NCBI GenBank assembly: GCA_032718475.1
Contig: JAUCBJ010007350.1
Coordinates: forward strand, 1 to 57,375
Reading direction: 5' to 3'
DNA from: Nemertoderma westbladi
Taxonomy: Eukaryota; Animalia; Xenacoelomorpha
Length of the DNA stretch: 57,375 nucleotides
Shown here: piece after piece, positions 1 to 57,375 of the stretch
Position numbering within the stretch: the first letter of the stretch is position 1
How the letters are laid out: every line of letters starts with the position of its first letter
The notes under the pieces: model-generated
Database searches by the model: none
What the model was told of the DNA's origin: nothing
Seen by the model: the letters and a program-made list of their open reading frames with translations, nothing else
Translations under genes and position numbers: made by a program

Positions 1-60
1 CAATAAAGACATATAAATTTCGGCAGGTTAAACTGCTGAAGGTCTATAAAAGCGCGTACA
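1..60 (+). mobile_element. 3' end of an LTR related to the BEL/Pao LTRs in this window
   Basis: Bases 4-60 align to the LTR end at 19425-19481 and 34787-34843 with about 6 mismatches in 57 nt, and finish in ...ACA at the same position. Confidence 0.85.
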
Positions 61-560
61 ATTCCCCCAAAAACATATTCACCCCCCAAAAACAATTATC
101 CCCCAAAAACAATTATTCATCCCCCAAAAACAATTATTCATCCCCCAAAAACAATTATTCATCCCCCAAAAACAATTATTCATCCCCCAAAAATAATTAT
201 TCATCCCCCAAAAACAATTATCCATCCCCCAAAAACAATTATTGATTCCCCCAAAAACATATTCACCCCCCAAAAACAATTATTGATTCCCCAAAAACAA
301 TTATTCACCCCCTAAAAACAATTATTCATCCCCCACAAACAATTATTCATCCCCCAAAAACAATTATTCATCCCCCAAAAACAATTATTCATCCCCCAAA
401 AACAATTATTCATCCCCCAAAAACAATTATTCATCCCCCAAAAACAATTATTTATCCCCAAAAACAATTATTCACGCCCCAAAAATAATTATTGATTCCC
501 CCAAAAACAATTATTCACGCCCCAAAAACAATGAGTCATACCCCAAAAACAATTATTCAA
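61..560 (+). repeat. ~21-bp minisatellite (CCCCCAAAAACAATTATTCAT)n
   Basis: About 23 directly visible tandem units; the ORF 79..279 is a by-product. Confidence 0.95.
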
Positions 561-710
561 TCTCCCTTAAATAATTACAAAAAAAACGTTTACACTTTAC
601 ATTTAAAAAATAATTTATTTATACAAAATTCATTAATTATTTATTTCCATAAATCAAACAAAATGTTTAATCATACCGACGACGATCATCGTACCAATAG
701 TGTGCAGTGC

Positions 711-1296
711 AACTGAGAGTCTGTAACTGAGAGTCTGTAACTGAGAGTCTGTAACTGAGAGTCTGTAACTGATAGTATGTAACTGAGAGTCTGTAACTGA
801 TAGTATGTAACTGAGAGTCTGTAACTGAGAGTATGTAACTGAGAGTCTGTAACTGATAGTATGTAACTGAGAGTCTGTAACTGATAGTATGTAACTGAGA
901 GTCTGTAACTGAGAGTCTGTAACTGATAGTATGTAACTGAGAGTCTGTAACTGAGAGTATGTAACTGAGAGTCTGTAACTGATAGTATGTAACTGAGAGT
1001 CTGTAACTGATAGTATGTAACTGAGAGTCTGTAACTGAGAGTCTGTAACTGATAGTATGTAACTGAGAGTCTGTAACTGAGAGTATGTAACTGAGAGTCT
1101 GTAACTGATAGTATGTAACTGAGAGTCTGTAACTGATAGTATGTAACTGAGAGTCTGTAACTGATAGTATGTAACTGAGAGTCTGTAACTGATAGTATGT
1201 AACTGAGAGTCTGTAACTGATAGTATGTAACTGAGAGTCTGTAACTTAGAGTCTGTAACTTAGAGTCTGTAACTGAGAGTCTGTAACTGAGACTCT
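711..1296 (+). repeat. 14-bp tandem repeat (AACTGAGAGTCTGT / AACTGATAGTATGT variants)
   Basis: About 41 units; the rare variant AACTGAGAGTATGT recurs at 823, 949 and 1075 (126-bp period). Confidence 0.97.
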
Positions 1297-1297
1297 G

Positions 1298-1725
1298 ATT
1301 ATTTTGGTAGCATATTTGATTATTTTGGGGGATTATGCATTTATTTTGGGAGAATATGTATTTATTTTGGGGAAAATATGTATTTATTTTGGGGGATTAT
1401 GTATTTATTTTGGTGGAATATGAATTATTTTGGGGGATTATGTACTTATTTTGGGAAAAAATGTCTTTACTTTGGGAAAATTCGAAATTATTTTGGGTTT
1501 TTTTTTCATATATTTTGGTGTGAATAATTGGTTTTGGGGGGAATTTATTTATTTGGGTTTTGAATAATTGTTTTTGTGTTGAATAATTTATTTCGGTGTG
1601 TGAATAATTTTATTTGGGATGACTTTATTTTATTTGGTGTTTAATAATTTTTTATTGTGGTAAAATTTATTTAAATTGGTGTTTTATAAGCTTTTTGGTG
1701 AAATTTTCATCAATTTTGGTGTGAC
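1298..1725 (-). repeat. Degenerate inverted copy of the 21-bp minisatellite
   Basis: GTGAATAATTGGTTTTGGGGGG (~1520-1541) and neighbouring units approximate the reverse complement of CCCCCCAAAAACAATTATTCAC. Confidence 0.7.
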
Positions 1726-1741
1726 TTTAATAATCTTTTCA

Positions 1742-4700
1742 AACTGTCCGGTTACTAACCTTTGTCAACTGTCCGGTTACTAACCTTTGACAACTGTCCG
1801 GTTACTAACCTTTGTGAACTGTTCGGTTACTAACTTCTGTCAACAACTGTCCGGTTACTAACCTTTGTCAACTGTCCGGTTACTAACCTTTTCAACTGTC
1901 CGGTTACTAACCTTTGTCAATTGTCCGGTTTCTAACCTTTGTGAACTGTCTGGTTACTAACCTTTGTCAACTGTTCAGTTACAAACCTCTGTTAACAACG
2001 GTCCGGTTACTACACTTTGACAACTGTCCGATAGCTAACCTTATTGTCAACTGTCCGGTTACTAACCTTTGTCAACTGTCCGGTTACTAACCTTTGTGAA
2101 CTGTTCGGTTATTAACCCCTGTCAACAACTGTCCGGTTACTAACCTTTGTCAACTGTCCAGTTACTAACCTTTGTCAACTGTCCGGTTACTAACCTTTGT
2201 CAACTGTCCGGTCACTAACCTTTGTGAACTGTTCGGTTACAAACCTCTGTCAACAACTGTCCGGTTACTAACCTTTTTTAACTGTCCGGTAACTAACCTT
2301 TGTCAACTGTCCGGTTTCTAACCTTTGTGAACTGTCCGGTTACTAACCTTTGTCAACTGTCCGGTTACTAGCCTTTGTGAACTGTTCGGTTACTGACCTC
2401 TCTCAACAACTGTCCAGTTAGTAACCTTTGTCAACTGTCCGGTAACTAACCATTGTCAACTGTCCGGTTACTAACCTTTGTCAACTGTCCGGTATCTAAC
2501 CTTTGTGAACTGTCCGGTTTCTAACCTTTGTGAACTGTTCGGTTACAAGCCTCTGTCAACAACTGTCCGGTTACTATCCTTTGTCAACTGTCCGGTTACT
2601 AACCTTTGTGAACTGTCCGGTTAATATCCTTTGTGAACTGTCCGTTTACTAACCTTTGTCAACTGTCCGGTTACTAACCTTTGTGAACTGTTCGGTTACA
2701 AACCTCTGTCAACAACTGTCCGGTTACTATCCTTTGTCAACTGTCCGGTTACTAACCTTTGTGAACTGTCCGGTTACTATCCTTTGTGAACTGTCCGGTT
2801 ACTATCCTTTGTGAACTGTCCGTTTACTAACCTTCGTCAACTGTCCGGTTACTAACCTTCGTGAACTGTTCAGTTACAAACCTCTGTCAACAACTGTCCG
2901 GTTACTAACCTTTGTCAACTGTCCGGTTACTAACCTTTGTGAACTTTCCGGTTACTATCCTTTGTGAACTGTCCGTTTACTAACCTTTGTCAACTGTCCG
3001 GTTACTAACCTTTGTGATCTGTCTGGTAACTAACCTTTGTCAACTGTCCTGTTTCTAACCTTTGTGAACTGTCCGGTTACTAACCTTTGTGAACTGTCCG
3101 GTTACTAACCTTTGTGAACTGTTCGGTTGCTGACCTCTGCCAACCACTGTCCGGTTAGTAACCTTTGTCAACTGTCCGGTAACTAACCTTTGTCAACTGT
3201 CCGGTTACTAACCTTTGTCAACTGTCCGGTTACTAACCTTTGTGAACTGTTCGGTTACTGACCTCTGTCAACCACTGTCCGGTTAGTAACTTTTGTAAAC
3301 TGTCCGGTAACTAACCTTTGTCAACTGTACGGTTACTAACTTTTGTGAACTGTTCGGTTACTGACCTCTGTCAACCACTGTCCGGTTAGTAACCTTTGTC
3401 AACTGTCCGGTTACTAACCTTTGTGAACTGTTCGGTTACAAAGCTCTGTCAACAACTGTCCGGTTACTAACCTTTGTCAACTGTCCGGTTACTAACCTTT
3501 GTGAACTGTCCGGTTACTATCCTTTGTAAACTGTCTGTTTACTAACCTTTGTCAAATGTCCGGTTACTAACCTTTGTGAACTGTTCAGTTACAAACCTCT
3601 GTCAACAACTGTCCGGTTACTAACCTTTGTCAACTGTCCGGTTACTAACCTTTGTGAACTTTCCGGTTACTATCCTTTGTGAACTGTCCGTTTACTAATC
3701 TTTGTCAACTGTCCGGTTACTAACCTTTGTGATCTGTCTGGTAACTAACCTTTGTCAACTGTCCTGTTTCTAACCTTTGTGAACTGTCCGGTTACTAACC
3801 TTTGTCAACTGTCCGGTTACTAACCTTTGTGAACTGTTCGGTTACTGACCTCTGCCAACCACTGTCCGGTTAGTAACCTTTGTCAACTGTCCGGTAACTA
3901 ACCTTTGTCAACTGTCCGGTTACTAACCTTTGTCAACTGTCCGGTTACTAACCTTTGTGAACTGTTCGGTTACTGACCTCTGTCAACCACTGTCCGGTTA
4001 GTAACTTTTGTAAACTGTCCGGTAACTAACCTTTGTCAACTGTCCGGTTACTACCTTTTGTGAACTGTTCGGTTACTGACCTCTGTCAACCACTGTCCGG
4101 TTAGTAACCTTTGTCAACTGTCCGGTTACTAACCTTTGTGAACTGTCCGGTTACAAAGCTCTGTCAACAACTGTCCGGTTACTAAACTCTGTCAACAACT
4201 GTCCGGTTACTATCCTTTGTCAACTGTCCGGTTACTAACCTTTGTGAACTGTCCGGTTACTATCCTTTGTGAACTGTCCGGTTACCATCCTTTGTGAACT
4301 GTCCGTTTACTAACCTTCGTCAACTGTCCGGTTACTAACCTTTGTGAACTGTTCAGTTACAAACCTCTGTCAACAACTGTCCGGTTACTAACCTTTGTCA
4401 ACTGTCCGGTTACTAACCTTTGTGAACTTTCCGGTTACTATCCTTTGTGAACTGTCCGTTTACTAACCTTTGTCAACTGTCCGGTTACTAACCTTTGTGA
4501 TCTGTCTGGTAACTAACCTTTGTCAACTGTCCTGTTTCTAACCTTTGTGAACTGTCCGGTTACTAACCTTTGTCAACTGTCCGGTTACTAACCTTTGTGA
4601 ACTGTTCGGTTACTGACCTCTGCCAACCACTGTCCGGTTAGTAACCTTTGTCAACTGTCCGGTAACTAACCTTTGTCAACTGTCCGGTTACTAACCTTTG

Positions 4701-7700
4701 TCAACTGTCCGGTTACTAACCTTTGTGAACTGTTCGGTTACTGACCTCTGTCAACCACTGTCCGGTTAGTAACTTTTGTAAACTGTCCGGTAACTAACCT
4801 TTGTCAACTGTCCGGTTACTAACTTTTGTGAACTGTTCGGTTACTGACCTCTGTCAACCACTGTCCGGTTAGTAACCTTTGTCAACTGTCCGGTTACTAA
4901 CCTTTGTGAACTGTTCGGTTACAAAGCTCTGTCAACAACTGTCCGGTTACTAACCTTTGTCAACTGTCCGGTTACTAACCTTTGTGAACTGTCCGGTTAC
5001 TATCCTTTGTAAACTGTCTGCTTACTAACCTTTGTCAACTGTCCTGTTACTAACCTTAGTGAACTGTTCAGTTACAAACCTCTGTCAACAACTGTCCGGT
5101 TACTAACCTTTGTCAACTGTCCGGTTACTAACCTTTGTCAACTGTCCGGTTACTAACCTTTGTCAACTGTCCGGTTACTAACCTTTGTGAACTGTTCGGT
5201 TACAAAGCTCTGTCAACAACTATCCGGTTACTAACCTTTGTCAACTGTCCGGTTACTAACCTTTGTGAACTTTCCGGTTACTATCCTTTGTGAACTGTCC
5301 GTTTACTAACCTTTGTGAACTGTCCGGTTACTAACCTTTGTCAACTGTCCGGTTAATAACCTTTGTGAACTGTTCGGTTACTGACCTCTGTCAACCACTG
5401 TCCGGTTAGTAACCTTTGTCAACTGTCCGGTAACTAACCTTTGTCAACTTCTCCGGTTACTAACCTTTGTCAACTGTCCGGTTACTAACCTTTGTGAACT
5501 GTTCGGTTACTGACCTCTGTCAACCACTGTCCGGTTAGTAACCTTTGTCAACTGTGCGGTAACTAACCTTTGTCAACTGTCCGGTTACTAACCTTTGTGA
5601 ACTGTTCGGTTACTGACCTCTGTCAACCACTGTCCGGTAGTAACCTTTGTCAACTGTCCGGTTACTAACCTTTGTGAACTGTTCGGTTACAAACCTCTGA
5701 CAACAACTGTCCGGTTACTAACCTTTGTCAACTGTCCGGTTACTAACCTTTGTGAACTGTCCGGTTACTATCCTTTGTAAACTGTCTGTTTACTAACCTT
5801 TGTGAACTGTCCGGTTACTAACCTTAGTGAACTGTTCAGTTACAAACCTCTGTCAACAACTGTCCGGTTACTAACCTTTGTCAACTGTCCGGTTACTAAC
5901 CTTTGTGAACTTTCCGGTTACTATCCTTTGTGAACTGTCCGTTTACTAACCTTTGTCAACTGTCCGGTTACTAACCTTTGTGATCTGTCTGGTAACTAAC
6001 CTTTGTCAACTGTCCTGTTTCTAACCTTTGTGAACTGTCCGGTTACTAACCTTTGTCAACTGTCCGGTTACTAACCTTTGTGAACTGTTCGGTTACTGAC
6101 CTCTGCCAACCACTGTCCGGTTAGTAACCTTTGTCAACTGTCCGGTAACTAACCTTTGTCAACTGTCCGGTTACTAACCTTTGTCAACTGTCCGGTTACT
6201 AACCTTTGTGAACTGTTCGGTTACTGACCTCTGTCAACCACTGTCCGGTTAGTAACTTTTGTAAACTGTCCGGTAACTAACCTTTGTCAACTGTCCGGTT
6301 ACTAACTTTTGTGAACTGTTCGGTTACTGACCTCTGTCAACCACTGTCCGGTTAGTAACCTTTGTCAACTGTCCGGTTACTAACCTTTGTGAACTGTTCG
6401 GTTACAAAGCTCTGTCAACAACTGTCCGGTTACTAACCTTTGTCAACTGTCCGGTTACTAACCTTTGTGAACTGTCCGGTTACTATCCTTTGTAAACTGT
6501 CTGCTTACTAACCTTTGTCAACTGTCCTGTTACTAACCTTAGTGAACTGTTCAGTTACAAACCTCTGTCAACAACTGTCCGGTTACTAACCTTTGTCAAC
6601 TGTCCGGTTACTAACCTTTGTCAACTGTCCGGTTACTAACCTTTGTCAACTGTCCGGTTACTAACCTTTGTGAACTGTTCGGTTACAAAGCTCTGTCAAC
6701 AACTATCCGGTTACTAACCTTTGTCAACTGTCCGGTTACTAACCTTTGTGAACTTTCCGGTTACTATCCTTTGTGAACTGTCCGTTTACTAACCTTTGTG
6801 AACTGTCCGGTTACTAACCTTTGTCAACTGTCCGGTTAATAACCTTTGTGAACTGTTCGGTTACTGACCTCTGTCAACCACTGTCCGGTTAGTAACCTTT
6901 GTCAACTGTCCGGTAACTAACCTTTGTCAACTTCTCCGGTTACTAACCTTTGTCAACTGTCCGGTTACTAACCTTTGTGAACTGTTCGGTTACTGACCTC
7001 TGTCAACCACTGTCCGGTTAGTAACCTTTGTCAACTGTGCGGTAACTAACCTTTGTCAACTGTCCGGTTACTAACCTTTGTGAACTGTTCGGTTACTGAC
7101 CTCTGTCAACCACTGTCCGGTAGTAACCTTTGTCAACTGTCCGGTTACTAACCTTTGTGAACTGTTCGGTTACAAACCTCTGACAACAACTGTCCGGTTA
7201 CTAACCTTTGTCAACTGTCCGGTTACTAACCTTTGTGAACTGTCCGGTTACTATCCTTTGTAAACTGTCTGTTTACTAACCTTTGTGAACTGTCCGGTTA
7301 CTAACCTTAGTGAACTGTTCAGTTACAAACCTCTGTCAACAACTGTCCGGTTACCAACCTTTGTCAACTGTCCGGTTACTATCCTTTGTGAACTGTCCGG
7401 TTACTATCCTTTGTAAACAGTCCGTTTACTATCCTTTGTCAACTGTCCGGTTACTAACCTTTGTGAACTGTTCGGTTACTGACCTCTGTCAACCACTGTC
7501 CGGTAGTAACCTTTGTCAACTGTCCGGTTACTAACCTTTGTGAACTGTTCGGTTACAAACCTCTGTCAACAACTGTCCGGTTACTAACCTTTGTCAACTG
7601 TCCGGTTACTAACCTTTGTGAACTGTCCGGTTACTATCCTTTGTAAACAGTCCGTTTACTAACCTTTGTCAACTGTCCGGTTACTAACCTTTGTGAACTG

Positions 7701-7855
7701 TTCAGTCACAAACCTCTGTCAACAACTGTCCGGTTACTAACCTTTGTCAACTGCCCGGTTAACCTTTGTCAACTGTCCGGTTACTAACCTTTGTCAACTG
7801 TCCGGTTACTAACCTTTTTCAACTGTCCGGTTATTAACCTTTATGAACTGTCTGT
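1742..7855 (+). repeat. 25/28-bp satellite array (AACTGTCCGGTTACTAACCTTTGTC)n with higher-order repeats
   Basis: About 6.1 kb of tandem monomers; diagnostic variants recur at 1483-bp spacing (4499/5982 and 5221/6704). Confidence 0.97.
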
Positions 7856-8411
7856 TAGCGGTTGACTGGGTTTCACTTTGGTAGTTTCCGTCTGGTAACT
7901 CCGACACCCATCAATAGACAGTGAGTCATTGACATCTGTTCGACACAAACTCCAGCAATCCAGGCCGCGCTTCTTTACAAACGTAGATATCATAATATAT
8001 TATTTGTAAGTTTCCGAAGCTTTGTATTTACCGGAGTTTACGGGATATAAAAATACCGATTTAGCCTGTAAATAACGACAATGTGACAATTTAGTTTATG
8101 ATTTATTAACAGATGTCGTCATAGGTCGGTAAGTCAGTATAAGGGCGTCAACACAGAATTCCAATTAATATACCATTCCTTATTTTACACAATTTCGTAT
8201 TCTTTATGAAACAACAAATTATTGGTAATCAACTAATTTCATTTAGTTTAATGGGAAAAATACCATCTTAACGCCAAACAATGAATTAATTAAACATTAG
8301 ATTTTGTGCATTCGGAAATTTGCTAAAAAGATTTTAATATATTTATTAAATATTATTATTATTTTAGTAAGATATACAACAAATAAGCATTTTATTAAAG
8401 AATAATTTTTT

Positions 8412-9815
8412 TAACTATTTACATACCTGTGTGTAAAGTAGCACTTTACAGTGTGACGATCTGAGTCTGAGTGCTTTGTTACACGAACAAACGTTAGTGA
8501 GTGAGTGAAAATAAAGCCACGAGGATCAGAACACTGTTAAAGTACTTTATTCCAAAATTGTAACATTGTTCAACGCCGTTAGTATTAACAGCGAGTTGTT
8601 ATTTAGCACTTTACAACTTTAGAGGACATTACAACATTGTATTGACCTGTACATTTAGTATTGTATTTGGTGTTATTGTTTATGTGGTAACCCTTCGCGG
8701 CGTTAAGTAATGTCCACTATGGGGACATTACTTAACGCCGTCATTGGATACCACGTAAACAATAGGTGGAAATTTGCCTGACAGACAGATAGGCCTTCTG
8801 TATTACCTACCGGTAGGCGGGGTATAACTATTAATAACCAGTAGGGCCTAGCTATATTATTATAACATGGCTCCAAACGCCACCATAAATATAAGCTAAC
8901 TTATTTATAACATAATTTATGTCCTTTTACATTTATTTATACAGCAACTAATATAATTTGTGCAGTTTCTATCACTTATAATGTATATGTACAATCATTT
9001 GGTAATGTTAAAATTTTGGAATGAAACTACATACATACTTGTTGCAAAGTACTTTACAGTGTTCTGATCCTCTTGGATTTATTTTCACTCACTCACTATT
9101 GTTCGTTCGTGTAACAAAGCCACTCGGATCATCACACTGTAAAGTGCAACTTTACACATAAGTATGTAAATAGTTATTGCAAAAAGTATGTATGTAGTTT
9201 TATAATTTATAGTTCCAAAATTTTAACATTACGAAATGATTGCACATATACATTATAAGTGATAGAAATGGCACAAATTATATTAGTTGCTGTATAAATA
9301 AATGTAAAAATGATATAAATTATGTTATAAATAAGTCAGCTTATATTTATGGTGGCGTTTGGAGCCATGTTATAAAAATATAGCTAGGCCCTACTGGTTA
9401 TTAATAGCTATACCCCGCCTACCGGTAGGTAATGCAGTAGGCCTATCTGGCTGTCAGGCAAATTTCCACCTATTGTTTACGTGGTATCCAATGACGTCGT
9501 TAAGTAATGTCCCCTTAGTGGATATTACTTAACGCCGTCATGGGTTACCAGGTAAACAATAACACCAAATACAATACTAAATGTACAGGGCAATACAATG
9601 CTGTAATGTCCTCGAAAGTTGTAAAGTGCTAAATAACAACTCGCTGTTAATACTAACGGCGTTGAGTAAAGTTACAGTTTTGGAATAAAGTACTTTGCAA
9701 CAAGTATGTATTTTGTTTTATTCCAAAATTGTAACATTACGAAATGATTGCATATATATCATAAGTGATAGAAACTACACAAATTAAATTAATTGCTGTA
9801 TAAATTAATGTAAAA
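8412..9815. repeat. Composite inverted repeat (A-B-A'-B'-partial B'), foldback-like
   Basis: 8412-8548 is approximately the reverse complement of 9046-9176; 8539-9055 is approximately the reverse complement of ~9178-9696; 9687-9815 is a partial third copy. Confidence 0.85.
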
Positions 9816-9994
9816 ATTACATTACTCGTAACGCTGCAAAGTACTACTTTGCAGCGTTGCGGCCTATAGGACGCAACGTGCAAAGTAATCAACAACATGG
9901 AAACAAGTTAAATTACCGTATTCCAGAATATATTATTTCCATTTATATTAATGCGTGCCTCTTTTATTCAATAAAGCAGCACGTGTTTGAATAA

Positions 9995-10184
9995 GGCCGC
10001 GTTCACACTTACCGAGTCAAAGTCAAAAGACAAAATATAAAAAAAATAACAAGAAATTAATTTTTTCTAGAACGCCATTATGTATTATATTAGGCCTATA
10101 TAATGTATTATTATTTATTATTGCTAGCTAGCTATATTTATTTTCTTTTGACTTTGACTTTGACTCGGTAGTGTGAACGCGGCC
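9995..10184. mobile_element. MITE, PIF/Harbinger-like
   Basis: TIR GGCCGCGTTCACACT / AGTGTGAACGCGGCC, extended by ACCGAGTCAAAGTCAAA / TTTGACTTTGACTCGGT; flanks TAA / CAA (imperfect 3-bp TSD). Superfamily inferred from the GGC-start TIR. Confidence 0.75.
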
Positions 10185-10244
10185 CAATGCGTGCGTCTAG
10201 TTTGAAGTGACGGAACTAGCTACATACTGTATGTAAATGGTGTT

Positions 10245-10311
10245 CGGACACTTCCCCCCCGGAAACTTCCCCCCCAGACACTTCCCCCCCGCGGACACTT
10301 CCCCCCCCGAC
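10245..10311 (+). repeat. Short tandem motif (GGACACTTCCCCCCC) x4, possibly a DNA-transposon subterminal repeat
   Basis: Four visible copies; no matching inverted end found in the window. Confidence 0.5.
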
Positions 10312-11202
10312 TGTTCTTAACTTCGCACATTCGTATTTTTCATTTTGTAAGGTAAACGGACCGCTTGTATCCAGATAAGTTGTATCCAATTTTCCTTTCG
10401 TAGCTCAGAAAGTGATCTTTTGCATCCCGATTTTACATTTTATATCCAAGTTTTATTTATGGGTTTTATCAATGCAATTACATCGTATTGTTTGCTAATC
10501 TTTAAACAATTAATTATATTAGATGACCTATAAATTCCATCCCCGGAATGATATACTGTTTTTATTAACTATAGAATTATAATAATTAATTGTTTTAATT
10601 ATAGGTATTATTATGTAATAGTCTTCTTCAAATTGTAGCAGATGGGGATGAATATTATTGTTGCAATCAAAATTATACATCTCCAGGGTGAAATCGACAT
10701 GCGTCGACCTGTATTCTGTGTTCAGCATTACATATTGATATACATATTACTACTATACATACTATATAGATATTATACACACTACATATTAAATTTCCTG
10801 GTTACTTGCAATATTTTTAATAGGATTTTGTTGAATTATATAATATTGTAGTAATTTATATATTAAAGTGGTTAACATTCAATACAGCTCCTACTTTAGG
10901 CTTAATCAATTTATTATCTGATGATTCAAACATGAATTAATTATTTCAAAGTGGTCTTAAGTCTTTCACCACGGGCACTCAGGGAAATGCCGGGGTCTGG
11001 GGGCGATAAAAAAAAGAAGCGGGGGTTTGGGGGCGGCAGCCCCCAATTAAAAGAAATTAAAAGAATTAAAGGAATTAAAAGAAAAACAAACAAAATTTGA
11101 CTAAAAATGTTTCTTTTATAATTTTGAAAAAACTTGTCTAGATACAACTTTTCTTTTCACTCTTCTTTCTTTTCACTTTTCAGCGTTAAAGACCCTTGTT
11201 TA

Positions 11203-11263
11203 TTTATGTAAACCTCCCTCGCTGCGCTCGCTCGGTACATAAATAAACTCAGGTCATAACGCT
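11203..11263 (+). repeat. Dispersed repeat, inverted copy at 38448-38508
   Basis: TTTATGTAAACCTCCCTCGCTGCGCTCGCTCGGTACATAAATAAACTCAGGTCATAACGCT matches the reverse complement of 38448-38508 with few mismatches. Confidence 0.8.
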
Positions 11264-11708
11264 GCAAAGTTATACTTTGCACACAATAATGTAAATAGTT
11301 ATATTTATGATCGCGTCGCAATTGTCCGTGTCGCAATTGTCCTAACTTCATTCAAATTCAAGTATGAAGTATCTACAGTATTTAGGCGTAGGGCCTAATG
11401 TACAGTAACTCACAGGACTACAACATGTAGACTTACGAGGACACATCTATGGTGGCTCATGGAGGCCAACTGAAAAAATATATGTGGCACCCATGGTCCA
11501 CACTTATAATTAAGTCATTCGTGGACCATGGAGGCCACCTATAAAAATATAGGCCTACTTAGCTTCCACGGTTCAAATAATAAACAAGTAAAATAATTAA
11601 TACTGTAGTAATAAATTGTATTGGCACTCACGGGCCAGTGTTACATATTACAAAAACATAGGTGGCCCATGCCGGAGGCCAACTCCATAGAAAAGTATTA
11701 GTCTTGAT

Positions 11709-11900
11709 GAGCCGTTAAAATTACTTGAATCACTATTTCCTGATTGGTTTTGAACTGGGTACCTACCAACGCCATCAACTGGTGTCAAAATGCCATAATT
11801 GCTGATATGGCGACAGGAAATAGTGATTCTAGTAATTTTAAGGACTGTTTTAAAAGGCCTTAAAAATACCAGAGTCACTATTTCGGAAGCCCTTAAAACA
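11709..11900 (+). repeat. Dispersed repeat with internal 26-bp inverted repeat; second copy inverted at ~46198-46406
   Basis: 11717-11742 pairs with 11814-11839; the whole segment matches the reverse complement of ~46198-46406. Confidence 0.75.
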
Positions 11901-12505
11901 ACCAGAGGCACTATCCATCGGTAACAAAGGGCCAGTTACAGAACTGGCAAGCAGCCGTTAAATTGACTAACACTGTGGGGCGAGCCACGAAAACGAGCGA
12001 GCTTAGAATACGGGTACCAATCTCAACCTCGCGCCTATCTGTCGGTCTGCCTGTCGGTTGATCCGTCTAATCTTTGAATGCTAATTGCTAATACAACAGT
12101 AACTCAGCGAATCTTTGAGATGAAATTATACCAAACGTGGTAGGCCTACACATACTGTAGTATGTCAAAAGTTTTGAAAGCTTTCAGAATTTTGGCGTCG
12201 TGCATTTAAATGTTCCGCATCTAGGAGGCGCTAAATTTCACTTCGTCTAGGCTTAATAACTTTTGAACCACTCATTGATTTTTAATAACCTATGGATGGT
12301 TCTCAATTAATAATTAGGTACTGTCACAGACCCAAAACATCAGCATCGGCCGCTAAATGGCGTTAACAAATTTACCGCTAGTAGTATTGAAGTTTTGAAT
12401 TAAGAATATTACATATAACCGATTAAACGATTATTTATTGCTATGACTTCGTGTTAATTTCAAACGTCTGTTTCCATTTTCAAACTCTGTCTTTGTCATA
12501 CTGTA

Positions 12506-12670
12506 TTATGTATTTAAGTTGACCTCTACATTTTCTCCTCCATTAGACGTATGGGTATGCACCTGCACCTTGTCCTTTACATTACCTGAATGGTATTTAC
12601 TATTATGGGTATTCAATGATCTTTTATTTTTATAATGCTTACCGCAACTAAATAATGTGCATGATTCCAT
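12506..12670 (-). pseudogene. Short ORF remnant with one C2H2 zinc-finger-like motif
   Basis: MES-CTLFSC-GKHYKNKRSLNT-HNSKYH gives C-X4-C-X12-H-X4-H spacing; only 54 aa from the ATG at 12670. Confidence 0.35.
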
Positions 12671-13271
12671 GCTAATATTATATATTTTGATGCCAATTAC
12701 TCCACCATTTTGAAACAATTTGTTTGTTTAACTGTATTAACTGCAGTAACTTCTGCAGTACTCTACAGTACAAAAAATTGACTAGTTAAAGAGATACTAC
12801 TGTACTACCTACTGTACTGGCCTACCTCATACATGCTTTTCAATTTAGCACAGAGCACACTACTGCACAAGTGCACAGGGCAAAAAACAGAATCAAAATT
12901 CGCAGCGAAATGAGATGAGGAGAGTAATTACGTAATTATAGAAATTACGAAAAACCGGAAAAACTATAAAGGCTAGGATTTCCCTACCACCCTTAACACG
13001 ATGCACAAAACTAATAAAGTTATTCTGCACATATATTAATTCATTTTAATTGTGGATTCAATTCAATGGGAAACGGCCCGGTCTAAAAAATTCCCAAAGC
13101 CGTTCGCTATCCGATAGCTATCGCTATCACTGAATGAATGATTCGTTTAATTTCCTGTACATAATGGAGGAATGTAAATAGGAAAATTACCGTTAATCAC
13201 AAACACAGATTACATAAAACTTTATAACTACAGAAATAATACGTTAAAATTACTTTAAAAAGTATGATAAA

Positions 13272-13302
<31 letters not shown>

Positions 13303-13346
13303 TGTAGCTAAAATTGAAAAATTCCAGTAAAATTAAATAAAACTTT

Positions 13347-13481
13347 AAAACGTATATATAGATCAACTTGAAAGGGATACTGAACTTAGGAGAAACGAAA
13401 TTGCGACAACTATGGAGAATCGGGAAGCCTGGAAGGATCTCATTTCCACTGTCCGAGTTCGCTCGACCTAGTAGTAGTAGT
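13347..13481 (+). mobile_element. Extreme 3' fragment of an RTE-type LINE (second family)
   Basis: One frame reads YIDQLERDTELRRNEIATTMENREAWKDLISTVRVRST*, resembling the C-terminus of the 15127-16644 LINE, followed by a (TAG)n tail. Confidence 0.65.
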
Positions 13482-14605
13482 TGTCTGACAAACAGACAAC
13501 CCTCAAATCAGTCTTACAAACAAACGAGAAAACACACTGGACAGAAAAGTGTGGAGTAAGCTTGTTTTACAAAGAGTCATTCGAGATGCAGTCCACAGAT
13601 TTTCAAAAATTTCAGTAAATACTGATGTCTACACAAGCAAATGCACAGACAAACAGACCGACGGACAGACAAACAGACTTTCAGACAACTAGACGAAGAG
13701 TAAACAGATCGACATACTTCAGAACAACTATTATAGAACTAGATGAAAGAAATGAAAATATACTGTATGTGCTTGGAAATTTTGTCATTGTGTGTAAAAA
13801 TACAAATAGTTGCACTTTTTTTGTTTCAGAAATCGGACAAATTTTGTCGGACAACAACAGATGTACAAACAGACTTATAGTACAGACTTTAGTGTGAATG
13901 TTATATATCAAACCAATAATTATATGGTGCACACTTTTTCATTATTATCATGTTATTTTTTCGCGAATTTACATGATTATTTCATGCACGAGTTAACTCG
14001 GGATGAGTTCTTGATAGCTTATAGAAGGCTGGATATTTCACTAAATAATGCATATATTTTACTGGAAATATATTTTTTTTTCATCCGCTAGTTATAGGCT
14101 ATCGAAAATGACAATAAAAAACGCAATAATTTTTATTGTCCATTTTTATCCTTTTTTTGTCAATTTTTTTTGATTTTTTATGTCATCCAAAAGTCTAATG
14201 TTAGGTTCCAGGTTCCATGCTACCGGTTTCTCTACTGCTGTTCTCTCAGGCTATCAGTACCGGTTAGTATATATATAGCACTATTTTGCTGTATTGTATG
14301 TACAGATGTAGGTATAAAGCAGGTATTTCTGTATTTTAGTACCGGTACCGGCACTGGTACTGCTATAGGCCTACTGTGTAGCCTACCATTTAAATACGGT
14401 AATGGTACTGTAGGCCTACCGGTTGTGCTAATAAATTTTAAATAATTGATAGGCGAAACTGGATTGCAGGATTGTGGAAAATGTGGATATACCTTTCACA
14501 TAATTTAGGCCTTACTGTATTAGTTTTATAATCAATAATGGATCATGACTACTGTCTGAGTAGTGTTACGGATAGCGGCTCCACTACTTCCAACAGCACA
14601 GAAGG

Positions 14606-15126
14606 CCCGCCTCTGTAACCTGCCCCTTTCCCTCAATTAGTTAAATGATCGTTTATTGTTTTGGTTAGAAAATCCCGTCTCTGTAACCTGCTCCTTTCCC
14701 TCAATTAGTTAAATGATCGTTTATTGTTTTGGTTAGAAAATCCCGTCTCTGTAACCTGCTCCTTTCCCTGATTTGGTAAAGTGACTGTTTATTGTTTTGG
14801 TTAGAAAATCCCGCCTCTGTAACCTGTTCCTTTCCCTCAATTAGTTTAAGTGATCGTTTATTGTTTTGGTTAGGAAATCCCGCCTCTGTAACCTGCTCCT
14901 TTCCCTCAATTGGTAATGTTATCGTTTATTGTTTTGGTTAGAAAATCCCGCCTCTGTAACCTGCTCCTTTCTCTCAATTGGTAATGTTATCGTTTATTGT
15001 TTTGGTTAGAAAATCCCGTCTCTGTAACCTGCTCCTTTCCCTCAATTAGTTAAATGATCGTTTATTGTTTTGGTTAGAAAATCCCGTCTCTGTAACCTGC
15101 TCCTTTCCCTGATTTGGTAAAGTGAC
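14606..15126 (+). repeat. 68-bp tandem repeat, ~7.5 copies, resuming at 16645-16725 after a LINE insertion
   Basis: CTCTGTAACCTGCTCCTTTCCC...TTATTGTTTTGGTTAGAAAATCCCG recurs every ~67-68 bp; isolated copies at ~49848-49914 (minus) and ~51770-51818. Confidence 0.93.
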
Positions 15127-16597
15127 CCCTGAGGTCTTTAAAATACCTGAGTGTTTAAAGCTCATCTATCCCATCATAGTAGACATGTACCGAACAACAA
15201 GAGTCCCACAAGAAATGAAAACAAATAAGTTGGTGCCAGTTCCCAAGAAGGGCAACCTAACACTCTATGGTTCTTTTCGGGGAATCTCATTGATCTCGAT
15301 TGCTGCAAAGCTATACAATAGGATTCTATTAAATCGCATCAGGGATCCCATTGAGAGACTGCTCCGTGGAAATCAGAATGGGTTCCGTAAAGGTCGTGGG
15401 ACCATGGAGCCCATTTTGGCACTTAGAAGGATAATTGAAGAATTATCAAAAAAGAAAGACAGGCATCTGGCTGTTATCTTTGTTGACTTCTTCAAGGCCT
15501 TTGATTCAGTCTCTCGCTCACGTATGTTCAGCATACTTTCATTATATGGGATTCCTGATGAAATTATTGCAGCAATCAGATCAGTATACGATGGTTCGAC
15601 AACATTTGTGTCTACTGTTGACGGTGACACAGAACCATTTGAAGTGTTATGGGGCGTCCTCCAAGGAGACACACTTGCACCATTCTTGTTCATTATTGTG
15701 GTTGACTATGTTCTACGCATGTCCTTAGATCATCATAATGATGATGGGGTGATGATAACTCCACCTACTGGCTCCAGAAGTCGAGGAAATCCTGCCAAGT
15801 ACCTAACTGATCTAGACTTTGCTGATGACTTAGGAGTACTCTCAGAATCATTAGAGGGAGCCCAACGGCTCCTCAGCTCATTAGAACATGCTGCTTCTAG
15901 TGTTGGTCTTTTTATTAACTCCAGAAAGACCAAAATTCTGACCGTTAACTTTGAAAGTCCTCAGCAAGTCTCTGATCGGATGAGCATAAGCTCAAAGGAT
16001 GGTATGCTTGAGCATGTGGACGACTTCTGTTACCTGGGATCATGGATCCGGAAGTCAGGTGAGGACCTTCGAATACGTAAGGGAAAGGCATGGGCAGCCT
16101 TGAATAGGCTTTCCAGGATTTGGAAGTCACCGAGAATTAATCGGAAACTTAAGGTCCGATTATTTAGAGCAGCAGTAGTTCCAGTACTCCTCTATGGGAG
16201 TCCATGCTGGGCTCTAACTGCTGAGGACACCAAATCTCTGGATGGCACATTCACAAGAATGCTACGCCGGGTTCATTGTGTCAAGTACAATGCACACATC
16301 TCCAACCAGACACTATATAACATTGGAGGTGTCTCATTGGTTCCCCCAAGCTTGACACTAGAACAAAACCGCCTCCGCTTTGCAGGACATTGCTTTCGCC
16401 GTGAGGACCAGCCAGTGCATAATCTTGTACTTTGGCAGCCTCATGGAGTGAATAAGCATGGTGGACAGCCCATGACTTTCTTGAGACGCATCTTAAAGGA
16501 CACTGGCCTTAAAGATGCGGATGATCTAGCAAATGTCATGGGTGATAGGGAGTTGTGGCGGTGCAATTTTGTTGACAAGCCGGCACAGCATTCTTAA
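15122..16597 (+). CDS. LINE ORF2 reverse transcriptase (N-terminally truncated, no endonuclease)
   Basis: Motifs PVPKKG, FRGISL, QNGFRKGR, FVDFFKAFDSV, GVLQGDTLAPFLF, DFADD, YLGSWI, RLRFAGHC. The GTG start lies in the TSD and is not a true start. Confidence 0.93.
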   Translation: MTPEVFKIPECLKLIYPIIVDMYRTTRVPQEMKTNKLVPVPKKGNLTLYGSFRGISLISIAAKLYNRILLNRIRDPIERLLRGNQNGFRKGRGTMEPILALRRIIEELSKKKDRHLAVIFVDFFKAFDSVSRSRMFSILSLYGIPDEIIAAIRSVYDGSTTFVSTVDGDTEPFEVLWGVLQGDTLAPFLFIIVVDYVLRMSLDHHNDDGVMITPPTGSRSRGNPAKYLTDLDFADDLGVLSESLEGAQRLLSSLEHAASSVGLFINSRKTKILTVNFESPQQVSDRMSISSKDGMLEHVDDFCYLGSWIRKSGEDLRIRKGKAWAALNRLSRIWKSPRINRKLKVRLFRAAVVPVLLYGSPCWALTAEDTKSLDGTFTRMLRRVHCVKYNAHISNQTLYNIGGVSLVPPSLTLEQNRLRFAGHCFRREDQPVHNLVLWQPHGVNKHGGQPMTFLRRILKDTGLKDADDLANVMGDRELWRCNFVDKPAQHS

Positions 16598-16644
16598 AAA
16601 TGCAGCTGCAATGCTGCATGCCGATCCTAGTAGTAGTAGTAGTA
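15127..16644 (+). mobile_element. 5'-truncated non-LTR retrotransposon, RTE group
   Basis: 11-bp TSD GGTAAAGTGAC (15116-15126 and 16645-16655); (TAG)n tail; uninterrupted RT frame. Confidence 0.95.
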
Positions 16645-18288
16645 GGTAAAGTGACTGTTTATTGTTTTGGTTAGAAAACTCGGCCTTAACCTGCTCCTTT
16701 CCATCAATTGGTAATTGTTTTTGGCTATAAAATGAGTGTTTTGCTACGTCATGTGGTAATCGATTATCGACAACAACCACAAACTATTAAATATAGACTC
16801 TTTTTACCACAGGCGCATATGGAAATCTATCTCATAGTCTATAAATCATGGAATCATGGAATGTTTTGGCACAGGCATAGTGAAATCAACTGTCTGACAG
16901 TCCAGAAATCAGCAGTCTGACAGTTTGAAGAAATACATACATAAAAATTGACAATAAAAGTCATTAAATGGACAACAAAAGTCATTATGCATAATTCGTA
17001 AAAAAAAAGCGACAAAAAAAGTCAAATAAATTGACATAAAAAATCACTGCCATAAAAAAATAGGTCATTTTTTGACAGGTTGCCCCTAAAAAAGTGGTTC
17101 GTTAAGTGGATAAGTGACACTTTTATCGATATATCTCGCGCAAGATGTACTGTTCATATATTTTTCATACCATACTGATTTTAATTCATAACAAAAATAT
17201 CTCGTACTGTATCTATAACAATAGTATGGTTGCTAACGGTCTATACCAACTTAAATTATTTGTCCCGTCACTAATAAATCAATATCAATATCAACCTGAG
17301 CTTGGTAAAGCTAAGACAATGTAAATAACTTCAGAAATGTAATATATCGCAATTTATGTTGCAAGTGGCCCCGTTTTACGGTATGTTTAAATTAACCTAG
17401 TGTTTTTATACTTTAATGTTCATTAAATTCAGATTAAAAGATTGTGTCAAGGAAAAACATTATGCCTATTATTATATATTACATGTACTGGGGTCACCTT
17501 GCGACCTTGTTTACTGCCAATTATCAGTAAATAATTTGTGTGGGGCGAACCACGAAGTCTAGGTGAGCCTTAGAGTAGCGGTATAATTAATGGGCAGTCT
17601 GTCATCGTTGTCGCCATTGCTGGGAATGTTTGACGCTAAAAAGGGTGCGAGGATGCGCAGCGCCCAGGGGCAAATCGAACTAAAATCGCCCCAACCCCTC
17701 ACCCTCACCCCCATCCCGTTTCAACTGTGCAGTATTTAATTACAGTTATTTTGTTTGACATAATTAAATAATTAAAATTATTTTGATTAAAATTAACAGC
17801 TTATAAAGAGTAGGCCTACTTTCTGGAATGATTTCACGACATGGGCTCCCATTGATTACCATTAAGGGCCCTACATCAGGTTCTTATATTACGGCGCTGT
17901 TTATTATGTACAATATTTTTATAGGGGAGATAATACCCCCACCTAGGCACTACTTGTAGGGTACAGTAGGTAATGTTTCAATATCTAAATATTGGTGGAA
18001 AAAGTGGAGGCACCGTGCCCCCCTAGGACCCCGGTTCCTAAGTCTCAGCCAAATGTGGAATACAGAATGGGGATAATATCCCATTCATCTGTACTTTGTG
18101 TGCACGGTATTTCAAGAATAAGAGTTAACTTACTGTCTGACTATAAGTTTGACTACGTTTATACCACAAGATTATAACAAAATGGATGAATTTCAATAAA
18201 ATTTAAAGTTTGAGTGCAAAAACTATTATTTTTTCATTAAATTTGTGCGCTCACCCCCCTTTACTCTGCGCCAAGGGGCAGTGTCGTC

Positions 18289-19481
18289 TGTAAAAGCTTT
18301 TGTGGGATAACTGATACGTTTGCCTTTGCTGGCCAGTTCCCCCCCGGTCGCTAGAATACTCTCAAAGGGATTTATAACTAAAATAGTGCAAGCTACCAGC
18401 TTATTGGCTGATGTGCTGTGTGGAGATATCTGGGCTCAGTTTAATCGGCCAAACCAGCGTAGGGAGGTTGCCTAAGCCTTGCTGTCCGTGTCGGCCAATA
18501 GAATTTGCGTAGGCGTTGATTTCGACCTATCCCAGCGCTACTGAACTGAATTTCCTATCTCTATGCTCATCCTCTGTGTTGAACGGGGCTTCGTGGAATA
18601 AGAGTTTTGGTATACTCGTATAGTGGTAGTAGTCATATGATTTTATATGATTCTGTTGTTATGTTCCCATTTTTTGCCATAACACCGGCTTTTTGGGAAG
18701 AACTCTAGTAAAACTGCTTAAATTATCGAAAGTATAAACTGTTACCTCACTACCGATCAATCTAATCAATCAACCTACCTATTAATCATATTGTTTGTAC
18801 TGTTATTTACCGTCAGTTATTAATTGTACCTATTTGTTGATGGAAATATTGCTCTTTGGATAATACGGATAAATCACCCAAATTTCCCAATTTTCTTGAT
18901 ACACTACAGGTTAGAGAGACCGGCTATACATAACAATTGCGATTTATATTAATGTGGTGTGTATTGAATCTAATGTTATTTAGCAGACCCTACATGAGTC
19001 AATTACTGCTCTCTTTATGTGTGATCAAATATACTGACGGTCGGCAGAATAGTGTGCATGATTGTGATTGGTAACAAAGTATTTCCTAAAGAATACGCTT
19101 TATACTTTAATCATAAGCAGTATCGTTGCGTTTAGTATAAGTCCTAGTTCTGTTTAAATAAATAGAGCGCCACGTCCTAAAGGAACTGTTAATATTTCCC
19201 GAAAAGCCAATAATATCTGTCAGGAATTAATTATTAACGATCTATCGAATAATACAATAAGTTTACGCTGCAACCTTACACTGCAATAATAAAATTTAAG
19301 CATCCGAATTCAGCCTCCCGGGTGTAGATCCATCGGGTGAATGATCGCGCATGGGCTGACTTCGGCTAATGTTTTGTGTATTAGCATAAATTGTTGTCGT
19401 ATGCTAAAGGTGTTTTAATTAACTAAAAGACATATAAATTTTGGCAGGTTAAACTGCTAAAGGTCTTCAAAAGCGCGAACA
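18289..19481 (+). repeat. 5' LTR
   Basis: TGTAAAAGC...GCGCGAACA; I could spot only two substitutions versus the 3' LTR by eye. Confidence 0.97.
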
Positions 19482-19842
19482 GTAACAGTTTATAATCTTA
19501 TTGCAGTAGGCAATAGGGTTGCAAAATACCGTAGTGACTGGTAAAACTGAACCGGTACTTTTGTAGGTCAGTAGGCCTAACTGTCATCACCGGTACCGGT
19601 ACTGCTGTACAAGTACATTTAGTATTATTCGATTTTGATTATTGTATACTGGTAGGTCTTAGTACTTAATCAGGGACTGCAGCCCTGAATTTTTATTGAG
19701 ATTTTACCTATTTCTGTCGGTTTTATTTCCTAGTAGGCTAATATTGCAGTATTGAGCAGAAGGCGTGTGACCCTGCTCAGATTGTTCAGATAATTGTAGG
19801 CTGAGCTGCTGTCTGACTGTTGTTGAGTTTGGAGAGATTACG

Positions 19843-20291
19843 GCGTGTGTAGAGTTTGTCTGATAAAGTGCCGTTAGTAAGTTGGGGCAGCCATATGCGG
19901 TAAGGTCAATCCCCTCTTAAAGAATAAGTCGTACTACCGTGTTAGAACGCATACTAACTAACAGTTTCAGAGTCTGCATATACTGTAGTTTATTTAGGCT
20001 TGATCGTAGTCTGCCAGTGTTTTAGCCTGTGTTTGTTTGTGTGGTCTGTTCAGGTACCATAATAGTTATTACTCAAATATTTGTAGGCTGGATTGTTGTC
20101 TAGCTATTTTTAGGTCTGAAGGGATTGCTGCGTGTGTAGAGTTGGTCTGATAAAGTGCCGTTAGTAAGTTGGGGCAGCCATAAGCTGTAAGGTCAATCCC
20201 CTCTTAAAGAGTAAGTCGTACTACCGTGTTAGAACGCATACTAACTAACAGTTTCAGAATCTGCACATACTGTAGTTTGTTTAGGCTTGAT
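19843..20291 (+). repeat. Two ~160-bp direct repeats in the retrotransposon 5' leader
   Basis: 19843-~20003 versus 20129-~20291, 286 bp apart, with few substitutions. Confidence 0.9.
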
Positions 20292-21668
20292 AGTAGTTTG
20301 CCAGCGTTTGGTTTGTATTTGTTTGAGTATTCTGTACGGGTAGCGTAATATTTATTATTCAGAGTGTATGCGATTATTCGCAACATTCATGTCCCCAAGT
20401 TTATTCCTACAGTAATTGTGCTTGTTATACATACCGTTATAGTTAAACTAACCCCGGTACTACATCAGGGCTGCTCGGCGTAGGTAAAGACTGGAGATTT
20501 TGTGCTTCGGTCACTCCAGCAGATGCCGTGGTTCTTTTAACTGTTCAAGTATATTTAACTACTGATTATTTGTTATACCGGTACTTGTACCTAATTTAGG
20601 GTTTAGTGTACAGTGCTTTCCGAAGTAATTAGTGTAGGCAGTATATTTGTGTTGTAAAGTGGTTGATAGGCACATTCGTTAGCTCTATTAGCTTCTGGGT
20701 AGGAACAATCCGTGATACATAACGTAGTACCTATAGCGATACGGTTATAGGTCGTCAGGCGGTGGTATTTTCCTATCTGGACAGTACAATATATTTACTA
20801 CTTATTATTTCAAATACCGTAGTACCCTGTCCGTTATAATAACCAGAAATTCTAACCCTTTGTTAGGCTGGTTTGTAGTTTCCTGTAAAATTACCCTAAA
20901 AAATTTCGTACGTAATATTTTGTTGTGTTTAATTAGAGAATTAATCTCACCCGTATTGTAAGTAATTTGTAGTATTAAGTAACTTAGGTAAATTAGAATT
21001 ATCAGTTTTAGTGTCAAATAAATAGCACTTCACTGAGAGCGCACAGCTTCTGTGTAGTGACCCCCCAGAAATAATAACATTTATTTCAAATATTGACAAA
21101 AACCCATATAAACGGGTATATAAATATTATAAATCAAATCAAACGATTTATAAATAGTAGGCCTGTCATACAACAACTAGGTCTCACTACCAGTTGGACT
21201 ACTACTTACACAACGGTAATAAAGTAAGTTAAAGTAACTAAGTAACCCTAAAATATTCAGGAATTCAATTATTCTAAAAATAATTGACATACCGGTACTT
21301 ACTATAGGCTTATTATATTTATCTCTATAAATTTGAGCTGAAATCATACCGGTACTCTGTAATTAATTCTAGTTCATAATTATACTTATATACTATAAGT
21401 GTAAGCTGTATACCGGTATTCACTATAGGCCTACTATATATATGTATATATTTGTGCTAAATTATATACCGGTACTCTGTGACAAATCTAGTCTGTAATA
21501 ATACTTATATATATTATAAGCATACCGGTATTCTAATATATTGTATATATATCACGTTACACTGAGTAACGGTACCGGTAATAAATCGCTAGGCTTGCGG
21601 TCATACTGAATTACTAGACTTGCTTTAACTGAAAATATAGTAGTAGACATTCAACTGTATAACTAAAC

Positions 21669-23741
21669 ATGTCTGACACTCAGCAAAACCTGTCAGACAG
21701 TCTGATCGATACAACTATTTGTGATTCAGATAGGAGTGTGGAGCGAATAAGAAAGGAGTTCGGCTCACCTCCTACTGTAAAAAAGGTCATCCCTCCAGTA
21801 GTATCAGACCCTAGGCTAGTCCACCATAGGTCCATCATAGGCACTCGGGCACAGGTAAAACGGGACCAAGAGGCAGTTGTCCTATCGCAGCAACATCTTG
21901 GTCAAGAACCTACTTCCCAGCGATCCGATAGCTCCAGCAGTTCGGATACTGTAGAGTTGACTCCCGAACATGGAGTGCAGATGGCTGATACAGTCTACTC
22001 GGACCCCCTTCTTACTCTTCCTGCTGCAGTGCTAACTACTATATTCATTGCGGTGGAGGAACATCAAGCCGACTGGGCGAAGAATAAGCGAGCGACCCAA
22101 GATAATTACGCGGGATACGCCAGAGAAGAATTGATATCTATTGTTGAATCTCAATGGAACTTTCCCGGACTCGGACTTCCGTTGGATCTGTCCGAGGCTA
22201 CTTGGGAAGATATACACAGGATGGGAGTGGCTAAAGATACAATGGATCCAGCTGTTTGGAAGAGGTCGGCAGCAGGATATGTGCAGGGATTCTTCGGATC
22301 CTTGGATCGATTGGAAGAACAACTGTTTCGACAACCTCACGGACCTCAAGAGCAGGAAGAATTGCTATATCAAATACGCGAAAGAACCCTACGCATACGA
22401 CTAATCCTCTCAGCCTTTGAGGAAACTTCCAAAAGAAGACAAGACACGTCGCTGCAGGTTGCTGTCAAAACTTGGTTACATCGGGTAGATCTCAAAGTCC
22501 AGGAAACGGCCCAGTGGAAATCCCAGCTGGCTGAGAGATCAACCTATGAAGAACCAACTGATGTCACCCTTTCTCAAGCGAAAAGCGAAGAGGCCGCCGA
22601 GGAACCGCGAACTAGAGACGCTATCGACATTTATTTGTCCGACTATCAGCGATTCCTAGGAGACGAAGAGTTGAGGAGACGGCTGTCTGGACTTTCCCCT
22701 AATAGTGAAGGAACCAAGCTTGTGTTGGACTCAATCGATGCCGAAATGTTAGCTGCAAACCAAGCTGAATGTGATGAAAAACTCCGCCTCACTAGAGTCC
22801 GAGAAGAACAAATAAAGAAAAGAAGGATAGAGGAACAAAAGGCGGTGGCTATGGCAGATGCAGAAGCAGAAAGAAAGGCAGCAAAGGCGGCGGCTATGGC
22901 AGATGCAGAAGCAGAAAGAAAAGCAGCAAAGGCGGCGGCTGCGGCAGATGCAGAAGCAGAAAGAAAGGCAGCGGCGGCAGATGCAGAAGCAGAAAGAAAA
23001 GCAGCAAAGGCGGCGGCTGCGGCAGATGCAGAAGCAGAAAGAAAGGCAGCGGCGGCAGATGCAGAAGCAGAAAGAAAAGCAGCAAAGGCAGTGGCAGAAG
23101 CAGAAAGGAGAGCATCTGAGCAGACTACCCAACTGGAGTTGGAAAATCTGCAAGAGACACAAGACAGTATAAATAAACAGTTTACTGCTAATCAAATGCA
23201 GATGATGAGAAAATCTACTCCCAAGCGCCAGGGATACACATCCTCGGAGGAAGGCGATACTACCGATCCTGAAGGCGGAGGAAATAGATCTCATCTAAGT
23301 AGGCGTAGAAAAACATATTACCGTCGCAAATTGCCTGATTTGCCCCCAGCTGTTAAAAGACAGCTAACTAGCACAGACTTAGGTAGTGCAGAACCCATAG
23401 AACAATTTATCCAGGTCAAAAGACTCCCTACTATAGTCGATGAACCTGAAATAATTAGGCCTGTTGTTCCCAAAGTCACTTCTGTGCTAGAGACCCCTAC
23501 ACTTCCAGAGCTTAACTCTAAATTCCCTTTACATAGTACTACACTGCCTGTACCCGGTGGAACAGTCCATGCAAATACCCCTGTCCAGATAGCAGAGAGA
23601 GAAATCAATAATTTGTCTCCCGTCGTCCCGCGTCAGCCCGCTACTATGTTGGCGACTCCCGCTTCGGCGGTTGAGTGGGTGGAAGAGGGACGGCGGGGGA
23701 TGAATCTCCTGCTGGGACAGATGCAGGAGACTGTCCACTAG
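21669..23741 (+). CDS. BEL/Pao gag, N-terminal part (interrupted by MITE)
   Basis: 690-aa ORF whose stop TAG is the first three bases of the MITE TIR; joins in frame to ...TVH-QLKGTVREG after MITE removal; contains ADAEAERKAAKAAA repeats. Confidence 0.9.
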   Translation: MSDTQQNLSDSLIDTTICDSDRSVERIRKEFGSPPTVKKVIPPVVSDPRLVHHRSIIGTRAQVKRDQEAVVLSQQHLGQEPTSQRSDSSSSSDTVELTPEHGVQMADTVYSDPLLTLPAAVLTTIFIAVEEHQADWAKNKRATQDNYAGYAREELISIVESQWNFPGLGLPLDLSEATWEDIHRMGVAKDTMDPAVWKRSAAGYVQGFFGSLDRLEEQLFRQPHGPQEQEELLYQIRERTLRIRLILSAFEETSKRRQDTSLQVAVKTWLHRVDLKVQETAQWKSQLAERSTYEEPTDVTLSQAKSEEAAEEPRTRDAIDIYLSDYQRFLGDEELRRRLSGLSPNSEGTKLVLDSIDAEMLAANQAECDEKLRLTRVREEQIKKRRIEEQKAVAMADAEAERKAAKAAAMADAEAERKAAKAAAAADAEAERKAAAADAEAERKAAKAAAAADAEAERKAAAADAEAERKAAKAVAEAERRASEQTTQLELENLQETQDSINKQFTANQMQMMRKSTPKRQGYTSSEEGDTTDPEGGGNRSHLSRRRKTYYRRKLPDLPPAVKRQLTSTDLGSAEPIEQFIQVKRLPTIVDEPEIIRPVVPKVTSVLETPTLPELNSKFPLHSTTLPVPGGTVHANTPVQIAEREINNLSPVVPRQPATMLATPASAVEWVEEGRRGMNLLLGQMQETVH

Positions 23742-24415
23742 TGTTAGACCGGAGCTCCGGCTCCGGTCCGGATCCGGCCCGGAAAATGGTGCTCCGGTTC
23801 CGGTCCGGCTCCGGCTAAAATATGACCGGAGGACCGGAGCTCCAGTATAAAAACTGTAAAAGACAGACAGAGTCACACAATGTACAATGCACAATCAGTT
23901 GTCCACAGTCACAGTCAGACAGTCATCTAGTCCTGTAGTCTGTAGTCCATCATACTGTCATAGTACAGCTACACTGCCAGGCCAGACTGCCTACTGCAGT
24001 ACTGGCCTACCACTGTACCAGTACCAGGCAGCCAGGTGCCAGGCTGAGGCTACAAAGTAGTGTAGGCCCCTACTGCTGTACTGGTTTATGAGTAAAAACA
24101 AAGTCAGAAAGTGTAGAAGTTGGCTCACTAAATGTAGCTCAGTACCGGTAGCTGTGTAGTGCTGTAGTGGACAGGTGGACTAACTGCAAGTGCAACATGC
24201 CAGGTCTGCAGGTCATATTACAGTACAGTCTGACAGTGGTACCGGTACCTGTCTGCCTGTCCTGTCAGCCTGTAGGTCATACCAGGCTGCCAGGCCTCAA
24301 TATATATTTTTTAATTTTACTTACCCGGTCCGGCTCCGGTTCCGGCTCCGGTACTTTTGGAATTTACCCGGTCCGGTTCCGGCTCCGGCAAAAATCTGGC
24401 TCCGGTCTAACGCTA
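23739..24415. mobile_element. Non-autonomous hAT-type MITE (677 bp) inserted in gag
   Basis: 17-bp TIR TAGTGTTAGACCGGAGC / GCTCCGGTCTAACGCTA (1 mismatch); 8-bp TSD CTGTCCAC at 23731-23738 and 24416-24423; subterminal CCGG-rich repeats. Confidence 0.95.
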
Positions 24416-24423
24416 CTGTCCAC

Positions 24424-26214
24424 CAACTTAAGGGAACAGTGAGGGAAGGTAGAGCAGAGTTGCAAGAGGTGCAGCAAAGTATCGCACTAGAACGCGACAA
24501 ATTAGTCAATATCCAAAAGGGCATACCAATACCCCCTGTAACATTGTGTCAACCTGTTAGGTCTGAAGTACTACATGCGCAAGGTGTGGAGCCTACACGC
24601 ATCTATACTGCTAGTGAAGTTGAAACTCCTATAACAAACCCTATTAAGGGTGATTATAGACCTGTTATTAATGATATTCCCTATAGACCTGATAATGATC
24701 CGAGAAATTTATATACTGATAATTCGATATTAAATAACACGATGGCCCAAGAAAGCTTTACGCGTCAGATGGCTAGAACAGAAGCCCGCCAAGCGGTCAA
24801 AGTGGGAGAGATCGTCAAATTCAATGGAGACGAAATGAAATGGTTACCTTTCAACGAATATTACAAAGATAGCATACAGAACTCTGTACTATCTAACGGA
24901 GAGAAACTTAGATTCCTCATCAAGTGTTTGGAAGGACCTCCCAAGTTAATGGCGTTAAAGTTTATTGGACATCCAGAAGGATTAAGACAAGTTTGGGATA
25001 CATTAAACATCAGGTATGGTAATAAGGATAACATAGCTAAGTATTTGTATGCAAAATTAGTAGCCCCCCGACACTTCCTTAGTAGTGGGATTATAGAGTT
25101 TTCCGATGAAATTCAAGAGATCTGTAGACAACTGGACTGGTTAGGTAAGTCGCACGAATACCAGAGTTCCATGGTTATTGGAGCCGTAGTCTCTACTTTA
25201 CCAAAGGGTGGAGTATGCACACGCTGGGACAAGAAAGTGTTGTACATGAATGAACAACAACGACGAAGTCCTACCATGGCTGATCTCATGTCTTTCTTAG
25301 ATGGTGAAGTCAAACTACAACTCATCAAGCAGTCCAGAGAGAAAACATCGGAAAATAAGGTAAGTGAGAAACCCACTTCTAGGAGAAGAGTAACACCGGT
25401 GTGTTACACTGACGACGGCGAAAGCCAAGCTTCCCAAGAAGAGGACAGCGGGAAAGATACAGACCGATCGTATTATGTTGACAAAACCTCCAAGGACGTA
25501 AGTAAATACAAAGCTCGAACCAATAATAGGAGAGAACAAGTTACTAAGACCCCTCCTCAGTCTCCTAGCAGAATGCGCGGAAGAAAGCCCGAAGAAAGAA
25601 CGAGAGTGCATCAGACTACCCAAGGTAAAGTAAGTAACATAAAACCTAACTGTGCGCTGTGCGACGGGACCCACCGTTTGAGTGCGTGTGTGGAATTTCT
25701 AAAGAAATCCCTTGTAGACAGACGTACAGTTGTGTGGGACAAGCGGTTATGTTATAATTGCCTCAGACCAGGACACCAACGGCGAACCTGTTACTCCGAC
25801 ATAAAGTGTGAAAAGTGTGGTGCGAAACATCACATCTTGTTACATAGTGAGTTCGAACGAGACAAGCCGAGTCAGGTAAGTGAGTCCGAACTACATGTCC
25901 AATTCAGTGATGTAAACGACACTGATCAGGAGTCTGAGATGGAAGGATTCTATACTGACGAATTCTCCGACGCCAATGAATCCTGTTATCTAATAAACAC
26001 CACGGTGTATCGAGCACTTACTTACGAAAAGGACATCAACGAGGAGTTTCCCCCTACTACTTTTACCAAACAATCATCTTGGAAAGCTCCAACTTCCAAC
26101 GTAGGAATCAGAGAATTTCCTGTAGTTCAGGTAAGAGTTCACGGTATTAACAAAAGCTACATAGTGAAAGATATCCGAAGATATCTTTGCTGGACAACCC
26201 AAGTTCCGGACTAA
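24424..26214 (+). CDS. BEL/Pao gag, C-terminal part (DUF1759-like core, three Cys/His motifs, start of protease region)
   Basis: KFNGDEMKWLPF...LSNGEKLRFL...L.IRYG; CALCDGTHRLSAC, CYNCLRPGHQRRTC, CEKCGAKHHILLH. The first ~78 aa of the listed ORF 24190.. are MITE/TSD-derived. Confidence 0.92.
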   Translation, partial: QLKGTVREGRAELQEVQQSIALERDKLVNIQKGIPIPPVTLCQPVRSEVLHAQGVEPTRIYTASEVETPITNPIKGDYRPVINDIPYRPDNDPRNLYTDNSILNNTMAQESFTRQMARTEARQAVKVGEIVKFNGDEMKWLPFNEYYKDSIQNSVLSNGEKLRFLIKCLEGPPKLMALKFIGHPEGLRQVWDTLNIRYGNKDNIAKYLYAKLVAPRHFLSSGIIEFSDEIQEICRQLDWLGKSHEYQSSMVIGAVVSTLPKGGVCTRWDKKVLYMNEQQRRSPTMADLMSFLDGEVKLQLIKQSREKTSENKVSEKPTSRRRVTPVCYTDDGESQASQEEDSGKDTDRSYYVDKTSKDVSKYKARTNNRREQVTKTPPQSPSRMRGRKPEERTRVHQTTQGKVSNIKPNCALCDGTHRLSACVEFLKKSLVDRRTVVWDKRLCYNCLRPGHQRRTCYSDIKCEKCGAKHHILLHSEFERDKPSQVSESELHVQFSDVNDTDQESEMEGFYTDEFSDANESCYLINTTVYRALTYEKDINEEFPPTTFTKQSSWKAPTSNVGIREFPVVQVRVHGINKSYIVKDIRRYLCWTTQVPD

Positions 26215-26215
26215 A

Positions 26216-29200
26216 TTGAATATGTCAGGAATTATGCAGGTTTGGAAATCTACCCTGACGGCAGATTACTATGTAGGTGTGTTGTCCACCCCCCAGGATA
26301 AGTTAGGAAAACAAGGTGTAAGGTCAGTAAAAATGGTGGCTATAAAGAACTTCGCTACTACCCAAGCAGACCTTTATAATTGGGACGAGGATGAGAGCAT
26401 CCAACATCTTAAGATACCTCGATTCCAGACAGATTATCCTGGAGTGCAAATACTCATCGGCCAAAACGCACACGAAGCGCTTGAGACATTGGAGAAACGG
26501 CCTGCTCAACCACAGCCACTGCAAACTTATGCGGTGAGAACTAGAGTAGGTTGGTACTTTACTGGCCCTTCCCGTAGAACTCTAGAAGAGAGAATGCCCC
26601 ACGAACAAATATATCAGGTAAGTGATTGGGAAGAGGAAAGCAGTGAGGTGGACGAACTAACTGAGGGAACACCATACTCCTCGGATAATGACGACATCTA
26701 CCAACTCTTCGAAGAAGAGAACACAATTGACCTACTTACCGAAAACCAAACTTGGAAAAACCAAACGAACCTATGTCAACTGATTCGCCCAACGGAATCC
26801 ACTATTTATAATGACGAACTTAATGACGAGGTAGAGCGCTACAACGCTAGAACTCGGGACGAACTCGCCGTACGATTCTTTACCCAAGAATTGGTAGAAC
26901 CCAATTCATACGACAAAGCCCTGTCGATAGAAGAAGAAAGAGCCAAGCAAATCCAGGAAACAACCACACGTTTTTTAAAAGATCAAGGTAGATATGAAAT
27001 CGGACTACCCTTCCGAAAACGTGAACCCAGATTTATAAATAACAGACCCTTGGCTGAGAAAAGAATCAATCAATTACATCGACGTCTTACGGCAAATGCT
27101 TCAGCTAAGGAAATGTACCAAACTCAGTTGAAGAAATTTATCACAAAGGGATATGCGGAGCGAGTACCGGAAGGAACTCCAATAACTGAAAGGACTTATT
27201 ATCTAACACATCATTATGTTCCCAAACCCGGTAAACCCCATGAAGTACGGGTTGTATTTGATGGCTCCGCCCTATATATGGGCCAATCCCTTAATTCCGA
27301 GTTGTTACCAGGACCCAACTTGCTCCAATCTTTGTTGGGGATACTGTTGAGATTAAGACAATATTCCATCGCGTTCGCCTCCGATATAGAAGGAATGTTC
27401 CTTCAAGTCAAGGCGTTGGATCGTGATAGAGACAGCCTAAGATTCCTGTGGTGGCCTGAAGGAGATCTCAACCAGACACCGGTAGAGTACTGGATGACCA
27501 TCCAGGCTTTTGGGATTATATCAAGCCCTTCAAACGCCTGCTCAGTGGTCCGTACCACTGCGGATGACAACCGGGATGCCTTCTCCAAAGAGGTGATAGA
27601 TAACATCAAACGAGACATATACATGGACGACAACTTAAAGTCCCTTCCATCAGTAAAGGAAGCCATTGATGTCGCGAAAGGAACGGTTGAGTGTTTGAAA
27701 AGAGGTGGATTTCGATTGACGAAGTTCACCAGCAAATCCCGTGAGTTTCTGGAAGCAATATCTGTAGAAGACCGGGGATCAAAAGATCTCGACTTAATAC
27801 ATGACGATCTTCCGGAAACCAAGACGCTTGGCTTGAAGTGGGACACAGAAAGAGATATCCTGTTTTTTCAGTTAAAACAGCGAGATAATCCAGTTCGGAC
27901 CAAACGGATTTGTTTAAGTATTCTGAGCACTTATTTCGATCCCTTGGGATTTATTAGCCCAGGTATATTGATTGCTCGGAGTTTAGTACAACAAATGTGG
28001 CTGGAAAACCACTCGTGGGACGATCCACTCAAGGGAGAACTATTAAAGAAATGGATGAAATGGGAGGATTCGCTACCTGCCATCGAGAACTTTATAATTT
28101 CCCGTTCATATTTTGGTCACGTTCTCCCTACGTATTCCTATCAACTCCATGTATTTGGAGATGCCAGCGATATGGGGATCGGTATAGTAGCATATCTGCG
28201 AGTCGAAACTCCGGATGGAATCAAAGTTGCCTTGGTTACCTCTAAGGCATTGATTAACAACAAGCTTAAGGTTCCTCGGGCGGAGTTAAAAGCAGCATTA
28301 TACGCTACAGCTATCGGCCGGAATGTAACAGAACAGATCGATTATCCACTGGAGAAAACTGTTTATTGGACCGACGCTTTACTTGTATTGGAATATATAA
28401 CGAATGAAGTCTGTCAGTTCAGCGTCTTTGTTACTAACAGAGTGGCCATTATTCTTAGTCGCACAACGATAGATCAATGGAGACATTGCCCTGGTACGAT
28501 TAACCCAGCTGACATCGCCTCCAGAGGAGCAACTCCACAGGAACTGATAGATACCCCTGATTGGTTGGGTGGACCCGACTTCTTGAGCAAGGAAGAGGAT
28601 GAATGGCCTCCTCACCTTACTACGGCTGAGATTAGACAAGCCAAGGGAGCGGAGAAAGTCAAACCCAAAATTCGGACAAGTAAATCGAAGTTATTTAAAC
28701 CGACAATCGACCTATCTGTATTACATACTGCCGAGAACGATACTTCGGATCCACAATCCCTCGCCACAAACAAATCTGTTGTGGAAATTAGAGATAGAGA
28801 TTGGAAATCTGAGATACCAGACGTCTCGCAAGGAATCTCACCCCTGCTGCAGAGAGCACTGCATCATTACAGTTCCTGGAATCGTCTCTGTAAAGCTATC
28901 ACATACTTAAAGAGATGTTTTCACCATCATTACTCCAGGAAGAAGACCACTAGTGATCCTGCTCCGGTAACATCTGCGCAAGTTCATGTTATTAAAGTTC
29001 TACCTAAGTACAAGATATCAGACCGGTTTCTAAAAGAGAAGATCAGCTACCAGGAGCATGAAGAAACTAATAAGCAGATACTGAGACTCTTGCAATGCTA
29101 TGAGGATCCCGATAGGTATTTTCTGCTATTAAGAAATCCGCAGATGCGCTTAAGGGATCGCTTCTCTAGCACAATGATAGATGGGTTAATACGCGTTGGA

Positions 29201-30505
29201 GGAAGACTTACCAACGCTCCATTATCTTTTGATACTAAATTCCCTATACTCATTAGTAATCTTGAAGTACAAATCAAGATGATTGTAGATGTTCACAGTA
29301 AATTGTATCATGCTGGTAGAGAACGAGTTCTTAGCGAGATTCGAACCCGCTATTATTTTCATAAACCACGTAGAGCTCTGAATCAAGTTCTTAGGAACTG
29401 CATACCTTGTAGGAAAGTATTCAGTAGGCCTTTAACACAGCGAGAGGCAGAATTACCTAGGGAACGAGTAAGCTTTTATGAACCACCCTTTACTAATACT
29501 GGTGTGGATTTATTTGGCCCTATTGAAGTATATCGTGCTAGAACTATAATCAAGAGATGGTGTGTAATCTTTGTCTGCATGACTTGTAGAGCTATCCATC
29601 TCGATATGGTGAACGATCTATCTACTAACAGCTTCGTCTTATGTCTACGACGACAGATCGCTCGTTTCGGCACTAGCAATACGATGAGATCCGATAAGGG
29701 AACGAACTTCATTGGTGCCAACAACGAAATCCAGGCTTACGTAAAGGACTGGAATCAAAGACAGGTGGATGACCAGCTACGGATAACGGCGTCTAGCTGG
29801 ACCTTTAACGCCGCCGACGCCCCTTGGTGGGGAGGAAGTTGGGAGAGATTAATTAGAAGTGTCAAGACCGCATTTCACTTTATAGTGCCGTGCCGCGCAT
29901 ATCTCACCGACGAACTTCTACGGACGTTAATGGAAGAAATCGCTGCCTATCTTAACGAGAGACCGCTTATGCCAGTCTCATCGAGTATCGACTCCCTGGA
30001 AGCGCTAACACCCGCGCACTTCCTACTTAAGAAACCTGTAGCCATGCTCCCACAATCCGAGATTGCCGATGGAGATGAATACTGTCGTCGAACTTGGCAG
30101 CTTATGCAGTTGCTATCCCGTCGTTTCGCTGACCATTTTGAGAAACATTATCTGCCCACGCTACAACTTCGAACTAAGTGGTTTGTGCAGCAGGAAATTG
30201 TCAGCGCCGGAGACATGGTCCTTATTGTAGATCCGGACCTCCCACGTAGACGGTGGCAGATCGGTCGTATCATCGAGACGCACATCTCGGAGGATGGTCT
30301 AGTGCGCTCAGTAGAACTCGTCGTAATGCGGCGTAACTTCAAGAAACCAGGTATAATCTTTGAGACGCAACAACTCAATCGCCCAGTTGGTCGTTTATGT
30401 TTACTGGAAAGAGACAGAGAACTCTCTGGAAACTATGGAAGGCAAGAAACCCTTCCCACGACCACCTCCCTAATACCTCAAACATCTAGGGGCTCTTCAA
30501 CGTAG
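26216..30505 (+). CDS. BEL/Pao pol (RT, RNase H/Pao-A17 region, integrase, DUF5641-like tail)
   Basis: RVVFDGS, LLPGPNL, SDIEGMFLQV, YMDD, LHVFGDAS, PRAEL, NPADIASRG, H..LYHAG...CIPC, GVDLFGP, SDKGTNF, GGSWERLIRSVK, LQLRTKW. Confidence 0.97.
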   Translation: MNMSGIMQVWKSTLTADYYVGVLSTPQDKLGKQGVRSVKMVAIKNFATTQADLYNWDEDESIQHLKIPRFQTDYPGVQILIGQNAHEALETLEKRPAQPQPLQTYAVRTRVGWYFTGPSRRTLEERMPHEQIYQVSDWEEESSEVDELTEGTPYSSDNDDIYQLFEEENTIDLLTENQTWKNQTNLCQLIRPTESTIYNDELNDEVERYNARTRDELAVRFFTQELVEPNSYDKALSIEEERAKQIQETTTRFLKDQGRYEIGLPFRKREPRFINNRPLAEKRINQLHRRLTANASAKEMYQTQLKKFITKGYAERVPEGTPITERTYYLTHHYVPKPGKPHEVRVVFDGSALYMGQSLNSELLPGPNLLQSLLGILLRLRQYSIAFASDIEGMFLQVKALDRDRDSLRFLWWPEGDLNQTPVEYWMTIQAFGIISSPSNACSVVRTTADDNRDAFSKEVIDNIKRDIYMDDNLKSLPSVKEAIDVAKGTVECLKRGGFRLTKFTSKSREFLEAISVEDRGSKDLDLIHDDLPETKTLGLKWDTERDILFFQLKQRDNPVRTKRICLSILSTYFDPLGFISPGILIARSLVQQMWLENHSWDDPLKGELLKKWMKWEDSLPAIENFIISRSYFGHVLPTYSYQLHVFGDASDMGIGIVAYLRVETPDGIKVALVTSKALINNKLKVPRAELKAALYATAIGRNVTEQIDYPLEKTVYWTDALLVLEYITNEVCQFSVFVTNRVAIILSRTTIDQWRHCPGTINPADIASRGATPQELIDTPDWLGGPDFLSKEEDEWPPHLTTAEIRQAKGAEKVKPKIRTSKSKLFKPTIDLSVLHTAENDTSDPQSLATNKSVVEIRDRDWKSEIPDVSQGISPLLQRALHHYSSWNRLCKAITYLKRCFHHHYSRKKTTSDPAPVTSAQVHVIKVLPKYKISDRFLKEKISYQEHEETNKQILRLLQCYEDPDRYFLLLRNPQMRLRDRFSSTMIDGLIRVGGRLTNAPLSFDTKFPILISNLEVQIKMIVDVHSKLYHAGRERVLSEIRTRYYFHKPRRALNQVLRNCIPCRKVFSRPLTQREAELPRERVSFYEPPFTNTGVDLFGPIEVYRARTIIKRWCVIFVCMTCRAIHLDMVNDLSTNSFVLCLRRQIARFGTSNTMRSDKGTNFIGANNEIQAYVKDWNQRQVDDQLRITASSWTFNAADAPWWGGSWERLIRSVKTAFHFIVPCRAYLTDELLRTLMEEIAAYLNERPLMPVSSSIDSLEALTPAHFLLKKPVAMLPQSEIADGDEYCRRTWQLMQLLSRRFADHFEKHYLPTLQLRTKWFVQQEIVSAGDMVLIVDPDLPRRRWQIGRIIETHISEDGLVRSVELVVMRRNFKKPGIIFETQQLNRPVGRLCLLERDRELSGNYGRQETLPTTTSLIPQTSRGSST

Positions 30506-31036
30506 TACGTCTGGAGTGGGTGTATGTCTATATTATTTTATCTGTTTTTATTACATTTTATATGTAAATGTTATTATGTACGTTCTTATAATCGTTTTTA
30601 TTTAATTTTATTTAGTAAAATGTTATTTTAGAATATTTAGTAGATTAGTGCAATATATTAGTGTTTATTACGTACATAATTACTTATAATATATATTTAG
30701 TGCGACGGCAAGAAGTAATTATTTTTTCTTTCCTTACTGTCCGTATTATATTATAAATGCGAGACTATAGTAAGATGACATGTCAGTACTTCTTAAAGTA
30801 CAATAAAGCCACTACTATATTTAAGTATTATTGGTAGGCAGAGTATTAGGAATGCAAAGTTCAGATCCTCGTGTCTCAGCTAAACCAAGCTCTGGGTAGA
30901 CCTTGGAAACGACTTGCCTCTTCACACTGACATTGCTTCGTGCGATATTGCTCTTCTACCTTATAACAAATAATACATATAGTAGCGTGATGTCCCTCTA
31001 ACAGTAGCGTAAATCGCAAATAAATCTGTTAAACTT

Positions 31037-31310
31037 TTGACCATCTGTAATTCTAGTCGATTAAGATATCGTGGCACCCACCGATATACTTGAAAGACAA
31101 ATTCTAGAATCAGTGGTTAACGTCCCCAGACAAGTTCTGGAATAAATCGGTGCCCATCCTAAATATTAATTTAATATTTATTAAAATATGTAAAATTCAG
31201 ATCCGTTAACAATTCTAGTCGATTAAGATATCGTAGCACTTACCGATACTCTTAGAAGGACTATTTTATAGAATTAAGGATCCTAAGTCCCCAGATATGC
31301 TCTGGAATAA
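31037..31310 (+). ncRNA. Duplicated putative structured RNA element in the retrotransposon 3' non-coding region
   Basis: Two ~110-nt copies (31037-31146 and 31200-31310) with shared stems, compensatory changes and variable loops. Structure deduced by eye. Confidence 0.55.
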
Positions 31311-31928
31311 AATTTGTATCAATTTAACATCAAATAATAAAATTCACGGGAATAAATTTAAATTCATATTCAAATGAATTTCATAAATTGTCATTTTGTG
31401 CAATTTATAACATTCCCAAAATTCCAGTAATTAATAGATCATGGGAGCGGAGATTCATATTGAGTGTACTAGAGCGCGAGAATCTCCAACATATAGTCAA
31501 TAGCCGATAAAATTTATAAAATCATGCATAAAGAGGATATTGACAATTAAAGAATTACTATTAAATAACATCCCAGATCTGTATGCATGAGAATTGCCCT
31601 AATTCTACCGCTAGTTTTCCATAATGTCACCATGGCAACACCCACGCTAGAATTAGAAGCAAGTTAAAAGGAACAATAAAAGCTTACCCCATTGCGTAGC
31701 ATAAGAGTATACATAACGCACTATTAGTATCCAAGGATACATAGTAATAACGTGACATTCTGGAAGACACTGACTAACGGACAAATGGCATGCATGTGTG
31801 CAATAAGTAATGATTGTATGGAATTTGTGCGTTTATAGGTGAATGTTACTACTAAAGTGTGTTTACAGTAGATAATCGCAATTGTAAAGTAGCCCTAACT
31901 CTACCGAGATAACCTCAAGTGGATTCAA

Positions 31929-32081
31929 GCTTTTGGGACGGACAGTGGTGGGACTTGTGCCGGTTATCGTTGTCGTGCTGTTGCTACATGTTGGCGTAAA
32001 CACCGCGACAACGGTACATCGGCGCTGAGAAACCCACTGTCCGGGGGCAAAGCCTAGTAGGCAGCGACGCCCGCTTGCCTA
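31929..32081 (+). ncRNA. Long G-U-containing hairpin plus a small hairpin just upstream of the accessory ORF
   Basis: CGGACAGTGG/CCACTGTCCG, GTGCCGGT/ATCGGCGC, TATCGTTGTCGTG/CGCGACAACGGTA; then TAGGCA-GCG/CGC-T-TGCCTA. Confidence 0.55.
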
Positions 32082-32123
32082 AATATTAACTCATATTAAT
32101 ATTAATAAACTCAGATAGCAGAT

Positions 32124-33572
32124 ATGACGGAATTGATAGAAGATGACCTTGGTATTAGAGAGGGATATACTCTACCTTTACAAGCGTTTGTGGATAGCTT
32201 GATACGCGGTGAAGCCGATCCGACTATTACGGAGGACGATGGTCGTTATATCGAACCGCCGATGTCCCAAGAGCAACTTACGCGTGAATTGGACTATCGA
32301 AAATTAACCGCTCGCTATACGCATCGTAATGGTACGTATATGGACTTCTTAACTACCGGCCATCCTATCGATTTACATGATACGGACGATGTAGACACCG
32401 AAAGGGAAATGGTTCTATTTAAATATCATACCCAGCGGCGTCGTAACGATAAACCGAGAATAGATCACGAAAATTCTATTCGTAACAGACTGGGAAGACG
32501 AACCAATATGTCTAGAATCTGAGGAGATTCAGCCTATCGCGCTCGGAACAGCGACAACGATTACATCCTAGAATGGTATCAAAGTCCACAGTGTCTCACT
32601 GCGTACGATTATCGCCATGCCAACTATGTTTCTCGGCAACGTTGTCGGTTATGCGCATCGAGAGACCATGTTACGCCCATGGACACAAACGTCCGCTGTT
32701 CCTATTTCCACGAACAACCGGCGATGGAAATTTATTGCGCGTATTGCAGATTTAATAATTTGCACATTTTTGCGGTTTGCCCTCAATTTATGACTCAATG
32801 TCACCATTGTCAACTAAAGGGACATGCCAGTTTCGATTGCCCTTTTAACCATGATTTAGAGAGCGTAGATGAAATGATTGTACTACGTTATATCAGAGCT
32901 TGGGAAGCGAACGCTGATTTACATTGTGATTCACGCCATCGCTATTATCCTGGACGCGCTTACGAAGGAGTTTATGCGTTCCATCCTTATTTGTTTGCCT
33001 CCGTCGAGCAGAAATCGCGCCTATCAAGTTATGAACTATTGAAGCGCGTTGGAGAATGTATTTCAACCAAATATGTACGCAAATTCCTCAGGAGCATTAA
33101 TCCGAGTGACATCAATTCGTATAACTTAATAAACTTTATCCGTCAAGATCCGGCCTATGGAGACTTATTTGTCAACTCACACCCCGAGTTACAGGAAGTA
33201 TATCGACGGCCTTACGAGTACAGAGCCCGCGAACGCGAGTTGGAAAGAACCATTAAACCAAGGAAGTTTCTAACTGCCTATGGTCCACCCACGGCCCTCG
33301 TTAAGACCACTCGTAAAGGACCCGTAAGAGCGGCTGTCTTGAAACGAGCTCTCAAAGCCGTTAGACCCCTCTCCCCGGACGTTGATGTCAATCAACCCGG
33401 TACTTCGACCGGCGGATATACCGATCGCAATCCCATACCTTCTGATGCAATCATATTGCACCCTTCACCCAGGAGTTATAGCCCTCCTCGTAAAGTGGCT
33501 CGCCCCAAAGAGAAAAGGACTCTTGCTAGCTTTAAAAAACTGCGTAAACGCCGTCCGCGCAAGAAAGACTAA
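32124..33572 (+). CDS. Accessory ORF of the BEL element: ~482 codons, three Zn-knuckle-like motifs, basic C-terminus, one in-frame TGA
   Basis: ORFs 32124..32522 and 32679..33572 share a frame and the 52 codons between them are open; motifs CRLCASRDH..C, CAYCRFNNLHIFAVC, CHHCQLKGHASFDC; ends KKLRKRRPRKKD. Confidence 0.8.
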
Positions 33573-33650
33573 CTGTTTAGAGTATTTTTATATTTTAGAA
33601 ACTGTGATTTTGTATATTTTATAGACTTAAATCCCATTTTCTGGGAGCGG

Positions 33651-34843
33651 TGTAAAAGCTTTTGTGGGATAACTGATACGTTTGCCTTTGCTGGCCAGTT
33701 CCCCCCCGGTCGCTAGAATACTCTCAAAGGGATTTATAACTAAAATAGTGCAAGCTACCAGCTTATTGGCTGATGTGCTGTGTGGAGATATCTGGGCTCA
33801 GTTTAATCGGCCAAACCAGCGTAGGGAGGTTGCCTAAGCCTTGCTGTCCGTGTCGGCCAATAGAATTTGCGTAGGCGTTGATTTCGACCTATCCCAGCGC
33901 TACTGAACTGAATTTCCTATCTCTATGCTCATCCTCTGTGTTGAACGGGGCTTCGTGGAATAAGAGTTTTGGTATACTCGTATAGTGGTAGTAGTCATAT
34001 GATTTTATATGATTCTGTTGTTATGTTTCCATTTTTTGCCATAACACCGGCTTTTTGGGAAGAACTCTAGTAAAACTGCTTAAATTATCGAAAGTATAAA
34101 CTGTTACCTCACTACCGATCAATCTAATCAATCAACCTACCTATTAATCATATTGTTTGTACTGTTATTTACCGTCAGTTATTAATTGTACCTATTTGTT
34201 GATGGAAATATTGCTATTTGGATAATACGGATAAATCACCCAAATTTCCCAATTTTCTTGATACACTACAGGTTAGAGAGACCGGCTATACATAACAATT
34301 GCGATTTATATTAATGTGGTGTGTATTGAATCTAATGTTATTTAGCAGACCCTACATGAGTCAATTACTGCTCTCTTTATGTGTGATCAAATATACTGAC
34401 GGTCGGCAGAATAGTGTGCATGATTGTGATTGGTAACAAAGTATTTCCTAAAGAATACGCTTTATACTTTAATCATAAGCAGTATCGTTGCGTTTAGTAT
34501 AAGTCCTAGTTCTGTTTAAATAAATAGAGCGCCACGTCCTAAAGGAACTGTTAATATTTCCCGAAAAGCCAATAATATCTGTCAGGAATTAATTATTAAC
34601 GATCTATCGAATAATACAATAAGTTTACGCTGCAACCTTACACTGCAATAATAAAATTTAAGCATCCGAATTCAGCCTCCCGGGTGTAGATCCATCGGGT
34701 GAATGATCGCGCATGGGCTGACTTCGGCTAATGTTTTGTGTATTAGCATAAATTGTTGTCGTATGCTAAAGGTGTTTTAATTAACTAAAAGACATATAAA
34801 TTTTGGCAGGTTAAACTGCTAAAGGTCTTCAAAAGCGCGAACA
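33651..34843 (+). repeat. 3' LTR
   Basis: Direct repeat of 18289-19481; preceded by a short purine-rich GGGAGCGG (PPT candidate). Confidence 0.97.
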
Positions 34844-35390
34844 TCGTCCTTTGACCGCCCTGCAGCCACTGCGTATCATATTATGCGATCCTCCTATCAC
34901 TCTGTTCTACTGTATTCTATCACCCCCATTAGCTATGAACCCCTTTTCTAATTCTACCGGTACAATTTACTTTCAGTTTCTCCGCTCTGGTTCAAAGCCT
35001 ACACCAGCTTACCAAACCTATCAGTTCTGTAGTTACCAGTATTATTTTCTCTATTCTAGTATCACATAGGTTGACTAGTTGATAGGCCTACAGTTACGTT
35101 ACAGTTGAATCTTTACATACATTGTATTGTCTTTGTTAGATTAAATAAAAGAATCACGATGTTATATGTGAAACCAACGTTGCGGTCGCTGCTGAGAACG
35201 TAGTTAAAGAGACTAAATATAATAACTAATAATAGTAAGTAACATATTATTAATACTGTAATATCTATAGCCGAATTATATTATTCTTACTGAAACAATC
35301 ATAAACTCTTAATTAATTTATAAACTAGATAGGGCCTAATTTATCTTCCCTTTAGGTTTAAACAGACGGAGGGTGTTTCGTTATGGATCA

Positions 35391-36297
35391 AACCCATGGG
35401 TTACCCGTTGGGTCTACGGGTTGGATGTAACCCATGCGTTACACGTTGGGTCTACGGGATGGATGTAACGGGTTACCCGCTGGGTCTACGGGTTGGGTGT
35501 AATCCATGGGATACTGGATGGGTCTACTGGTTGGATGTAACCCTTGGGTTACCCGTTTCGGGCCGTTTGCCCTACAGGTTGGATGTAACCATGGGTTACC
35601 GGTTGGGTCTACTGTTAGGATGTAACCCTTGGGTTACCCGCTGAGTCTACGGGTTGGATGTAACCCATGAGATAATCGATGGGTCTACGGGATGGATGTA
35701 ACGTGTTACCCGCTGGGTCTACTGGTTGGATGTAACCCATGGGTTACCCGTTGGGTCTACTGGTTGGATGTAAACCATGGGTTACCCGTTGGGTCTACTG
35801 TTTGGATGTAACCCTTGGGTTACCCGCTGGGTCTACGGGTTGGATGTAACCCATGAGATACTCGATGGGTCTACTGGTTGGATGTAACCCATGGGTTACC
35901 CGCTGGGTCTACTGGTTGGATGTAACCCATGGGTTACCCGTTGGGTCTACGGGTTGGATGTAACCCATGGGTTACCCGTTGGGTCTACTGGTTGTATGTA
36001 ACCCATGGGTTACCCGCTGGGTCTACTGGTTGGATGTAACCCATGGGTTACCCGTTGGGTCTACGGGTTGGATGTAACCCATGGGTTACCCGTTGGGTCT
36101 ACTGGTTGTATGTAACCCATGGGTTACCCGTTGGGTCTACGGGTTGGATGTAACCCATGGGTTACCCGTTGGGTCTACTGGTTGTATGTAACCCATGGGT
36201 TACCCGTTGGGTCTACGGGTTGGATGTAACCCACGGGTTACCCGTTTGGTCTACGGGTTTGATGTAACCCATGGGTTACCCGTTGGGTCTACGGGTT
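35391..36297 (+). repeat. 38-bp minisatellite containing the 16-bp palindrome GTAACCCATGGGTTAC
   Basis: Unit GTTGGATGTAACCCATGGGTTACCCGTTGGGTCTACGG, about 23 copies. Confidence 0.95.
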
Positions 36298-36510
36298 CCA
36301 TCTATCCTTTATGGGATTCCAACCGCGGTTCCTGGAACCGACGTTCCCAACGGAAGCCACACGACCTACGGCAGTGCCGTTCATTTGTTTATTGTAACTC
36401 AGAGGATATTATTAATTTGTTGTATATTATAATTATAATGTTAGTTACATTACCTACTGCGCTACTGTACAGTTTGTTACTTTGTGTGTTTCAGTTTCAT
36501 CTCGAATGTT

Positions 36511-37611
36511 TCACCCCTCTGGTTTCTGGCATTTCACCTTCATCTCAATAGTTTCAGTTTTTGTTTCCCATTCACTTGGGGGAGGTCCGCCAAACCACCA
36601 TCCTTTGATCCAATTAAACTCCTCGTTGTTGTAAACAGAAAGATCGCAGTTTCTTTCATTAGCAGATACACCGGTATTGGACTCATCGTAATAACTTGTA
36701 ATCTTTAGAGGATGCCTGTAAGCAGCACCCACAGTAAAGTTTCTGTATAAAACCGTCGCTGTACCACATTCAATCTTCATAAAACATTCCCTATCCTTTG
36801 TCAGATCACGCATATTAACCATGCCCAGGAAGTAACTTCCTTTGGAATCTCCGAATCCCATATTGTACTCGTCAACACCACCAGTGAAACTGGTGTTGGG
36901 GATACGTCTATAAAATATGATCCAATCGCGATCGCAACTTAGTTTCTTGTCGTTAGTGTTTGCATATTTGAGTTGACTTCCGAGATCAACGGTATATTGA
37001 TCGGATTCTGTCAGATTATCGCATATTTTAGGATCATAGGGATCGCATTCTCTTTTACTTCTATCGCAGTCGATAAACGACCGATAAAAGTCATTCTTCT
37101 CTGAGATTATCGTTGTTGTGGCTGAAACCTCACCAGTACTGGTACTGTCAGTGGTTGATATCTCTGTACCAGTGGTACTGTCGGTGGTTGATATCCCTGT
37201 ACCAGTGGTACTGTCGGTGGCTGATATATCTGTACCAGTGGTACTGTCGGTGGTTGATATCCCTGTACCAGTGGTACTATAGGTGATAGACTCCCCACCA
37301 ATAGCGGTGCCAGTAGTATTTGGGAATGTTGATGTAGATATCCCCAAATCCTTCACATTGGCTTGATTTACCAGCCAAAGAATCAACCCGATCACACCAG
37401 CTGCCGTCGCCACTGCCGCTAATACAATAAGGGCAATAATTATACGCCGTTTTTTCAGTCCGTTTGGCCGGCCTTAGTGCACAATTTTTGTAGCATTAGC
37501 AGAGTTGCTTGCAGCACCGATACATGCCGCTAGCTCTTCTACTGTCTCTATCGTGTATTTAAATGCATTTTTTTCGGTTCGGTGCAGACGGTGGACTGAG
37601 GTATCTACCAT
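36511..37611 (-). pseudogene. Intronless type-II membrane protein with Thr/Ser stalk and divergent fibrinogen-related domain; in-frame stop near the N-terminus
   Basis: ATG at 37611 is in frame with ORF 36511..37413 except for TAA at 37476-37474; KKRR followed by hydrophobic IIIALIVLAAVATAAGVIGLILWLV; TTGTxISTTDS repeats; WIIFYRR, EYNMGFGD..GSYFLG, Y.NF.VG, GWWF, IEMKV motifs. Confidence 0.75.
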
Positions 37612-37984
37612 ACGATACACCAGTGCCGTATATTTAATCACAGAATCAAAAAATAATGTTTGGTATTTTAAATTTTATTACCGGTACCGGTATGTAGCTT
37701 ATTTTATAAGGTTAATAGCTAGCTAGTGTTTTTTATAGTTGCCAACATTTTTAGTTGTGGTGAAAAGGGCTAATTTGGTTTTTACAAAAATATTCTACAA
37801 TAAAAGCAAAAAATGTACCGGTACCAAAAATAAAATAAATAAAAACTGTTTTTTCTTCATAATATTTTTTTAATTGTTTGTTTTTTGAAAAATAATAAGC
37901 TTAGCTTACTGTAGCTATCTTAAAAAATATTTAGGCTACAGGTACCATAAAAATTAATAACTATGTAGAATGTTTCACAAAAAG

Positions 37985-38284
37985 TTAACATAAAAAAATT
38001 GTTGGGCACCAAGACATACCAATAGTAGATCGCCGTTTCTTTTTAGTAGAAGGTGGATCTTCCTCCAGTTGACCCTGTGATTCTTCCTTACTATCCCTAA
38101 AATTGTTTTTGAATAGGCTCGCGGTCCATTTCCGTTCAATATCCCACGGCCTTGCCAGGTTTCGAAACCTGTTCTTTTTCGGTTCAAAACCTGGCTTTGG
38201 AATCTCTGGAGGACAGGTAACGTTGATGTTACATTGATGTAGATCATAAAACTCATCAACACTGCTGTTTTTTTTCAGTGACAT
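37985..38284 (-). CDS. Hypothetical 99-aa protein
   Basis: ATG-initiated ORF in AT-rich flanks, with LARPW and KKKRR motifs; no family recognised. Confidence 0.3.
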   Translation of the reverse strand: MSLKKNSSVDEFYDLHQCNINVTCPPEIPKPGFEPKKNRFRNLARPWDIERKWTASLFKNNFRDSKEESQGQLEEDPPSTKKKRRSTIGMSWCPTIFLC

Positions 38285-38859
38285 GATTGTTCTTAATTAA
38301 AATTTGCTCTGTGCAGAAATTTTAAATCAGAAATTTGTTCTAGAATATCACTTATCCTTGGATACGAATATAGAATTAATTATTACTAAAAAAAAACAGT
38401 TAGTTAGTTAGACAATTTTGTGAAAAGTAGCGTTATGTAGTTTTTAAGCGTTATGACTTGAGTTTATTTATATACCGAGCGAGCGCAGTGGGGGAAGTTT
38501 ACATAAAAATTTATATGAACAATATGGTCCACTTCAGACCTTCAACCATTTTCAAAGAATAATGTAAGCCCTACTACTACAGTATACCACATAGTTCGTC
38601 TTTGTGAACAAGGCGATCGGTCCGCAGTCATCCAGTCCGCCTTTAAAGGGCGAAATATTTGATAAATGTAAACCTTTACCGTTTCCTTTATTTGAGTCTG
38701 TTTAAGCTTTACTTTAATGTAGGCCTACTGTACTATGTCGTAAACTGGCTGCTTCTCTAAACGATTCTAAAATTAAAAACGTGAGTTTCTGATTAGATTT
38801 TAGCACAAACTTGGAGTTAGCTTTGTGCACCATGTTCTGGAATATATACACTAGTCGTA

Positions 38860-39180
38860 ATTCAGTAACACGGCCCCCCACCCCTAATTTTTCTACAAAT
38901 CTTAATGAGATTGCATGAAATTTGAAACAGAGATAGTTTCACCTCCCTCCTCCTTGCTGGGTTAGCCAGAATTTTTATTTTCGCTTTCATTCTTAGCTAC
39001 AGGCGTTTGATAAAAGTGTCTCCGGCGATATTGCCCCAATAGTACTGCAGTTATTCTTCAACCTTATAGTGAGGAAAGCTGACCGTTCAAGGATTCCAAA
39101 TATGTACAAATATTTGAATTTGGTTGGGAAATAGCTGAGATATGGGCATTCGAATTTTGCATGTATTTGCTTCCGCTGCA
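38860..39180 (+). repeat. Dispersed repeat (probable DNA transposon end); second copy at ~49173-49380
   Basis: ATTCAGT(A/G)ACACG..CCCCTAATTTTT..ACAAATCTTAATGAGATTGCATGAAATTTG...GATAGTTTCACCTCCC is shared over ~200 bp. Confidence 0.75.
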
Positions 39181-39181
39181 G

Positions 39182-39253
39182 GCAAGGACTTCTAGAACAT
39201 AGTATATATTCTATATATATATTCAATATATACTATGTTCTAGAAGTCCTTGC
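39182..39253. repeat. Perfect 29-bp inverted repeat (hairpin)
   Basis: GCAAGGACTTCTAGAACATAGTATATATT (39182-39210) / AATATATACTATGTTCTAGAAGTCCTTGC (39225-39253). Confidence 0.9.
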
Positions 39254-39421
39254 TGCAGGCCGTTTATTCTATTTAATAAATGCTTAACATTCTGGAACAT
39301 TTTCTTTTATCTCATAAGTAGCTTGGCAACAATGCAATGCCTACATGATAATACTAGTATATTGATATTATTACATAAACAAAATGCTCTAGAACACAGG
39401 AATATAGAACATTGGTACACA

Positions 39422-39807
39422 TGTAGTCTATAAAAAGTTTAGAAATTATACAGACAGACACGTCTATAGCCTCTCCGTTCTTCCCCCATGTTCCTATACT
39501 CAACCCACACTTATTTCACTCCACTCACTTCTGACGAACCTGACCCTCCCCTTTTGTGCCGTTGCACACAAGAAGTGTGATTCGTCTACTGTCCCGTGCT
39601 CCTAGTATAGTCAATTGGTCCCCAGTCCCAGTAGCTGGTTGGAAAAGGTTATATGACTATAGTACTTACTTTGATTATATTGATTCTAATTATATTCTAC
39701 TGATTATTACATACGTACATACTAATTGCACTTTATTAAATTTACACTTAGGAGTTCGTATTACCTCACATGTGGTGCCTCCCAGGCATCCCCACATCTC
39801 CCCCTCT
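39422..39807 (-). mobile_element. Polypurine tract and candidate 3' LTR of a second, truncated LTR element
   Basis: Minus strand reads stop-AACTT-AGAGGGGGAGA-TGTGGGG, with TG at 39796. The distal end (...CTACA at 39422) is a guess; no partner LTR in the window. Confidence 0.5.
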
Positions 39808-39812
39808 AAGTT

Positions 39813-41412
39813 CTAGTTCGCTCCTCCCGTCTTCGGGAACCATCTCAGTTCCTTCCCTCTATCGTCGTCCTGCCTAGGTTGCTTCCTTCCCTCTGGCTTG
39901 TCTTCTTTGAGACTCCTCATTCTCGCCGTTACCGCCTTACTAATTCCCGTGGTCGATTCTTTGGGCGCTGGTGTTTTTAGCTCCTGGTAACGCTTCGCAG
40001 GTGGCCCTTCCGAATGCCCCTCCTGCTTCCCCCTAGTAGCGTCCCACAAGATCATCTTCATGGTTGCGGCACATGCTCCGCCAGGAAATCTCTGTACTCT
40101 CCTCTGTTCTCCGGCACCCATCTATCCAAATACCTCTCCATATTGATGACCCCACCATACGATGCCGCCATCGCTACTTCTTGGTATGTAAACGGAAGTC
40201 TCCTCTTAATAATTTCCAGATGGGCCTCCTGGTTGATATTGAAGAAACCCCACTGGAACTCCTGGGCCTTCATTCTTTGTCGCGTCATGACGCCGATGTC
40301 GGCCCACTCCTCGAAGATCTTAAATTTCTCCTCGTCGTCCATCCAGTCGCACTGGCGCCCATAGTGCCCTCGGAAGTTACACTTGGAGCACCGGTTGTGC
40401 AACCTCGGACACGCCCCCATTCTATGACTCGACTCGCGGCAGTAGAGGCAACTCGTCCCCTTCTAGAATCGATACAAACAGCTATTTCCTGGTGAGTAAG
40501 CCTCCCGCAGTAATTGCAGCCGTGTATCAACACATCCCGCCCCAAGTTGTCTTTTGCCCCAAGTGGTCTCCTAGGTCTATGGAGCCGTTGGTAAGCAAAC
40601 TTCTGGACGTTAACGTCTCTATCCATGTCTACGTCCTCGTCTCGCCTCGGCATCGTCTCTCCAAACACTACTCGTGGTGCCGTTCCCGGTTGCTCGCCCA
40701 ACCTGATGGTGCTCCCTGCGAAATCCATCGCCGGCTCCTCATGCACCCAGGTCCGCTTGCCGGGTTTATCCCAGAAGGCCCTCACCCCGTTGGCCATCAC
40801 CACTCTCCCGCCAACCCAGTCCGTGTCTGAGTGGCCGATCCTCTCGATGGGCGGCATCTCCCCGAACTCGTCGTCATCCTCATCCCCCGCTGGGAGTGGA
40901 TCCACACCCGGTATCCCGGCAGACCCACTGTGTCCCTTCCCACCTTGGTTCTTGCCCGTAACTTTCCATCCTTCCAGTTCCCTCGGTCTCTTCCTCGCGA
41001 AATCACCCTCAGAGCCCGCTGGCATGGGCATCGCTTGCAATCCTGATGTTGACTGTTTCGGCGATTCTTCCGTCCATCCTAACTCCTCCCCCAGAAACTC
41101 GCCCGAGCTCCCTGATCCCCACCGTAACTCGACCAAGTTCTGGGCCTCGAACCCGTAGTCCTCTCCTCTAGCTTCCTCCTCTCTTTTGTCTGCCTCCCTC
41201 CTTTCTCGTCTGGCGACTTCTTCCAGTCGCTTCTCCTCTAGTCTATCCGCCTCCAGCTTCTCCCACCACTGATATGGTGTGTCCACCTCCCTGTCTACTA
41301 GATGCCGGCAGTTGTAGTATACCGACTCGCCCTTCAGCCCCGGGTGGTCTGCCAGACCTTCGAAGGCCACCTTGAAGGCTTGAAGGAAGTATCGTCCCGT
41401 GCTGTTACCCAC
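39813..41412 (-). pseudogene. Frameshifted homolog of the BEL accessory Zn-knuckle ORF
   Basis: CNYCGRLTHQEIAVC, then after a frameshift near 40465 CLYCRESSHRMGAC-PRLHNR-CSKCNFRGHYGRQC; DEDVDMDRDVNVQKFAYQR resembles TDDVDTEREMVLFKYHTQR; LQAF near both N-termini. Confidence 0.75.
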
Positions 41413-41492
41413 CTCCTACCGTTAGCGATTCCCCCCCCCCCCCCCCCCCCCCACCCCCATTCATGTTACCCCCCACCCACCAAACACAACAC

Positions 41493-41908
41493 AACTGCTG
41501 AGGACACCAAATCTCTGGATGGCACATTCACAAGAATGCTACGCCGGGTTCATTGTGTCAAGTACAATGCACACATCTCCAACCAGACACTATATAACAT
41601 TGGAGGTGTCTCATTGGTTCCCCCAAGCTGGACACTAGAACAAAATCGCCTCCGCTTTGCAGGACATTGCTTTCGCCGTGAGGACCAACCAGTGCATAAT
41701 CTTGTACTTTGGCAGCCTCATGAAGTGAATAAGCATGGTGGACAGCCCATGACTTTCTTGAGACGCATCTTAAAGGACACTGGCCTTGAAGATGCGGATG
41801 ATCTAGCAAATGTCATGGGTGATAGGGAGTTGTGGCGGTGCAATTTTGTCGATAAGCCGGCACAGCATTCTTAAAAATGCAGCTGCAATGCAGCATGCCG
41901 ATCCTAGT
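41493..41908 (+). mobile_element. Short 3' copy of the RTE-group LINE
   Basis: Near-identical to 16215-16631; short TAGT tail; imperfect TSD ACCAAACACA(AC/T)ACAA. Confidence 0.93.
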
Positions 41909-43426
41909 ACCAAACACATACAATATTTCAAAATGTTTCAATCTAGATTACTGATAAGCAAAAACATACTATTATTTTTTTCTCCAAAACAATAAACAGA
42001 TGTTACCAATTTGGGGAAAAGAGCAAGTTATTGAGACGGTAAAAATAAGCAATGATGGTATCAAATGAGGGAAATGAGTAATAATACAGTTATATACATG
42101 GGCTAACAGGAATGGGGGGGGGGGGGGGGGGGGGGTAACATTACTGAGTCTTGAGCGCGACAACATTTATAACAATGACCCATCTTGAAAGTCAAATCAT
42201 TGGCCTAACGAAACAGGTAACAGGTAGCAACAGTCAAATACCAAATAGTAATAGTGATAGTAATACCAACGACTATTCGACATGCTTATCGAATTATAAT
42301 TAAATTGTTGTTCATTGCCGGTTACCCTATGGATTCAGTAAATTAGTTTGGTAGACCTTCAAACGTGGGAATCTCGAAACGGTATGTACTACGGATCCTG
42401 GACCTTCCCCGGGACAAATTGGCTACTACTTGCTGGAATTAACTATTGTTTTATGTGACATTTTAATGCCGTGTAAAGCCATCTAATCATGTTTTACATC
42501 CAATCACATTACAGTTACATTTTAGGTGTCGGACGTTTGTCAAACAAAGGTGCATATTCTGGGCTTCTGTACATGCCTGTTGCCAAGAGCAACAACCAAT
42601 AGCAGAGGCTTTCAGTTCGGCACTTCAATAACTTCCACAAAACCAACTCTATTTGATTGGCCGTGTTAATAGAAAGAAAATTGTGAAAAAAAGTGTCGGA
42701 CGTTTGTGAAATTTACAAGAGTTTATTTAACACCAAATTTTCTTTACATGAAAGTATGCACTACCACTTTGTAATAGCTTAATTGATGCAGTAATAGATA
42801 ACCTTGATATTGATACCGAAAACATCAATTTATTCCGTGTACTTTTGAAATTATGACGGATCATAAACTTACTTAATTTTGAAGAATTATCTCAAAAAAA
42901 GAGACAGTCTCATTCATTTTACTAAATCTGTACAAACGGCCCTAGTGATGACTTTTAAATATAATATTCATAATCTATGATAAAAACGGCACCAGAAAGT
43001 GTATTCAGTGATAACAAATTATGCATTTTATTTTTTAACGTTTTTGCCCGTTTCTTATGGAATTAACCATATGTCACTTGTTAGCTGAGATTAGCAACTT
43101 AATAAAAATTAAAATCAGGTTAAATAAAAAAATAAGTAAATAAATAAAAATTGAAAATACGTTGACAATTGAACGATAAGTCTACAAACTAGATAAATAA
43201 AATATAATTAAATTAAAAATAACGTGCCAATATTTAAGAATTGTAGATAAAACTATACATAAATAAAATATCATTGCATGAAAATCCGTATCTCATTGTT
43301 TATTAGATATCTAATAGCACTTGAAGCGACAGAGTTTTGAAACATCTTGGTCCGTGTATCAGGCATTCCTGCATTCTGTAATTAATGCGAGTTGCGGTGG
43401 AGTTTGATCGGCAACCAATAATGACC

Positions 43427-45715
43427 ATAGATAGATAGATAGATTTATTTATACATTATGTAAAAACAATAACAAATACACCAAACAATGTACCGGTATA
43501 AAGGTATTGTCCAACATAACATATAGGATTACCCCTAAAGCTTTGCAGCTTATTTCCAAGGGGGTCCTTTATGTTACTTGGTTACAAATACAATATTACA
43601 CTACGCTAACCTAAAACCAATATAAAACGTAATTACACTATGTACATGTACAACTTTACCGAGAGCGTGATAATGTCCGACTCAACGATAAAGATGTAAT
43701 GTACAGAACAATTTATTATAAAACGTAATTACAGTATAAATAGTAAATAATTAATAAACTAATAACTTACTGTAGGACTATTGTACCTATTTTTACATTG
43801 CACACGGAGGTGAGATTTAACTGCAGATTTAAAAGAATGTTGATTATTTAGGTTTTTAATTTCATTAGGCAGAGCGTTCCAATTTTTTATGCCGTTAAAA
43901 AAGAAAGTATCAGATTCAAAGGATTTACAATTCGGGAGGTAGAAGTTTGAAGCACTAGCTCTGGTACTGTAAGAGTGTGTATCGCGTACTCTGTTGAATT
44001 TTTGTTTTAGGTAATTGGGACATTTACCATTATACACTTTATGCACATGGTTAAGGCGTAGCTGCTTAACTCTACTATCTAAGTTAAGTAGTCCAGATTC
44101 AGAAAAGTCATCTGGAGTTAGGTGGTGCCTAGGTTTGTAGTCTAATAAATCGTACTACTTTATTCTGAGCTACTTGTAATTTACATTTAAGCTGTTTGGT
44201 TAAGCCTTCATACCAAGAAGAGCATGCATAGTCCATGTGACACTGTATTAACGAAGAGCAAAGTAACTTGCGGGAGTCGGTGTTTAAACTATTTTTATTT
44301 CTGTATAGAAACCTAAGCCTACTGTTAACTTTCGAGAAAATATTTTTCACTGTACTTTCTCCTGATAAGCAGTTATCCAATGTGGCGCCTAAATATTTAA
44401 CTTCCTTTTTATTTTCAATCTTATGTCCATTACTAGTGACTTCAAACTTAGTTACCTTCTTTAACTTTCTTTTGGAACCAAACAAAATACTTTCAGTCTT
44501 ACCGTAGTGAATGGATAGCTTATTATCAACCAACCACTCATTACAGGATTCTAGAACTGCACTTAACTTTTGGGAAATATGGATAGGATCTTTATGAGAG
44601 AAAATAAGAGCACTGTCGTCGGCATATAAAATGAGTTTAAAATCGGGATCTATACTACTTATCATATCATTTACATAGCATACAAAAAGCAGAGGACCTA
44701 ATATACTACCTTGCGGTACACCACAGGTAATCTCTTGTACAGTAGACAGCGATTTGCTAATGACTACAGTTTGACCTCTGTCTGACAGGTAGGACTTGAA
44801 CCAGTCTATAGAACCTACACCCATCAGGCCTAACTTACCAAGCAGAATTTCGTGATCTACAGTATCGAAAGCCTTTTGTAGGTCCAACATTACCATACCA
44901 GTATATAAACCCTTTGCGTTATTACATCTAATTGTATCAGTTAAGTTAATAAGGCAGGTGTCTGTAGAATATGATTTACGAAAACCGGACTGATCAGATT
45001 TAGCCTACTAAGATGTGCCTCCAGCTGTAGAAAAACAGAACGTTCTAGAATTTTAGATACAATACTTAAGATACAAACAGGTCTGTAATTACAGGGTTCT
45101 ACTTTACTATTCTTTTTATACAGAGGAACAACCTTAGCTAATTTCAGTTCGTCTGGTACTACATTATCTACGATAGAGTAATTAATAATAAAAGTAATAG
45201 GCACTTTAAGTACTTCAGCACCATCCTTAAGAAAACGGGCAGGTATTAGATCTAGACCGGTACTTTTTGAGGCTGATAGGCTAAGTAGATTTTTAAAAAC
45301 GAAATCCTCAGAAACGGGTTTTAAAAATAACTTTTCTGAATTTTGTAACTTTTCTAAATAAAAATTATTTAGAGTTTCGGACCCTATACTATATTTATTA
45401 CTTGGTAACGGTAACTTCTTAACTAAATTAGAGGCAACATTAGTAAAATAATTTTTAAATAAATTACTAACTAGAGTATGATCATGAATCAGCTCACCGT
45501 TATCTTGCAGAACAATATTCGATTTAGATTTAAGCTTTTTGGATTATCTTTATTCTCACTTATTTTGTTGTACAAATATTCAGATTTCGCTTTTTTTATT
45601 TCCCGTTGGACAAGGTTTCTATATTTGCAGTAATTATTATAATCAGCTAAAACAAGGTATTTCCTAAATTTATACAAATAGTTATCTCTTTCTCTGATAT
45701 TACTAAGAATACATT
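43427..45715 (-). mobile_element. 5'-truncated, frameshifted CR1-group (L2/Crack/Daphne-like) LINE
   Basis: RT fragments 45489-45677, 44941-45204 (KVVPLYKK, NYRPV), 44129-44896 ([32 protein letters not shown]) and 43759-44046 (WNALP); 3' end AAATAAA(TCTA)n. Confidence 0.92.
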
Positions 45716-46829
45716 ACTAAGAATAGACCAGCACTTCTATCTTATGTGCTGCACATAAGGTCTTGGAGTTTTCTTCTGAACAGAATTTACTGATCCTTTC
45801 AGAGGATGTCCGGCTTGAGACTGAAAGTCGTGTGGATTTTTGTGATACATATGTAGACGTTGGTGCTGACTAGCCATCTTCTCTCAAATTATATATGATA
45901 TTATAAAGCAAGCAATACCGGTCAGTACCGGTAGTTCTGTATTCTGTAGTTATGTCATCCTATGTCATCGCTATCCCTTTAATTTCCAATTCGCAATAAA
46001 ATATACCGTACAACTGTACAGTATAACAGTATGTAGGGCTGTAGGTAGGTTCTGTATCAATAAAATGAAAGCGAATTCCAATCTGAGCGTTATACAAATA
46101 CAAAATATATAATGTACCGGCGGACCGGTGTTTGAGTACTGTAGGGTTTACTGCATCCTGATAACTCCTTTAAATTTATTAATAGTGTTTATAGTTGTTT
46201 TAAGGGCTTCCGAAATCGTGACTAGTATTTTTAAGGCCCTTAAAATTAATAGTCCTTAAAATTGCTAGAATCACTATTCTGCTATTTCATGTCGCTATAT
46301 CAGCAATATGGTATTTTGAAACCAGCTGATGCCTTTGCTAGGTAGGCTAGGCTACCCAGTTTAAAACCAATCAGGAAAATAGTGATTCTAGTAATTTCAA
46401 CGGCTCCTTTAGTTTTGGCCCATGGAGGCCATCATGGCGGGAATTTTAAAACCACAGTACAGCTACACTGCACTATACTTTCATTTCTGTCTACCTGTAC
46501 CGGTAGTCCTATTGGTCAGTTTATTAATGGTTAACTATGTTATGTGTGTTTGTGTACGAACGAGTACCGGTAGTGATTGTGCAGAATCTTTTATGGATAA
46601 CTGGCAAGAAAATTAAGAATTGTAGGGCCTACGAGCGTTTGCGTATACTCGTTAAGCGTAATTTCAAACGAGCTTATATATATGTACGTACCGTCCCGGG
46701 TTGTAGATATATGCTATCTTTCAGTTTGGAAACTCATCTATCAGGTTCAGGGAGTTGTTGTTGGAGTTGCTAGGCAACCACAGTATTCCCAACCAATCAC
46801 ACCAGCACATTCCAGAATTGTGAATTGTA

Positions 46830-46842
46830 TGCCACCTAGTGG
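46830..46842 (-). promoter_or_regulatory. CTCF-like motif
   Basis: Minus strand CCACTAGGTGGCA matches the CCASYAGRKGGC consensus; motif match only. Confidence 0.4.
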
Positions 46843-47488
46843 GAGTGGCCATTAGCAAAATTTACTAGTATTATATAACGGAACCTAAACGGACATTTAA
46901 TTAACGTAGTCTAAACGGAAGCTTCGTGACGCTTGTGGTCCGACCTCCGTTCAGATAGGTTACGTTATTCCTACGTTAGTCCTACGTTAGTTGGGATGGA
47001 ATATTAACGGAGCTTCTTGGCGCCCGCCCCTGGAATGTTTCAAGTTACCAAAAATTACATACTCACTGTGTCATTGACTATGTGTTAAACAAGATTAACG
47101 TGATTGGTTGCTGCTTAGTAGCAGCTTTTTCCAATCACATCACTTCTTTTATACAAAATGGGATAATGTTAACTGGAAAAGCCACGAACTAAACACCAGT
47201 GTGTCGGACCTTCGACCCAATACCATGTTATCGTTCGTTGATTTATCACATAGATATAAACATCCTTTGATGCAATGGATATACAGAGGTCGTTGACCCC
47301 TAACCAGCGTCAAACATCTGTATACATGTAATACGTATGTAACGTAATATGTATGTAATACGCATGTAATCTACGTGTAAATAGCGCTTAATCTAATTAA
47401 TGATTGAGTAACTATGGCGTAATTTTTTTTTGTTATTTTCTTCAATGCGTCAATGTGAGGAAGGTGATATTAACAGTTTTCGAGTCTG

Positions 47489-47501
47489 CCACTAGAGGGC
47501 G
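47489..47501 (+). promoter_or_regulatory. CTCF-like motif ~290 bp upstream of the bystin ATG
   Basis: CCACTAGAGGGCG matches the CCASYAGRKGGC consensus; motif match only. Confidence 0.45.
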
Positions 47502-47785
47502 ATGGCGAAATATCTGAAAGTTAAAATCTTCTGTCTCTCAGCTGTAAACCATAAAGTGAAGTAAAGACCAGATAACACTGTAACACATCCAACACGAACT
47601 CTGGAACTCAGCATTCAGACAGCAGCACGTGCTTGCAGCACACTGCAGCACTGCCACTGATACACTGCACTCGTTTATTTTACAGTTTCACGTAGGCCTA
47701 CTGTTATTTCTTAATTTAATAAAATAAGGCTGTAAGAAGGCCTATAACCCTGTAACCTGATAACTGCAAACTGTATAATTGAATT

Positions 47786-49087
47786 ATGGCGAAACACAAA
47801 GTTTTGTCCAATAAATTGACGAAGGCGCGGTCTGTACCGTTGGCAGAACAAATATTAGCCAATAAAAGCGTTCGAAAAAATCAACGAATGAAAGCCAAGA
47901 ATCGTGTTGACGAGAAACCGATGTCGTTAGTGGACGAGAGATTGTCTAAGAAAATTCTGACAGCTGCCCGTCGGCAACAGAACGAGTTGTTGGCGACCGG
48001 GACTAGCAAAGCTACAGATCTACCGGTCCGATTCGGTACCGATACCCATGGCGACGGAAGCGAGGAGTCTTCCGGCTCGGAAGATTCCGTACTCTCCGAA
48101 GGCGTGTCCGATCTTCCGACCATGGATCCCGACGATGAGGCCGCCGTCGCTCGCTTTATGCGAGCCGGTCCGACGCAGCGGAATCTCGCTGACATCATAA
48201 CCGATAAGATAACCGAGAAGAAGTCCGAGTATGGCGGCTCTACGACCGTCCCGAGTCCGTCCGTGGCCCCGGCGGTAGCGGAATGCTACCGCTCTGTCCG
48301 GGACATCCTCTCCCAGTACCGCTCCGGCCGCCTCCCCAAAGCATTTAAGATGCTCCCTCGACTGTCCGATTGGGAGCGACTGCTCTACCTCACCAACCCC
48401 GACGGCTGGACGGCGGCTGCGTTGCTCCAAGCAACCCGTTTATTCGCTGCGGCCAGCGACCCACGGATGACTCAGCGCTTCTACAATCTCGTCCTCCTTC
48501 CCAGAGTTCGAGACGATATCGCCGAATTCCACAAACTCAACGTCCATCTCTACTCCGCTCTCCGGAAGGCTCTATTTAAACCCGCGGCTTTCTTTAAAGG
48601 TATTATCCTGCCTCTCTGTGACAGCGGGACATGTACCTTAAGAGAGGCTGTTATTGTAGGAAGCGTTCTCACCAAGTCATCCCTCCCTATTCTGCACAGC
48701 GCTGCGGCCATGTTACGTCTCGCTGAGATGGACTACACCGGAGCCAACTCTATCTTCCTCCGACTTTTAATCCTAAAGAAGTTTGCCCTCCCGTACCGAG
48801 TGGTTGACGGCATCGTCTACCATTTCGTTCGGTTCACCTACGACCTCGAGTGCGCCCCCTTGCCGGTGCTCTGGCACCAGAGTCTCCTGGCCTTCGTGGA
48901 GACCTACGGGCCGGATTTAGCCCCCGAGCAGCGCAACGCTCTCCTCGGGCTGTGTCGGGTTCATTGTCATCATCAGATAACTCCCGAGGTTCGCAGGGAG
49001 TTGTCTAGACAATCTGGGGTTGCGGATGGGAATACCGGTGCCGGGGTACCTAATGCAAGTGCTGCTGTCACTATGGATTTAGATTAA
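47786..49087 (+). CDS. BYSL: Bystin (Enp1 ortholog, 40S biogenesis factor), single coding exon
   Basis: 433 aa with bystin signatures LSKKIL..ARRQQ, YRSGRLPKAFK, QRFYNLVLLPRVRDDI, KALFKPAAFFKGIILPLC..GTCTLREA, KKFALPYRVVD, LPVLWHQSLL, HHQITPEVRREL. Confidence 0.97.
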   Translation: MAKHKVLSNKLTKARSVPLAEQILANKSVRKNQRMKAKNRVDEKPMSLVDERLSKKILTAARRQQNELLATGTSKATDLPVRFGTDTHGDGSEESSGSEDSVLSEGVSDLPTMDPDDEAAVARFMRAGPTQRNLADIITDKITEKKSEYGGSTTVPSPSVAPAVAECYRSVRDILSQYRSGRLPKAFKMLPRLSDWERLLYLTNPDGWTAAALLQATRLFAAASDPRMTQRFYNLVLLPRVRDDIAEFHKLNVHLYSALRKALFKPAAFFKGIILPLCDSGTCTLREAVIVGSVLTKSSLPILHSAAAMLRLAEMDYTGANSIFLRLLILKKFALPYRVVDGIVYHFVRFTYDLECAPLPVLWHQSLLAFVETYGPDLAPEQRNALLGLCRVHCHHQITPEVRRELSRQSGVADGNTGAGVPNASAAVTMDLD

Positions 49088-51106
49088 ATATATCGGAAAT
49101 TATTTTCTATTGTTGAATAATAATATATTAATTTAATCTTACTCTTTACACCCTCTAGTGAATAGTGTTGTGATTCAGTGACACGCCCCCCCCCCCCCCC
49201 CTAATTTTTCAACAAATCTTAATGAGATTGCATGAAATTTGGAACATAGATAGTTTCACCTCCCGACCACCGAGTGGGTGGGCCAGAATTTTTATTTTTG
49301 CTTTCAATCTTTAGCTACAAGCGTTTAAAAAATGTGTCTCTGACGATATTGCATCAGTGGTAGTGCAGTTATATTCTTCAATTTGTATTGATTTGTTGGT
49401 ATTGATGATTCCAAATCTTCAAAAAGAAAGTCATGTTTCCATACCAACACAAAGGTCGCGGGACTTGTGCAATATGGATGAAGGCACTTTTTGAAAGCTT
49501 AAGGTTGAAATTTGATTGCGTCAAGAGTTTTCTCCTATCTGAGGTGGATATTTGATTTTTTTTTTAAATATCTATTTTAAAAATTTAATTTAATATTATC
49601 ACAAAATTTCGTTTTTTTATTTATGAATAGTTTTCAAAAATTGTTGGTCCAGATTCAATTTAACCTGGACAACTAGAAAAGCCCTTGGATTCTTTGTAGG
49701 AAGGAACTGGCTTACCACCAAGCTTGTTTCTGCCTAAGATGCCCCTTAACGGCTAAAATCGGTTTCAGTACACCCACTTGGCAATTTTTTTAACTTCCAA
49801 AACCCGTTGATTTTCTGATGTACTGTACTGGTATATATACCAATTGATGGAAAGGAGCATGTTACAGAGGCGGGCTTTTCTAACCAAAACAATAAACAAT
49901 CAATCACTTTACCAAAGGTGGGTGTACTGAAACCGATTTGAGCCCCCTTAACTCTCTGCCTGAGACGCACCTTAGTTATTACTAAACCCTGACTGGAAAT
50001 TAACAACACCAACAACAACAACGGGGTGAATGAATACTAGAGGTCTCGCTACGCGGACCTAAAAATGCTGCACACCCGGAACTATTAGGGGGGATCAAGC
50101 AATATGTGTTTCAGAATCAAACAAATGTGTTTCATTAAAATAGTAGAAAATTAGGGAGCGGTGCGCGTGTGTGGGGGTGCGGGATTGCAGGCGAGGGAAT
50201 TCTACATGGAAGACAACTGGAATCTATTCGATCGATTTATTTTTCTAACTATTTTGATGTTTAAAGTGCAGCATGGTCATCTTTTAACTCCGTCAATGGG
50301 ATAGGCCGTGCAAGAATTATGGTCTTTGGTCTTATTGTAAATAAATATCATTACTTCCTTCAACGACATCGGAGCAGTCATTGATTATTATGTGGGGCGG
50401 TAGACAAAGGTTAATGGATATCCATCTCTCAAGGTAAAGATTGAAGTTAGATCAGGATTGGTTTAAAGGGCATTAGATTGTACCGCTACCTAAAATACAA
50501 ACACCAAGATAATTCAATTAAATTGGCATTTTACTAATTTACTTATCTTAGTTAATCCTACGATACACTGCATATAGGCCTACATACTGTACATAAAACT
50601 TGATTGGTTTGTTTGGATTGGCTACAATCTCTTGGAATATTATCAATGACGCAGTAAGTATAAATAAACTTGTACTGTAGGGTGATTGAGACCATGACTT
50701 ATTTGATCATATTATGTATATAAATAATAATTAATTAATATTTGTATTTTTATCAGTAATCCTCTGAGAATGTAGTAGGCCTATATTTTTACTGGACATT
50801 ATTAACACTGAATATGAGGCCATTAAATATAAAAATTAATTATAGATTAATAATTAGACACAGTGAACAATGTTAATTAAATATTATGATACTGTATATT
50901 ATTTTAGTTATTAATTACCAAAAATTGTTATATTAATTACTGAACATTTCACGAGTAACAATAACTTCATCGACAAGTCATTAAAACAAATTTAAGATTT
51001 TTATTTAATCGTTCGTGTATTATAGTAGTAGAGCCTAGCCATGTAGTCTTGTTTTGTATGACGTAGAGTAGCCTACATACCGTATATATGAAACTGTTTC
51101 TCTAAA

Positions 51107-54100
51107 ATGTCACCAATAACGGGATTTCATGCAGTATATCATATTCATTTATACCCCAGCTTTCTGGCGTTACTTGCGTGTTTATTATATGCAAATGGGG
51201 ATGTTTATCTCCACAACCCTAGGGGGTCCAACAACAGACTCAATGAAAAAAGTGCCGAGAGGTCTAATGGAAATCGTCTATTTGATTCGCAGGTACAGTG
51301 AGCTTGACAAATTACTTTGTACACTATAAAACAGAATTTGCATTCAAATTGCGACGCAAAGACTCAGCGAAGTCCATTATTTTGTGAACTCGGTTTAACA
51401 ATATGGGACCTACTACTGTAACAATCAGATTTCATCCCTCTCCAGGGGAAATGGACGCAAATATCAGCCGTTTACTCCCAAAAATAAAACTGTATGTAAC
51501 TGGTTTTATTGACTTTCGTTTACTTTCGCTAGGGACTGCCGAGGACAATATCATGCCCTCAACTGCCGAAAGTGCCAATCGTTGACCGACTTAGCTAAAG
51601 TGACACGCCACTAGTTATTAATTTAATTAATATACTCTTTTTTTTATAGTTATGTTTATTAATCTCTTATTTTTTTACAATTTTCGCCAAGTTTTAGAGA
51701 CTAATTTTAAGAAATAAAATCGATTACCCCACTTATATCTCTTACGTATTTCTCTTTAAAAAAATCACTTTCGTTTATTGTTTTGGATAGAATAAAGTGC
51801 CTTGTAACCCGCTCCTTTATAAAGAAGTAACAGTTAAGTGTTCTTCGGCCATTAGACCATGGATTACGTACAAAGTCTGCCGACTTATTTCCAATACGCC
51901 CCCAGACGAAACTCCAATACTCATATAGATACCATTTAAGGAAGCAAGACAGATGCGCCTTGCTGGCTAGTCCCTTTAAAAGGCATTCGTGCCGAAACGA
52001 AAACTACTCTGGCCACCCAATGACACGCTAATACATAATCCTCTTTGTGGCATGTAATTTAGTACTTATTTAGTAACTGCAAATTTAATATTTGAAATTC
52101 AATCCTCAATATTTTCCCAAATGTCTTAAAAAATCTTTAAAACAGTCCGAAACACCCCAACAAACTTCGTTGTTCCGTTTTATTATATGGGACTTCCAAA
52201 TCCTGGACAGACTATTTAATGCCTTCCCCTTACCCCCATTCCCCTTAGGTCTTCACCTGACTTTCGGATCCATGATCCCAAGTAGCAGAAGTCATCCACG
52301 TGCTCAAGCAAGCCGTCCCTAGAGTTTTATGCCCTTACGATCAGACATTTCTTGAGGGCTATCTAGGTTCACTGTCATGATTTTTGTCTTCTTGGAGTTT
52401 ACAAAAATACCAACACTAGAAGCAACCTGCTCCAATGAGCAGAGGAGCCTTTGGGCTCCCTCTAGTGATTCTGACAATACAGTCATCAGTAAAGTCTATA
52501 TCAGTAAGGTCTACTCTACTTCAACACATTAGTTACCCTACATTAGACCTACGCCCAAGAGCATTATGGTAATTATTAAACCGACAGCCATTGATAACTT
52601 TCATATATTAGATTATTAGATTAATAGATATATATTTTTTTTATTTTAGAACAATGGTCGCGGGGGTTACAATGTGGGTGATGCAACTAGTAAACCGTTC
52701 TCTAATGAAAACGAGCAATATAACATGGTATACTTCCAATCTGGTACCAGTGGTAAAACATATTTAACTACAGGTACGTTTCCTTGGATGTGATAGTGGC
52801 CTACCGGACCGGTTTCTAGGTACATCTCAGCAGGCTAATAGTGAAGTGGAGATTTTTGCTTCATAAATGCTACAGTAACAACTTTACTGAACATCATTTT
52901 AACGTGCCTGCTTGTATAGGCGGGTTGAGTATTTTGTATCTTGTATGTATGTATCCATCTGTCATAAATCAGCCTTTACTCACAGTTTCGAGATTTCGCA
53001 TAGTTATATGCCGTCAGTCTGCGTTTAGGAAAAATATTTTATTACAAAAATTTTATGACAAAACACGACGAGCGCAACGAGGCGTATAATGAAGACGAGT
53101 AATGCTTTGACTATATACTCCTATAAACCACCTGGCTTCGCGTATTGGAGGAATCCCTAGTTAAAGGCTTTGAGTAATGCGGCGCTAATATTCCATGGGA
53201 GGTAGAAGTAGCTGTTTTGCACTGGTGGGTGGGGGGGGGGGGGGGGGGGGGGGGGGGTGCAGGTTTGTTTCCCGCTGCCCTTATTTCTAGTTATTAATTG
53301 CAAAATTATTATATTGGTTACAGAATGGACAAATCAGCACGGTTGTGGGGGAACCAGTGATGGTAAAGGAGGTACCCACAAACTATTTTGTCAGATAATA
53401 CTGCAATATATGTGCGTTCCAGAAGGCAGTCAAGGTTAGCTACTTCAGTCTTTCTGTTCCCGGTTATAATTTTTCGAATTGACTTTCAAAAATATGAGAG
53501 ATGAATATGTATTTGAGTAACTAATTTATAAATTATTTTAAATTTAACTGAACTGAAATGCTCGAATTAAAATATTTAGGGTCGACAAAAAATCAATTAA
53601 TGATTAACTTATGATCAGCCTAATTTTACTTTCAATTTGTTCTAGAATTACGAAATGGGGTGCAACGGAACACACAAAAATATGTAGAGCATTCGAATAT
53701 GGCGGAAGCTATAGGAGATGTTAGTTGGAGACGCGAGCAATCAGTAGCGGAAGACAAAGGGATACACGAACCTTTCCAATGGTATGATAACTGCTACACA
53801 AGAGACAGAAATAAAGGTTTGGATGTTTTTGTTTTTTCCTTCTCGATCAAATGACTTATATCCGTAAGAAGTACTTTTACTAGATTGAAGTACTCGTCTC
53901 TACAATACTCGTTGCGCTCGTTTCTAAAACAAGTCAATTATATTTAGTTTCTGGACCATTCGGTCCAAAAACATATATATGGACGAATAATTGTTTGTAG
54001 CGAATTGACAAACTTCCGTTATTTCTTCCATCAACAACAAATTTATTGAAACATTTAGGCAATAGAATCCTATAACTAGTTCATTTTCTATCATCAGTCG

Positions 54101-55865
54101 GGGAGGGGAGGGGGTGGGGTGGGGCGGATGCATTAGGTGCCCTTGGGGAATTAGATCCTCCCAGGATTCCCGATTCTCCAACAATATCCTAAATTATTTG
54201 AGCTACAGTTCCTTCCGAAACTGTTTCATGCACTTCTGATAAATTATCTAACAGTGATGAAATATATAGAATACGCGGAGGTTGATATACGTGGACCTTG
54301 ACGATCAAATTTAACACTTGCCGACAGGAATGTGGGCCATTAGAGACAATTTTTAGCACATAGGCTTACTATAAAAGTTTAAACTGTGAATATAGTGTAC
54401 ACAGTTCAACCACGTTGCTGGATTGTTTATTAATAATTTATAGGATTATTTACTGCCGATCAAAAACTGAAAAATAATAAAATGGGTTACCAGTCAGCGA
54501 TATATACGAGACAGAATCCGAACGGGCAGCGGAGAGGCTACGAGTGCCCGGAGGAAAGGGATTACTATCCGTACTGGCACCCGTCGCATTGGAAAGATAT
54601 CGCGATATTAACCGGAGATACAAGTCGCTGTCAGTGGTACACTAGGGAGAGTTACAATATACACTCGAGGTTAGAAAGCAGTAGACCGGTACAGTAGTTG
54701 GGATAAATGTAAAAAAATACCTCAAAGTTGTATAATTATTATTTAAGCTTATCAAAAAATACTTAAGCGTAGTAGGTACGAATGTAGGGCCTACTGGTTT
54801 TTTTTCAAACAGGTACGAATTTTTGAGTTTTGTTTTTATTCAAACACGTACGAATGTACCGAGTTTTGTTTTTATTCAAACAGGTATGAATGTAGGCCTA
54901 CTGAGTTTTTTTCAAATAGGTACTGTACAAATGTACTGAGTTTTTTTCAAATAGGTAAAAATGTACTGAGTTTTTTCAAACAGGTACGAATGTACTGAGT
55001 TTTGGGGTGCAGATAACGCTGGTTCAATGAAACCCTATAGTCGATGGAACAACAAGAAAGACTGCCAATCAAATAACGGTCAATGGATTGAATATCATAA
55101 CTACAAGGAGATACTAAGAGGTATGCCTACACTGCCTTTTCTTACTGTTAGTTGTATGGTATTGGCTGCTCCGGTACCGGTATACAATTGTACTGTATAA
55201 GGAAAGTGAAAGTTTTATCACGTTGATTGATCAAGGTATAGTTCCTAAAGAATCATGCCGGCGCAGTAACTGGATACATTACCCGTCAACCAGCCGAAAT
55301 TATATTGTACTGGGTTTATTTGTATTGCAGGGGTAAATGAATTAAACTGCCGTTCTAGAAGCACAGACAGAAACCCATTGATATGGGCTCGCCCCTACAG
55401 GGAGTACAATAAACAGTGCTTGGTGATGCTGGACCCACCAGATTGCATCCAAGCGGGCTGGACAAGAGATAACCATTTAGGCAATGGGCGGTGAGTTAGT
55501 AGTATTATTATAGCTGCTGTTATTCAACCTCTTATTGCGTGTACACAAAATTTTGCACTTTAGAAATGATATTATTATGATATGATCTACATGAAAACTG
55601 AAAACTTCAACTTTCAAATAATATTTATTTTTGCTAGATTTGAGCGCCTGTGGATTTAAAGTTTGTAATATTACCTACCAAGAGTTAGAGTAACATCACA
55701 CCCTTATTCTACTTTATGCAGGGAGGGCTACCCGTTGAATTACACTTGGGAATTACCCCAGTTTATATCGGACACTAAACAAAGATGTGTTCTGCGGCTT
55801 CGATACAACATATCCACCAGCGATTACAATCCATGGGACACTGACGCGTCATCTAACCAGAATAG
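51107..55865 (+). CDS. DD3-3-like secreted/membrane protein, exons 1-8 (3'-incomplete)
   Basis: Phase-consistent GT-AG exons: 51107-51292, 52650-52773, 53324-53434, 53646-53816, 54444-54669, 54984-55120, 55331-55490, 55722-55865. Signal-peptide-like start, then DVYLHNPRGSNNRL, LFDSQNNGRGGY, EWTNQHGCG, RNKGLFTADQ, TRQNPNG.RRGYECPEERDYYPYWHPS, NHLGN, CVLRLRYNIST. Confidence 0.9.
52190..52510 (-). mobile_element. Degraded internal RT fragment of the RTE-group LINE in intron 1
   Basis: Reverse complement matches ~15800-16128 (for example the LEHVDDFCYLGSWIRKSGED-coding segment). Confidence 0.85.
54773..55003 (+). repeat. ~31-38-bp tandem repeat spanning the intron 5 / exon 6 junction
   Basis: Seven copies of TTTTTTCAAA(C/T)AG|GTACGAATGTACTGAG; the last copy is the in-frame acceptor. 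Confidence 0.85.
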
Positions 55866-56084
55866 GTTGGTATGTTGGGGGGGGGGGGGGGGGGGGGGGG
55901 GATCTTTATACAATCCTAAATAATCCGTTTTTTTCGGGGAAAATTGACGCAAATTACAGCTGAATACGAAGAAAAACGAACCTGCGCCTTAATTTGATTG
56001 AAACTTAAAATTGTTAATTATCCGAAACGAATATTGATTCGCCGGGATGGGATTTGCCCAACCCCCCCTATTTGTCACAAATTG

Positions 56085-57375
56085 TACTGGTTATACTGGT
56101 ATAGTATAGTTATACTGGTATAGTTATACTGGTATAGTATAGTTATACTGGTATAGTATAGTATAGTTATACTGGTATAGTATAGTATAGTTATACTGGT
56201 ATAGTATAGTATAGTTATACTGGTATAGTATAGTATAGTTATACTGGTATAGTATAGTATAGTATAGTTATACTGGTATAGTTATACTGGTATAGTATAG
56301 TTATACTGGTATAGTTATACTGGTATAGTATAGTTATACTGGTATAGTATAGTATAGTATAGTTATACTGGTATAGTATAGTATAGTTATACTGGTATAG
56401 TATAGTATAGTTATACTGGTATAGTATAGTATAGTTATACTGGTATAGTATAGTATAGTATAGTTATACTGGTATAGTATAGTATAGTTATACTGGTATA
56501 GTATAGTATAGTTATACTGGTATAGTATAGTATAGTTATACTGGTATAGTATAGTATAGTATAGTTATACTGGTATAGTATAGTATAGTTATACTGGTAT
56601 AGTATAGTATAGTTATACTGGTATAGTATAGTATAGTTATACTGGTATAGTATAGTATAGTTATACTGGTATAGTATAGTTATACTGGTATAGTATAGTA
56701 TAGTTATACTGGTATAGTATAGTATAGTTATACTGGTATAGTATAGTATAGTTATACTGGTATAGTATAGTATAGTTATACTGGTATAGTATAGTATAGT
56801 TATACTGGTATAGTATAGTATAGTTATACTGGTATAGTATAGTATAGTTATACTGGTATAGTATAGTATAGTTATACTGGTATAGTATAGTATAGTTATA
56901 CTGGTATAGTATAGTATAGTTATACTGGTATAGTATAGTATAGTTATACTGGTATAGTATAGTATAGTATAGTTATACTGGTATAGTATAGTATAGTTAT
57001 ACTGGTATAGTATAGTATAGTTATACTGGTATAGTATAGTATAGTTATACTGGTATAGTATAGTATAGTTATACTAGTATAGTATAGTTATACTGGTATA
57101 GTATAGTATAGTTATACTGGTATAGTATAGTATAGTTATACGGTATAGTATAGTTATACTGGTATAGTATAGTATAGTTATACTGGTATAGTATAGTATA
57201 GTTATACTGGTATAGTATAGTATAGTTATACTGGTATAGTATAGTATAGTATAGTTATACTGGTATAGTATAGTATAGTTATACTGGTATAGTATAGTAT
57301 AGTTATACTGGTATAGTATAGTATAGTTATACTGGTATAGTATAGTATAGTTATACTGGTATAGTATAGTATAGT
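56085..57375 (+). repeat. Compound microsatellite [TTATACTGG(TATAG)1-4]n in intron 8, running off the window
   Basis: Directly visible. Confidence 0.97.

What the first reader, a model, noticed from the sequence alone, without database searches (positions are those of the whole stretch)
30506..33650. BEL/Pao element with a 3' accessory module: structured non-coding RNA plus a Zn-knuckle/basic protein
Seen: 3.1 kb separates the pol stop from the 3' LTR, made of ~1.6 kb of stem-rich non-coding sequence and a ~482-codon ORF with three CCHC-like knuckles and an Arg/Lys tail, with no signal peptide or TM segment. Established: typical BEL/Pao elements have one gag-pol ORF close to the 3' LTR, and some add an env-like ORF; complex retroviruses pair an RNA-binding accessory protein with a cis RNA element (Rev/RRE, Rex/RxRE, Rec/RcRE). 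Inference: this may be an analogous protein-plus-RNA module controlling export, splicing, packaging or silencing evasion. I cannot confirm novelty without a database search.
Basis: partly seen in the sequence, partly recalled or inferred. Interest (0 to 1): 0.85.

Follow-up and report, generated by a model that had tools for sequence, protein, structure and literature searches.

The report
BEL/Pao retrotransposon with extra zinc-knuckle gene
A very large, recently inserted jumping gene of the BEL/Pao group in an animal carries, after its polymerase gene, a spacer with a few strong RNA hairpins and an extra gene with no known relatives that is conserved across sister copies and likely makes a nuclear RNA-binding regulator of the element; that it binds those hairpins is untested.

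Summary
The layout is real. A 16.6-kb BEL/Pao element (LTRs 99.8% identical, 5-bp target duplication) has 3,145 nt between the pol stop and the 3' LTR, against 103-429 nt in 15 comparison elements. The 482-codon third frame, broken once in this copy, is under purifying selection: 26 of 37 listed differences in sister contigs are synonymous, about 27% expected. It has one canonical and two irregular zinc knuckles, a basic tail, no membrane segment, no homologue in any search, and does not score as BEL Gag nucleocapsid. 'Stem-rich 1.6 kb' is overstated: structure sits in a duplicated hairpin unit and one 105-nt hairpin; Rfam finds nothing. No expression, splicing or binding evidence was obtained, so a Rev/RRE pairing is a hypothesis (about 0.2), and a Rev-like protein is already published for the Gypsy element Cer1. 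I found no such non-envelope gene described for BEL/Pao. This scan noted related things on other DNA (extra genes in BEL/Pao, a knuckle gene in a Gypsy element, self-complementary primer sites). Verdict: new variant of a known kind.

The parts
18289..19481 (+). 5' LTR, 1,193 bp, TG...CA; 5-bp target duplication at 18284-18288 and 34844-34848
   Evidence: 2 mismatches to the 3' LTR (99.83%)
19482..19494 (+). Primer-site position; no TGG-type tRNA site; exact 13-nt complement of LTR 18733-18745 (candidate self-priming)
19482..21668 (+). 2.2-kb leader with internal duplications and 8 GT(A/G)AG donor-like sites
21669..26214 (+). Long gag (unknown N-terminal extension, DUF1759 capsid, BEL triple knuckle), interrupted by an insert of about 690 bp near 23725-24414 that one sister contig lacks
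26168..30505 (+). pol: protease (its active-site motif lies out of frame in this copy), RT (YMDD), RNase H, integrase, DUF5641
30506..32123 (+). Non-coding spacer; U-rich first 200 nt (50% T); 8 AATAAA hexamers
31037..31146 (+). Hairpin unit 1: 85-nt stem-loop, then a 5-bp stem (31126-31140) followed at once by AATAAA
31200..31311 (+). Hairpin unit 2: diverged duplicate of unit 1 (79% identical), same predicted fold, 5-bp stem (31291-31305) plus AATAAA
31939..32043 (+). Long G+C-rich hairpin, 43 pairs with 6 G-U, about 80 nt before the ORF3 start
   Evidence: z = -6.4, 0 of 200 shuffles; stronger on + than on - strand
32124..33572 (+). ORF3, 482 codons: acidic N-terminus, variable linker with the break (stop at 32520-32522), zinc knuckles, predicted helical region, Pro/Ser/basic tail
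32643..32840 (+). Three CCHC-like knuckles (residues 174-239); 5 of the ligand codons vary silently in sister contigs
33642..33650 (+). Purine-rich tract before the 3' LTR; the same 9-mer recurs at 31442
33651..34843 (+). 3' LTR

Best explanation
ORF3 is a conserved accessory gene of an oversized BEL/Pao retrotransposon family, and it likely encodes a nuclear zinc-knuckle protein that would bind the element's own RNA and help the full-length transcript escape early poly(A) cleavage or nuclear retention. Shown: position inside the element, purifying selection, knuckles, basic tail, no membrane segment, local hairpins and a cluster of AATAAA signals after pol. Inferred: expression from a spliced or subgenomic RNA (it cannot plausibly be reached by scanning past gag-pol and 26 spacer ATGs), nuclear location from the terminal KKLRKRRPRKK stretch, RNA as the ligand from the knuckle type, and the spacer hairpin/AATAAA units as the likely target. 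In this model the spacer sets a default of short or retained RNA, and the protein switches the element to genome-length RNA, as CERV does for Cer1.
For: 26 of 37 listed ORF differences are synonymous, 25 at third positions, omega about 0.12-0.17, p 5e-10 to 2e-7 (40 of 208 sites were listed); both halves show it (7 of 10, p 0.006; 19 of 27, p 3e-6); gag and pol controls give 12 of 16 and 11 of 13. Contigs down to about 81% identity still lie on ORF3 (record 2). Only 1 one-base indel and 1 deletion joint fall in the ORF. 8 AATAAA in the spacer against 2.4 expected, 1 of 1000 shuffles; each hairpin unit ends in one. Duplicated hairpins keep 5 of 7 varied inner pairs and both outer stems. Sister contigs show joints that skip RT or integrase, while summed depth is highest over the spacer (52-90 against 9-44 in pol), which fits a cis role. 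Precedent: CERV (PMC10309623).
Against: No splice joint with GT..AG ends and no run on record as RNA. No homologue, confident fold or family gives the function. Retention of pairs between the two units is not significant (P = 0.10). Host flanks contain hairpins as strong. The AATAAA excess is inflated by the duplication and uneven A+T content (5 on the other strand). Export-signal matches are loose patterns only. An acidic N-terminus plus zinc motif plus basic tail fits a transcription activator as well. Depth of contigs is a poor measure of copy number. No single contig links ORF3 to pol in another copy.
Confidence: 0.4

Rival explanations
1. ORF3 is a transcriptional trans-activator (foamy-virus Tas or Tax style, recalled): the acidic N-terminus would activate, the zinc region would bind DNA in the LTR or in an internal promoter within the spacer, and the duplicated unit would be a DNA enhancer repeat.
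For: 23 D/E in the first 100 residues, basic terminal stretch; an A+T-rich tract directly before the ATG could be an internal promoter; selection evidence applies equally.
Against: Closely spaced CCHC knuckles usually bind single-stranded nucleic acid (established knowledge); the hairpins fold better on the sense strand, with G-U pairs.
Confidence: 0.2
2. ORF3 is an anti-silencing or anti-surveillance factor that would bind small-RNA or exosome-targeting components in trans; the hairpins are unrelated cis signals or small-RNA precursors.
For: Feature look-alikes are Air2-like and hexamer-binding multi-knuckle proteins (scores 0.78-0.86, leads only); the long hairpin has the size of a microRNA precursor.
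Against: All Atlas scores are below 0.9, a level that shuffled proteins often reach; Rfam microRNA matches are far below threshold.
Confidence: 0.15
3. ORF3 is a nucleic-acid chaperone or packaging helper, a second nucleocapsid-like protein that would help package or copy an unusually long (about 15.9 kb) genome.
For: Knuckles plus basic tail resemble nucleocapsid chemistry; the element is well above the 4.2-10 kb given for the family (PMC8742986).
Against: Gag keeps its own triple knuckle (67.6 bits on the BEL profile); the terminal basic stretch suggests a nuclear role.
Confidence: 0.15
4. ORF3 is a nested or captured passenger (a gag or LINE ORF1 piece) whose selection signal comes from its donor family elsewhere in the genome.
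For: A weak tblastn resemblance to BEL gag knuckles (E about 0.5); no contig spans pol and ORF3; the purine tract 9-mer recurs at 31442, which might mark an older 3' end.
Against: BEL nucleocapsid profile from 80 domains scores ORF3 at -5.5 bits, below 460 of 500 shuffles; no capsid or ORF1 family hit; no terminal repeats or target duplication around it; cover runs on through spacer, ORF3 and LTR, with 7% of contigs running on into unlike sequence.
Confidence: 0.1

Closest known systems
Belpaoviridae (BEL/Pao), ICTV profile PMC8742986 (whole text read)
   Same: gag-pol order PR-RT-RH-IN, BEL triple knuckle, Peptidase_A17/DUF1759/DUF5641 domains, TG...CA LTRs, purine tract, a third gene after pol
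   Different: 15.9 kb without the insert, against 4.2-10 kb; the third gene is not env-like (no signal or membrane segment); no tRNA-type primer site
CERV of Cer1, C. elegans Gypsy-type element (PMC10309623; abstract, sections 6 and 15 read)
   Same: element-encoded, Cys-containing accessory protein of an LTR retrotransposon; the functional model proposed here
   Different: other superfamily; CERV has a C4-type Cys loop and a G-protein-like domain, is shown to be spliced, nuclear and needed for export; none of this is shown here, and the general homology searches did not return it
Rev/RRE, Rex/RxRE, Rec/RcRE of complex retroviruses (Rev as described in PMC10309623; the rest recalled)
   Same: basic accessory protein near structured RNA in the 3' part of the genome
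   Different: ORF3 is about four times the size of Rev (size recalled), has zinc knuckles, no clear export signal; the RNA is separate hairpins
ORF3 genes of bdelloid rotifer LTR elements (PMC5408684, abstract) and Retand antisense ORFs of plants (PMC11963269, abstract)
   Same: non-envelope extra ORFs between pol and the 3' LTR; in Retand a 2.9-6.6-kb pol-LTR region with tandem repeats and a presumed regulatory protein
   Different: not BEL/Pao; enzymes (GDSL, DEDDy) or antisense TRP28 proteins, not a sense knuckle protein
Tf1/sushi self-priming elements (PMC6317226, passages)
   Same: primer site complementary to the element's own LTR
   Different: described for Ty3/gypsy and proposed for some Ty1/copia, not BEL/Pao in the passages seen; the transcript start is unknown here

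Membership tests
BEL/Pao (Belpaoviridae) | BEL-type Gag and Pol domains in the order PR-RT-RH-IN | tested here: met
   best relatives 38-43% identical, long branch among marine-animal BEL elements
BEL/Pao (Belpaoviridae) | LTRs of 0.2-1.2 kb, purine tract, target duplication | tested here: met
BEL/Pao (Belpaoviridae) | Genome of 4.2-10 kb | tested here: not met
   16,555 bp, 15,865 without the insert; a descriptive range, not a criterion of descent
BEL/Pao (Belpaoviridae) | 18-nt tRNA-complementary primer site | tested here: not met
   no TGG-type site after the LTR; 13-nt complement of the LTR instead. No tRNA set of the host was available. Most comparison elements also lack a TGG start there
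env-bearing BEL/Pao | Third ORF is a membrane glycoprotein | tested here: not met
   best hydropathy window 0.78; no env family hit
Nested BEL gag fragment | Knuckles match the BEL nucleocapsid profile | tested here: not met
   -5.5 bits, 460 of 500 shuffles as high or higher; own gag 67.6 bits
Rev/Rex/Rec/CERV-type export system | Accessory protein made from a spliced RNA | tested here: inconclusive
   no GT..AG joint among the listed joints; the only holder is contigs of uncertain kind
Rev/Rex/Rec/CERV-type export system | Basic RNA-binding/nuclear-import motif | tested here: met
   13 K/R in the last residues 458-482; by composition only
Rev/Rex/Rec/CERV-type export system | Leucine-rich export signal | tested here: inconclusive
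   4 loose pattern matches, none convincing
Rev/Rex/Rec/CERV-type export system | Conserved structured RNA element | tested here: inconclusive
   strong local hairpins; 5 of 7 varied pairs kept between duplicates, P = 0.10
Rev/Rex/Rec/CERV-type export system | Protein binds the element and is needed for export of unspliced RNA | not testable with these tools
   needs bench work
Group I intron or hammerhead ribozyme in the spacer | Catalytic core / Rfam match | tested here: not met
   no match at E <= 1 over the element or above any gathering score at E <= 10 in the spacer; no CUGANGA in the spacer; R- and S-like motifs present but no room for P4-P6

The most novel reading that the evidence does not exclude
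A BEL/Pao lineage has independently built a complex-retrovirus control circuit: an orphan zinc-knuckle protein that binds a duplicated hairpin-plus-poly(A) switch after pol and licenses the 15-kb genome RNA, in an element that also primes reverse transcription with its own RNA.
Probability: 0.2. Interest if true: 0.75.

Novelty: new variant of a known kind. Interest (0 to 1): 0.52.

Why it matters
BEL/Pao elements are described as simple, with at most an env-like third gene and poorly understood replication (PMC8742986). A selected, non-envelope, orphan regulatory gene in a 16-kb member shows the group can become as complex as foamy viruses or lentiviruses. If the protein controls the element's own RNA, it would be a further independent invention of the Rev-type solution besides retroviruses and Cer1, with a small and testable RNA target. 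The gene may also be a new family of RNA-binding proteins, although its orphan status partly reflects a poorly sampled host lineage.

Tried and rejected
Homologue searches for ORF3 were all blank: word-based search (0 of 3,899 candidates), phmmer over 1.84 billion representatives, PDB sequences (best E = 1), metagenome contigs, tblastn on 78 BEL loci (best E about 0.5), ESM Atlas (leads under 0.9; no usable hit). Two single-sequence AlphaFold models were unusable (mean pLDDT 36), so no fold search was run. No whole genome is held, so copies could not be counted or aligned. No RNA holder listed; run X1 behaves like multi-copy DNA, and X2 and X3 held next to nothing: no statement on expression. 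Viral contigs gave no BEL loci. Apparently long pol-LTR distances in L031, L035, L059, L073 were permuted or tandem contigs whose downstream frame is gag; none of 14 loci inspected had a comparable extra ORF. Group I intron idea (prompted by notes on this genome): R- then S-like motifs occur (5 of 2000 shuffles, but patterns chosen after seeing them) without a coherent core; rejected. Hammerhead: no core motif in the spacer. Self-priming is not general among comparison elements: exact complements of 8-10 nt in L017, L067/L068, L023, none notable in the others. The structure string was misregistered for the outer and small stems; only its inner helix counts, and repeats it. A complex prediction was not sent: the claim is protein-RNA. 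My recollection that nematode Cer7 has a further accessory ORF could not be confirmed.

Full report
Element. The finding lies in one LTR retrotransposon at 18289-34843. The LTRs are 1,193 bp, differ at 2 positions, start TG, end CA and are flanked by a 5-bp duplication, so the insertion is very recent. Pfam and homologue searches make it BEL/Pao: DUF1759, Peptidase_A17, H2C2 integrase finger, DUF5641; the best Pol relatives are 38-43% identical, and those with names are mostly from echinoderms and corals, with a few from a fish and a mussel; it sits on a long branch (40 rows chosen by hand from the hits). It is 16,555 bp, or 15,865 without a nested insert, against 4.2-10 kb in the ICTV profile (PMC8742986, whole text). 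This copy is defective: an insert in gag, a protease motif out of frame and a stop in the third frame. A host gene nearby shows an animal with no close relative in the databases.

Is the 3' region unusual? The pol stop is 3,145 nt from the 3' LTR. Of 78 BEL loci fetched from metagenomes, 62 reached the end of pol; in the 15 where a purine tract and an LTR start were plain, the distance was 103-429 nt. Four apparent exceptions were permuted or tandem contigs, and none of 14 loci inspected held a comparable ORF.

The ORF. 32124-33572 is 482 codons with one stop at 32520-32522; the other five frames have 20-34 stops. It ends 78 nt before the LTR. It has an acidic start (23 D/E in 100 residues), three Cys/His motifs at residues 174-239 of which only the third is canonical, a predicted helical stretch, and a Pro/Ser/basic tail; no membrane segment. 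One public run, X1, holds many diverged copies as short contigs (746 laid on the element; 75 on this region). Of 208 differing sites the tool listed the 40 best supported; 37 lie in the ORF, 26 are synonymous and 25 fall on third positions, against 22-29% synonymous expected (omega about 0.12-0.17). The other two frames give 9 and 3 synonymous. Both sides of the break show the excess, and five zinc-ligand codons vary silently. Caveats: the list is truncated, the sites come from few contigs and are not independent, and no contig joins ORF3 to pol. The stop itself is not among the 40 listed sites, so I cannot say whether it is private to this copy. It lies in a segment where diverged contigs stop aligning (32486, 32498) or resume (32544, 32571) and one shallow contig has a one-base indel; a nonsense change, a local frame break or a small intron all remain possible.

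What is the protein? No homologue was found by six searches; Pfam gives only a sub-threshold knuckle; Atlas look-alikes are generic multi-knuckle proteins below 0.9; structure models failed. A profile of 80 BEL nucleocapsid domains scores the element's own gag at 67.6 bits and ORF3 at -5.5, no better than shuffles, so it is not a BEL gag piece.

The RNA. The spacer is non-coding but not structured throughout: 3 of 20 windows reach z <= -3, similar to host flanks that contain inverted-repeat elements (2 of 27, 5 of 23). Two features stand out. First, a duplicated unit (31037-31146, 31200-31311; 79% identical): an 85-nt stem-loop, then a 5-bp stem whose loop differs while the stem is invariant, then AATAAA. 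Between the copies 5 of 7 varied inner pairs still pair and both outer stems form from different letters, but a random null gives P = 0.10. Second, a 105-nt hairpin of 43 pairs at 31939-32043 (z = -6.4), weaker on the minus strand; the one listed variant in its stem keeps a pair. AATAAA occurs 8 times in the spacer against 2.4 expected. Rfam finds nothing credible; ribozyme ideas failed. Summed contig depth is highest over the spacer and some contigs skip RT or integrase, which fits a cis-acting role but is weak evidence.

Mechanism. That ORF3 is a real, selected accessory gene is about 0.9. The most likely role (0.4) is post-transcriptional control of the element's own RNA: a long leader with donor-like sites, a long region after the pol stop and clustered poly(A) signals would all favour short, spliced or retained RNA, and a nuclear knuckle protein could override that. 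Every step after 'selected gene' is inferred. Rivals are a transcription activator (0.2), an anti-silencing factor (0.15), a packaging chaperone (0.15) and a passenger (0.1). A strict Rev/RRE-like pairing with these hairpins is about 0.2.

Comparison with print. CERV of Cer1 is a spliced, nuclear, Cys-loop protein needed for export of unspliced RNA of a Gypsy-type element (PMC10309623: abstract, sections 6 and 15). Non-envelope third ORFs are known in rotifer LTR elements (PMC5408684, abstract), Retand elements (PMC11963269, abstract) and, as small upstream ORFs, in the Drosophila MDG1 group (bioRxiv 10.1101/2025.03.14.642691, passages). For BEL/Pao the passages seen name only env (PMC8742986; PMC3118150 and PMC554778, passages). 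The review of giant transposons has no BEL case in the passages found (PMC6431247). Ten full-text searches listed no BEL/Pao element with a zinc-knuckle third ORF or with self-priming. Limits: subscription papers, Repbase, Dfam and GyDB were not searchable, and I did not open the supplements of PMC3118150, which list element lengths and sequences. Notes of this scan report extra genes in BEL/Pao elements and a knuckle gene in a Gypsy element of other genomes, and self-complementary primer sites in several BEL families; these are unchecked leads and not support, and none matched this sequence.

Verdict. Observation partly confirmed; interpretation partly supported. A true BEL/Pao element by descent, departing from the family description in size, third gene and primer site. 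New variant of a known kind; interest 0.52.

Noticed in passing
window 19482-19494 with 18733-18745: No tRNA-type primer site; the first 13 nt after the 5' LTR are an exact complement of an LTR stretch (6e-5 expected in the LTR; 0 of 200 control positions reach 13). Candidate self-priming; the LTR site directly follows an AG. Found before the notes were read; the scan has noted the same in other genomes.
   Followed up: partly
window 21669-23741: Gag has an N-terminal extension of about 690 codons with Ala/Glu/Lys repeats and no Pfam hit, making gag about twice the usual length.
   Followed up: no
window 23725-24414: Insert of about 690 bp with inverted ends in gag; one sister contig skips it.
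   Followed up: partly
window 26190-26230: The protease active-site motif is in a frame different from both gag and pol: this young copy looks defective and may have been moved by helper copies.
   Followed up: partly
window 26691-28470 and 28659-30370: Sister contigs skip most of RT or of the RNase H-integrase region: deleted, non-autonomous derivatives exist.
   Followed up: no
window 31442-31450: Second copy of the 9-mer purine tract that precedes the 3' LTR: possible second plus-strand primer site, relic of an older 3' end, or chance.
   Followed up: no
window 5-60: 56 bp, 91% identical to the 3' end of the LTR, at the window start: another copy or solo LTR nearby.
   Followed up: no
window 47783-49087: Intron-free bystin frame, at best 56% identical to any database protein and equidistant from molluscs, echinoderms and vertebrates: an animal host from a poorly sampled lineage.
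   Followed up: partly
window 36511-37473 (-), 15113-16597 (+), 44129-45543 (-): Fibrinogen-C domain frame and two LINE-type RT fragments; long satellite arrays at 1600-8000 and 35400-36400.
   Followed up: no
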